From contig OZ076412.1 in assembly GCA_964187785.1 (NCBI GenBank), positions 23,312,001 through 23,376,000 on the forward strand: a DNA stretch of 64,000 nucleotides. Direction: 5' to 3'. Within the stretch, counting starts at the first letter, position 1. Each line of letters starts with the position of its first letter. Of this stretch, positions 1 to 64,000 are shown in pieces. The notes under the pieces are model-generated. The model saw only the letters and a program-made list of their open reading frames with translations. It was not told where the DNA came from and searched no databases. The translations under genes and the position numbers were made by a program. Source of the DNA: Amphiscolops sp. MND2022 (taxonomy: Eukaryota).

Positions 1-2547
1 TCTTAAAAGTTGCGTCATATGAACGTGACCTCTTTGAAAAGAAACGAATGACGTCATATCGCCATTTCTGAAGAAAGAGAGGAAACTAAAATAAGAAGTT
101 ATTAGCCGTATCATGAACAATGAATACAGGAAGTCCATCCCTTTTTCATCGCTGTATCAAATTTGATGCTGATTTAGTGGAGAATATTGCTGAGTTCATC
201 GTCTACCCATCTTTACTCTTGAAATAGCGTCTAATACGGGCAGTCACGTGACTTACAAATTAACACCAGCTGGTATAACCAATGAGAAAAGAAACCAGTA
301 AGAAACAAGTTTTAACGCTGACTACTCTCATCTCTATTGACAATACCTTAGCGATGAATTTGTGATGGATTCCTTATAATTCCGCAGGCGCTATTTGTTT
401 CCTGAATTAACCTAATTGAATTTACCTACATTTCATCGAAAACACATCTCTGTTTTGAATTTAAATGATCAGTGATCACGAGTGAGGAAATCAGAAGTCA
501 CAGAACTATACGTACCAGTTTTGTGCTCATCATTCAACCTTATTTTAAAACTACATGCAAACATTACTAGAATAACCAGTCTTTTGTGTTCATAACTTTT
601 CATTTCCAAACCATTGCAGGACTAATAACGTACTGTGAGTAAGTTTGTTACTTTGAGTAATTCTTATTTGAACAACTTGGAAAAATCAGCGCAAGTACGA
701 CTGGAACACACAGTCATCAGATTTCCCCTTCTCAAAATTAATCCCGTCCTTGAGTGCAATATTCAAGTTTTGGATATAAACTGATGGATGGGGGAATATA
801 GCACAATATTGACTTAAAAGATTTACCAACGTTCCAAGTATTTAGGGGGCAGCGACCGACAAATATTAATACTGCTCGTTTCCGCCAATCAGCGTTGATT
901 GCAAGAGAATGATGAATGCTTCAAAGTGGAAAACAATCAAAGTGTGTAAGTTAGTGATAACTTTGACTGTTTTCCACTGATCATTTTCTCAATGCCGCAT
1001 GTCCTCCTCGATTACTTTACACCGCGTCAACAGCAAACACAAGTCTAGCATGGAATCCACAAGACGATCCCTTGAACCTTGGCCAAAGATCAAGACCGGA
1101 TCCAAGGACATGAGGCACAAACGATAAAAAACAGATAAAGTATAGTGGATAGGGGCACAAATTAGACTTAGAATGAAAGATTTATCGTTTTAGCAACTTG
1201 AACGTTCCAAATTTTTAAGGAGAAGGTTTCTTCGAGGATCTGTTAACGATAAAAATTTTTCATCGTTTTTACATCGCTTCATCATCGACCACGATTATTC
1301 GACTAGACGCACTGAACGCTGAGCAAACGATGTAAAGTTTTTGTCGTTCTTTCATCGTTTTCCCAGGAGTTCCCTGAATCGCGTGTGTAAGTGATGTAAT
1401 TGAGATGAAGTAAGGATTCGAGTATATTCTAGAAATTCATCGTTTTTACATCGTGTTGTAATAATTTTTCAGTCGAGAGCGATAGTTTGTCTAATTTCCA
1501 TCGAGTAGTCGGTAATTGAGTTTTTCATCAAGTGAGGGTCGTTAACCAGATGGCGAAGCCTACGAATTATCAACAATCCGGTCATGGAACTTCTGTATGA
1601 TTTTGTAGCATGGTCGGAGAGGAGACGGGGATGAAAAAACGATGGATGTGAACCATCATTGAAATCTGATTTTTATGTTTTGCTAGCGATGTGTTTCCGA
1701 TGGAAATGTTCCATCGGTTTTACATCGTCTCTGGTAATTATAGTTTCTTCACGATGGAGTGTTATTTAACCATCGTTTTGAAGTGAAAGTGTTGTTTACA
1801 TGTTTTTCTGTCGTTTTCTACCTACTGCAGAGCAGTGTTTGTTTTGCGTTTCGGCTGAGGGTTTTCGCGTAGACTATATTTGCTTATATTTGTCCTCGTT
1901 GCTATCAGGTTTGTCGTTTCGTCAGCGTTCACCTGTTGAGGTCTGTTGAAATTAGATTAGTAGGTCTATTAGTAGGTCAATTTGAGGCAGCCTTAAATTG
2001 AGGTGTTACTAATTAGTAATTAGTATCACTCGTGGCCAAATGCCTTACTGAGGCATACCGCCATGATGGAATAACCTGATCGTCACTCAATAAACCATCA
2101 TGGCGCTATTATAAATTGGTGTTAATCACTTGAATTGGTCACCACACACGGTGTTAATTATTATTAAGGCATTCGGCCACGAGTGTTGATAATTAACACC
2201 AATTCAAGTTCATCGGATGAGCGGACACTAGACAGAGCCAAGCGTAAGCTCATCTTTAATCCATCACCGGATTAATTTTTAAAAAAGGTATTTAATACTA
2301 TAAGTAGTACTTCATCTGTAAAACTCATCGCAAATTCATCAGCGAATTTGTTCAACTGCCAGTTGCATTTACGGCCTGAGCCGATGCCCCATTTCTGCAT
2401 CTCACTTGAAGAGGATCGTTTATACATCGTTGTAACACACGCACACAAGAAAATGAGAAAGTTTATCCTAAATCGATCCACAAAAAGTGACTGTGGTGGC
2501 TTGATTGATATGATGTAAAAGTTTATCGTTTCTCCATCGGTGATCAT

Positions 2548-2712
2548 GGGGAGCAGGAATAACGTCTAAGGAATAACGTCTAAAGCCAAGTCATGCTCAG
2601 CTCAGTCATGCTCATTCCCAATCTTAATACATTGAATTTAGACGTTATTCCTTTAGACGTTATTCCCGGATCACCTTTTAGACGTTATTCCTTTAGACGT
2701 TATTCGCGCCCC
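2548..2712. mobile_element. Small inverted-repeat element built of TTAGACGTTATTCC units
   Basis: GGAATAACGTCTAA units on the left and inverse units on the right. The same units recur at about 26860-27047. Confidence 0.6.
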
Positions 2713-2896
2713 TAGGCGATCATGTGTGCAAAATTGTAGCTTCAGCCAAAAAGTTTATCGTTTACACATCGCGCTTTCAAAAATTGTACTGGATATTGAT
2801 TGTTCAATCTACAATCATTTCCTAACCAGCCAGGTGCCAAAACGTGTAAAATTTGGTACACACCGTGAGTAAAATTAAGTTAATAGACTAAGATAG

Positions 2897-4617
2897 TGTC
2901 GCAGGCTGCCGCCTGCGATGGGAACGTCTATACAATCGACCACACAAGGCCAATTGCTCTGCCTGGGACACTCCCATTATAAATCAAAACTTTCAAACAT
3001 TTAGTTTTATTTTGAGTATGTTGATTGATGTATTGCAGTATTATTTTTCATGTAAAAGACATTTGACAGCAAGTTATACTGACAGGCAAAGAGGAAACGA
3101 GTTCAAATGTTTGCCTGTCCAGTATGGCTAGCTAGGCCGTCAACGGCTAAGTGGCCAATCGCAGCGCAGTTTATAACAACCATTTTTTTACTTATTACGT
3201 AACTGTGCTAATAGTTATTCAGAATGGACCAATACGGCCAATTAACTTGGCCGGCCTTACTATGCTTTGATGCTGTGGTTGAATAGTATTCAATAATTGA
3301 AATAGGACGAAAGCGGCTATATAACATAGCCGTCCCTATCTTTTGTACTAATTGTCTTGGTGCTGTGCAATAAAGAAGGCCCAACTCGGCCGGTCGACAT
3401 GACGAATACTCAAGTGCTGTATTACTTATCACATGAAATTAGTGTTTCAATTAATTAGCAATTGAAGGACGCGAATAACCCATCCCATGTAATGACCAAA
3501 CACATATAGTGTTAACATGCAGTGTTGCTTTTCTATATATTGATGAGACTAAATTAGAAAACCCGGACGGCTATTGGCCGTACCGGGCCTTCATGTACCT
3601 GTTCAAAGGTGATGCTGTGTTATGATGTTAAAAAGGAACTATAAGTCCCTTACAGCTACCCGCCATATGTATCTTACATGAAAGTTTCCTACATGTAAAA
3701 GTGTTTATGTATTTTGCGTTACATGTAAGTGCTATACTCCATGCGTCACTCGGCCTACTAAGGCACTTTGATCTACCCGCCCCTACCTGTCTGTAGTGAC
3801 GTAATGATTCTATTTTTAGCAGTGATGTGTTCTATTTATAACTTGTAAGTTATTTTTAGTATCATGACCCCCATAAAATTGCGAATCATGCCCACTTAGG
3901 TATATATACCCAGGTTGGGACTTCGCAAGACACAATTTTGCTAAACTTGATACAGTTAACCTACAAACTTTGCATTTATACAAGTTGTCTTGTAAAGCTT
4001 TCTTACTACTCGATTACAGGAATAATTCAAATATTACCTCCTGTAGAAATATTTTATGCCTTCCACAAGAAGACAAAAGGCCAAGGCCAGAAAGTCAAGA
4101 GAATTGGACATGTTGTCCGATTATGACAACATGGACGTAATGTTAGGGGATGGAAATTCAAATTCTATAGAAAGAGAATTGGACAGTCTCATAAACGTCC
4201 CAGACGGGCGACGTGACTATGGGCCTTTCCCAAACAGGGAAAATTCGTCCCAAGAAAATGAAATTAGAGACATCAATAATCAAAATGAGCCTGTTAGGGA
4301 GGAAAGATTGGTTGAATCGATCAATACACTATCAAGTGAAATGAATGCGAGAATGTCTCGTGAAATGGAGACCATGATGGACTTCATGCAAAATCAGATT
4401 AGTAGAGCAATCAACTGTGCTATTAGTGAGAGAATAATACCAGAGATACAAAACATGGTAGGAAATTTGCCTTTGAACCAACATGGCGTTGAGCCGCCCA
4501 CGTCCTTTGATGAGAACAGAACTGGGAACATGTGGAAAAATACAAATGAGAAGATTACAAAGAAGGACTCAAGGTCTGCTTGTGATCTGAGGGATCATAC
4601 GGACTTTACTCCTTACA
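2897..4617 (+). repeat. 5' LTR (1721 bp)
   Basis: Repeated at offset 14161. The only difference I noticed is TT at 3185-3186 versus CC at 17346-17347 (not an exhaustive alignment). Confidence 0.96.
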
Positions 4618-5756
4618 TGGTGACAGGAGCTAACGAAGCCCAACATCCAATTCCAGAATTCCTCACTGGACGAATTCACTCGCAGCCAGACCTCCAAAGG
4701 CAAGAATCTGCACATGACACAACTATGGATACAACTCTACCAATAGCAGAAGCAGTTGTGGCCGAACCGCCACAGGACCCTATTAATCGCCTCGCAGATG
4801 TTCTGGTTAATCTCCAAAATAAACCACAATCGATGACAATCAGACCAGTCACGACAAACCCCATGACCTTTGACGGCAAAACAGAGAAGTTCGAATTGTT
4901 TGAAGACTTATTCCATACAATGATAAAAATGCAGCCCGCAATGACTGAACAAATGAAAATCAATCATTTTCACTCATTACTCAGAAAAGGGGCTTTACAA
5001 TTATTTCGAAACATCAACTCTACAAACCGTCAAACACTAGAGGACGTCTTGGTCATATTTCGCAGAAAATATGTTAAACCAGAATCACAAGCCACAGCAA
5101 AACACAAGTGGCATCGACTTATATTTGATCCCAATACAATGAAATTACCTGACTTCCTGGAGGAACTCAACCAAGGGGCCGAGAAAGCCTTCGGAGAGAA
5201 CGCTAAAAGTATGATAGACAGCTTGTTATATGCCAAATTGCCACCTAAACTTAAAAGATCAGTCAACATGGCTAGACTAGAAAATGGGACATACGAGGAA
5301 ATCGTGGCACATCTCGAAAGGGAATTGGAATTAAACGCCTTAGAGGAATCTGATGACTTACCCATTGCCACAATGGCTTCATCGTCAGATAAGGCACGAA
5401 ACCTATTGTCTAACGGCATTAACACCAACAAGAACAACCAATGTTCATACTGCAAAGCTGAGGACCACTTCTGGAAAAACTGTCCGAAACTCAAAAAGAA
5501 AAAGGAATCGGAAGCCAAAAATGGCAAAAAGCCCCAGCGCCCTACTTACCCAGAATGTCCCACTTGCAGCAAAACGAATCACCCAGCAGAGAAATGTTGG
5601 CGTGGTGCCGGAGCTCACCTTCGTCCTAAAAGAAACAGACATGACTCCAAAAACACGGAGCCTTCAGAGGACGAAGGCACTCTCACAAAAATTGAGAAAT
5701 CTACAACATCTACTCCGGGTCAATCGAAATCCAAGAAACCCGATCCAAAAAACTAA
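4056..5756 (+). CDS. gag: Gag polyprotein (566 aa); starts inside the 5' LTR
   Basis: Two CX2CX4HX4C knuckles (CSYCKAEDHFWKNC, CPTCSKTNHPAEKC) and a capsid-like helical segment (FDGKTEKFELFEDLF...). The ORF is intact and lies upstream of pol. Confidence 0.93.
   Translation: MPSTRRQKAKARKSRELDMLSDYDNMDVMLGDGNSNSIERELDSLINVPDGRRDYGPFPNRENSSQENEIRDINNQNEPVREERLVESINTLSSEMNARMSREMETMMDFMQNQISRAINCAISERIIPEIQNMVGNLPLNQHGVEPPTSFDENRTGNMWKNTNEKITKKDSRSACDLRDHTDFTPYMVTGANEAQHPIPEFLTGRIHSQPDLQRQESAHDTTMDTTLPIAEAVVAEPPQDPINRLADVLVNLQNKPQSMTIRPVTTNPMTFDGKTEKFELFEDLFHTMIKMQPAMTEQMKINHFHSLLRKGALQLFRNINSTNRQTLEDVLVIFRRKYVKPESQATAKHKWHRLIFDPNTMKLPDFLEELNQGAEKAFGENAKSMIDSLLYAKLPPKLKRSVNMARLENGTYEEIVAHLERELELNALEESDDLPIATMASSSDKARNLLSNGINTNKNNQCSYCKAEDHFWKNCPKLKKKKESEAKNGKKPQRPTYPECPTCSKTNHPAEKCWRGAGAHLRPKRNRHDSKNTEPSEDEGTLTKIEKSTTSTPGQSKSKKPDPKN
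4618..4631 (+). promoter_or_regulatory. Primer binding site, tentatively tRNA-Leu type
   Basis: TGGTGACAGGAG directly abuts the LTR end. It matches 11/12 of the complement of a vertebrate-type tRNA-Leu(CAG) 3' end (TGGTGTCAGGAG), recalled from memory. The host tRNA is unknown. Confidence 0.7.
5747..5753 (+). promoter_or_regulatory. -1 programmed ribosomal frameshift slippery site A_AAA_AAC
   Basis: The XXXYYYZ heptamer is in Gag phase just before the TAA. The -1 frame (AAA AAA CTA ATT TTG...) is continuous with the pol ORF. Confidence 0.8.
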
Positions 5757-5758
5757 TT

Positions 5759-8700
5759 TTGCCACGACTCCAAATATGTAACCGAATGTCAATACGACAA
5801 TATGTCATATCAGACCCACCCAATGTAACCTACAAGCAATACCATGATGACATCAACGAAACACCATCTATTGTCTGGCAGCAACAGATGGAAAAAGCCT
5901 ACATCAAAACCTACAAACTGGTCCATAATGACCGCCCAGACCGATACTATGAAAAAGACTACACTGCAGACTATCAAACACGATTTAGACCGCTCCAACT
6001 AATTGAAGGTTATAACCCTCACTACATTGACCCTGAATATGGCATAGATCCCTATTGGGACAATTCTCTATACGACCAACGGAAACTACAATTCAGATGC
6101 GAAGAGTACCCACCAACAGACGATGAAGATGACCCAGAGATACCAGACAATAAGCTATCAAGGGCACTCATCGAACTGTGGCAAACAAACTCTGAGATCA
6201 CTGATATGGAAGAAATAGAGGACACAAATAGTGAAGACGAATCACAGACCGAACCCGGCCTACTAGACGAAACAGCCTTCTTACACGTTCTAGTGACTAA
6301 TGAAGGAGAACCGGCTTACATACCTCTCTCTACGAACCTCGGATTAAAATACAAAAGACGGATGCTGTATTTCCCAATGGACTTTGGGGAATTGACCATA
6401 GACGGCCTCATCGACACCGGAGCCCATTCCAGTGCAATCCCAGAAGCAGACCTCAGGAAAATACGCCTTCTAGCGCCCCAATCAATAGTAAAAGAGGGAC
6501 CTGCTCCAACATTTCAAATTATGGTCGCAAATGGACAATTGGAAACCCCAAAAAGCACCGTTGAACTAAAATTCGAAGTAGGAGACATTGAATTCCATGA
6601 AATATTCATTGTAATGGAAAAATTGACCGGCCCGATAATTGGACTAATGTTCCTCCAAAGAAATCATACAGTCCTAGACATGCGTCAAGGCATCCTCAAC
6701 TTCCCCTATTTCTCCATGCAACTCAAAACAGCCGACCACAAGTACTCCAATGTAATGGAACCAATTCTCAATCCCGAGGATTTAACTATTCCGCCCAATG
6801 ACCGAGCGACAATTACGGTCAAATCACAGATTTACCCTGAAAACTTAGTAACAGGTGTATTACAGCCAAGCGACCTCCTAACCGAAGAAGGCGACATCAC
6901 ATTTTGTGCCGCAATTGTCACTTTGGCAGAAGGATCTACAAGTTTCCATATCAATAATTTTACAGATCAACCATTCAAACTTAAAAAGGGTCTGCATATA
7001 GCAAATTTCTCAGTATTAACCCCGGAGCAAATGAAACATGTCAAACCAATAGACCCTGTGTCCACTTGGCACTTGCTGAACGAAAACGAAGAAGACGCGA
7101 TTTATTATGTCAGCAGTCTATTAAAAGCAAATAAAAACAACGACCAATATGAACAATACTGGTTCCCAACTCCGGAGAACCCAGGAGATGAAAATTCCCA
7201 CACACCAATTCAAGCACGAATATTGCGGGAATTACGTAACTTACAAGAAGCCGAGGAACTTGACCCACAGCAAAATGACATATCTAGACAAAAATTCCTT
7301 GACAACTTCGATTGGAAAGACTCCATGCTACAACAACATGAGATCAAGAAAATAGAATCGCTCCTGGTAGAATTCCATGACATCTTTGCACGACATAGAT
7401 TTGACATCGGAATGAATGAAGAATTCACAGTCAAATTGACCCCTAAGGACGATTCGCCCGCTTACAGCCAAAGTCTTCCAACTCCAGTCAATTTAAAAGA
7501 GGACATACTTGTCGAATTGGCCCTCTTACACAAATATGGCATAATAACTACACTGCCATTTTCGAAATACGCCAGTCCCATATTCGCACAGAAAAAACCT
7601 AATGGGAAACTACGCCTACTAGTCGATTTGAGGAAAATCAATAACCTCATCTCAGACGACTACATCAACAACAACCATCCTGTGAGCACTCTCACGGACG
7701 CGGCGCAACACATGGCAGGCAAGAAACTCTTCTGCAAACTCGATTGTTCCCAAGCCTACCACTGTCTTCCAATGGCGGACCAAAGATCAATCGAAATGCT
7801 GGCATTTAATTTTGCCAGTAGAACGTTTGCCTATCGAAGACTTGCCCAAGGTCTCAGTCGATCCCTATCGGCCTTTTCAAGCTTTATGCGCAAATACCTG
7901 GACAAAGTTATTAAAGCAGACCAATGCGCGCAATATGTGGACGACATAGGCATAGCCGCCAACGACGCTGACCATCTACTCAAAAACCTCAGAGCAACAT
8001 TCGAGTGCATACGCAAAGCTGGACTAAAGCTAACAATGCACAAATGCCATTTTGGGGCAACGGAAATAGATTTCCTCGGAAGGACAATTACCCCTGAAGG
8101 AGTGAAACCACAGAAAGAACGAATAACTACCTTTCTGGAGAAAACAAAATTCCCAAAATCCAAAAAGGCCCTGCAACGATATCTGGGTTTCCTGAATTAT
8201 TACAGGAACTACATCCCACGATTATCGGAGAAATTAGCGCCATTTTTCCAACTCCTCAAAAAGGACGAGAAGGTTCTAGTGACAAACGAACTAGTACAAC
8301 AATTCAATGAAATCAACAAGGACCTTGACAGATGCAGCCAACTAGCATTAAAACAACCGTTGCCCAATACCCAGCTGGTCCTCATGACCGATGCTAGCTT
8401 CTTGGCAGCAGGCTATGCAATACTCACAGAAGACGATCCAAACCAAAAATTCACATCTGTCAGGAAATCATACGCGCCAATAGCCTATGGATCCAAAACA
8501 TTTACTCCTTCTCAATTGAAAATGTCTATATACGCCAAAGAATTCTTAGCGATATTTTACGCATTCAAAGAGTTCGGGCATATATTCTGGGGAACACCCA
8601 AGCCGATCACGATCCTTACGGACAACAAATCGGTAACTAGATTCTTCCAAACGAAGATAATACCCCCGGCATTGTGGAATGCGTGTGATTATGTTATACA

Positions 8701-10873
8701 ATTTAATTTTGTTATCGCGCACATTCCCGGGAAAAATAATACTGCAGCGGACTACTTGTCCCGCATGGAGATGGATCCCAAGGAGAAATTATTCTTAACA
8801 ATTCGCGAGGACGTTGAGACAAGGCCCATTGAAGTCAATGTCCAGTCAGCAGGGGTATCAGAGGAAGAACAAGTTTTCTTTACTGAAGATGACGACGAAA
8901 CGGAAGCACAAATTTGGGAACGCAAAAACCAACGCCGTAACAGCCATCAGAATACGGACGCAGTTATACACATAGATGCCATATCCGAAAACTCGGTTGA
9001 CAAAATAACTAACTTTAGCCAGAGACTGCGTAGAACAAATCAAATCCTACTAGAACAGTCCATGGATCCAACCTTGTTGCAACTCAAAGCCAAAATGCAG
9101 AATGAGGAATATTCAGAAGAAATATTACTGCAAGATTATAGATATAAACATTACCTTAACAATTGGGACCGTCTTGTCCTCAAAGAAGAAATAGTCACAA
9201 GGCTATACTATGATGAAACTGGCCAAGTCAAATATCATCAAATTCTCTTACCGAAACACTTATTGACTGAACTACTACGAGCATTACATGGCACTGCCCA
9301 CAAACACCCAGGCATATCCAAAATGCTACAGGAGATTCGCCAAAAATACTACTACCCCGGCATTGCAAAACATGTCAAAAGATGGGTAGAAGGATGTGAA
9401 ATTTGTGCGAAAGACAAACGGGTACCAAATGACTCAATAACACCTGAGTTACTCAACCTGCCCGAGTGGGACCTTGGGCCGGAAGATGCCATGCAGATAG
9501 ACCTGTTGCCAAATTTACCGATTAGCGGAGGCTACCAGACGGTGATGACAGCAATAGATGTTTTTTCACGATATTTGTTCGCTTACCCGCTAATTGAAGC
9601 CACAGCGGCCAACACGGCAAAAGTGATAATTGATATAATGACAAAACATACATATTTGCCAACAACACTCATCACTGACAAAGGTTCAGCATTTACTTCA
9701 ATTATAGTAGCAGAAATAACACGCATTTTGGGCATAACACTTAAATGTGCCACTACGAAGCACCCGCAAACAATTGGCAAACTCGAAAGGACACACGCCT
9801 CATTGAAAACAAATCTAAAGATGGCCTCCGGGGAATACCGCCGTCAATGGCACAAATATCTGCCGTTAGCAGTACTTAACTACAACACAACCTATCATTC
9901 AAGTATAGGTTGTGAACCAAGTAAAGTCTTCCACGGCCGCATTCCCTATAATGTCCTAGATCACAAACTTGGAAATAATCCCAATCGAGAGTTTGCACCA
10001 ACTACAGAATTTGCGGAAGAATTACAACAAAGAACAAAAGTCCTTATCGACCAGACGAAGAAAAACATAATGCAGTCATACTTGAAATACAAGGAATATT
10101 ATGACCGCAAAGCCAAAGCAGCCCCTTTGAGCGAAAAAGATTTTTGTTTTATACTGCAACCAAAGGCAGATAACCAAGGATCAAAAATACCGTTCAGGGA
10201 CTATAGATGGATTGGTCCTTATGTGATTGAAAAAGTATTACCTAATGACAACTATATAGTCCGTCGCTTAAACACAAACAAAACACAAATTTTACATCGC
10301 ATCAGATTGAAAAAGTTCGTCCCAAACACGCCCTTAGAGGACAAATACTCTAAAGAGAAATTACAGCCGGATGACGAAATAGTTATACCACAAGACGACT
10401 TATATACTATTTCATGGGAAGCTGATTTTGATTACCAAGTCTTTGAGACGAGACGGGACGACAATCAGAATACTACCAACACTGATGACGTCATTAATGA
10501 CAACGCTGATGACGACGCGCAAAGGACGCAACCGGCCACTAGCCGCGAAGTAACAATTACGCGAGAACAAACTGACGTCACCGACTCTCCAGTGAGAGAT
10601 GAACAGCAAGATGAAACCGAAAGGCCGAGCACGGCCGCAAGCCGAGATAGACAAAATCTCAATGATACGCCTAATCATTCAGAAAATGATGACGTCACGA
10701 ACGAAATAACTGATCTACAAAATTCTCCAAAAACGGGGGAGGATATTACCGTGCCCGGAATATCGAAAGATGAATTAGATGAAAATGTAAATGAAACCTC
10801 TAGCCCTAGAGGAGGGAAATATAACCTTCGTCCTAACCCCACCCCCAACTATACTGACGAATACAGATACTAG
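5759..10873 (+). CDS. pol: Pol polyprotein: aspartic protease, RT, RNase H, integrase (1704 aa as called; probably made as Gag-Pol)
   Basis: LIDTGA (protease), QYVDD (RT), LMTDAS and LTDNKS (RNase H), H..HPG...CEIC (IN zinc domain), QIDL/ITDKGS/ERTH (DDE core). No stops. Confidence 0.97.
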   Translation: MPRLQICNRMSIRQYVISDPPNVTYKQYHDDINETPSIVWQQQMEKAYIKTYKLVHNDRPDRYYEKDYTADYQTRFRPLQLIEGYNPHYIDPEYGIDPYWDNSLYDQRKLQFRCEEYPPTDDEDDPEIPDNKLSRALIELWQTNSEITDMEEIEDTNSEDESQTEPGLLDETAFLHVLVTNEGEPAYIPLSTNLGLKYKRRMLYFPMDFGELTIDGLIDTGAHSSAIPEADLRKIRLLAPQSIVKEGPAPTFQIMVANGQLETPKSTVELKFEVGDIEFHEIFIVMEKLTGPIIGLMFLQRNHTVLDMRQGILNFPYFSMQLKTADHKYSNVMEPILNPEDLTIPPNDRATITVKSQIYPENLVTGVLQPSDLLTEEGDITFCAAIVTLAEGSTSFHINNFTDQPFKLKKGLHIANFSVLTPEQMKHVKPIDPVSTWHLLNENEEDAIYYVSSLLKANKNNDQYEQYWFPTPENPGDENSHTPIQARILRELRNLQEAEELDPQQNDISRQKFLDNFDWKDSMLQQHEIKKIESLLVEFHDIFARHRFDIGMNEEFTVKLTPKDDSPAYSQSLPTPVNLKEDILVELALLHKYGIITTLPFSKYASPIFAQKKPNGKLRLLVDLRKINNLISDDYINNNHPVSTLTDAAQHMAGKKLFCKLDCSQAYHCLPMADQRSIEMLAFNFASRTFAYRRLAQGLSRSLSAFSSFMRKYLDKVIKADQCAQYVDDIGIAANDADHLLKNLRATFECIRKAGLKLTMHKCHFGATEIDFLGRTITPEGVKPQKERITTFLEKTKFPKSKKALQRYLGFLNYYRNYIPRLSEKLAPFFQLLKKDEKVLVTNELVQQFNEINKDLDRCSQLALKQPLPNTQLVLMTDASFLAAGYAILTEDDPNQKFTSVRKSYAPIAYGSKTFTPSQLKMSIYAKEFLAIFYAFKEFGHIFWGTPKPITILTDNKSVTRFFQTKIIPPALWNACDYVIQFNFVIAHIPGKNNTAADYLSRMEMDPKEKLFLTIREDVETRPIEVNVQSAGVSEEEQVFFTEDDDETEAQIWERKNQRRNSHQNTDAVIHIDAISENSVDKITNFSQRLRRTNQILLEQSMDPTLLQLKAKMQNEEYSEEILLQDYRYKHYLNNWDRLVLKEEIVTRLYYDETGQVKYHQILLPKHLLTELLRALHGTAHKHPGISKMLQEIRQKYYYPGIAKHVKRWVEGCEICAKDKRVPNDSITPELLNLPEWDLGPEDAMQIDLLPNLPISGGYQTVMTAIDVFSRYLFAYPLIEATAANTAKVIIDIMTKHTYLPTTLITDKGSAFTSIIVAEITRILGITLKCATTKHPQTIGKLERTHASLKTNLKMASGEYRRQWHKYLPLAVLNYNTTYHSSIGCEPSKVFHGRIPYNVLDHKLGNNPNREFAPTTEFAEELQQRTKVLIDQTKKNIMQSYLKYKEYYDRKAKAAPLSEKDFCFILQPKADNQGSKIPFRDYRWIGPYVIEKVLPNDNYIVRRLNTNKTQILHRIRLKKFVPNTPLEDKYSKEKLQPDDEIVIPQDDLYTISWEADFDYQVFETRRDDNQNTTNTDDVINDNADDDAQRTQPATSREVTITREQTDVTDSPVRDEQQDETERPSTAASRDRQNLNDTPNHSENDDVTNEITDLQNSPKTGEDITVPGISKDELDENVNETSSPRGGKYNLRPNPTPNYTDEYRY

Positions 10874-10898
10874 TCAGAAATGTTAAATTATGTCCCTA

Positions 10899-10904
10899 TT
10901 TATT
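10899..10904 (-). terminator. Candidate AATAAA poly(A) signal of the antisense gene
   Basis: AATAAA on the minus strand about 170 nt past the stop at 11073 and about 25 nt from the pol stop. Confidence 0.4.
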
Positions 10905-11072
10905 TTACTGCCTAAGAAGGCATGTTTTTTACTGGGACCACTCTGACTTTATGTTACTGACAAGACTAACTATATAAATATACAAACAGAAGACATGTAA
11001 AACAAAGAAAACGAAAACCAACTGAAATTTACAAATCGAAAGACTAGTATGGCAAATGTACATTATGTACAT

Positions 11073-14000
11073 TTAGTCTTTAGATGAGCCCTCTCGCAAT
11101 TCTTGCACTGTCTTTGAAAGTTCTTCAGCAGGGAGATCTCCGAAATAGGCAAGTTTCTGTGCTTGGCCGGCAGCCCAATTAATCTTCCGAACAGCAGTAG
11201 TGGACACAGAGGATGAGCGTGACGCAGTACTGATACCGACAACAGGAACACTTTTCAAGCCCTTAAAAGCACTGGTGAGATTCTTTAAGAATTTGGCACG
11301 ACCAAACACGTCAGAGTGAACCCAAGGATCACCAGCGAAGTGCCTGGAACTAAATTGTCCCTCTAACTCACGATATTGGGCTAAGGCGGACTCAGTAGTA
11401 CAATTGGCAATAGCTTCTGGGCAGTTTGACAAATACGACTGGGCGGGCAAAATCACTGCAGAAAGTCGACAACTGGAGCTAGAAGTATCGACATCATGGA
11501 ATTTGATAGTCGGGAGTTCCTGATGGGCCTCAGTGATGCAGAGACAGCACAACCGGAAGAGGTGGAAAAGCCTTGAGCGACTACGGAATGATGGCAGAGC
11601 AATAAGGAAATCCAACATATCAACTATTGTATTGGGAGCATTCTTGACAGTATCACAAGTATTTCGGAAAAGATCGATGAACTCAAAATACTCTTCCTGG
11701 TAGTCACTCTTGACAGCTAGGTCCACCCAACCACGGAGGTGGAAGCTATCAAACAAGGCGTTGAAACAGAAAGTAGCCTGTTCCAGAGGAAGAGAAAGCA
11801 ACACATGTGGGTCGAAGCAACCCATCCCATGAATGATGTCAGCGGTGAAGTGAATGTCCTCCAACAAAGTTTCCAATAGAGAGACAATGTAGCCGCGAGC
11901 TTCCGTCCCGAATTTCTCCTTCTCTTTAGCGACCATTTCTTCTAGGCTGGCAGTTGGAGCCTTGTCAGAAGGGGAGCGTTTCACTTTAGCCTGGCAAGCA
12001 GCATCAAGGTCAACAGTAAACTTGAGTCGATTCAAAAAATCGCGACAAGATAACTGCCTCAGGTCGTCAGGGCACAACTGGAGCAACTTCGTCCACTCAA
12101 CGTCTCCGGGGATGTACTTGGGCAGAATGGCCCGGTGGCACAATTTCCTGACGTAACGGCAATATTGTCCGTAAACGAACAGTGCTGAGTCTCGTCGCTT
12201 GGCCAGACTACGCTCAAAGCATTTGGTATCTAAACAAACGAAGTCAAGATTAAGTCCCAAAATGTGATGACCTAGTGAAGCCTCCTACCTTCTCAATCAC
12301 TAATGGCAGTCAAGATCAAATTCCAATATCAAAAGGAAAGAGACAATTAGGGCCCAGCTTTGCAATGAAGGAAAATAACTAACAATCGCGGACTAGAAGA
12401 GACAAGAGTTCTAATTTAGCGGTGAACAAGTCGTCCTGGATGATCACCCACTCCAGACTTTGTGGCTAAAAGGAAAGATTATATATGAACTAGGGTCACA
12501 AGAAGGACTATCTCACGCGGGAGTTGTCGGAAAATTAAATAGACAAAGAGACGATTTATACCTTGTTTCGCACTCCTTGCATCACTTGGGTTGGTGCCAA
12601 TTTTGTCAGGTAGTCGTGAATAGTGGACCAATTCTTTACGAGTTCGGTACAAATTGTCGGCACCTTCTTGAGGTCAAAGTCACAAGCAGCGGAAGCCTAC
12701 AAAATAATAATCTTTACAATCATGCTATATATATTAGGAGGACAAAGGACTTATGGGCTACAATGGGAAGCAAAGAAACGATAGCTACATGTGGTAGTTC
12801 TAACAGAAATTTAAGTTGGACTCACCTTACACAACTCTGGACATTGTGGGGCCCATGGCTGGCTTGGACTACCACGGAGGAAGACGACCAAGTATTTCAA
12901 CTGCGAGAACATATCAATGCGACCAAAGACATGCGTGGTCTGAAGGGCGTTTGGGTGCATCAGGTCGGGCAGAGAAAAGGCTTCAAAGCGAAAGGGGTAT
13001 TGGATCCCGTGGTCATACAGTTTGGAGGATTCAAGGGCCTGGAACACCATAGAGGAACAGCCAGAAATGCTGACTAAATTCGGCTTGGAGGAAAAGCAGG
13101 ACAACAGGCAAGAAATGGCAGACAAGTAGCAATCAGGGTACGCATCAGACTGCAGATGTCTGTGGAGTTCTACACGGACGAGTGAGTCCCCTCTCCAAAA
13201 GCGGATCGACATACATCGGTAGATACCAGTTGTGGTGAACTCAATAGAATACATCCCAGTAGCGATGACATGACTGGAGATGTCAGCTAGCCCCCGCATG
13301 AAAATGTGGTGGAAGATGTTCTGAAATGAAAATGGATAATTAGAGAAGTTTGGGCCAATCGACCAAGCGGGCCTATATTTAAATATGAACTACAAAACTA
13401 CTTACGGTGAGAGTAGCAGATCCCCAATCGAATGAGGAGAAAAGGGCTTGATGGTTGGTGAATACACCAACCCTCGTCCACAAATTCTGCAAGAGCGAGA
13501 GGTTGCCATCTTGAGGAACGAATGTTCCGATCAAAGAGATGAGGGTACTAGTTCGCAAGTCGCTGGGATTGGTGATTCCCCCTATGCTGGCCATGTAATC
13601 ATCGTAAAATGGATAGCGACCTCCCGCATCAATGAGTGGAGCGTCTATAAAGTGGGGCTTCTCCTTTTCCAGTTCATAAGGAGTAAGGACATAGCCGTCT
13701 TTTCCTCTAACTTGATGTGTCACGACTCCTGTAATGCTATCTGTTTCTTGCAGGTGAACATAACGCCATTTCTGATCCTTTCGCAGGTGTCCTTCTTTCT
13801 TGTAATGGCGCAGTATCTCCCTCGCCCCTTTGGAATAAATGGACACGTTGGTTTTACACAACATGCAGTAGAACTTGAACTTATTGTGAATCGGGTCTAC
13901 TGGTCCAGTCACGAAGGTCCGGGTCCATTGGATGCCCTTGAAGTACGCATCCTTCATGACTTTTCCTGGCTTGCTCAATAATTTCCTCTTCTTCCGAGGG

Positions 14001-15124
14001 GGGCTTCGTGGCAATGTAGCCGTATCTTTAGTCCGGCCCAATGCAGATAACGGCTGGTAGTCGGTGCTGCTGTACCCACTGCCTGAAGTAGGAGTGGCAT
14101 TATCAGCTCGGGACGTGTTGGGTCGATTCTCCATGCTCGTCACGGGAGTGAGTGATAGAGGATCTGTTTCACTAATCACATCTGTGCCGGAAATTGACCC
14201 AAGTTGGTAAGGGTCTTCGTCGGAGTTTATGGCACCACTTGTATAACCATCACTCGTGTTCCCTCTTTGACTGTCTTCCTCTCCTGAACTCTCAGCTAGA
14301 TGGCGGGCTGGGGTGGGACACCTTCTGGGCATTTTCCTCTTTTTGTCCTGGGAAGTCCCCGTCGAAGCATGTAAAAGGAGGGATTTCATCATATGATATG
14401 AAGAAAGAGCGCTTTCATCGGCAACAGTTCTAAGGATCGCGTGCATCTGTTCTTGATTGAACGCGACGGTAGAGTGTCCAACTGGAAGTCGAATTGGTGT
14501 TGCAGCAGTAAAATATTTACGGATGATGGTTCTTCCTTTGGCTGACAACTGTCTGTCGCTGGATTCAAGCCTAGCCCGGTAGGCCTCTTGCTCCTCATCA
14601 CTGTTCCCAGTCTCCAAGTGAAATTCCCCTTCAAGGTCCGGGAAGTCCTTAGGGTCCAAAGTAACATTATGGGAAACAGGGGGAAAAGCAGCAACTCCAG
14701 AGCTGTCTAATAACTCCTCCGCATCAGTTGTGTCGCCATAAAGTGGCGCAGCCTCTTCCTGGGAGGTAGTCTCCTCCTTGTCATTAGGTTCTTCTGGACT
14801 AATTAGCTGACTAGGAGTTATAATGACGGTCTCTGAAACTGAGGCCTTCTTGAAAGCGAAATCCATGGTGGACATCTGGGGCTCTGTACCTTGTCGAGCA
14901 GGGAGGATTGAAGCAGATTCTGGCTCAGGGAGGCTCATCTCTGTGACTGTTCTCTCGATGAAAGTAGTAATGCTCTCATCAGTGGACTGACTGTGATTGG
15001 AAGTTTGCGAATTTGGACGAGGAGGGTCAGTAGTACTCTCGGACCTAACGTTCTCTGGATGATCTTCGTTGGAACTATCGATTGTAGGGACAGTGGATTC
15101 TGGCAAAGCCTTCGTAGACGACAT
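11073..15124 (-). CDS. Antisense spliced gene, ~1209 aa: zinc finger plus hAT-transposase-like body. Exons 15124-13406, 13320-12826, 12696-12562, 12465-12384, 12271-11073
   Basis: Three long minus ORFs plus two short exons join in frame through four GT-AG introns (85, 129, 96, 112 bp; phases 0,0,0,1). CMLC-x16-H-x5-H finger. The exon structure is corroborated by the paralog at 27879-30896. The start codon is uncertain (ATG 15124 follows a tttag acceptor). Confidence 0.82.
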
Positions 15125-15620
15125 GCCTAAACAGAAGGGAATAAATTTTTGCGGACAACTTCCTGAAAACGTGTCCATGTGTACCGCAGTAAAACCTTCC
15201 GGAAGTGAAAATGAAAGCAATGTTGAAATTGTTTAATAAAAGGGACAGGAAGTGTGTGAACGAGAGGAAGAGCCTTGATCAAGCTCATTTCCGTTCAGAA
15301 TTAAAAAGACCAGATAGCTTACCTATGATATTTGTCCAACTGGAGTCTGAGAGAGATTAGAAGATCGTTCCAACCACTCTGACAGCTTCTGAGGGGTCCA
15401 AAGGAATCAGTACACAGTGGTAGAGTGTCCGAACGGGTCCAGATCAGGAAAGACGTAGAGGGGTAATTATTGAAGTTAAGTTCAACTCGGAAAGAACTGC
15501 TGTTGGCCCGTTGAGTGAGCAATAAACCAAGTCGAGAACGACAGAAGAAACTAAAAGTTCGCTGATGAACGGGAGATAAAGAAATGAAACTAAAAGACTG
15601 ACTGTAATACTGTATAAACA

Positions 15621-15896
15621 ATGGATAAATACGATTATGAAGATGTAACGATTAACAATTTGAAAAGAATCAAGGTGATTGTAGAAGCAAATTGGAGTTC
15701 GTGGCAAACTGGATTTGATGTCAAATGTTTTCACAATTATGAAGATTATTTTGTGGATGGAACCTGCCAGAGAAATCCACATTATTTATATTTCGAAACA
15801 TGCATTTCCATTATTTTATTATTTCAGTTATTTTATTATTCTGGTTATTTTATTATTTCCTTATATGGAGAATTATTAAAAGTTACGCCATCTTGA
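15621..15896 (+). CDS. Small ORF of unknown function inside the element (91 aa; possibly an exon)
   Basis: ATG-initiated and protein-like over the first ~60 aa (MDKYDYEDV...YFETC); the tail is low-complexity and AT-rich. No family recognised. Confidence 0.3.
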   Translation: MDKYDYEDVTINNLKRIKVIVEANWSSWQTGFDVKCFHNYEDYFVDGTCQRNPHYLYFETCISIILLFQLFYYSGYFIISLYGELLKVTPS

Positions 15897-16291
15897 ATAG
15901 GATGCTCGAAGCTGAAATCCTATTGGTCGCCTGGGACGCATCGACGAGCGGGGCCTTCAGCTGAAGTTACAACTCCTTGAAGTTTTCAAGTGGCAATCAA
16001 GAGGAGGTAAACACTAGAAGAAGTCCTTGAAGGTTCTTTGCCGACTTAGGCAAACTGAAGTTGATCGACGGTCAACAAAGCGGGAGACGGCCGATATCAA
16101 AGAATATCTCGAAAAGTTTCATCAGTGAAGTGTTATGCGGGAAATGAAAGACCGGGAAAGTGTAAGGTAGAAACTATCGAGAAATTGGGATATGAAAATC
16201 GCCATTTGTCTCTTAGCTTTCAAACGGAACAGTTACCCTACTCTGACTAAATCAAATTTATTCTGCCGCATTCAAAATTGCAAAAAAGATA

Positions 16292-17143
16292 ATGAAAGAT
16301 AGATTCATGGCCCAGCGATTTCCTAGCGACTTTCAAGGCGCGGCGCCCGAAGGCATAGATATAATTTGCTTGTCCAGCGACGAAGAGGAGGAAATATGTG
16401 ACCTGAGTATGACTTCAGTGCTAGATCTCCAACTGTCATCGGAAGACGAAGAAATAGACGACGAGATCATGATGATGGCCCAGTGCGTCGAGATGGAATT
16501 GTCATCACCCATCCCAATACCTGGCCCATCCTATACGCTGAGGACTAGAAGTGAAGCTCCCCAGTATAACTTGCCGAGATATGGGACCTTTGGGACGAGC
16601 AGCGCGATAAGGCCTACACTGGACCAATCTTTCTTCTCACTGGGAAAAGGAAACGGCCCAATACGGCGGGACGACCGAGTGCGCAATAATCATCCAATCA
16701 AACTGTGTAGAGAAATTATTCCCACAGTGGATACTCCCATGTCGCCCCCACCCGAAGAGAAAGGGCCAATTTACGACTCCAATTCAGCGGACCGTCAAGG
16801 CGATACTACCCAGCAATCATTGGACACAGTTACAAACCATTTTCAAGGAATGGGAATTGAAACACACAATCCTATGGCAAATTACTCGGACTGCGTGATA
16901 TGTGGGAAATCTACAGTACAAATTCAGAATGAAGCAGTCACGGATTATTTGCGTAAGACGGCCACATTGGGAGAATCAGCTAATCAACTGGAAGCGCGCA
17001 AAAGAGCTTTTATCGAAGGAATGCAGGTGGGCACGTTCTTATTACTACCAGGGGGAGTGTCGCAGGCTGCCGCCTGCGATGGGAACGTCTATACAATCGA
17101 CCACACAAGGCCAATTGCTCTGCCTGGGACACTCCCATTATAA
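16292..17143 (+). CDS. Accessory ORF (283 aa) overlapping the PPT and the first 86 nt of the 3' LTR
   Basis: Uninterrupted ATG ORF with acidic hydrophobic motifs (IDIICLSSDEEEE, VLDLQLSSEDEE) and CVIC. The stop codon is inside the LTR. Confidence 0.7.
   Translation: MKDRFMAQRFPSDFQGAAPEGIDIICLSSDEEEEICDLSMTSVLDLQLSSEDEEIDDEIMMMAQCVEMELSSPIPIPGPSYTLRTRSEAPQYNLPRYGTFGTSSAIRPTLDQSFFSLGKGNGPIRRDDRVRNNHPIKLCREIIPTVDTPMSPPPEEKGPIYDSNSADRQGDTTQQSLDTVTNHFQGMGIETHNPMANYSDCVICGKSTVQIQNEAVTDYLRKTATLGESANQLEARKRAFIEGMQVGTFLLLPGGVSQAAACDGNVYTIDHTRPIALPGTLPL
17050..17057 (+). promoter_or_regulatory. Polypurine tract
   Basis: AGGGGGAG lies immediately upstream of the TG of the 3' LTR. Confidence 0.8.
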
Positions 17144-18778
17144 ATCAAAACTTTCAAACATTTAGTTTTATTTTGAGTATGTTGATTGATGTATTGCAGT
17201 ATTATTTTTCATGTAAAAGACATTTGACAGCAAGTTATACTGACAGGCAAAGAGGAAACGAGTTCAAATGTTTGCCTGTCCAGTATGGCTAGCTAGGCCG
17301 TCAACGGCTAAGTGGCCAATCGCAGCGCAGTTTATAACAACCATTCCTTTACTTATTACGTAACTGTGCTAATAGTTATTCAGAATGGACCAATACGGCC
17401 AATTAACTTGGCCGGCCTTACTATGCTTTGATGCTGTGGTTGAATAGTATTCAATAATTGAAATAGGACGAAAGCGGCTATATAACATAGCCGTCCCTAT
17501 CTTTTGTACTAATTGTCTTGGTGCTGTGCAATAAAGAAGGCCCAACTCGGCCGGTCGACATGACGAATACTCAAGTGCTGTATTACTTATCACATGAAAT
17601 TAGTGTTTCAATTAATTAGCAATTGAAGGACGCGAATAACCCATCCCATGTAATGACCAAACACATATAGTGTTAACATGCAGTGTTGCTTTTCTATATA
17701 TTGATGAGACTAAATTAGAAAACCCGGACGGCTATTGGCCGTACCGGGCCTTCATGTACCTGTTCAAAGGTGATGCTGTGTTATGATGTTAAAAAGGAAC
17801 TATAAGTCCCTTACAGCTACCCGCCATATGTATCTTACATGAAAGTTTCCTACATGTAAAAGTGTTTATGTATTTTGCGTTACATGTAAGTGCTATACTC
17901 CATGCGTCACTCGGCCTACTAAGGCACTTTGATCTACCCGCCCCTACCTGTCTGTAGTGACGTAATGATTCTATTTTTAGCAGTGATGTGTTCTATTTAT
18001 AACTTGTAAGTTATTTTTAGTATCATGACCCCCATAAAATTGCGAATCATGCCCACTTAGGTATATATACCCAGGTTGGGACTTCGCAAGACACAATTTT
18101 GCTAAACTTGATACAGTTAACCTACAAACTTTGCATTTATACAAGTTGTCTTGTAAAGCTTTCTTACTACTCGATTACAGGAATAATTCAAATATTACCT
18201 CCTGTAGAAATATTTTATGCCTTCCACAAGAAGACAAAAGGCCAAGGCCAGAAAGTCAAGAGAATTGGACATGTTGTCCGATTATGACAACATGGACGTA
18301 ATGTTAGGGGATGGAAATTCAAATTCTATAGAAAGAGAATTGGACAGTCTCATAAACGTCCCAGACGGGCGACGTGACTATGGGCCTTTCCCAAACAGGG
18401 AAAATTCGTCCCAAGAAAATGAAATTAGAGACATCAATAATCAAAATGAGCCTGTTAGGGAGGAAAGATTGGTTGAATCGATCAATACACTATCAAGTGA
18501 AATGAATGCGAGAATGTCTCGTGAAATGGAGACCATGATGGACTTCATGCAAAATCAGATTAGTAGAGCAATCAACTGTGCTATTAGTGAGAGAATAATA
18601 CCAGAGATACAAAACATGGTAGGAAATTTGCCTTTGAACCAACATGGCGTTGAGCCGCCCACGTCCTTTGATGAGAACAGAACTGGGAACATGTGGAAAA
18701 ATACAAATGAGAAGATTACAAAGAAGGACTCAAGGTCTGCTTGTGATCTGAGGGATCATACGGACTTTACTCCTTACA
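17058..18778 (+). repeat. 3' LTR (1721 bp)
   Basis: Direct repeat of 2897-4617, preceded by a purine tract and followed by the TSD GATAG. Confidence 0.96.
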
Positions 18779-18783
18779 GATAG
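18217..18783 (+). pseudogene. Gag N-terminal copy (188 aa) carried by the 3' LTR
   Basis: Identical to Gag residues 1-187; terminates in the TSD/flank. Confidence 0.9.
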
Positions 18784-18796
18784 ATTATTACAAAAT

Positions 18797-18879
18797 TTGG
18801 TTGAGGACGGCTGCCAGACTGAGTCTCAGACCGAGTACTACTCGGTCTGAGACTCAGTCTGGCAGCCGTCCTCAACCAA
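18797..18879. repeat. Perfect palindrome, 41-bp arms, 1-nt loop
   Basis: Arms 18797-18837 and 18839-18879. Confidence 0.92.
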
Positions 18880-20076
18880 GTTTTCATCGTAGTACGATGA
18901 AGATGAGCGGAATACGCGCTAGATAATCGTGGCGGTTTCAACCGACTTCAACCGATTTAAAATAAAACGATGTATTTGCGATGTAAATCTGATGAAAATT
19001 GATGAAAATTACATGAAAATAAAAAAGTTTGTAAATCCGATGAAAACTCGATGAAAACGAAAAAAAATACGTAAAACGACAGTAACGAACCGACGATGTG
19101 AAAAAGACAAAAAACTAACGAAAACATTTGTGATACTCGATAAAAAAACTGATGAAAAATCAATTGGCATGTCGAAAAGTTGTGAGAAAACAAGAAACTC
19201 ATCGCTTTCACATCGAGCGGCCCTGCAAATTGAGCCTGAAGTAAACTGGAAAGGAAAACTGATTCAAATTAAAATGGCATGAAGATGTAAAACTGATGGA
19301 AAATCAACAAAAACGGCACGAAAACGAACTAACTTGAACTTAAGATGAAATACTAAAATGTTATCACATGATGATGCCACATTTATTAATTCAGCGAACT
19401 TCGCATTTTGAAAATGGTAACACCACTGATAGTCTTTTTGGACCATGTCATCTATTCCCCCTTAACCAAACTGCGGCGGGGGAAATGAGACAGAAGGTTC
19501 AAATACCATTATGTCGACATAGTTTGCGTTAAAATTTTGGTCCAGTTTAATAATTGATCATCAATTATTATACTGTCAACCCCCTCCCCAGGTAACACCT
19601 GTCAACCCCCTCCCCAGGTACACCTTGAGTATGGAGTTATAAGCAATGCTTAAACATGGAATAGTTCAAGTTACGGTAACTTGAACTATTCCATGTTTAA
19701 ACATTGCTTATAACTCGAATACGCAGATTAACTATACCTGACAGTAGTCCATCTTCACGAATGGACTAAGTAAACCTGAAATTATTTTGTTCAACAAAAT
19801 AATTTGACATTCACATTTGTCATTCACATTTTGACATTCACATTCAAGTTGTGACAAATCATTATTCAGTGTTAGCCTAGTGGTTGTTAAACAAGCAAAA
19901 GCAAGAAATAGCCAAGTAATGAGACTAAGTTAGTCTCATTACTTGGCTATTTCTTGCTTTTGCTTGTTTAACAGCTACCGTAGCTAGTGACTAGGCTAAC
20001 CCTGAATAATGATTTGTCAAAACTTGAATGTGAATGTCAATGAATTAGTATGTCCTTTCCAGATTTCTTGTTCTGA

Positions 20077-22208
20077 ATGGCATCTGTTACGCAAAAAGTT
20101 ACTTGTGGAATTTGCGACTTGGCAGTTCACAAGAATAGTATCCAGAAACATCAGCGCCAACATAATTTGTCTACTGCAGATGACAGAGCGTGCCTAAGAC
20201 ACTGGGATTTGATCATGGCCAACGGCTTAGTACGAGCAAAAGAACTCCAAGCGCAATTATCGAATGTTACCAATGAAATTGTCAGCAAAGTGAGGCGCGA
20301 ATTGGTGAAAGTTGACAAATACGAAGCTAATACAACTGCAAGATCCACCGCAGATCAACAAGATCCACAAGTGAGCCCTTCAAGTTTGAGTGGATCACGC
20401 ATATGCGTAGATTGCAGTCCAAGGCTACGACGACCTGTGGGTGAGGTGTGGGACACCCGTTTAGCGCGCTTTGTGGAACACTACAAAGACTATTGTGTCA
20501 ATGAGGCTGGGCTGTTCCTCGCGCATTCCAATGTCAGGAATCACACAATGATTCTGAACAAGGCTATACGGGCAAATCCTCTGGCCGAAGATGTCACACA
20601 AATATTCACGCCATCAACAATCGACGCCATGCTAATTGGCAAGGGCAATGTTTCAATTCAGAACAGTACGCGCTATGATTATCTTCTCATACTGAAAGTT
20701 AGTTACAATGTTTAATCAACTTTTACCGAGATTCCTTAAACTTGTCAGACTAACTAAACCTGATGTAATTTCAGTCCATAGCCAACACAGTCTATTTGAA
20801 ATGTGGCTTCCAGCCAAGCCAATTATTCTTGTCGCAATTGAATGAAGCACTGCGACGCTTTGGCAGAAGGAGCAAGACAGATGCCATCACTAAGAAGGTG
20901 CGGAAAATCGAACATGTTATGACTATGGCACCTTCACTGGCCGCCACGATGTTATCAACAGCAGTGTTGGACATCATAAAGGCTTCACCAACAAGGTTGG
21001 CCCTTTGAATTATCTAATGGATCTTTCTTCTTATTAATGTGTCTACCATTTTCTGTGATATGGTCTATTGCTAATTATTGTGTCTTAATGAAGCCTGTTC
21101 TTTTAGGCACACTAAACTGAGACGCTTGTTCTGCAGAATATACGTAAAGAACCTATTACGGATAGAAACTTTTGCCAACCTGCTCAAGCATGAACTGGGC
21201 AATGTAAAGACCACAACAATCAATGGTCAGGAAATAAATTACGTTGTGGTGTCCAGACATGAGACTGCTTGGAGTCTTGGCTTCGGTCATTTCTTCCTGT
21301 CCGATGAAGAAGCAGACATTTGGCGTGATTGCCTAACTCCATTCGACGTAGACGATCGAGTTTTCCCATCAGCAAAGCAGCTTGGGAAAGACGTCAGCAA
21401 AGTAAGTAGATATCTATTAACTTTATGGGGCTATTGATAACTATTGTTTGCTAAATGATAGATTATTATGTTCTAGACAATTTACAAGATATGCAAAGTT
21501 GAGTTGCATAGTGTTAACGAATTGAGAGCCAGCGTCGAGCAGCAGGTTGGGGTTACATTGGCAGCTGAAACAGCAGCCTTCATGCTACATAGCGAGAGGT
21601 GAGACATTCCGTCTTTCTTCAGGATGAGACTAACATAACCTTATAAACCTGATAATGGACTTAGTTAGTCCAATTTTGATCCATGCTTGTTATGATGACA
21701 TTATCAATTTAATGATGCTCTTGACCTATTAGTAAATGTGGTGGAGACAGTGTTCTATGTTTAGAGTTGCCTGTCAAAACTATCGGGAGGGAACGCAAGT
21801 AACTACAGCAGCACTAGCCTACATGGCTTATCAAAACTTGTTGGTGAATGATCCCTTGGCCAAGAAGGACTTCAAATTTAGACGTGAATGCCCATCATGT
21901 TCTAGTCCGTTGAATGTCAAGGTAGCAGGATCTGATGTAGAACTTGTAATAGCCACTACGACATGATCTGTTGTTGGTGATTCTCAGCTCCCAACTACCT
22001 CTTCCTTGCCAGCAGAGTTAGAACATGGTTTGGGTGATGAATATCATCTGGATGAGGTAGATGAAGATAACCATGAAGTTGAAGATATTAGCCCAACACA
22101 AGTTCCACGATTGGGAGTTGGTTTAACTTTGACTCAACTGGATGAACTGGAAAGTATGAGATCTCTTTCACCGGTGTTAACGCTTAGTCAAGTCCCACCA
22201 CAACCAAC
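20077..22208 (+). CDS. Spliced tyrosine-recombinase gene, Crypton-like. Putative exons 20077-20697, 20775-20995, 21107-21401, 21477-21598, 21765-21921, 21988-gap
   Basis: Consecutive ORF pieces join in phase via GT-AG introns. YR-like motifs NLLRIETFAN, VSRHETA, SVNELR and AAFMLHSERVACQNY; N-terminal CGIC..HQRQH finger-like motif. The first donor is uncertain and the 3' end is lost in the gap. Confidence 0.62.
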
Positions 22209-22348
22209 NNNNNNNNNNNNNNNNNNNNNNNNNNNNNNNNNNNNNNNNNNNNNNNNNNNNNNNNNNNNNNNNNNNNNNNNNNNNNNNNNNNNNNNNNNNN
22301 NNNNNNNNNNNNNNNNNNNNNNNNNNNNNNNNNNNNNNNNNNNNNNNN
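22209..22348. other. Assembly gap (140 N)
   Basis: Run of n. Confidence 1.
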
Positions 22349-23416
22349 GATATGATCTGATATGATGTTAACTTATTTGATGTTTACTTATTTGATTTGA
22401 TTTGATGGTATGATCTGATACAATTTGAAGTTTGTAATTTGATGTTATCGTTTTCAAAACGTATAAGTTGGTGTATTTATTATACATTCAATGTTTATAT
22501 TATTTGAAGATATTTCATTTGATTTCAATTGAAGTTCGGTTGTTTGTTTGAATTGAAAAAAATGATGGGAGGTCTCTTGAAGTTTTACTTCAAGAAATCT
22601 CCTTTTTTAAATCAAATTTTTGGTACTCCTCAGTCACTAGGCTGACTAAGTGTGGTCATTACGATACATATGCCGCAAAAGTGGATTTTATCATCAAGTG
22701 TAAAGTGTATTTTCCGTAAAACGAGAACGAACCGTATTCTAGTCAAACAGAGTAGTGTGTTCATCGTGAATTTTGATGCACAGTGTAATCAGAAATTGCG
22801 GATTTTGGTCATTGACGGTCCCTACAAAATTTACATGGGCAAACGATGTAAAATTTTTGTTGTTCTTTCATCGTTTCCCCCAGGATTTCACTGAATCGCG
22901 TGCGTAAGTGATGTAATTGAGATGAAGTAAGGATTCGAGTATATTCTAAAAATTCATCGTTTTTACATCGCTTCATCTTGCACGATTATTCTACTGGAAG
23001 CACTGAACGATGGGCAAACGATGTAAAGTTTTTGTCGTTCTTTCATCGTTTTCCAGAATTTCACTGAATCGCGTGTGTAGGTGATGTATTTAAGATGAAG
23101 TTTAGAATTCAAGTCACGACAGGGCCTACATGTGTGGATACTTGGTTAAATATGAAATTCTATGCATCCAATTGGTGAAATGAGTTATTGACGACTGATA
23201 GTTCCAGTCATGACTGCATGTATATTTAAACGAATCGGACTAATAAACATTGATAACGGTACGAATACTCATTGACAACTGATAGTCCCAGTTATTATCA
23301 TATCAGTTTTTAAATGCATCGTAATTAGAAACATCATAATGGTGATGAGTGTATTTGACAACTGAATGTTTCAGTCATGTTTACATGTAATGAACTAAAT
23401 GTGTACGTGTTGAAAT

Positions 23417-23896
23417 CTAATAAAATACATCACGGTGAAAGGAATGAAGATGACGACTGTGTATTCCAGTATCGGAATGACCATTGGCACTAGGCTTTGC
23501 CATGTTAAATCCATTCCCTTCTCTATGATTAGAGGATATCTGTAGTGTCAGTGCGAGAACTAAGTCAGTCAGTTCTCCAATTTGTCTATTCATCTCGTAG
23601 AATCTCTGATCGATCACGTTCCTTCCAACGTTATTTCGGTCGTTTAGGAGATTATCACTATCTAACTCCGTCAACTGGTAGTCGTGATGGAATTTGAGAA
23701 TCATCCATGTAGATTTTTGCAAGCGAGTGTGTTCTCGGAAGCGTGAACAACTTTCATTAACGGCAATGGCGGGAAACAAGAGTAGAAAATAGTAGGTTGT
23801 TTGTTTAAGCATTTCAAATTGCATTTCATTTGTAGCCACGTCGTCCTGTTGTGCGTCTTGTGGTATTTGTTTACTCAGGAGATTTGTATCACTCAT
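23417..23896 (-). pseudogene. Degenerate Gag-N-terminus-like ORF, possibly within the 3' LTR of a second, minus-strand element
   Basis: Coiled-coil-like segment (QRFYEMNRQIGELTDLVLAL) similar in style to the LTR-encoded Gag part of element 1. Position and strand relative to the adjacent cargo gene mirror element 1. No second LTR found. Confidence 0.4.
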
Positions 23897-24427
23897 CGTC
23901 AGTTAAATGATTTGAGAGTGCTAGAGTTTGAAAATCAGTCGAGTTGTAATCAGTTTCTGTGAATTGTTCCCGTTTATTGTCTTTACATTATAGTTGTCCA
24001 TTCTTACTTCCTTTGCAAAGTAACTGCGCTGCTCATTTCTCTACCGACGACTTTTTTGGTTTCATTCAGCTGTTTTTTGCCGGTGGGTGCTAAGGTAGTG
24101 GGGGTGTTGAATTCTGAACATCATATTTCTTCGTTGGGGGATTGCACTTTTTTTTGTTTTTATTGATATCGTGATCTGAAGCTCGGCTACATTTTGATCG
24201 GCATGTACAGATGCCTTTAACGTTTGGGTTATAATTAGTATAAAAACCGCTGTTGGATGTCCAGGTCAATTTGGGTAGGCCTGTTTGGGTAGGGTTTGGG
24301 TCCCATCATAACAAATGTGAAATAATTGATCAGTTTATCTCAACTTGTGATGGAGAAATGAGCTACTGTAGTCGTCATCGATCGTGATATTCAGTGGTTA
24401 TTCGGTTATTGGTGATCTGTCCTCCTT

Positions 24428-27400
24428 ATGTCTGAGAACGAAGATGCCCTAGCGTTTGGTGCTTCGTTGTCTGATTTAGTGTCAGAAGTGGCGAACCAAA
24501 TGGCAGGGCTGGATGCCCCTACTTTCGAGGAGAGTGGCGTTGGATTAAATCTGCCCGATTTAATGTTGGAGGCCAGTCCATGTTGTCAGTTATCCACGCG
24601 TGTTACTGCATCTAATGTCGCTGGGTTGGGCGAGTTGTTGGATCTCGTACTATCTCAAGAATTCGGTGAGTGCTTTTGATTTATGTGGCATTTTTCCCGT
24701 TCCTTGTAGGGTCTGTCTGTAGCAGTCATATTGCTTGTGTCAGTATGTCTGCGGTTTAGATTAAGGGTACGTTTGAATATTTTCACAACAAATTGCCTAA
24801 AAGTGGGTCCTGGCAAGTGTATCATTGTCTACGGTTCCCTTAATTCGAACAACAACAATTCATAGTTATTTATTTTTTCCCACTTATTGTGGGGGCGTAT
24901 TCGGTGTATGCACGCTCGCCCTCACCGTCGCAAAGACCAGCTCCCACCACGATCGTTCGCGCTCTCCGTTCCCGCTAGGTCTTTTCTTCTTTTCTCCTGT
25001 TCGACCTCGCTTAGCAAGATGGGCAACACTCAGCGGGGCACTAGAGGTGATGGGGACAAATCTCAGGCACGTTTCATACTTTAAAGTCGTTTCATATTTC
25101 AAAGTAATTTCAAAGTGTCAGGTTAAGTTAGTCCACACCTGAAGATCGACTATCTCAGGGTTGGTTAGTCTCCACAAAACTCCTTTAAACAATGTTTAAA
25201 CAAGGAAACCCAACTAGTGCTGAATTTGGGTGAATATACTTGGGAATTCATCCTTTTTACATCATACTCTACATTGGTGCTTGAACTTAGTTTTGCTAGA
25301 GACTGAGAAAATGGGAAAGTACATCCTAATTTCATCAATAAAAGAGTGATTGTGCTGGATCGATAATTCATCGTCAACTCAGTAACGCGCTGGAAATACC
25401 AAAGATGGGAGGAAATTTGTCTTTTTTTCATCGCAAACCCAACTAGTGCTGAATTTGGGTGAATATAGTTCGGAATTTATCCTTTTTACATCATACGCTA
25501 AATTGGTGCTTGAACTTAGTAAACATCTTCGTTTTGCTAAAGAGACTGAGAAAATGGGAAAGTACATCCTAATTTCATCAGTAAAAGAGCGATTATGCTG
25601 GATTTGCTTATTTGAATGTAAAACACATCGATAATTCATCGTTAACTCAGTGACGCGCTGGAACTTCGTAACGCGCTGGTATTTGAAATAACAAATATGG
25701 GAGGAAAGTTCTTTTTTTCATCGCAAACCCAACTAGTGCTGAATTTGGATGAATGTAGTTGGGACTTCATCCTTTTTACATACGCTAAATATCTACTAGT
25801 TTTTATCACCTATTCATCAGTGCAATAGAATAACGTTCGATATTGACTGTATTGCTTGGAGAATCCATCGCCTTTTCATCGCTTAATGTGTTTTACCATT
25901 GATTTGACTCAGTATTAGTACAATAACGATCATTTTCGTCATGTTTCTATCTCAGCAATGGAGAGAGGCTTTGAAAATCACGCCTAAATAAATTTGTTGA
26001 TGAATTCACGATGGTTAACTTTAGTCAATGCGCTAATCTAAATCCACATCTTTCAAGTTTGACAGTCAGCGATAAAAATAGATTAGCTTTCGTCAACTTT
26101 CAGTCTTCAAGTCAAGTAGATTAGCAACGATGAATTTCCGATAAATAATCACGACAGTTCCCTCTGAGGCGGGAGCTTACTGACTATGTGTCAAAATCCA
26201 TCTCTTTTTCATCTTCCAGGGAAACGTCACGAAAAGAGGAAAACCAAAACAATTGAAAAAACGATGACCTTAGTAACAATGAAACATAACACAGCAGAGA
26301 ACTGGGCCTGAAAGCAAGCTGTCGTGACTTGAATTCTAAACTTCATCTCAAATACATCACCTACACACGCGATTCAGTGAAATTCTGGAAAACGATGAAA
26401 GAACGACAAAAACTTTACATCGTTTGCCCATCGTTCAGTGCTTCTAGTCGAATAATCGTGCAAGATGATGAAACGATGTAAAAACGATGAAGTTTTAGAC
26501 TTTACTCGAATCCTTACTTCATCTTAATTACATCACTTACACACACGATTCAGTGAAATCCTGGGGAAACGATAAAAGAACCGCATCTAAATGAACTTTT
26601 ATATGTTAACGTGGGGGCATTGTCGGTGTATGCACGCTCGTCCTCACCGTCGCAAAGACCAGCTCCCACTACGATCGTTCGCGCTCTCCGTTCCCGCTAG
26701 GTCTTTTCTCCTTTTCGACCTCACTTAGCAGTATGGGAACATAAGCGGCCCCAAGGGGCCGCGGGGCACTAGAGGAAATGGGGACATATCCGAGACATGT
26801 TTTATACTTTGAATCACTTGATAGCATCAGATCTTAATTGACCTGAATTTTTTCAATTTTAGACGTTATTCCCTTTTTTGGACGTCACGGTATTTTGACA
26901 ATTTTTCTGTATTTTAGTCGTTTTTCTCTAATTAAGACGTTATTCCCGTTTTCAGGTTTAGACGTTATTCCTCTTTTTAGACGTTATTCCTCTGTTTAGA
27001 CGTTATTCCCGGTGGACCTTTAGACGTTATTCCTTAGACGTTATTCCCTCCTCTAACTTTGGCGTTGTTTCAGCTGATGTTACCATGCCTGAGCTCATCA
27101 GTTACATGCGACGGTTCCGTCGGTCCGTTGAGTCTGGAAACGGTGATAGTGGAGAAATCGGGACTGCAGAGCTTTTCCGCAGATTGGATGCCTTTCTGGC
27201 GTCGCATCTCGGTTAGTGAATCATGTGTTGGGTCATTGTTAAACAACAGTCATCTGGGCTGGATGCTCTCGGTCTGGGGGTTTGGTTTGCGTACGTCCAT
27301 CTAGTAACGGGTTCCAATGGGGAATTATAGCTTTGGGTGTTTGTTGTTATTTGCAGATGCTGGAGTGCGTGCTGAAGTCGCCGTTGGGCGATTATCGGAG

Positions 27401-30400
27401 TTGTTCAATCGGATAGAGCGCGAGCTGAATCAGTGGGTAAAGGCTGCTGTTGAGTCAACTTTGGGGCACCTCGGGACTGTGGGTGCTTTGGCAGCAGAAG
27501 ATTTCTGGACCAAGTTGAAAACAGCATTGCAGGAGGCAGGACGTCCGCTGGTTGAGTCCAATTCAGAGTTGACGTCCATGCCCAGTGTATCCCGTTCGAG
27601 GTGTGTGGCTGGGAGTCTTATTGGGACGTCAGTAAGAAGTCCCTCGGAGTCATCAGTGGTGCCGTCTGAGTTTGGGCATGGTGGTGGAGGCCCGTCAGTA
27701 TCTGGTGTCAGCATTCCCCCGTCATCGTCAAAACCTGGTAAGAAATCTCCAAAGATCACGTGAGGGGTTTTAGTTATAATGGTGTGATCAAGTGATCAGT
27801 TAAGCTTAGAGGCGTAGTTTAACGTAAACTAGCATAGCATAGATAAATTTTTTTTGAGAGATTTTTGTTTTGGTTTAGTGCGCAAAAGACCTATCAAGAC
27901 GTTGAAGCCATCCTTTTTTGTGTCTGGTGTTGTCGGGGATTTTGTTGGGTTCCCTAGAAACAAGAGGGTCATCGATGGCTTCGCTCGCTGTTTGTTGTGC
28001 AAGGTAGACCTGAGCATAGCTTGACGAGGTTTGCATAACTTATGGGACCACTGGAGAGGGCGGGAACACACTCGCTTAGAACAGAAGTACCGGATCATGA
28101 TGAATAGGCCTCTGCTGGACCGGTCATGTCGTCCCGTTTCAAAGGAGGAAGATCAGAGAATTCGGATGGAACGGATGTTCGAACCCCCTGTGTATCTGGA
28201 GTCTGCATTGGGGTTGACTGTTGAAGAGCGCATCGCCATTGAAGTTGCGGAAGCAGAGTGAGCGGAAAAGCCGAAGTTGTCTGATGAGAGTGCTGCCTAT
28301 CTGTGGTTGTGTAACTTCATAAACTGTTTCGTGTCAATGACTGGATTTGGACCTGTAGTGAACTTCATGTAGAGATGGGCAGACAATCTTCGTGGTGAAG
28401 TTCGGCTTGCTGTGCGTTCGCTGACTCACAGTGGATGTCAGGTAAGTGTCGTCGTTCGTTGTTTTTTTTAGGTGAAGCGACTGTGGTTTTGTGAAATGTA
28501 TACTTCGTTTTGAAGTGTTTGAGTGATGGGGGGGTCAATAGGGAGCTGTTTTGACTTGTTGTGCCCTGCGTTAACTTTGTGTGTTGTTCTGTGTTTAGAG
28601 TCTGGTGCTTTATGGTGTTTATCCATATGTAATTGAGAAGTTCGACGCCATGTTGGCCACTGGGGCACGTTTTGGATTTCACTTAATGCGAGACGGGAGT
28701 TTGCGTCGCCTGGACTGTCATGTGTTCGACGCTCTGACAGTCAAGTCCTTTGTTCTGGCTGTGGTTCCTGCTGGTCATGGTTGGGAACAAAAGTTGATGC
28801 GGAATACTTTGTCCGTCCTCGCATGTGTCACGTCCCGTGGAGGCTTGTCCTTTGTGTGTGTCTCAGACAACATTCGGTTGGGGCGGGCTCTAGCTACAGT
28901 GTCGCACCCTGTGGTGCCCGTGGTCGGCAAACGATTCGATCTGGATTGGATGCGAGATGTCATCTCGCGGCAGTTCCTAAAGGAATTCAGTGGGCTCGAG
29001 CCTTTTGGAGTGCTGGAGTACTTCCGGTACCGTTTGTCCGCGGTCATCTCAGACAGTGCTTTCGACCAAATGCCGATGTTACGAAGAGTGAGTATCATGT
29101 CGTTTGCTAGTTATCTGTACACTGTGTTATTTGTACATATATTTTTTTGTTTTTTGCAACCGGGGTAAAAGTATGCGAGTGTTCATGTACGATAGATCCT
29201 CATCGCGTATTTTAGTTTGTTGCTGGGGAACTGCCAGTGGCGCGGATCCCGGATCTTGCTAGCTTGTGTGCGGAATTGGTACAACGATGGGATGACTTGG
29301 GTGTGTATTTCGGGGTCCACCGAGCAGTCGGCGGTCTGGAGACGAGAAACATGACCTCCATGGAAACACAAGTTTTCAACGATGCGATGGCACGACCGCG
29401 CTTCGCCGTCCTCAAGTTCATCCTCGAAACCGGTGAGTATGTTGTTTCGTAGCGTAGTTCTGCCTGGTACTGGGGAGGGTGTTTTTGTAGAGTTTTGGGT
29501 TGGGTAGTGTATCGTATGTTGGTTGTTTTAAAGCCTCAATTTGTGTGTTTTTGTTTTAGTTGTCGCTCAGTGTCCTCGATTGTGCAGTTCAGGCCGAGAT
29601 CGGGTGTTCTGTTTTGAGCGTGAGTTGGCTCTGTTCCTGCGGGCTCTGTGGACTCTGGTGTATGGTTCGGACGATCTACCTGTGGAGTTCGATGTGCAAG
29701 GACTGCTGAGCTACCGCGGAGGAGAGTGTGGAACGAACGACGAAGCTCGATATCAGGCTTTGTTCGGACAATATTTCCGGTTCGACGTGAGTCAGCAGCG
29801 TCCCTATTTCTACCGGGAGGTCCAGAAGTTCTTGAAGAGCATCTGTGGTCAGTTCGTGGACGAGTTTGAGCAGGGATGGATACGGCATTTGAGTCTAATG
29901 CCGTTTGACCCAACTTTGATGTTCAACGGATCGATGGACCGCTTAGTGGACCGATTGGTAGCAACTGTCTCAGTGTTGAGTTTCAGTGATCTGTGCGAGT
30001 CAGACGACGGAGGGATCATTCTCCGGCAATACCGTGAAGTGGTGGAGCTTTTCAAGCGACGGTGGACAACTGGGGTGCCAGTAATTGATGATATTGTGGC
30101 GATGTGGATGTCATATCCTAACTGGTCGCGATGTCAAGCTTTGCTGGGAGTTGTTCAAGTCGTGTTTGGTGGAATGATACACGGATGCTATAGGACCGAT
30201 TTCAGAGACCTGGGAGTAACCGTCATCGATGACGGAGTAATGTTATCCAGTTTGAATCTCGTTCGTAGCTGGATGTCCAGTGGATTCGTAGGGCAGTCTC
30301 GATGCTCTATGACTGGTTTTACGCGTCACTGTCAGACAACGGACGTGCAAACGTCGCGGTTGCAAGATGAATCTCACTGTGTTCCTTGGGAACAACTGCT

Positions 30401-30896
30401 GAAAGTGGGAATTAATGATTTGTATGATCGTTGTTCTGTTGCGCTGGGATCATCTAGTGGACTCCCGGAGGTTCCCGTTGTGGACGAGTATCGGTCGACT
30501 GTGTGCGAGCAATTAAGGACACTGGCGGCGAATGCTGTGGCAGTCAAAAGTCCGGCGAAGAAGATATCGGTTCAAGGAACGAGTGTTAAGGCGACTGATG
30601 GACGGGGCCCTCGGACTCAAACATCGGTGGGAATAAGTAGTGGTATTCCAGCAAAAGACACTCCTAAGCGGAAACAACCTACTCGGACTGCTCAATCGAG
30701 AGGGAGCAGAGGGCAGAGAACTGATGGTGTACCGACTGAGCCGAAAAAAGTTGCGAGTTCGAGTGCAGATACTGGGTCTGCTGTGGGGCCTAGTGGAGAA
30801 GGAGGAAGTCCGGCATTCGCTGTCATGGATAATGACTCAGTTGATAGCGCGTTATTTGCCCGAAAGGCTCGATCCGAGTCATCCGAAGAGCATTGA
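24428..30896 (+). pseudogene. Paralog 2 of the zinc-finger/hAT-like cargo gene. Exons 24428-24665, 27074-27211, 27357-27737, 27879-28441, 28599-29087, 29216-29432, 29560-30896
   Basis: All junctions are phase-compatible GT-AG. CLLC-x16-H-x5-H finger; CAELVQRW, FCFERELA and PFDP segments align by eye with element 1. In-frame stops at 28022, 28259 and 28370. Linkage of the first exon is less certain. Confidence 0.8.
24890..26580 (+). repeat. Non-coding dispersed composite repeat family (copy A)
   Basis: Colinear with about 53365-54700; partial copies at 26610-26810 and 46505-47090. It lies within the putative first intron of paralog 2. Boundaries approximate. Confidence 0.8.
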
Positions 30897-31311
30897 CCCC
30901 GAAAACCTTTAGTGTAGTTTCACCTGTTGTTGAACTCTTTGAAGTGAACTTTTCGCTTTTTGGCTTTAGATTTTTGAAGTTGATTGATTTTAGTTTTCAC
31001 TTTGTTTTCTGGCAGTATGATTTTTTTGTTGATTGCTGTTTGATTTTGATGATGCATAGCTATTACCTATACCCGTTGACTTTGGTACTTAGACAGATAT
31101 GTTGGGAATTGAGATTCTTGGTTGGACACTTCTTGAATTGAAATTGCGTTAGCTGAATCGTTGTTTTTTAAGGAGGCTCATTAAGCAACAGATGTAGACT
31201 TGGATTCATATGTTAGGCGGTTCTTACTGTCTTTTTGCATGTACTAGGGTTAGGTTGAGTTCCTTTTGTTAGTTTGACGTAGTCTAGTAATGTGGTTCAA
31301 AATTTTGCCGC

Positions 31312-31728
31312 GGACCATGTGATCTATTTCCCCCCCAATTACACCTTGTTAGAAATCCCCCCCCCAAAACGAAAACGGCTTTTTCACAAGTATATTAATT
31401 ATTGAATGAATAAAACAAGTTGATATGCTTACAAATATTAACAAACGCGTGAATTTAAACTTCGTGGCAAAAGACCCATTTTTTTAAATGCTGAATGCAA
31501 AGTTCGTAGTTTTGTAAATATGGAAGTATGTCCGTTTGGAAGCACATTTCAAAGAATAATGATTGATTTTAACTGTCAATCAATGTAAAAGATATGATTA
31601 TGTCGACATCAATTATTTTATTGGACTAAAATTTCAACGCAACGATGTCGACATAATGTGTAGTATTTGAACCTACTGTATTATCCCCCCCACCGCCAAA
31701 GTTTGGGGGGAAATAGATCACATGGTCC
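31312..31728. mobile_element. MITE (417 bp), 24-bp GG-ended TIRs, 8-bp TSD; Merlin-like
   Basis: TIR GGACCATGTGATCTATTTCCCCCC and its inverse; TSD TTTGCCGC at 31304-31311 and 31729-31736. Related ends occur near 19440 and 41980. Confidence 0.85.
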
Positions 31729-33499
31729 TTTGCCGCTAACTCCTAAGTTCTTTCCTAACACGAGGCGAAGTCAACGAATTGTCAGGAGTGCCTAAGGGGT
31801 TGGGCGTAACGTGGTTCTGATTTGGTAAGTATTATTGGATTACCGTTTTAATGCATTTGGTTTTTGGTTGAAGTTATATTTTTGTTCGTTATTGGGAAAA
31901 GGTTTTTGTCGTCACAAAAACCCATGCAAAACTAACACTGAATCCACTTGCTAAAAAGCAAGCTTCATCTGAATATAACCAGCCACACAGACACGCGTTT
32001 GACGACGCACCCACACGACTCCAGTATGAGTGAAAAGCAAACTGGGTGGGTCATTGATTATTCAAGTATGACGTTTGGCAGGCAGCTAATCATTTCTCTT
32101 AGTTCGACAGATTGTTTGGGAACGGAATTATTGTTCACGTTTGTTCGCGGTTGTTACGATAGTTACGTAATCGATGTAGTTTTTTTTAGTTGTCACTATT
32201 TAGATTTTGGTGTGAATTGAATAAATTATGCTTCGCTTGTGTTCGCGTTGCACGTGTTTCCACTGCGGATTCGTTGCGATAACTGTTGTTTGCAGTCGTC
32301 GCATGGCGGTGCCGCCATGTTTGCTATTGGCAAGCGGTATGAGCTATTAGGGGATTAGCTTGGGTCACCTACCGTAGGCCCTACGGTAGGTATTGATGAC
32401 TGCAGGCCATGTTCGTCGTGTTTGGCAGTTCGTTCATTTGAGTTAGGTACTTTACGATGGGAGTGGCGTAATTGCAGATCACTTACTTTCGTATACCTTT
32501 TGACTGTGACTGTCATGAGCAGTTGTTGGTGTCAGGTTACACTTTTAAAGGGAAGAGATGAGAATAAAGGAAAAATGGTTTGCGTTTTAATTGTTTGTAC
32601 TGCAAAGTTTTACTTGTTAGTGACTACATTTAATGATTAAAGAAAATTGTGATTTTTAAAGGTTTTTGTTTTTCAGTAGAAGTTCTCGGAGGGCTGGCGT
32701 ACCGTGTAGTTCGTACGTTACATGTAAAGTTTTTTTTACGTTACATGTAAAGTATTACTAGGATACTCGATCATTCAAAATCACAACACTTCATCCACTT
32801 GTATCAGCAATCTGTACGATGCCATTTAGCAAACAACCTCCAGTCAATAATTGATGCAATCACCATGATGATTAGAAAACGCGGTAGTAAATACTTAGCA
32901 TAAAAGTAATTGGTATAATTGCGTGCTAAAATGACTGGTGCTCTAAACGTCTCGTTACCATCCTAGAGGGTAAAATTACATGAAATCATAGCAAGTATGG
33001 GTAACCCCATACACACACTTAAGAATGACAAAGTGAGTTCAGCATCATGCATAAACGTACATACAAAAAACACTAGAAGTAAGCAAAAGTGCCATACAAC
33101 TTTAGGTTCCATGTGCTACGACAAAAAACCGTTCCTAGACTAGATTAGACCAACGAAGAAAAACAACGAGTACATGCAGTTATCATGAACACTATAACAT
33201 AACAAAAAATTTCTTTTTCTTTTGACACATGCAGAACAAGTAAAAATCCTCTTGTAACGTCCTAAACACCCAGTACGGAAAAAAGAAAAAACAAAAGAAC
33301 GTACTACGGTGGTGGAAACCACCAAACTCAATTACCAAATGAGCTGAATACTAATAAACTACAGTATTGATGCAAGACAAAAAGGTAATACACAAAATTC
33401 ATTGAACAATACAAACAATGAAGTGATAAACAAGAGAAATAAATACCAGCGAACACAAGAAAATCTGGGAAAAGTCTGCTTTAGTTCAAAAAGTTTCTA

Positions 33500-34358
33500 C
33501 TAATACTCCTTCGAGTATGAGGATCCACCTTCGTTGCTACTTTCTTCAATAGTAAATGAAAGCCTGCTCGTCTGAACTGCACCTTCACTGAAACTTGCCA
33601 AAGTTGTTCTTCCCTTCTTATCGGGACGCCCACCGGTTCTTTGGCCTCGATTGCCTCCCCGCTCCGATGACCTAACACTCGTAGCTTTCCGTTTCGATCC
33701 CGATGTGCTCGGGGTTGAAGTCGATAACACAACCTCAGTCTGCAGTTGTGGCACCTGCGCTGCAGATCGCTGTCCCTTCGTTGGACTTCGTCGGTTGGCA
33801 ACAGGACTGGCTTCCATCAATCTCAATTGGTCACAAACAGTTGACTTGTATTCATCAACAACAGGGTGAGACGGGAGACCCCCAGTTGACTCAAGAACTG
33901 CAATACAACGCCCGAATAGCTCATCAACCCCTCGTTTGACCAGCTGGTCCCACGGGATAGCCCGAACATCGTCGTTTAATCGGGAAGCTTGCATGTCTGT
34001 GGAACTACAATGACGAACAAAGCCAATCATCAAAAAGCCGCGAATGTCGGGGGCTCCGACATTCTTTCTGCCCGAATTCTCCGGTCCTCTTCTAATGACA
34101 CGGGCCTACAGGACTTGTCCAATAGCGGCCTATTAGACATGATGCGGAAACGCTGCTCAAGTCGAGTGTGTTCCCTCCCCTTTCAGTGGTCCCACAAATT
34201 GTGTAACCCCCGACCAGCAATACGAAGATCCACGCGACACAGACGACATCTAGCATAGCCGTCTATAACACGCTTGTTCCTCGGGAAACCAACAAAGGTC
34301 CCCACGACGCCTGAGACAAAAAACGACGGCTTCAGCGTCTTGATTGCACGTTTTCGCC
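33500..34358 (-). pseudogene. Paralog 3 of the cargo gene, with an internal deletion
   Basis: RKRAIKTLKPSFFVSGVVG...CRLC..H is close to paralog 2 and uses the same acceptor position. Stop at 34183-34185. The sequence jumps from the EPPTF segment to the C-terminal IGFVRHC segment near 34040 (~2.1 kb missing). Confidence 0.85.
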
Positions 34359-36139
34359 CTGTAAACACACGAAAAACCCAGTGAAATAAACTGCTCTAGA
34401 ACCTTAAAAACCTTCAAAAAAAACAAAAACAAAAACTGTGTTTGTCATTAGTCCTTAGTTATATGGTGAAATGCACAAAAAATGGTAAATGCGCAATGGA
34501 TGACTGGTTATTCCGGAAATGAATTTGCTAGTCCGTAGATTCACAATAACGAATCAATCCAGCCAAAGTTCGCCAACGAAAGCCGTCTGCATCCAACTTT
34601 AAATGTACTTTCGAATGAGTCCAACACCCGTTTCGACACAAAGTATAGAAGTTTTATATTGAAAAATTTAGAATTGTGTATTAAAAATACTTTATTGAAA
34701 ATACTGAGAAGTGGCGAAATGCTGCAAGCGACTGCAAACGCATTTTCGTCAAAATCACAATAACATGCGTTTTTATTAGGAATACTAAAGATTAGTATAA
34801 GAAATCCTATTTGTGTATAATGAATCCTTTTTGTGTATAAGAAATACTGTTTGTCTATATGTTCTCCGCTTGACACTAGTATAAGAAATCCTTGTAATGG
34901 GGATATTTATTAGAAATCCTAATAAGTCGCATTAGGTTTATTGATAGCGTGTATATAAAATCCTCCGTTTTCACCAATTATTAAAAATCCTTAAATTTTC
35001 GAAAAAGTTAAAACATACAAATAGGTAAGATTAATACAAGAAATAATACATTAGGGGCCAGTGAAAATTCCCTTGTGGAGCATTTAAGGATATTTAATAA
35101 ACTTTTGACGCTCGTGAAAGTTGTGTCTTGTAATGTCTTATAATGTATTATATCAATTGTTTTTGTATGTAAACATAATTAGTATGTTTATGACCGAAAC
35201 TCGGGAGGTTAAATGTTGACTCCGCTGATTGACGGATGAACCGTATAACACTCGAATCAAGCAAATTAGGGAAATTGAGATAATCAACACAAGCTACCTC
35301 CCAGCAAATGACACCGATTATAAACTGCAAAAAAATTTATTTGAATTAGGAGAATGATCAAAGTTTTCACGATTCTCAACTCAAACAGCATAGACGAATG
35401 AAACTGGCTGTCTATGGATTGGCGGTTTGTGATGCTTCTAACTGTAAAACATCGATTTTTCCCGCAATTTATTTGGGTCATCCCGCAAGGGACACAAATA
35501 TTCGTTTGTACGCACATAAAAAACATCGCTCATACAGCCGCCGTTCTACTGAAAGGTATTGTGATGGCCGCAAAGTTTTCGAAGCGAGATGTATCAAATC
35601 CATGCTAACAGGCGGAAAACAGTCAGAAAAAATGACCGGTAATAGAAGAGAGCTATTCAGCGCAAAAATCATACAAGTACACAGCGGAAAAAGGTGAAGA
35701 ATACCGCGTCAAATGAAGAGAGTCCGAAAAACCCAACAAGAGAAACACCGCTGAAAAGCCAAACGCAATCGGAGATGAAACATTGGATGAAGCCAACTTA
35801 AAAGTCGAATCGCCAAACTCCGTGGACGAAGTGCCAGCAAGAGAGGAGGCACAGTGGTCAACACGACAGAGCTAGGGGAGAATGCAATACCCCAAGAAGC
35901 GGTACAAGGGGGGAGATAATCTCCACGAAATGTGCGAAGGCCGAACTGCCCGAAAGGAATCAGGACGATGAAGAGCAACATATTAAATAGAGGAATGTAT
36001 GCCTTGCTTTTGAAAATCATTGTCCATTTCGAAAATGGTTGAGGATTAGATCTGAGATTTAGTTGCTATCTAATTAAAAATTATGTTCACAAAATAGGTA
36101 GGTGTATGTGGTTACATGTCAGAATATTCTAAGTCATAA

Positions 36140-36385
36140 TAACCAATGCCATAATAGCCAATGCCAAAATATCCAACGTGACAAAATAGCCAATGCCAAA
36201 ATAGCCAATGTGACATAATAGCCAATGTTATAGTGTCACTTTGACTGTTTTGGTATTGGTCTATATGGCATTGGCTATTTTGGTCTTGGGTATTTTGGCA
36301 TTGGCTATTTTGGCATTATGTATATTTTGGCATTGGCTATTTTGACCTTGGCTATTTTGACTTTGGTTATTTTGTCCTGCCACCC
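36140..36385. repeat. Foldback array of ~15-bp AAAATAGCCAATGCC units
   Basis: Units on the left half are mirrored (GGCATTGGCTATTTT) on the right half. Boundaries approximate. Confidence 0.7.
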
Positions 36386-37559
36386 AATTTATAATAGCGC
36401 CATGATGGTTTATTGAGTGATCATCACTCAATAAACCATCATGGCGCTATCATAAATTGGTGTTAATCACTTGAATTGGTGTTAATTACTAATCCGCTGA
36501 TGGATTTGTGTGATGATCAGGTTATTTCATCATGGCGGAATGCCTCAATAAGGCATTTGGCCACGAGTGATACTAATTACTAATTAGTAACACCTCAACT
36601 TAAGGCTGCCTCAAATTGACCTACTAATAGACCTAATCTAATTTCTCCGAGTCAACCCAATTGTTCACTTCTCTCTCCAATCTTCCTGCTTTCAAGTTGC
36701 ATTTCTAACTTACAAACTTTTAAAATTTGACCGTCTTTCCTGCCTTTTTGATTTATTCTACTAGAACAATCTACTAATAGTAATTTCTCACAAACTTCCT
36801 GCTTTTAACTCACAAACTTTGAAAAAATTTTGATTTTTTTAGAAACTACTCATCTTTAAGTTGCTTTCGCTTCATATTTTGCCTTCCTTGATTACTGTAA
36901 ATCTTCAAACGATGCCAACATTTCAAGCGCCGCATGCTTCGTTTACCGTGTCCAATGCTTCATCCTCCAATTCCAATTACCAACAAATTCAAAATGTTTT
37001 TAATAAATTCAACGTTGATGAAAACTCACAACCTCTACATGCACCAATCGCTGCCAGTGTCGCAGTGACGAGCCACGTGTTACCTCCACCGACCCACGAG
37101 TTGCCAACATACGCCGAATCCCAATCGTGCCGAAACTTGCTTGTCCTTCAACCTCCCGGGCCGTCTCCGAGGGTTGACCAAGTTGACCCGTACGACTTCG
37201 TCTCTTCCAGTCTCTCCAATTCCCTCACCCCACCGCCGCGACCATACCTCGACCCAATCCCAGCTCAACAAACTGACCGCCGCGGTCCACTGACTTCCAC
37301 TCCTCTGCGCCCGTTGCCGTGTCAACCACATCATGATGCTCACCACAGTATGGTCTCTCCTATCACCGTCACAGGCCGTCGCGAGTTGTTTTCCCCCACA
37401 GGCATAGTTACCACAGGAGACAAAATCTACAGCCTGAGAGGCTCAGCCTTTAGAAGGCTTGTCTTTCAAGTCGAGCCTTTGACCCCTGTGTTAGACTAAG
37501 TAAGTCAGCCTGAGACCAAAAAAGAGTGGAATAACTGTGTTTTCAGCATCTAAAACTAA

Positions 37560-38445
37560 TAGTTCGTAGGCTTCGCCTCGTGTTGGTTTGGATGAGTGCG
37601 ATACAAATGTTCCACTCAACAAAAAAATCAAAAAAGAGTTGATGGCTCACAAAAAACCAAAAAAAAAACAAAAAAAACGAAATGGGTTGAGAAACCCACC
37701 AAAAACATCAAAAAAGAGTTGGTGCAAGAGCAACTTCATTTTCCTTAGTCAATAATTCGTAGGCTTCGCCTCGTGTTCTATTAGATGGATGTTTTTCTCT
37801 TGTTAGGCTCACAAAAAACCAAAAAAAACAAAAAAACGAAATGGTTTGAGAAACCCACCAAAAACATCAAAAAAGAGTTGATGCAAGAGCAACTTCATTT
37901 TCTCTAGTCAATAATTCGTAGGCTTCGCCTCGTGTTGTATTAGATGGATGGTTTTCTCTTGTTAGGCTCACAAAAAACCCAAAAAAAAAACAAAAAACGA
38001 AATGGGTTTCTCAAGTTGAGAAACCCACCAAAAACATCAAAGAAGAGTTGGTGCAAGAGCAACTTCATTTTCTCTAGTCAATAATTCGTAGGCTTCGCCT
38101 CGTGTTGTATTAGATGGATGTTTTTCTCTTGTTAGGCTCACAAAAAACCCAAAAAAAAACGAAAAATGGGGCTCGTGAAGACAGCTCCAAATAAAAAAAC
38201 TTCAAAATTAGATTAGATTAGATTAGATTAGAACTGGAAAAAAAACAAGGAAAAACGAAAAAATCCAAAATGAAAAATCTAACAAAATGCAAAATCCAAA
38301 AAACCGTTTTTTGGGGCCCAGATAGCGTGTGTCCTCGTCGCGGCCCTGGGTACTGGTGTGACAAGACCAGTAGCAAGAGCGCTATCAAACATTTTTGTCT
38401 GACAGAAAATATTGTTCTTTTTCCACCTCCAAGGAGAGAAGCAAA
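37560..38445 (+). repeat. Dispersed element: A-rich ~150-170 bp tandem units (TTCGTAGGCTTCGCCTCGTG core), a (TTAGA)n tract and a unique tail
   Basis: Multiple internal units; a second copy with the same order lies at about 51220-51852. Boundaries approximate. Confidence 0.8.
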
Positions 38446-41400
38446 TGCAAGTCAAAATTAAAGCGATGTTGTTTGTAAAAGTAACTTACAGTTGTCAAAT
38501 GCAGTTTACCTATTTCACAAATAACACTGTTTCACAATTAACAACTAACAATTAACAATTAACTAACAATTAACAATCATTTCACAATTAACAACTGAGT
38601 ATCCCTGGTTATGTTTTCATGTAATGAATTGGAATGGCACTCCAATTCATTACATGAAAACATAACCGGGATACTCAGTTGTCAAACACATCTAAAACAG
38701 CGATGATGTCTCTAAATAGTGCTGTACCTGAATAGTAACATAATGACGACTGGAGTTAGCAGTCATTATTGAGTAGTTATACCAACATAAATAGTTATTA
38801 TTCAGTGTTGTTCAAATATACATGCAATTATGATTGAAATCATCAGTCGTCAATGTCATATTTCATCAGTTTGATGTTTTAAAGGTTCAGTATCATTTCA
38901 CCCCAAATTCATTTCACACCATATTGTCACAATATCAATTGCTATTGTAGACAGCGATTCGACGAGTGAAACCCCGTCCGGGAACGTGCCAATGTCAGTA
39001 TCAGTGTGCGATGACGTGGACAACAAAGACCGTCATGTCAGTGACTGACCCCTGTGCAGCCAGTGGCAATCCACCACCCAATCGGACCCCCAACTTGAAA
39101 CCCACTCCGAAGAGTCTTCAACCACTGGCACTGACCCTTCATCTCAGGCTGATAATTTGTCAATTCTTCCGGCCAGTGAACTCTGATTTTGAAAACTTTT
39201 CCTTGGGGTTTATCTTTTAAAATTTTTTTGGTTCAACGAACTATTGCTAATTTTAGTAAATTTAAATATTCATCATTTCCTTTGTTTAGTTCACTATTCG
39301 GACTTCGGTTTGAAGTAAAATGCTTTCAAGTTGATTAAGGTTTTTCTTTAAAAAGCAACGAGGTTTTTGACAAGGTCTTTTTGAGCAAAGTCACTCATAC
39401 GAAGCTTTTCGACGAAGTCTCACTTATCCTACTGTTAAAATGTATCATTAAAATGCTACCTGAAAAATCCGAGACAAAATGTGGAAGTAGCTAATTTTCA
39501 GGATGAGACTAACCATCCTAGAAGAACATGGACTAACATGGACTGAATGAGCATGGACTAACTTGATTTTTTCCATGTTTAAACATTATGTATAGCACTT
39601 TGGTGAGGACTAACCAAACCTGACTTAGTCGATTTTCAGGACTGGACTATCTAAACCTGATGGACTAACACCGAAAAAAAAAGAGAACTAACTGAGACTA
39701 ACCGACTAACAGTCGTCTAAAAGGCATGTTTGGCGTGTTGCATGTTACCGCTAACTACTGTCTGTGCTCGTCGTCGGTTCGAGCTTCTACAGTTAGTCTA
39801 ATCTAGTCGAGAGCTAGTTTCCATTTGAACTTATTGATTCTAAGACGAGTGAGCAGTGACAACTGTATGTGGCGGTCTTCTCAGTTGTGTTCGATGGTAC
39901 GGCGGCAAAGTTGTGCTAGCTTTGAAAGGGTAGAGCATGGGGTGACCCATGTATTAGTGAAAATGCATGTTAACGTACTCGTCATTTTGTTGTGACTGCA
40001 TTTAAAGGCAGCTGAAATTGTCTTGGTCAGGCATGGAGGCTGCCGCGGCAACCCCCGATTTGAAAAAATTGTTCACTCACAGAGCATTGCGCATGGTCTG
40101 CTAGAGGCGAGTCCTACCCTAGTATTCGTTGTTGGTGAAGGCTCGAAAGTGGTAACGAGACAGAGGGACACGTCTCTGCAGACCTTAGCGCTGCAGCGCA
40201 AAGTGAGTGACTGAGCAGCTCGCTCATTCTAATGACTGAATTTCCAAGGACTAGTTTCTTGCACCTGAGTGCTTACATTTGTGGTAAAGTTTTTGATTGC
40301 ACGTGGTTGACCTTAAGGATTAAGTTACATGTTTTTAGTGTTCTACTGTATCACTCATGGCAGTGTGTCTGACCGACGTCATCATCGCTGATGTGTGTTC
40401 TAGAACATCATCACTCGTGAAGTGTGTCGCGGAAAACGTTTCGTAGCTGCGGTTGTTTCTACGTTATGTTAATTTTTGGTGGCCGTTTCGTATTGCCCCT
40501 CTTTTTTTGATAGAGTCAGACCGGTTTGATAGCCTACGATTGCGTCACGTTTCCCTGTGATTGACTGATTCAATTAGAACCACTGAAAAGTTTTCAAAAT
40601 CAGAGTTCACTGGGACTGAGTTTCGCTAAACTGAGAAGCAGTCCCAGGCACCCTGACCACTGGCAGTTGAGTCAATGTGAGTCAACCACTCAGTTGACCA
40701 TCCATTGTCACGGTACTCGAACAATAACTAATAAATTGAAGTCAGAGTTGTAATTCACAAAAAATTGATTGTCTGTTAACAAGATTTCAAAGAACTAAAG
40801 GTTTGTGATTGTTTTGGTTCATTCTGCCCTTCAAGTAAAGTTCGACTTATTTTTCGACGAACTATTTTGAAATTCAATTTCGGAACACCATTTGCCGGGA
40901 CACTGAGGTAGGATCACAAGTTTGTTTAACTGTAATTCCTACCTAAATGTCCAGTCAAAGTGATATTTTATTATGAATTTATTCAGGCTAACGAGCTACT
41001 TTTCACTTGAAGATAAAAAAAGAAACAAGGTCGTAATATCGGCTCTTTTCTGTTTTCCCCCCACCACCACAAACTTTTGAAGTAAATTTCTTTAAAAACT
41101 TTATACTTACCCAATTAAAAGTAAATCCTTTGACAGCGGGGAGTTAACGTCTATTAGACATTTTTCGCTTGAACAAAACATTGTTCATGCATTTTGACTA
41201 TACTTATGCTCCTATTAAGTGTTTTTTCGATGACTCAAAACAGGAAGCTGTTGATTTCTTCGTTCAAAATGCGTGACTACATATTGAAGTGTGAACAAGG
41301 TTTGTATCTGAATCCTAAATTGTCACACTGAGACTAAATGTAAAATTGAAGCCTTCTGGTTTGTATTCGAAACATTTTGTTATAAGATTTTCACTAAATT

Positions 41401-42243
41401 TTCAATAAAAACTTGGTGGTGTGGGGGGACACTGTAGCAGAAGACAGCAGTAATATCTGGCAGAAAAAAGCCGTAATATCTACAACAAGCTTTACTGAGT
41501 TACAAAACATTCGTCAGAAACCAGTTTTTCAGAATCATCAGGACCATTTATATTTTACATCTTTTATAAATGCTCCAGAGAACTCTGACAAAAACACGTT
41601 AATTTTGGATTTTAAAAATCGTTTGGACCATGTGTTCAATTCACCATCCCCCCCAGGTACACTTTCTTGCGAATTTTCATCCAACACGAAAGCACATTTT
41701 GTTCTTGAATAAAAATATTTCACGAGTAAGAGAATATTATATGTATGTATAATAGCTTGTTTAAAACGTGAATTTCTGCTATTTTGATAATACAATAATA
41801 TCAAAAAATTTTGGTAATGTCGACGTAGTCTCACAGCAGAAAAGGATAGGATCACAATCGATAGGATTATGTCGACGTCAATTAATATACTGGACCAAAT
41901 ATTTATTGCAACGTATTTGAACCTTCTGTCTTATTTTCCCCCTGCGGCGAGGGGGGGCGGGGGTAATTGAACACATAGTCCAATCGTTTTAAAATGATGC
42001 ACAAATTAATCAGGAAACAATCGGAACTTCATTCCCTAGAGTTAGCAGATTCAGTATAATATAACTTTATACGTATCATCTGACAACTCTAAAGACATGT
42101 TGTTCATGAGTTCTGTACGAAAATGTCAGCTTTTTGTTGGGGATGTTTCAGGGGGGGGGGGGTGCTAGGATATGGTCCAATCTCGTTTCACAGAAATTAC
42201 TAATTACACTTTACACTTGATGATAAATTCCACTTTTGCGGCA

Positions 42244-42481
42244 TATGTATCGTAATGGATGGGTTTGGGGAACCAGCATGAGAAAGTGGAATCTATTGGC
42301 TGTTAATCGAACTAACAACTTGTTAATCGAACAACATGTTGAAGATCTTGCTAATTCAATGCGGCATGAATTAGCAAGATCTTCAACATGTTGTTCGATT
42401 AACAAGTTGTTAGTTCGATTAACAGCCAATAGATTCCACTTTCTCATGCTGGTTCCCCAAACCCATCCATTACGATACATA
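42244..42481. repeat. Palindrome with 115-bp arms and an 8-nt loop
   Basis: 42244-42358 is the reverse complement of 42367-42481. It is followed by a second hairpin at 42480-42568. Confidence 0.92.
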
Positions 42482-43604
42482 CAAAAGACCCAGTTTGGAT
42501 TTTTTTCTCATTACAATACATATCATATGTATCGTAATGAGAAAAAAATCCAAACTGGGTCTTTTGTATTGAGTTTTGTAGAATCGGAACTATTTCATTT
42601 AGAGCCACCAAATCCCTATAATAAAAATCATGTCATCTGATAACTCTAAAGGAGAGTTGTTCGAGAACTTTTTAAAACTCTTTGAAAACTTTTTGAAAAC
42701 ACTCAATCGGAACAATTTTTTCTAGAGCTTCGACTGGTCGTGTATAGTTCCATATTCTATTCACGCATCAGTCAACTCTTGAGAAAATATGTAGGTTTAA
42801 AACATATGTAGGTTCAAAGAATATACACTAACCTTCAATGACATCGATGCAATGTCAAATAAATTTTTAGTGACGTTCAACTAGTGACAATTATCATTCA
42901 ACAAATTGACTCCAATTTCTGACCGAACTTTTGCAACATGTTGACAATTCAAATAAAGTGAGAAGAAAGCGGCAACTTAATGATCACTTACCAATGATAA
43001 CAGCCAATCAAATTTCATTGTTTCTATTTTTATTTCTACAGTGTATTTGTTTTACATGTACTTGACACTCTTCCTGGTCGAGTTGAACTCTAAGTGCAAC
43101 CAGGGACGTATGGATTTCGCGGGAATTTTCATGGGGACGGTTCAAATCGTAGAATGTTCGGTGTGATTACGTGCCAAATAACATAAGAGCAAACAAGTTA
43201 TTTGAAACTAATTTTGTTTTTATGTTATTTGCTCTTATGTCATTTGGAAATTCACCGTTCGGTGTCGGATCACAAGTCCGAAAGAATAAAATTAAAAAAG
43301 TCGGGTCACAAGTCCGATATCGGCGTCCAATAAGATTTCAGAAATCCAGCGTAAGAAATACTTAGCACTGTCTAATTCCCTGCAATCTGACTGGCTGACG
43401 CGGGCGGACCGAAACGAAGTCCGTTCAAAGATTTAAAAAAAATGAATTTTTCAATTTCCCCTAGTCAGCTATGTTCACATACTTCCAGTGCCCTAAATGC
43501 AGGAGCGACTCGGAAGCGAAGCGGAGCGACGTGCCATATGGCCATGCCTCAATGTTGCTACTTGGCGAAGGGAGCGAAGCGACCGAGCCATACAACAAAT
43601 ATGA

Positions 43605-44075
43605 AGCATTTTTTCGGACTTGTGCAACCCAATTTCATTTTCGGACTTGTGCAACCCAAATTTATTTTCGGACTTGTGCAACCGAAATTTATTTTCGGAC
43701 TTGTGAATAGCTGCCGAATGTTCAGAGCGTCGAAAGTAGCTTATACACAGTCACGTGACCAAATCTGCTTTACATGAGCAAATCAAATTCCAGTAAAATA
43801 CATTTAATACGTTTTCGACGTTTTGAATATTCTACGGTAGAATATTCAAAACGTCGAAAACGTATTAAATGTATTTTACTGGAATTTGATTTGCTCATGT
43901 AAAGCAATTTTGGTCACGTGACTGTGTATAAGCTACTTTCGACGCTCTGATTATTCGGCGGCTATTCACAAGTCCGAAAATAAATTTCCGAAATTTATTT
44001 TTGGACTTGTGAATAGCCGCCGAGTCGGTTGCACAAGTCCGAAAATAAATTTGGGTTGCACAAGTCCGAAAATGA
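43605..44075. mobile_element. Foldback element centred at 43836, with 28-bp subrepeats (TTCGGACTTGTGCAACCCAAATTTATTT) in the outer arms
   Basis: Inner arms are perfect around a 1-nt loop; outer arms are imperfect. Boundaries approximate. Confidence 0.8.
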
Positions 44076-45018
44076 CACAAGTCGTGACGATTTGAATAGT
44101 CACCATCCTTCAAGATTCTTCAAGATAGAAAGTTTCTATTCAAAAATTTTAAACAAAATCTAAACGAATGAATTATCAATTGTCTACTAGACAATTTCAT
44201 GTGGACTGATATAATCAATAGTTTGATCTGCATAGTCAATGTTGTACTTTTAGCGACTTGTTGAAGTAAGCAATTTTACCCACGTGCCATCCGTTTTCAT
44301 ACAAGGCGCGAATTGACCTTCCAACATTCAATAAAAAGGCAATGAACTCAAAACAAGAACATTTTAAGAACATTTGAGGCTCAAATTGTCAAAAATTTAA
44401 GAACAGTTGAGTCTCGATCTCTAGCGATTAATCTTATAGAAAAAATTGCGTGTATTAAAATCCTTGGCATGTTTGTTTTTTAGTTGGACATTAATCTGAA
44501 AAACGGAAAAATTCGCCGCGAATTTCGCGGGAATTATTATGAAGAAATTTTGCGGAAATTTCGCGAATTTTGCGCCGCGAAATCCCTACTTCCCTGACTG
44601 CAACTCTAGGGATTTGAAGATTACGTACCAAATAACAGTGTCCGGCGGTTTGAAGTTCAAATCCCTAGAGTTGCAGTCAGGTACGTAGGGATTTCGCAGC
44701 ACAATTCGAAACAACACAATTCAAAACGACACAATTAGGACTCCAAAACTATGTCCCCCTTTTTGCTTGCTAAAAGGGACATAGTTTTGGACTGCTAATT
44801 GTGTCGTTTAACGACATGATGATGATGTAGCAGAGGTCGGAAGAAGGTAGGAAATCTCTGAGGGCTACTCGTTTAAGTGAAACCTCTGATGACGGATCGT
44901 TTACCGCTTCAAGTTAGATTTTGGAGTTTTACTTTTTAAACTGTCGGCATTTGTGTGATGAAATTTTTCAACTGAATTAATTGATTGTTTTTTTCTTTAG
45001 ATTTGATGTGTAATATTC

Positions 45019-45346
45019 GGTACTCCTGACTAAGTGTGGTCCCTATAAAATTTATGCAGCCGGCCTGAAAACTCCTGACTAAGTGTGGTCCTTACAAGAG
45101 GTTAGCATATTTGTTGTATGGCTCGGTCGCTTCGCTCCCTTCGGCAAGTAGCAACATTGAGGCATGGCCATATGGCACGTCGCTCCGCTTCGCTTCGCTC
45201 CTGCATTTAGGGCACTAGGGGTATGTGAACATAGCTGACGACGTAATAAGAAAAATCCGACAAACTATGCAGTGACCACACTTATAAAATAGGGACCACA
45301 CTTAGTAAGGAGAAATCGCTTGGGACCACACTTAGTCAGGAGTACC
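45019..45346. mobile_element. MITE (328 bp), 25-bp GG-ended TIRs, 8-bp TSD; Merlin-like
   Basis: TIR GGTACTCCTGACTAAGTGTGGTCCC and its inverse; TSD TAATATTC at 45011-45018 and 45347-45354. The internal segment 45106-45239 is an inverted copy of 43464-43603. Confidence 0.88.
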
Positions 45347-47090
45347 TAATATTCAAAGTTTAGTTGTTCCATTCTTTGAAATGGCTACATTTCATTGATC
45401 ACCGGTGTTCTTGTTATTCGCTGAGTTGAAGTTTTTTGTTTTTCAAGTTACTCAGTTATTTACTGAGTTTTTACGGTACATACTACAAATAAAAGTCCGT
45501 TTCTCAACTACATAGATAACAGGCTGATATCGATTTAGTTGAGAAACGGACTTATATTTGTAGTATGTACCGTTCAATTGGATTATTAACTAGTGCCATT
45601 GTTTTTTCTTGTTTCTTCTTTGAGAGGACAAAATTTTATGTTACCTGTTCGAATTCGATTTATTTGTAGTGTTATTAGTTTCATGTGATTACTTCATCGC
45701 AAGTCCATGAGCATTTGAATTTGCTCAGTACCTGCAGTAGTAGATGTGAAAACGATTGCTGAGTCTCATTTTTAGGGTCCCGGGGTAAGTAGGTGATAAG
45801 AAAACGATGAATCAGGGTATTAGTCAATCTCAATGTGAAAATGAGTTGTAAACATCGTTTAATTATTGTCATATGATTTTGATAAGCGTCATATGTGTAG
45901 GCGATAAAAGGTTTTTATCGTTTTTCCATTGTGCGGTATTTAGGTAATCAACATTAAATGTAAGCGATGTAAAAACGATGAACTATTTTCATCTGTTTTA
46001 CATCGTCTGTAATTTAGCACCAGAAAGTAGATTAGGTTCGCAGTCGTAATATCATGAAGTATGTAGGGAATTTTTCACTTTTACATCGTTGTTTAGGTAA
46101 CTGTTTCAAGTGACGCGGTGTGGTCAGCAGCGTCGTCTTCTCGTGAAACGTCACTATATTTTGATTATTCCAATGTTTTGTTTTATTGACAGTTTTGTTA
46201 GGCACTAAGTTGCCATTTAGTTCCCGTTTGCCAGTGAGCTAATTTCGAGTGTTTAAAGAAGTTTAAAGTGGCTAGCGTTTAAACGCTCAGCGTTTAAACA
46301 CTGGTTAATTCTCCGAATTGTCTTAAAATTCTGAATTTAACATTTACATGAATTATAATTCAGAATTTCAGGAAATATTTTAAGAATTTTACCGTCGCCG
46401 GCATTCTGTGAGAAAAATTTTTCTCGGGCAGCGTTACTCTCAGAGGGACGCCGTTGCAGGTTGTCAATGCATTCCATAAAAAACCGATTGATGTTTCATA
46501 CCCCGCACCTGAAGATCGACTATCTCAGGGTTGGTTAGTCTCCACAAAGTTAGTTAGTCTAAAAGTTAGTTTAAAGATAGTCTCACCTTTTAACCTTTGT
46601 TCACATCTAAATGAACTTTCATATGTTAACGGGGGGGCATGGTCGGTGTATGCACGCTCGTCCTCACCGTCGCAAAGACCAGCTCCCACTACGATCGTTC
46701 GCGCTCTCCGTTCCCGCTAGGTCTTTTCTCCTTTTCGACCTCGCTTAGCAATATGGGCAACACTCAGCGGGGCACTAGAGGTGATGGGGACAAATCTCAG
46801 GCACGTTTCATACTTTAAAGTCGTTTCATATTTCAAAGTAATTTCAAAGTGTCAGGTTAAGTTAGTCCACACCTGAAGATCGACTATCTCAGGGTTGGTT
46901 AGTCTCCACAAAACTCCTTTAAACAATGTTTAAACAAGGAAACCCAACTAGTGCTGAATTTGGGTGAATATAGTTGGGAATTCATCCTTTTTACATCATA
47001 CGCTAAAGTGGTGCTTGAACTTAGTAAATATCTTCGTTTTGCTAAAGAGACTGAGAAAATGGGAAAATACATCCCTAATTTCATCAGTAA

Positions 47091-49705
47091 AAGTGTTGGT
47101 CGTCACTAGAAGTGTTTGTTGAAACGGAATATCATTTGAACAACTTGGAAGCAGTAATGTCGACTGCAAGTGTTGGTCGTCACTAAAAGTGTTTGTTGAA
47201 ACGGAATATCATTTGAACAACTTGGAAGCAGTAATGACGACTGCAAGTGTTGGTCGTCACTAGAAGTGTTTGTTGAAACGGAATATCATTTGAACAACTT
47301 GGAAGCAGTAATGACGACTGCAAGTGTTGGTTGTCACTAGAAGTGTTTGTTGAATCGGAATATCATCTGAACAACTTGGAAGCAGTAATGACGACTGCAA
47401 GTGTTGGTCGTCACTAGAAGTGTTTGTTGAAACGGAATATCATTTGAACAACTTGGAAGCAGTAATGACAACTGCAAGTGTTGGTCGTCACTAGAAGTGT
47501 TTGTTGAATCGGAATATCATTTGAACAACTTGGAAGCAGTAATGACGACTGCAAGTGTTGGTCGTCACTAGAAGTGTTTGTTGAAACGGAATATCATTTG
47601 AACAACTTGGAAGCAGTAATGACGACTGCAAGTGTTTGGTCGTCACTAGAAGTGTTTGTTGAAACGGAATATCATTTGAACAACTTGGAAGCAGTAATGA
47701 CGACTGCAAGTGTTGGTCGTCACTAAAAGTGTTTGTTGAAACGGAATATCATTTGAACAACTTGGAAGCAGTAATGACGACTGCAAGTGTTGGTCGTCAC
47801 TAGAAGTGTTTGTTGAAACGGAATATCATTTGAACAACTTGGAAGCAGTAATGACGACTGCAAGTGTTGGTTGTCACTAGAAGTGTTTGTTGGAACGGAA
47901 TATCATTTGAACAACTTGGAAGCAGTAATGACGACTGCAAGTGTTGGTCGTCACTAGAAGTGTTTGTTGAATCGGAATATCATTTGAACAACTTGGAAGC
48001 AGTAATGACGACTGCAAGTCTTGGTCGTCACTAGAAGTGTTTGTTGAAACGGAAAATCATTTGAACAACTTGGAAGCAGTAATGACGACTGCAAGTGTTG
48101 GTCGTCACTAAAAGTGTTTGTTGAAACAGAATATCATTTGAACAACTTGGAAGCAGTAATGACGACTGCAAGTGTTGGTCGTCACTAGAAGTGTTTGTTG
48201 AAACGGAATATCATTTGAACAACTTGGAAGCAGTAATGACGACTGCAAGTGTTGGTTGTCACTAGAAGTGTTTGTTGAATCGGAATATCATTTGAACAAC
48301 TTGGAAGCAGTAATGACGACTGCAAGTGTTGGTCGTCACTAGAAGTGTTTGTTGAAACGGAATATCATTTGAACAACTTGGAAGCAGTAATGACAACTGC
48401 AAGTGTTGGTCGTCACTAGAAGTGTTTGTTGAATCGGAATATCATTTGAACAACTTGGAAGCAGTAATGACGACTGCAAGTGTTGGTCGTCACTAGAAGT
48501 GTTTGTTGAAACGGAATATCATTTGAACAACTTGGAAGCAGTAATGACGACTGCAAGTGTTTGGTCGTCACTAGAAGTGTTTGTTGAAACGGAATATCAT
48601 TTGAACAACTTGGAAGCAGTAATGACGACTGCAAGTGTTGGTCGTCACTAAAAGTGTTTGTTGAAACGGAATATCATTTGAACAACTTGGAAGCAGTAAT
48701 GACGACTGCAAGTGTTGGTCGTCACTAGAAGTGTTTGTTGAAACGGAATATCATTTGAACAACTTGGAAGCAGTAATGACGACTGCAAGTGTTGGTTGTC
48801 ACTAGAAGTGTTTGTTGGAACGGAATATCATTTGAACAACTTGGAAGCAGTAATGACGACTGCAAGTGTTGGTCGTCACTAGAAGTGTTTGTTGAATCGG
48901 AATATCATTTGAACAACTTGGAAGCAGTAATGACGACTGCAAGTCTTGGTCGTCACTAGAAGTGTTTGTTGAAACGGAAAATCATTTGAACAACTTGGAA
49001 GCAGTAATGACGACTGCAAGTGTTGGTCGTCACTAAAAGTGTTTGTTGAAACAGAATATCATTTGAACAACTTGGAAGCAGTAATGACGACTGCAAGTGT
49101 TGGTCGTCACTAGAAGTGTTTGTTGAAACGGAATATCATTTGAACAACTTGGAAGCAGTAATGACGACTGCAAGTGTTGGTTGTCACTAGAAGTGTTTGT
49201 TGAAACGGAATATCATTTGAACAACTTGGAAGCAGTAATGACGACTGCAAGTGTTGGTCGTCACTAGAAGTGTTTGTTGAAACGGAATATCATTTGAACA
49301 ACTTGGAAGCAGTAATGACGACTGCAAGTGTTGGTTGTCACTAGAAGTGTTTGTTGAAACGGAATATCATTCGAACAACTTGGAAGCAGTAATGACAACT
49401 GCAAGTGTTGGTCGTCACTAGAAGTGTTTGTTGAATCGGAATATCATTTGAACAACTTGGAAGCAGTAATGACGACTGCAAGTGTTGGTCGTCACTAGAA
49501 GTGTTTGTTGAAACGGAATATCATTTGAACAACTTGGAAGCAGTAATGACGACTGCAAGTGTTGGTTGTCACTAGAAGTGTTTGTTGAATCGGAATATCA
49601 TTTGAACAACTTGGAAGCAGTAATGACGACTGCAAGTGTTGGTCGTCACTAGAAGTGTTTGTTGAATCGGAATATCATTTGAACAACTTGGAAGCAGTAA
49701 TGACG
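47091..49705. repeat. Tandem satellite, 77-bp unit, ~34 copies, with a 925-bp (12-unit) higher-order repeat
   Basis: Unit AAGTGTTGGTCGTCACTAGAAGTGTTTGTTGAAACGGAATATCATTTGAACAACTTGGAAGCAGTAATGACGACTGC. Diagnostic variants recur 925 bp apart. Confidence 0.97.
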
Positions 49706-50423
49706 TTGTTTGATAATTGTTAAGATATGGTGTTACTAATTAGTAATTAGTATCACTCGTGGCCAAATGCTTTACTGGGGCATACCGCTATGATGGAATA
49801 ACGGGATCATCACTCAATAAACCATATAGTACAAAATTGACTTAAAAGATTCCAACGTTCCAAGTATTTAGGGGGCCGCGACCGATAAATATTAATACTG
49901 CTCTTTTCCGCCAATCAGCGTAAATAAATTGTCACGACAGTTCGCTCTGAGGCGGGAGCTTACTGACTATGTGCTAAACTCCATCTCTTTTTTATCTTCC
50001 AGGGAAACAACTTTTTGTGAAGCAGCAAAAATGTCAACAGCTTTTCTCACATCATGTTTGATAACCCCCGTCAAACTGGATCTTTCGGGAAAGCGACTAC
50101 GCAATTTCGCCGGCGGCTTTTTAACTGGTGTGAATTGAATTAGCAGGTGTGAATTGAAATTGTCACCTGCTAATTCAATTCACACCTGCTTTTCAATTAG
50201 GACACATTTCACACGCGTCAGGTGTGAATGACTCTTGTGAAATTTGTCCTAATTGAGTCAAAAAGGTGACAATTTCAATACAGGTGCTTCAATCGTTGTT
50301 TAATATTGTTTCATTAGCGTGCTTGCTTGCTTCTTTCAAAGTTTAGTTATTGCAACTCAGTTTAACGAGTCAATTTCCAATTCAAACTCAAAAAATACTA
50401 CAGTTTACAAAAATTCTACAAAA

Positions 50424-50975
50424 ATGAGAGAAAACATTGTCATCCTCGCCGCGTCCAATGGAACATGTTTTGCAAAGCAAACATCGGAGAAAAACATTAA
50501 ATGCAGATGGATAAGTGGTGCTAGGACTAAGAGTAGGAATGAGAACAAAACCTTGGACTGTTTGATCGGGCAGGCTCTGAAGCTAGATCATCCTAAGGCA
50601 GTAGTGGTGTATGCAGATATACCACTGAACAGCCTGACGAATAAAGACCGCCCTTTTGATGAAAAGGACTGGCAATCTCCCGAGCAGATTGCCGAGTCCC
50701 TTCTGCAGGCGCAGCAGCGACTGGAACAGTCTGGTGTAGCCGTGCTAACCATGACTGGACGCCGCCCTGCCAGAGGAGATAATCCAGAAATTTTCCTGAA
50801 AGATGCTCTGCAAGAAAAGGGCGTTCGTTTTTTTAGGGCAGATAGGGCGGGGGAAACTAAGGATTCTTTTCAAGCGGATGGGGTTCATGTTTTGCCAGAG
50901 GTTTTCAAAAAAACGGTACAGACGCTATCGATTGGGTTGAGGGAGGGAAGGATGGGTTCAAACGTCGTAAGGTAA
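50424..50975 (+). CDS. SGNH/GDSL-hydrolase-like protein (183 aa from ATG 50424)
   Basis: Intronless intact ORF with blocks ILAASN, WISGA, PLNSL and C-terminal DGVH in SGNH order. Confidence 0.62.
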   Translation: MRENIVILAASNGTCFAKQTSEKNIKCRWISGARTKSRNENKTLDCLIGQALKLDHPKAVVVYADIPLNSLTNKDRPFDEKDWQSPEQIAESLLQAQQRLEQSGVAVLTMTGRRPARGDNPEIFLKDALQEKGVRFFRADRAGETKDSFQADGVHVLPEVFKKTVQTLSIGLREGRMGSNVVR

Positions 50976-51004
50976 AAGGGATTCGTCGGGGTACAGGTGT
51001 GAGT

Positions 51005-51113
51005 AACGATTAGATTTAGAAAAACTGTGATTGTTGATTAAGGCCTTCACAAATTACTGAGTAATTTGTGAAGGCCTTAATCAACAATCACAGTTTTTCT
51101 AAATCTAATCGTT
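51005..51113. repeat. Perfect palindrome, 54-bp arms, 1-nt loop
   Basis: Arms 51005-51058 and 51060-51113. Confidence 0.92.
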
Positions 51114-51219
51114 TTCCTCTTTTTTTATTCTATTTCATTTTCACTGAGATAAAAGTCTAAAAACCACAAAAAAACATAAAAACTTATTAAAAAAGAGTGT
51201 ACAGCTTTTTTCTAGCCAA

Positions 51220-51852
51220 CAGTTCGTAGGCTTCGCCTCGTGTTGTCTTGAATGGTTGTTTCACCGACAAAAAACAAAAAAATCAAAAAAAAGAGTTGAT
51301 GCAAGAGCAACTTCGTTTTCTCTAGTCAATAATTCGTAGGCTTCGCCTCGTGTTGGTTTAGATGAATGTTTTTCTCTTGTTAGGCTCACAAAAAACCAAA
51401 AAAAAACAAAAAAAACGAAATGGGTTGAGAAACCCACCAAAAACATCAAAAAAGTGTTTGTGCAAGAGCAACTTCATTTTCTCTAGTCAATAATTCGTAG
51501 GCTTCGCCTCGTGTTGTATTAGATGAATGTTTTTCTCTTGTTAGGCTCACAAAAAACCCAAAAAAAACAAAAAATTGGGCTCTTGAAGACAGCTCCAAAG
51601 AAAAAAACTTCAAAATTAGATTAGATTAGATTAGATTAGATTAGAACTGGAAAAAAAACAAGGAAAAACGAAAAAATCCAAAATGAAAAACCTAACAAAA
51701 TGCAAAATCCAAAAAACCGTTTTTTGGGGCCCAGATAGCGTGTGTCCTCGTCGCGGCCCTGGGTACTGGTGTGACAAGACCAGTAGCAAGAGCGCTATCA
51801 AACATTTTTGTCTGACAGAAAATATTGTTCTCTTTCCACCTCCAAGGAGAGA
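51220..51852 (+). repeat. Second copy of the 37560-38445 element
   Basis: Same units, TTAGA tract and tail (the same spurious MKNLTKCKIQ ORF appears in both). Confidence 0.8.
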
Positions 51853-53364
51853 AGCCTTGGATTTCTCTAAATCGCGTGTATAGCTGATTTAATTGAGATG
51901 AATTTAAAAAATCAAGCCACGACAGTTTGCTGTGATGCTCAGCTCTCTGCTGTGTTGTATGCTACATCGTTAGATCATCGTTTTTTCATATCTGTCACAT
52001 GTAAGCCATTATAATGAACAACGCTGACGTATAGACGGAGCTTGGAGAGTGAGAGCTTTTCAATGGTAGTCACAAACGCGACTACTCTACTAGGTGGCGG
52101 GGGTAGTATCCAATCCATTCGGAAAACGAAGACCGTCGTGACGACCAACAATTACTAATGTGGTTACTACAACCACACCATTTTTACCTCCAAGCTTCTA
52201 ATACAGCTGATTTCTATTTGATATATCCGAAGTGCAATGCCCGAATTCCATCGTATTCAGATGCGTTCAATTTACCTCCCCAGCCACCTACTTCTTTTTC
52301 AAAAAAGACCCGGAGTGTCATGCCTAATGCATGAAATTATTGAACATAGATGCGGTTAACTACACAGCATTTAATTTAACTTGAAGAAAGAATGAAGTAA
52401 AAATCCACGAACAAATACAGACGAAGAAAAAAGAATGTAGTTAACTAAGCCATCATCATGTGATGATCACCAAACCAAAAATCCAACGTTCCAAATACAT
52501 CGTTTACATTTAGTTTACAAATAATTCCGCTTTCCATCAACCATAATCATACACTTTTTACATGTACTTTTCAAACCAATTTCTTGATACACCAGTCGTC
52601 ACAACCTTTAAATATATGTCCCGACTGACTGGGTTTTAGTCTCCGAATTTCTTCAAAATAATTTTTGTCACTGACTAATCAGAAACCTCACTCGGTTTAG
52701 TCCCAGAATCTCTTCAAAACAATTTTTGGATCTTTTCTTTTAATTACTTCCCCAAATTTGAATATTGCACTCAAGGACGAGATTTATTCAAAAAGGGGAA
52801 ATCTGATGACTGTGTGTTCCAGTTGTACTTGCGCTGATTTTCCCAAGTTGGTTAAATATGAATTGGCAACAAACTTACTCACAGTACGTTATTAGTCCTA
52901 CAATGGTATGGAAATGAAAAGTTATGAACACAAAAGACTGGTTATTGTCTTTAGGCGCCCTGTTAGACGGTTAGTTTTGGTTAGTCCCGCTAAATGTGGG
53001 GTTGGTTAGTCTGTCAGGTTAAGTTAGTCCAACCTGAAGATCGACTAAGTCAGGGTTGGTTAGTCCTCACCAAAGCGCTATACACAATGTTTAAACATGG
53101 AAAAAATATGGTTAGTCCAAATTCAGGTTCTTCTAGGTTAGTTAGTCTCATCCTGAAAGTAATTAGTCTCAATTCTGATTGGTCGAAACCAGTGTCACTC
53201 GCCCTCCGGAGAACTTAAAGAGTTAGTCTTGCGATTTTTTCAGTTAGTCTCGAGTTAAACCTCCAACTTTAGTGTTAGTCTCAAGTTAGTCTCCAGTTAG
53301 TCCCTTTAAAAGTCACTCTTTAAAAAATGTTTTGAAATGTTTTAAGAACTTTTATATCTTAATG

Positions 53365-54700
53365 GGGGGCGTATTCGGTGTATGCACGCTCGCCCTCACC
53401 GTCGCAAAGACCAGCTCCCACCACGATCGTTCGCGCTCTCCGTTCCCGCTAGGTCTTTTCTTCTTTTCTCCTGTTCGACCTCGCTTAGCAAGATGGGCAA
53501 CACTCAGCGGGGCACTAGAGGTGATGGGGACAAATCTCAGGCACGTTTCATACTTTAAAGTCGTTTCATATTTCAAAGTAATTTCAGGTTAAGTTAGTGT
53601 CAGGTAAGTGTCAGGTTAAGTTAGTCCACACCTGAAGATCGACTATCTCAGGGTTGGTTAGTCTCCACAAAACTCCTTTAAACAATGTTTAAACAAGGAA
53701 ACCCAACTAGTGCTGAATTTGGGTGAATATAGTTGGGAATTCATCCTTTTTACATCATACGCTAAAGTGGTGCTTGAACTTAGTAAATATCTTCGTTTTG
53801 CTAAAGAGACTGAGAAAATGGGAAAATACATCCCTAATTTCATCAGTAAAAGAGCGATTATGTTGGATTTGCTTATTTGAATGTAAAACACATCGATAGT
53901 TCATCGTTAACTCAGTGACGCGCTGGAACTTCGTAACGCGCTGGTATTTGAAATAACAAATATGGGAGGAAATTTCTTTTTTTTCATCGCAAACCCAACT
54001 AGTGCTGAATTTGGGTGAATGTAGTTGGGACTTCATCCTTTTTACATACGCTGAATATCTACCTAGTTTTTATCACCTATTCATCCGTGCAATAGAATAA
54101 CGTTCGATATTGACTGTATTGCTAGGAGAATCCATCGCTTTTTCATCGCTTAGTGTGTTTTACCTTGATTTGACTCAGTATTAGTACAAAAACGATCATT
54201 TTCATCATGTTTCTATCTCAGCAATGGAGAGAGGCTTTGAAAATCACGCCTAAATAAATTTGTTGATGAATTCACGATGGTTAACTTTAGTCAATGCGCT
54301 AATCTAAATCCACATCTTTCAAGTTTGACAGTCAGCGATAAAAATAGATGAGCTTTCGTCAACTTTCACTGATGGTTTCACTGGCAGTCTTCAAGTCAAG
54401 TAGATTAGCAACGATGAATTTTCGATAAATAATCACGACAGTTCGCTCTGAGGCGGGAGCTTACTGACTATGTGTCAAAATCCATCTCTTTTTCATCTTC
54501 CAGGGAAACGTCACGAAAAGAGGAAAACCAAAACAATTGAAAAAACGATGACCTTAGTAACAATGAAACATAACACAGCAGAGAGCTGGGCCTCAAAGCA
54601 AGCTGTCGTGACTTGAATTCTAAACTTCATCTCAAATACATCACCTACACACGCGATTCAGTGAAATCCTGGGGAAACGATAAAAGAACGACAAAAACTT
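53365..54700 (+). repeat. Non-coding dispersed composite repeat family (copy B)
   Basis: Same sequence blocks in the same order as 24890-26580. Confidence 0.8.
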
Positions 54701-55340
54701 TACATCGTTTGCCTATCACTCAGTGCTTCCAGTCGAATAATCGTGCAAGATGAAGAAGCGATGTAAAAACGATGAATTTTTAGAATATACTCGAATCCTT
54801 ACTTCATCTCAATTACATCACCTACACACGCGATTCAGTGAAATCCTGGGGAAACAATGAAAGAACGACAAGAACTTTACATCGTTTGCCTATCGTTCAG
54901 TGCTTCCAGTCGAATAATCGTGCAAGATGATGAAGCGATGTAAAAACGATGAATTCTTACGATGTAAAAACGATGAATTTTTAGAATGTACTCGAATCCT
55001 TACTTCATCTCAATTACATCACTTACACACGCGATTCAGTGAAATCCTGGGGAAACAATGAAAGAACGACAAGAACTTTACATCGTTTGCCTATCGTTCA
55101 GTGCTTCCAGTCGAATAATCGTGCAAGATGATGAAGCGATGTAAAAACGATGAATTCTTACGCTGTAAAAACGATGCATTTTTAGAATATACTCGAATCC
55201 TTACTTCATCTCAATTACATCACTTACACACGCGATTTAGTGAAATCCTGGGGAAACAATTAAAGAACGACAAGAACTTTACATCGTTTGCCCATCGTTC
55301 AGTGCTTCTAGTCGAATAATCGTGCATGATGATAGTGATG
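54640..55340. repeat. CGATG/CATCG-rich minisatellite (~167-190 bp units, ~4 copies)
   Basis: Recurrent ACTTTACATCGTTTGCC...GCGATTCAGTGAAATCCTGGGG units. Family members also occur at about 1250-1455, 22835-23110 and 26370-26580. Confidence 0.8.
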
Positions 55341-57045
55341 TAAAAACGACAAAAGATTTTCATAGTTTACACATGGCTCGAAGAAACCTTCCCCCTAAAT
55401 ATTTGGAACGTTAGTAAAACGTCTTCTAAGTCAATCTTGTGCTATATTCCCCCCATCCATCAGGTTCATATCCAAAACTTGAAGTGACCTTAAGTAATGC
55501 TGCTACCTAGTAATTTCATCGCTTTTACATCTACGAATGCAACCTTAGTCATTCGCTGTGAACCGTGTTTACATGTATTATGAGCCTCCTGAACCATACT
55601 GTGCATATATAATTGTTATATTTTGGATATAATTGAGATTTTGTAGAGAGTGATCCAAAAGCTGATTTCAAGGTTGCTCTGCTTTATTAGCACAATAGTT
55701 CATAGTTGGGCCAGTTCATAGCACTTTCGACAACTGGTGGTGTATACTATCGTCACAGGTACTAATTAGAGTGTTAATCAGTTGTATTTGAAGTACATGA
55801 CCGCAGGCACCAGTCATCGTATCATTTAATTACAGCAATCAAATAAAGTGATAATGATTATCAATTTGGATTACTAGTAGATGTAACAACCGCATGTTTC
55901 GGTCGTCATAGCGACGAGATCAATCATTATGGCATTGAAAGTTGATCACTTAATAAAATCGTTGTCTTTTTCATGAGAAATACACAAATTATCAGCAATT
56001 AACCTTGTGTTTACATGTACTCTGAAATGCGTAAAGATGACTACTGATGGTATGCGCCTGCTTGTTCAATTACTCCAGCAGTTTTTTATCTGTTTTACAT
56101 CGTCGGTAATCTAGCACCAGAAACTAGATTATTTGCAGTTGTGAAATCATTTGAAGTATGTGAGGAATTTATCACTTTTACATCGTTGTTTAGAGTCCTC
56201 ATAATTTCCGAGTTAGGATGATCGGACGATGTGATACGGATGAACTGTTATTTAATTATACTGCTGTTTAATTGTAGTTGCCATTTCCAATATTTAAATT
56301 ATGTAAAATGACACCAAAAACTCTGACAAGAAAACGATTAAAAATACAGTTTTCAGAAAGTCGCTCGGTTGACCGATGAACTTCAATCTTGAAGACATTG
56401 GGGAAAATCAGAAAACGCGAACTAATAGCTGGACACACGATGGAAAAGTGATAAAAAACTCAAAGTCAAACGATGCAAATGACGAAATTAGCGCGCAGCT
56501 CTAGTGATCACTACATACATGTAATTAATTTTTTTCAACTTGACGCCTGAATATGTATTTCAAATAGGAAGCTTACTATTCGGTTGAATCTAGGACAACC
56601 CCCCAGTCACTCGACTAAAATACTCAATTATGTGAAAGCATTTAGCATGAAAAGTGCAAAGTAGCAAAAAGGGAAAAGAATTTGGTTCCAAAATGTTAAA
56701 TTTTCAATTACTTGTCACAAAGATCAACAATTCCAAATACTAAACCAAAAGGTTTAGTCGAATTAACACGAAACGAAATAAACTGTCTTCATTAAAAACG
56801 TAATACGTTAAGGCTCTTTTCTGTCCCTACCCATGTGAATTCACGCATGTAATTATATAAATTAGTCAAATTAGTGTACATGTAAACCAGTCAAAGTGAA
56901 AAGTGTCAAACGTCAACCTAATTACCGACTGCAATTACAATGTGAAGCGTTTTTGTTAAATAAGAAAGCCAATACGATGTATCGTTTCTTTGGTGTAAAG
57001 TAGTCAAACTTTGATCACTTTCCCCTTTTGAAATGAATGGTATTT

Positions 57046-57209
57046 CTAAGTACTCGAAAAGTGGATTCTAGTCAAACATTGACTAATTTACGTGGTAGAT
57101 AGCTCTAAGTGCTCGAAAAGTGGATTCTAGTCAAACATTGACGAGTTTACGTGGTACATAGCTCTAAGTACTCGAAAAGTGAATTCTAGTCAAACATTGA
57201 CTAATTTAC
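57046..57209. repeat. 59-bp tandem repeat, ~2.8 copies
   Basis: CTAAGTACTCGAAAAGTGGATTCTAGTCAAACATTGAC... starts at 57046, 57105 and 57164. Confidence 0.85.
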
Positions 57210-57444
57210 GCTTTATACACGTTACGGAATTGAGCCAATTGTAGGTTGAAATTCTTGACTGGTTTCCACTTTTCTCTAATTACGCTCAATGACCAAAATC
57301 CGCAATTTCTGATTACACTGTGCATCAAAATTCACGATGAACACACTACTCTGTTTGACTAGAATACGGTTCGTTCTCGTTTTACGGCAAATACACTTTA
57401 CACTTGATGATAAAATCCACTTTTGCGGCATATGTATCGTAATG

Positions 57445-60400
57445 CACTATAGACGTCACCACCAAATTTAGACCACGTCCCCTAATTGAAGATTATGATC
57501 CTTATTATATAGATCCTGACTACAATCGGGACCCTTACTGGGATGATGAATTATACGACCAACAACAGCTTAAATTCCATCACAACCTGTCGGGGCACAA
57601 AGATGACCATAAAACAGATGAACCCATAGAGGATAACAAATTAACTAATGCCCTAATCCACCTATGGGAACCCAACCATCCTACGCCCTTCGACATTCAC
57701 GGCCCCCGGAGCGAACTACACTACACATAAACGAGGAGACATTTCTCTTGGATGAGACCATTTTTGCTAATGTTCTTACATTCTCAGAAGCATATCCACC
57801 TTATGTCCCCAGTCAATTTATCTCGGACTCCAATACCAACGCAGGATGCTCTATTTCCCCATGGACTTCGGAGAGCTCACAATGGATGGACTCGTTGACA
57901 CTGGAGCTCTCACCAGTGCAATACCAGAATCTGACCTCCGAAAAGTCAAATGATTAACCCCTCAATCGATGATAAAGGAAAGTCCTCCTCCAAACTTCCA
58001 AATATTGGTAGCCAGTGGACAACTAGAATTCCCGATAGCCACAGTAGATTTCAAACTGGAAGTTGGAGACATTGAATTCCATGAGATTTTCATAGTCATG
58101 GACAATCTGACTGGACCGAAATTAGGGCTCATGTTCCTACAGACAAATCACACAATACTGGACATGAGACAAGGGATACTAAATTTCCCGTACTTCTTCA
58201 TGCAATTACAATCTGCTGCCCATAAATACTCCGATGTCATGGAGCCAATTCTCAGTTCATGCGACATCACAATCCTGATTAACGACCGTGTGACAATTCA
58301 AACCCAATCACAACTTCTTTCTGAACATAATGTAACTGGAATACTACAAACGAGTGACACACTGCATGAAGAGGGAGATGTTACATTTCGCCCAGGCATA
58401 ATAACACTGTCAGAAAGCAATACATAAGTACACATAACCAATTTTAGAGACCAACCATTCTGTATAAAGAACGTTCTCCATGTAGCTAATAACTCGGTAC
58501 TAACCCCAGAACAACCAGTGGACCCTGTCACAAAATGGCATCTACTTCAAGGAAATAAAGATAACGCGATACAATACCTTAGCAGTCTTCTCAAAACTCA
58601 CCGAAATAGCTCGGAGAGCTCACAATGGATGGACTCGTTGACACTGGAGCTCTCACCAGTGCAATACCAGAATCTGACCTCCGAAAAGTCAAATGAATAA
58701 CCCCTCAATCGATGATAAAGGAAAGTCCTCCTCCAAACTTCCAAATATTGGTAGCCAGTGGACAACTAGAAACCCCGATAGCCACAGTAGATTTCAAACT
58801 GGAAGTTGGAGACACTGAATTCCATGAGATTTTCATAGTCATGGAGAATCTGACTGGACCGAAATTAGGGCTCATGTTCCTACAGACAAATCACACAATA
58901 CTGGACATGAGACAAGGGATACTAAATTTCCCGTACTTCTTCATGCAATTACAAACTGCTGCCCATAAATACTCCGATGTCATGGAACCAATTCTCAATT
59001 CATGCGACATCACAATCCCGATTAACGACCGTGTGACAATTCAAACCCAATCACAACTTCTTTCTGAACATAATGTAACTGGAATACTACAAACGAGTGA
59101 CACACTGCATGAAGAGGGAGATGTTACATTTCGCCCAGGCATAATAACACTGTCAGAAGGCAATACATAAGTACACATAACCAATTTTAGAGACCAACCA
59201 TTCTGTATAAAGAACGTTCTCCATGTAGCTAATAACTCGGTACTAACCCCAGAACAACCAGTGGACCCTGTCACAAAATGGCATCTACTTCAAGGAAATA
59301 AAGATAACGCGATACAATACCTTAGCAGTCTTCTCAAAACTCACCGAAATAGTGAGGACATGGAACAATAATGGTTCCCAACACCGGAGAACCCAGGAGA
59401 TGAACCAAACCATACCCCCATTCAAAAACGGAAACTCTCCGAACTACGTAAGTTACAGGAACTAGAACATTTTAACCCGCTAGAAAATCAACAATCACGA
59501 CAGCAATTCTTGAACAACTTCGACTGGAACGATTCAATGCACAACAAACAAGAAATAGCGGATATCGAAAACCTCCTTTCATGACATCTTTGCTCGTCAC
59601 AGATTTGACATTGGCATGAATGAGGAATTTACAGTCAAACAAATACGGATGACTCACCAGCATATAGCTAGAGTTTACCAACCCCAGTAAACCTCAAAGA
59701 CGATATACTGGTCAAACTAGCTTAACTACACAAAAACGGATTAGTCACAACTTAACCGTTCTCAAAAAATGCCAGGCCTGTTGCCTTGCAGATCATTGTC
59801 CGCCTTCGCCAATTTTATGCGGGAATATCTCGATAATGTGATGAATGCAAATCAATGCGCCCAATATGTCGATGATATTGGGATAGCAGTCAACACCGCA
59901 GAACAACTACTGATCAATCTGCGCGAAACATTCAAGTGCATTCGCAAAGCAGGACTCAAACTAACAATGCATATATGCCATTTCGGAGCGACGGAAATCA
60001 ACTTCCTAGGACGAACAATCACCCCAGCGGGAGAGAAACCTCAGAAGGAAAACTTACAAAACATTCTCGAGAAAACCAAATTTCCAAAATCAAAAAAGGC
60101 TCTCTAACGACACCTTGGGTTCCTCAACTACTACAGAATCAATATCCAAGAACGAATACCACAATTTAACGCCATCAATAAAGACCTAGACCGATGTTGT
60201 GAACAGGCACTTAAACAACCATTGCCTAACAAACAATTGGCTTTAATGACCGACCCCAGTTTTTCGGCAGCTGGATATGCCCTCCTCACGGAAGATGATC
60301 CGCAACAGAAAAAAACCTCATCAAGGAAAGCATATGCACCAATAGCATACGGCTCGAAAACATTCACATCCTCACAACTGAAGATGTACATTTATGCAAA

Positions 60401-61458
60401 AGATTTCCTAGCCATCAACTATGCTTTCAAGGAGTTTGGACCTATCTTCTGGGGATAACACGACTACCTTTCCAGACTTGGAATGGATCCTAAGGACAAA
60501 TTAATTCTCACTATAGTAGAAGACATCACTAAAAAACCAAATGAGGTCAATATTCAGTCAACTGGTGTTCCTGAGGAAGAGCAAATCTTCTTCACAGAGG
60601 ACGATGATGAAACGGAACATGAAATGTGGGAACGAAAACAACGAGCGAAACAAAATCTTGCAATTGCCGAATCAACAATAACAAAAGACACCATGTCCAC
60701 AAACACTGTCAACACAGAAATAACCAACAAATCTCGCCTCAGCAAACGATAATCAGAGCAGCTGAGCAGACAAAAGATGGGACATTGATTCAACTTAGAG
60801 CTGAAGTACAAAAGGAAGATTACTCTGACGAAATACTCCAACAGGACGTACGATTTTAATCAGAATTACTGAACGCATAGTAATGCGAGACGAGGTGCTG
60901 GCATGCCAGTACTTCGACGAATAGGACAAATTAAATACTAAAGGACAAAAAACAAATAGACACCTTACGTTTCAGCTCATCCTCTGGAAATCAACGATTA
61001 CAGCTCTGCCTTACACTCTCAGGCAAATGACCAACGGTCATAGCTTACATTCCGAGATTATTTGTGGACGGGACGCTACATAGTCGTGAAAACTCTCCTG
61101 AACAACAACTACATGATACGAAAATTACAAACCAACGAAACCCAAACACTAAACAGGATAGGCCTGAAACCCTGCCCCACCAAAGACCGCCTACCCGACA
61201 TACAAGCCCAAGCGAAGGATTTTCAACTAAACAATGAAGTCGAAGTCCTAAACGACGACTTATATGCCCTCGCATGGCAATCAGGATTTGAACACTTCGT
61301 TATACCCAACAACAGCAGCCCTATCGATGTACCAACAATCACCCACCCACGACAAGTTTGCTAGCCTAGAAGACACAACCGAAGACAAAGCCCGGGATTT
61401 CCCAATGCAACCCAGCGGAAGAACGTCAAAACTTAGAACTCAACCCAAACCCGGAACC
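57445..61458 (+). pseudogene. pol: Degenerate gypsy pol related to element 1
   Basis: Fragments align by eye to element 1 Pol (IDPDYNRDPYWD, protease, QYVDD, LMTDPS, KAYAPIAYGSKTF). It has many stops and frameshifts, deletions near 59768, 60150, 60455 and 60940 (IN core absent), and a 743-bp tandem duplication. Confidence 0.93.
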
Positions 61459-62039
61459 TAATTCCCTGAAAAGGAAAATACAACTTGCACAGTAACCTCC
61501 CTTCAAACTGGAAAACGGATCACGCTTACTACAACCCAGTAGTTGGCAACCAACATGAATAACTCTTACAATGAATTCGTGATATGGCACACTTTGACTA
61601 CTCACTCATTCTACTATCTACCACTGACTCACTGTCCCTAATTTCAGTCACAACTACAAACTCAAGACGAAAATGAATTCCAGGAGCACAACAATGTGTT
61701 GAAGAATACCCCTCTGATTTTCGTGTAGATGAGCTAAGACTCTTAAACGAGCCACCCATTTTCTTTTTCAAGTTTTTTTTTCGAATATCTTTCACCGACT
61801 CAGAAATCGACAATGTTACCTACCAATTTCAGAAACAATCACGTGACAAACCCAAATCTCAATTATCTATAAACAAGAAATAGTAATCATTCATCTACAC
61901 ACAGGGTACAAAACAACAAGTCGAAAGAAAATAAAAAAAGTCGCAGTTCACAACTCACATGGGCACAGAAAATTTAACACCAATTTCAAGGAAAGACTAT
62001 CCACGGGCGAGTCTCGAGCCTTTGTCGAGGTTCCTTTGC

Positions 62040-64000
62040 TGGATGCACGGCCCGCAGGACTACCACGCTGAGAATCTTTTTTCTCCCTCAACTTGTGAGC
62101 CTCACTACTGGAGCCACCGGCGGACACAGATTATTTAGGTGGAGCACTCATCCTAGGACACCACTGGAAGAGTCACGGGAAGCAAGAGCCACCACCTGAG
62201 AAGCAACTTCGAAATCAGAAGTAGGCTGCAACATGCTCGTGGGTGAAGTCGAAGAAAATACGCCCAATCCAGCACGCCAGCGCCAGTCCGATACCTGCTC
62301 CAAGTAGTAGTCATTGAAACTGTCACGCAAATCCCGATACAAGTCTTGGCGAGGGCGAAGATATTATAAACGCCAGGGCGCAAGCGGGGAATCGGACGTA
62401 AAAGCATCCCTCGTCAGTGGCTCTCCTGAAACGAAACTACCATCTGACACATAGGACTGAACTGCTCAAAAATGACGAAATCAAGACCTTCTCACGGACT
62501 GCAGACACACTGAGAGAAATCTCCATCTTCGGGTACTGAATTACTCGCGGCAAAATTCCAACGGAAACCAGAGTAGGTACCTTCAACAGACATTCCCGAC
62601 ACTCAAACAACCCGCCCTGATGGAGGAAGGAGAAACTGTACCTGATAGTTGATATCACCCACCAATTTTGCCCGCAAATCCACCAACAGAGGTTTAAACT
62701 CGTTACTGGCACCCTCGGCCTCCACAGAAGACAACCGACGCCAGATGGCGAATTAATATAACGTTATAAGATTCATCACCTTGGAGAAGCATGTCCGGGA
62801 AGAAACAACTGAGACTTGAAGCCAGCTGAGAAGTAGCACAAGGCGACGTATTCATCACCCTGAGGAATTCCATCAAGAAACCTTTTTACTCTCGAAAGAA
62901 ATTAGGTTTCAGGGTCACTACAATTGCCCAACGCTTAAGTCACTATCGGGCCACACCTCAAGGAGTCCACATATGACAAACTCGACCATGTTGCCAGCGG
63001 ACGGCAATTGTATTCACTCCAATCCTCGATACCCGGCAGCTCTGACAACTTTTTCACTTTTCCCAATAGGCTGCAGTAGAAAAAGCAAATTTCAGCATAA
63101 GTTCGGCAACCATAGTTGGTTGAACTTTCACCGCCTGCTTCTCGGAATTGGACTGGAAACATAACACGAGCATATGCAAAAGGCTCAGACGAGGCAATAC
63201 ATAAGTCTCCGAAAAAATCACTTGAGCCAAGTCGACAGGAGTTTTCCCCTGCAGAGTTGGGGTAGTCCCATTTTTCATGAAAAAGAGCTAGACGTCTTCC
63301 CAATGGTCAACTAATTCTCCTAGGACGGCATCCAGAGCAGTGAAAAAAATCTCCCGGCGTTGGACACACTGACAAAACTCCACGAGACCCAACAACCAAA
63401 GCTGATGAACAGCCTTACTGAAACGTAACACAAGGAAGTCAAAAGCTGCGAAAGAGTCCAAAAAATGGGCACCTACCATGCCCGCTTCTCGCAAGTGATC
63501 CTTGGCGACGCCAGATGAGTACTCAACAAAAAAAGTGGCACAGAGCGCTCATGAGAACGACACCACTCACTGAAGACATTGAATTGGGTCGAGGACCAAC
63601 TCAGCAATGCAACGGGAGGTTGGGTATCGGCAAGAATTGCCAGAACACGCGAGAAACAACGAATCTCAGTATCGCAAATGCCTGAAGATTTGGGGTCCCA
63701 GAGGAGGGACACATCTCGGACGTGATCACCATCTTGGCATCGAACAACGCAGCAAACTCCTCCATCCTCCTCATGAAACAATATAATGAAGAACGAATCC
63801 TTACACCAGGACTTGACTCGACGAAGCACAAGATGATACAAAGTTTGGCTGACTATCACAAAGGATTCCGTATCACTCCAAGTAGCCTCTGCATAATTAG
63901 ACTCAACAGGGACAGTAGCACGGAATTGGTTCCATAACCGACAAGGAAACTGTGCTACCCACCACTGCGAAGGAACTCGAACAGCCCACCCACCAATGTC
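62040..64000 (-). pseudogene. Paralog 4 of the antisense cargo gene, downstream of the degenerate pol; continues beyond the window
   Basis: Minus-strand fragments SFFIILFHE, LGELVDHWEDV, SCFFPDMLL and VYNIFALAKTCIGIC correspond in order to YSIEFTT, ELVKNWSTI, GCFDPHVLL and LFHLFRLCCLC of element 1. Boundaries approximate. Confidence 0.68.

Follow-up and report, generated by a model that had tools for sequence, protein, structure and literature searches.

The 64,000-nt stretch of Amphiscolops sp. MND2022 analysed here (contig OZ076412.1, positions 23,312,001 to 23,376,000; hereafter the window) carries at 24428-30896 a gene model whose introns resemble those of a gene inside a neighbouring Ty3/Gypsy element. 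This locus raises the question of whether introns have been gained or lost within a mobile lineage, and of how a gene carried by elements that encode reverse transcriptase (RT) could keep introns at all. Below, the gene is called the cargo gene and the five clades of its family are called E1 to E5; the window gene belongs to E2, and elements 1 and 3 of the window carry members of E1 and E3.

The window gene and its relative in element 1

The window gene is modelled with seven exons and 1120 codons on the + strand, and every intron is bounded by GT-AG, although the spliced aligner accepts GT/GC-AG alone, which partly presets canonical ends. The features in and around the gene are as follows.

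23125..23673, - strand: 3' LTR of the E2 element, rearranged remnants that match both LTRs of complete sisters
24428..24665, + strand: predicted exon 1 (ATG; phase-1 donor), 78-94% amino-acid identity in five sister loci
24776..27055, no strand: dispersed repeats inserted later into intron 1, ends approximate; sister alignments halt at 24775 and pick up at 27056
27074..27211, + strand: predicted exon 2
27357..27737, + strand: predicted exon 3
27879..28441, + strand: predicted exon 4, with a C2H2/BED-like finger and premature stops at 28022, 28259 and 28370
28442..28598, + strand: intron I1, phase 0; in E1, E2, E4 and E5, not E3
28599..29087, + strand: predicted exon 5, 489 nt; matches predicted RNase H-like strands, catalytic Asp not conserved
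29088..29215, + strand: intron I2, phase 0; in E1, E2 and E4, not E5 or E3
29216..29432, + strand: predicted exon 6, 217 nt (211 nt in relatives); covers the Ix site uninterrupted
29433..29559, + strand: intron I3, phase 1; in E1, E2, E4 and E5, not E3
29560..30896, + strand: predicted exon 7, with a helical region, low-complexity tail and stop
31729..32712, - strand: cargo-to-pol spacer; pol, next in complete sisters, is missing here
32970..34465, - strand: cargo fragment from another E2 subfamily, inverted and internally deleted

The same intron 1 measures 180 nt in a related locus (L044). Seven full-length relatives matching the window gene at 90-99% were fetched. Three of the seven have opposite-strand pol and LTR sequence on either side, two of these three together with gag, while pol is missing from the other four, as from the window copy; gag-pol is present in E2 sisters. 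Given this pol and LTR context of its relatives, the window gene is the cargo of a deleted element and, judged from its sequence, a pseudogene copy (three stops, gag-pol lost) of a Ty3/Gypsy antisense cargo gene.

The two other elements of the window provide the comparison.

2897..18778, + strand: element 1, complete Ty3/Gypsy; LTRs 2897-4617 and 17058-18778, 5-bp target duplication, gag 4056-5756, pol 5696-10873
11073..15178, - strand: element 1 cargo gene, five exons after pol on the opposite strand; 1213 aa, no stop
15178-13406, 13320-12826, 12696-12562, 12465-12384 and 12229-11073, - strand: predicted exons of this cargo gene, last acceptor corrected
12466..12561, - strand: intron Ix, 96 nt, phase 0, common to E1 and E5
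57446-61304, + strand: element 3 pol remnants
62214..64000, - strand: element 3 cargo, a frameshifted core-intronless E3 member that continues beyond the window end

The LTRs of element 1 are 99.9% identical and its pol order is PR-RT-RH-IN (Pfam: RT, RNase H, integrase). Element 1 and six complete relatives across the five clades all have LTRs of the form TG..CA, a primer-binding site and a target-site duplication.

The earlier note on this DNA had taken the two cargo genes for diverged paralogs. Formal alignment finds a homology that is real but remote, with a local score of 87 (300 shuffles: mean 41.9 +/- 4.6, maximum 57), an E1-E2 profile-profile probability of 93% (E 3e-7) and a mean identity of 14.7%. 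The exon lengths given then are as stated (489 nt at 28599-29087 and 217 nt at 29216-29432, against 495, 135 and 82 nt in element 1), and the 96-nt intron of element 1 (12561-12466) is confirmed in the gene model. Its common intron positions with phases 0, 0 and 1 were also recovered: in intron-blind alignments the column is identical for I2 and for I3, and that of I1 is shifted by one beside a one-residue gap, with 6/6 MAFFT settings agreeing.

Two of its arithmetical arguments fell away. The exact match of 217 nt to 135 plus 82 nt is a coincidence: the exon is 211 nt long in 14/16 other E2-clade loci and 210 and 214 nt in the remaining two, and the window copy alone carries a 6-nt in-frame insertion near 29234-29239. 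The distance from the last acceptor to a CFER motif, put at 17 codons in both genes, becomes 3 codons in element 1 when its conserved acceptor is used (window 12230), which lies 8 nt ahead of the CFE codons in 13/13 readable relatives (15 fetched, two not anchored by the pattern). The acceptor used previously, 50 nt upstream, is found in no copy other than that of the window and the two most closely related to it, and with the conserved one 15/15 relatives yield one model that has four introns and is less broken. The loss of an intron that two copies (L067 and L068) seemed to show was an artefact of that earlier acceptor, as their stops and frameshifts vanish with the conserved one. The motifs themselves do not align, the E2 CFER lying about 13 residues downstream of the E1 CFER and reading WFER in 7/9 distant E2 loci; I3 is still homologous between E1 and E2 once anchored on the upstream helix. 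A protein search at E <= 0.001 returned no longer relatives of element 1's last exon, which is weak evidence. The earlier note is thus partly supported, in that its conclusion holds but these two numerical proofs do not.

Five clades, their introns and the predicted protein

Genome searches, each with at least 95-150 matches from 517 to 8055 first-look candidates, put the copy number at hundreds or more. Clade E3 was reached via weak profile matches from element 3 of the window, E4 via locus L075, and E5 via a search of 1.84 billion proteins with 652 matches at E <= 0.001, among the 150 matches listed. Three database proteins are sister to E3, and at the protein level their alignment breaks off where I1 would lie, as that of E5 finger exons does. 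Two others (P0134 and P0149) look deeper than the sampled clades. Left out before the counts were two degenerate loci (L133, L125), a rearranged one (L064) and three partial ones (L041, L043, L075).

The 76 gene models (16 in E1, 17 in E2, 18 in E3, 8 in E4 and 17 in E5) differ in four core introns. E1 has I1, I2, Ix and I3; E5 has all of these except I2; E2 and E4 have all except Ix; E3 has none. The shared columns hold I1 in 57 copies, I2 in 41, Ix in 33 and I3 in 58, with 0 in the 18 E3 models, and I1 is found in 7/8 E4 models. This map is unchanged in 6/6 alignments. The 96-nt intron, which had been called extra in element 1, is not private to it, since 17/17 E5 models carry Ix plus the same 82-nt following exon; being common to E1 and E5, Ix is old.

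In E3, the frames are open for 862-925 codons from finger to stop (12/12 first loci). The E3 frame can stand in for a cDNA made by nature: it aligns without gaps over the I2 and I3 sites and within 1-2 residues at I1 and Ix. A phase-1 intron ahead of the finger exon is present at the same site in both E3 and E5, cleanly modelled in 17/18 and 16/17 loci, respectively. The five-clade intron map, with its core-intronless lineage, is what is new here.

In the fetched stretches, the integrase lies antisense to the cargo and downstream of it in 69/74 loci, which places the cargo as an antisense ORF (aORF) between pol and the 3' LTR. Six complete elements, one or two per clade, have LTRs that are 99.2-99.96% identical and 5-bp target duplications; with LTRs so nearly identical, all five clades have moved recently.

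A fold of the whole core was feasible because the E3 clade is intronless. AlphaFold modelled an E3 frame with a pLDDT of 91.9 and a pTM of 0.78 from 80 partly fragmentary rows. Foldseek of this model placed the hAT transposase Hermes in all top ten ranks (best E 1.4e-5), and VIA also ranked Hermes best (Z 13.2, rmsd 5.1, 401 aligned; next 6.8). The ESM Atlas neighbours were hAT/FAM200/ZBED5 clusters at 0.91-0.93. The E3 cargo is accordingly predicted to have an RNase H-like fold with a large helical insertion, as in hAT, and profile homology would extend this fold to E1, E2 and E4. The last exon of the window gene itself gave a weak model (pLDDT 62), for which Hermes ranked third (Z 4.8), tied with unrelated folds. 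The link to hAT is a structural one only, shown on the predicted E3 model: the PDB sequence search had no match (best E 0.76), and HMM comparison with 14 free hAT frames of the genome reached a best E of 0.1. At that value, the free hAT transposases were unusable as an outgroup for the cargo.

The N-terminus carries a BED/C2H2 finger with ligands C41, C44, H61 and H67 conserved across the five clades; Pfam zf-BED in the sisters is below cut-off (E 0.03-0.04). For the DDE triad, whose expected positions we take to be those of Hermes, no acidic residue is conserved in the five clades where strand 1 ends, behind strand 4 or within the final core helix, these sites being set by predicted secondary structure and not by residue superposition. 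Pfam detected neither a hAT family nor Transposase_28 (PF04195), the Retand TRP28 domain, in the exons and 12 whole E3 frames. Pfam is likewise silent there on the dimerisation domain PF05699; the structural overlap extends to Hermes residue 609, and the Atlas neighbours carry PF05699. The cargo protein is thus predicted to be a catalytically dead hAT transposase. It shares the predicted finger, RNase H-like core and helical insertion with Hermes (PDB 8edg/2bw3/4d1q) and with domesticated FAM200/ZBED5/GTF2IRD2-like proteins. However, it lacks a conserved DDE or Pfam match and has about 10% identity to them, and it resides inside LTR elements with 5-bp duplications, whereas those relatives are terminal-inverted-repeat or host genes.

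Trees and the direction of intron change

Trees were built from 42 of the 76 cargo models and from 44, then 16, integrases. The cargo tree is ((E2,E4),(E1,(E5,E3))), with support of at least 98 for each of the five clades; its two deep nodes have 100/100 and 98/98. The same clades, five in all, recur in the integrase trees. With either of two different outgroup sets, each made of integrases that are unlinked to cargo and lie on long branches, these trees place the root between (E2,E4) and (E1,E5,E3); midpoint and outgroup roots concur. A basal position of E3 was rejected (p-AU 0.0013), as was E1+E2+E4 as a single clade (0.0028). The careful integrase tree gives (E2,E4) a support of just 80/81, and integrase does not resolve the order of E1, E5 and E3 (p 0.41 for E1+E5, which is not rejected). 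Within clades, cargo and pol have been shuffled, with pol far more uniform than cargo; in one locus (L057), the pol matches that of element 1 at 99.5% identity and the cargo dS is about 2. Because of this shuffling, the root of the cargo tree can be read from pol only imperfectly. From the concordance of cargo and integrase trees, we infer a single capture of the cargo in the common ancestor of the five clades.

On the cargo tree with the integrase root, I1, I2 and I3 map as ancestral. The clear losses are those of I2 on the E5+E3 stem, before the two clades split, and of I1, Ix and I3 in E3. The earlier note had read the 96-nt intron as a gain or a loss; mapped on the tree, Ix falls on the root branch, where one gain or one loss costs the same, and the clear losses concern other events. 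The turnover of introns within a mobile lineage is borne out by the map and the trees.

Ix may instead have been gained once on the E1+E5+E3 stem and not lost from E2+E4 and, in a wider version, every intron may have arisen inside the retrotransposon after the capture of an intronless hAT, a reading to which we give slightly less than an even chance. The equal cost on the root branch suits it, as do several free hAT transposases of this genome, which are uninterrupted frames of 597-697 codons; no donor hAT for the cargo was identified. However, the polarised core events are all losses, and Buchmann et al. report that loss predominates in transposase genes (PMC4158355). A gain of Ix would be compatible with later losses.

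A proposed route for keeping and losing introns

The cargo gene is likely spliced. A look-up of window positions 11000-15300 listed no RNA data set with this sequence, which has no bearing on expression. Among the core introns of the gene, 140/189 are not multiples of 3. Between subfamilies, intron identity falls to about 0.35-0.55, with intron and synonymous sites saturated, while junction codons and exon lengths stay constant. The dN/dS medians are 0.04-0.09 per clade in all five clades (16 unsaturated of 138 pairs). These data support a real, old gene under long purifying selection, in line with the earlier proposal of low identity, an old family and long-term selection on a spliced cargo.

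Our account as a whole, which we regard as distinctly probable, is that a likely spliced, antisense, hAT-like cargo keeps its introns by facing backwards and loses them via a spliced RNA copy. Only the strand bearing GT-AG signals gets spliced. The packaged genomic RNA would be the opposite strand, and its intron copies, having no usable splice sites, would be reverse-transcribed intact, while the cargo mRNA itself would be spliced. This mRNA would be complementary to the genomic RNA, making co-packaging possible, and would share its polarity with minus-strand DNA. The 3' introns could then be erased first, either when RT switches templates during plus-strand synthesis or when cDNA later converts a chromosomal copy. 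Template switching onto mRNA has been documented for LTR elements (PMC5131818), and the RT model predicts adjacent loss and 3' bias (PMC3652778).

E3, without I1, Ix and I3, without added sequence and with the upstream intron kept, fits precise, adjacent, 3'-biased loss, a pattern that RT-mediated loss predicts. The lone loss of I2 between retained neighbours speaks against a simple 3'-first model. That the losses came from cDNA of spliced cargo mRNA appears likely to us. None of eight E1 copies with odd frames or structure showed a recent precise intron loss; one copy (L197) has no modelled I1, probably through a larger deletion. More tentatively, and with the balance tipping slightly towards doubt, the introns may have travelled, within a disarmed transposase gene captured from a DNA transposon, through the whole history of the lineage by staying antisense, with the element's own RT occasionally rewriting the gene from co-packaged spliced mRNA.

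Separate exact genomic deletions, or break repair without an RNA template, would be an unlikely source of the losses. I2 was lost singly, and the long E3 stem (0.84 changes per site) allows three events, as this explanation needs; however, three adjoining 3' introns are gone scarless with the adjacent 5' intron kept, and the RT model calls for just such loss of neighbouring introns biased to the 3' side (PMC3652778). It is quite improbable that the intronless core of E3 is ancestral and that E1, E2, E4 and E5 acquired introns later, the nesting of E3 then being due to cargo swapping or a long-branch artefact. Within-clade swapping is real (L057) and the outgroup branches are long, but the five clades match in both trees, the midpoint root equals the outgroup root, the AU test rejects this placement, and rooting the cargo tree on E3 would still require, for I2 and for Ix alike, either a single loss or a pair of gains. 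Least of all do we favour a gene acting mainly as antisense RNA in self-silencing with an incidental protein; dsRNA regulation by antisense ORFs was raised by Vicient and Casacuberta (PMC7264820) but the low dN/dS medians with saturated synonymous sites in five clades and the conserved finger ligands argue against it.

Under the preferred account of a spliced antisense cargo, the protein might be a nuclear DNA-binding helper of the element, in regulation or targeting, and not a nuclease; by analogy, we consider the chances of this evenly divided. A nuclear or DNA-binding accessory role has been proposed for plant antisense ORFs in PMC7264820 and PMC11963269. These two sources describe antisense extra ORFs between pol and the 3' LTR in maize Grande (gene23), rice RIRE2, Silene Retand (TRP28) and Botrytis Boty. 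The cargo resembles the plant and fungal ORFs in place, orientation, presence in most copies, conservation and probable nuclear or DNA-binding role, and the Retand ORF has, like the cargo, a transposase-like domain. Unlike them, the cargo is predicted to adopt a hAT fold over its full length and to contain as many as six spliceosomal introns, with lineage-specific intron loss; the word intron has a count of 0 in the two sources. The 2020 paper (PMC7264820) requests a search for spliced antisense transcripts and describes the origin of this ORF class as mostly unknown.

Plant CACTA transposases (PMC4158355) are alike in old conserved intron positions, predominant loss, loss of the whole set in some clades and a proposed role of RT. 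However, CACTA elements are mobile as DNA and depend on RT supplied in trans, whereas the cargo rides an RT-encoding element and in each cycle takes the form of RNA, as the strand that is not spliced. For LTR-mediated retrocopies (PMC5131818), a template switch onto co-packaged mRNA is proposed as it is here, but retrocopies drop all introns at capture and are mostly in parental sense, whereas the cargo introns were kept and then lost piecemeal much later. Antisense LTR ORFs and transposase intron loss (the latter in PMC4158355) are each known, and their combination was not found in print: the literature searched, chiefly openly available papers, showed no antisense hAT-like gene with several introns carried by LTR elements.

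ORF-based annotation would catch just fragments of such cargo genes. A hAT transposase would give the antisense ORF class a traceable origin, and the present family suggests that antisense placement may let an LTR element retain an accessory gene with many introns for an indefinite time. The mechanism of intron loss has long been debated, mostly from old events. Here, a single genome offers one gene in four intron states, within young elements that encode RT, and DNA with spliced junctions can therefore be searched for directly. If the proposed account is true, a genome with hundreds of intron-rich and intronless copies could catch RT-mediated intron loss in the act.

Gag start, extra frame and cargo exchange in element 1 and a relative

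The gag frame of element 1, the complete Ty3/Gypsy element of cargo clade E1, starts within the 5' LTR and continues through the primer-binding site, and the gag start is therefore repeated in the 3' LTR.

4047-4640 and 18208-18783: 5' and 3' LTR regions of element 1, with the gag start inside the LTR
16247-17143, + strand: second extra ORF (~282 aa), sense to the element and directly 5' of its 3' LTR

The primer-binding start is identical in element 1 and its relatives across all five cargo clades (E1-E5). A weak dUTPase-like match below the cut-off (E 0.014) lies between protease and RT, at residues ~360-440 of pol (5696-10873). The second extra ORF had no match in a Pfam search; its first 120-180 residues are 58-99% conserved in most E1-clade loci.

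At locus L057 (G000:C2:13339248-13349247), pol is 99.5% identical to that of element 1, while the cargo has diverged to a dS of ~2: the cargo was swapped between near-identical elements.

A composite without gag-pol and other repeats

The E2 cargo copy and the adjoining inverted fragment of another E2 subfamily form a composite lacking gag-pol, which was found in at least three further genomic places at 96-99% identity, with exon 1 missing in two of these. Some agent has evidently mobilised or duplicated it.

26319-35000: E2 composite, considered with loci L036-L039 and L042
~46900-50300: array in which a 77-bp unit is repeated in tandem 35 times or more
50304-50975, + strand: ORF of 223 codons beside this array
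20077-20715, + strand: ORF of 212 codons
18792-20040, 42244-42569, 43611-45573, 51005-51113: numerous MITE-like or foldback sequences, each a near-perfect palindrome 80-240 nt long
57868-59352: tandem duplication of 742 bp (98.7%) inside the decayed pol of element 3

The 77-bp array adjoins a repeat that recurs in the intron 1 insertion of the E2 cargo. Neither the 212-codon nor the 223-codon ORF had a match in a Pfam search.

Relatives of the cargo, and free hAT transposases

Six loci (L134-L139) encode free hAT transposases that have RW motifs and open frames spanning 496-697 codons, and HMM comparison found no relationship between them and the cargo. Cargo finger exons were recognized in seven database proteins (P0032, P0034, P0040, P0067, P0079, P0134, and P0149), with 28-49% identity to the cargo models. 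Since the best match of P0040 in this genome, among the matches listed, is ~46% identical, the cargo family probably extends to another species or to clades not yet sampled.
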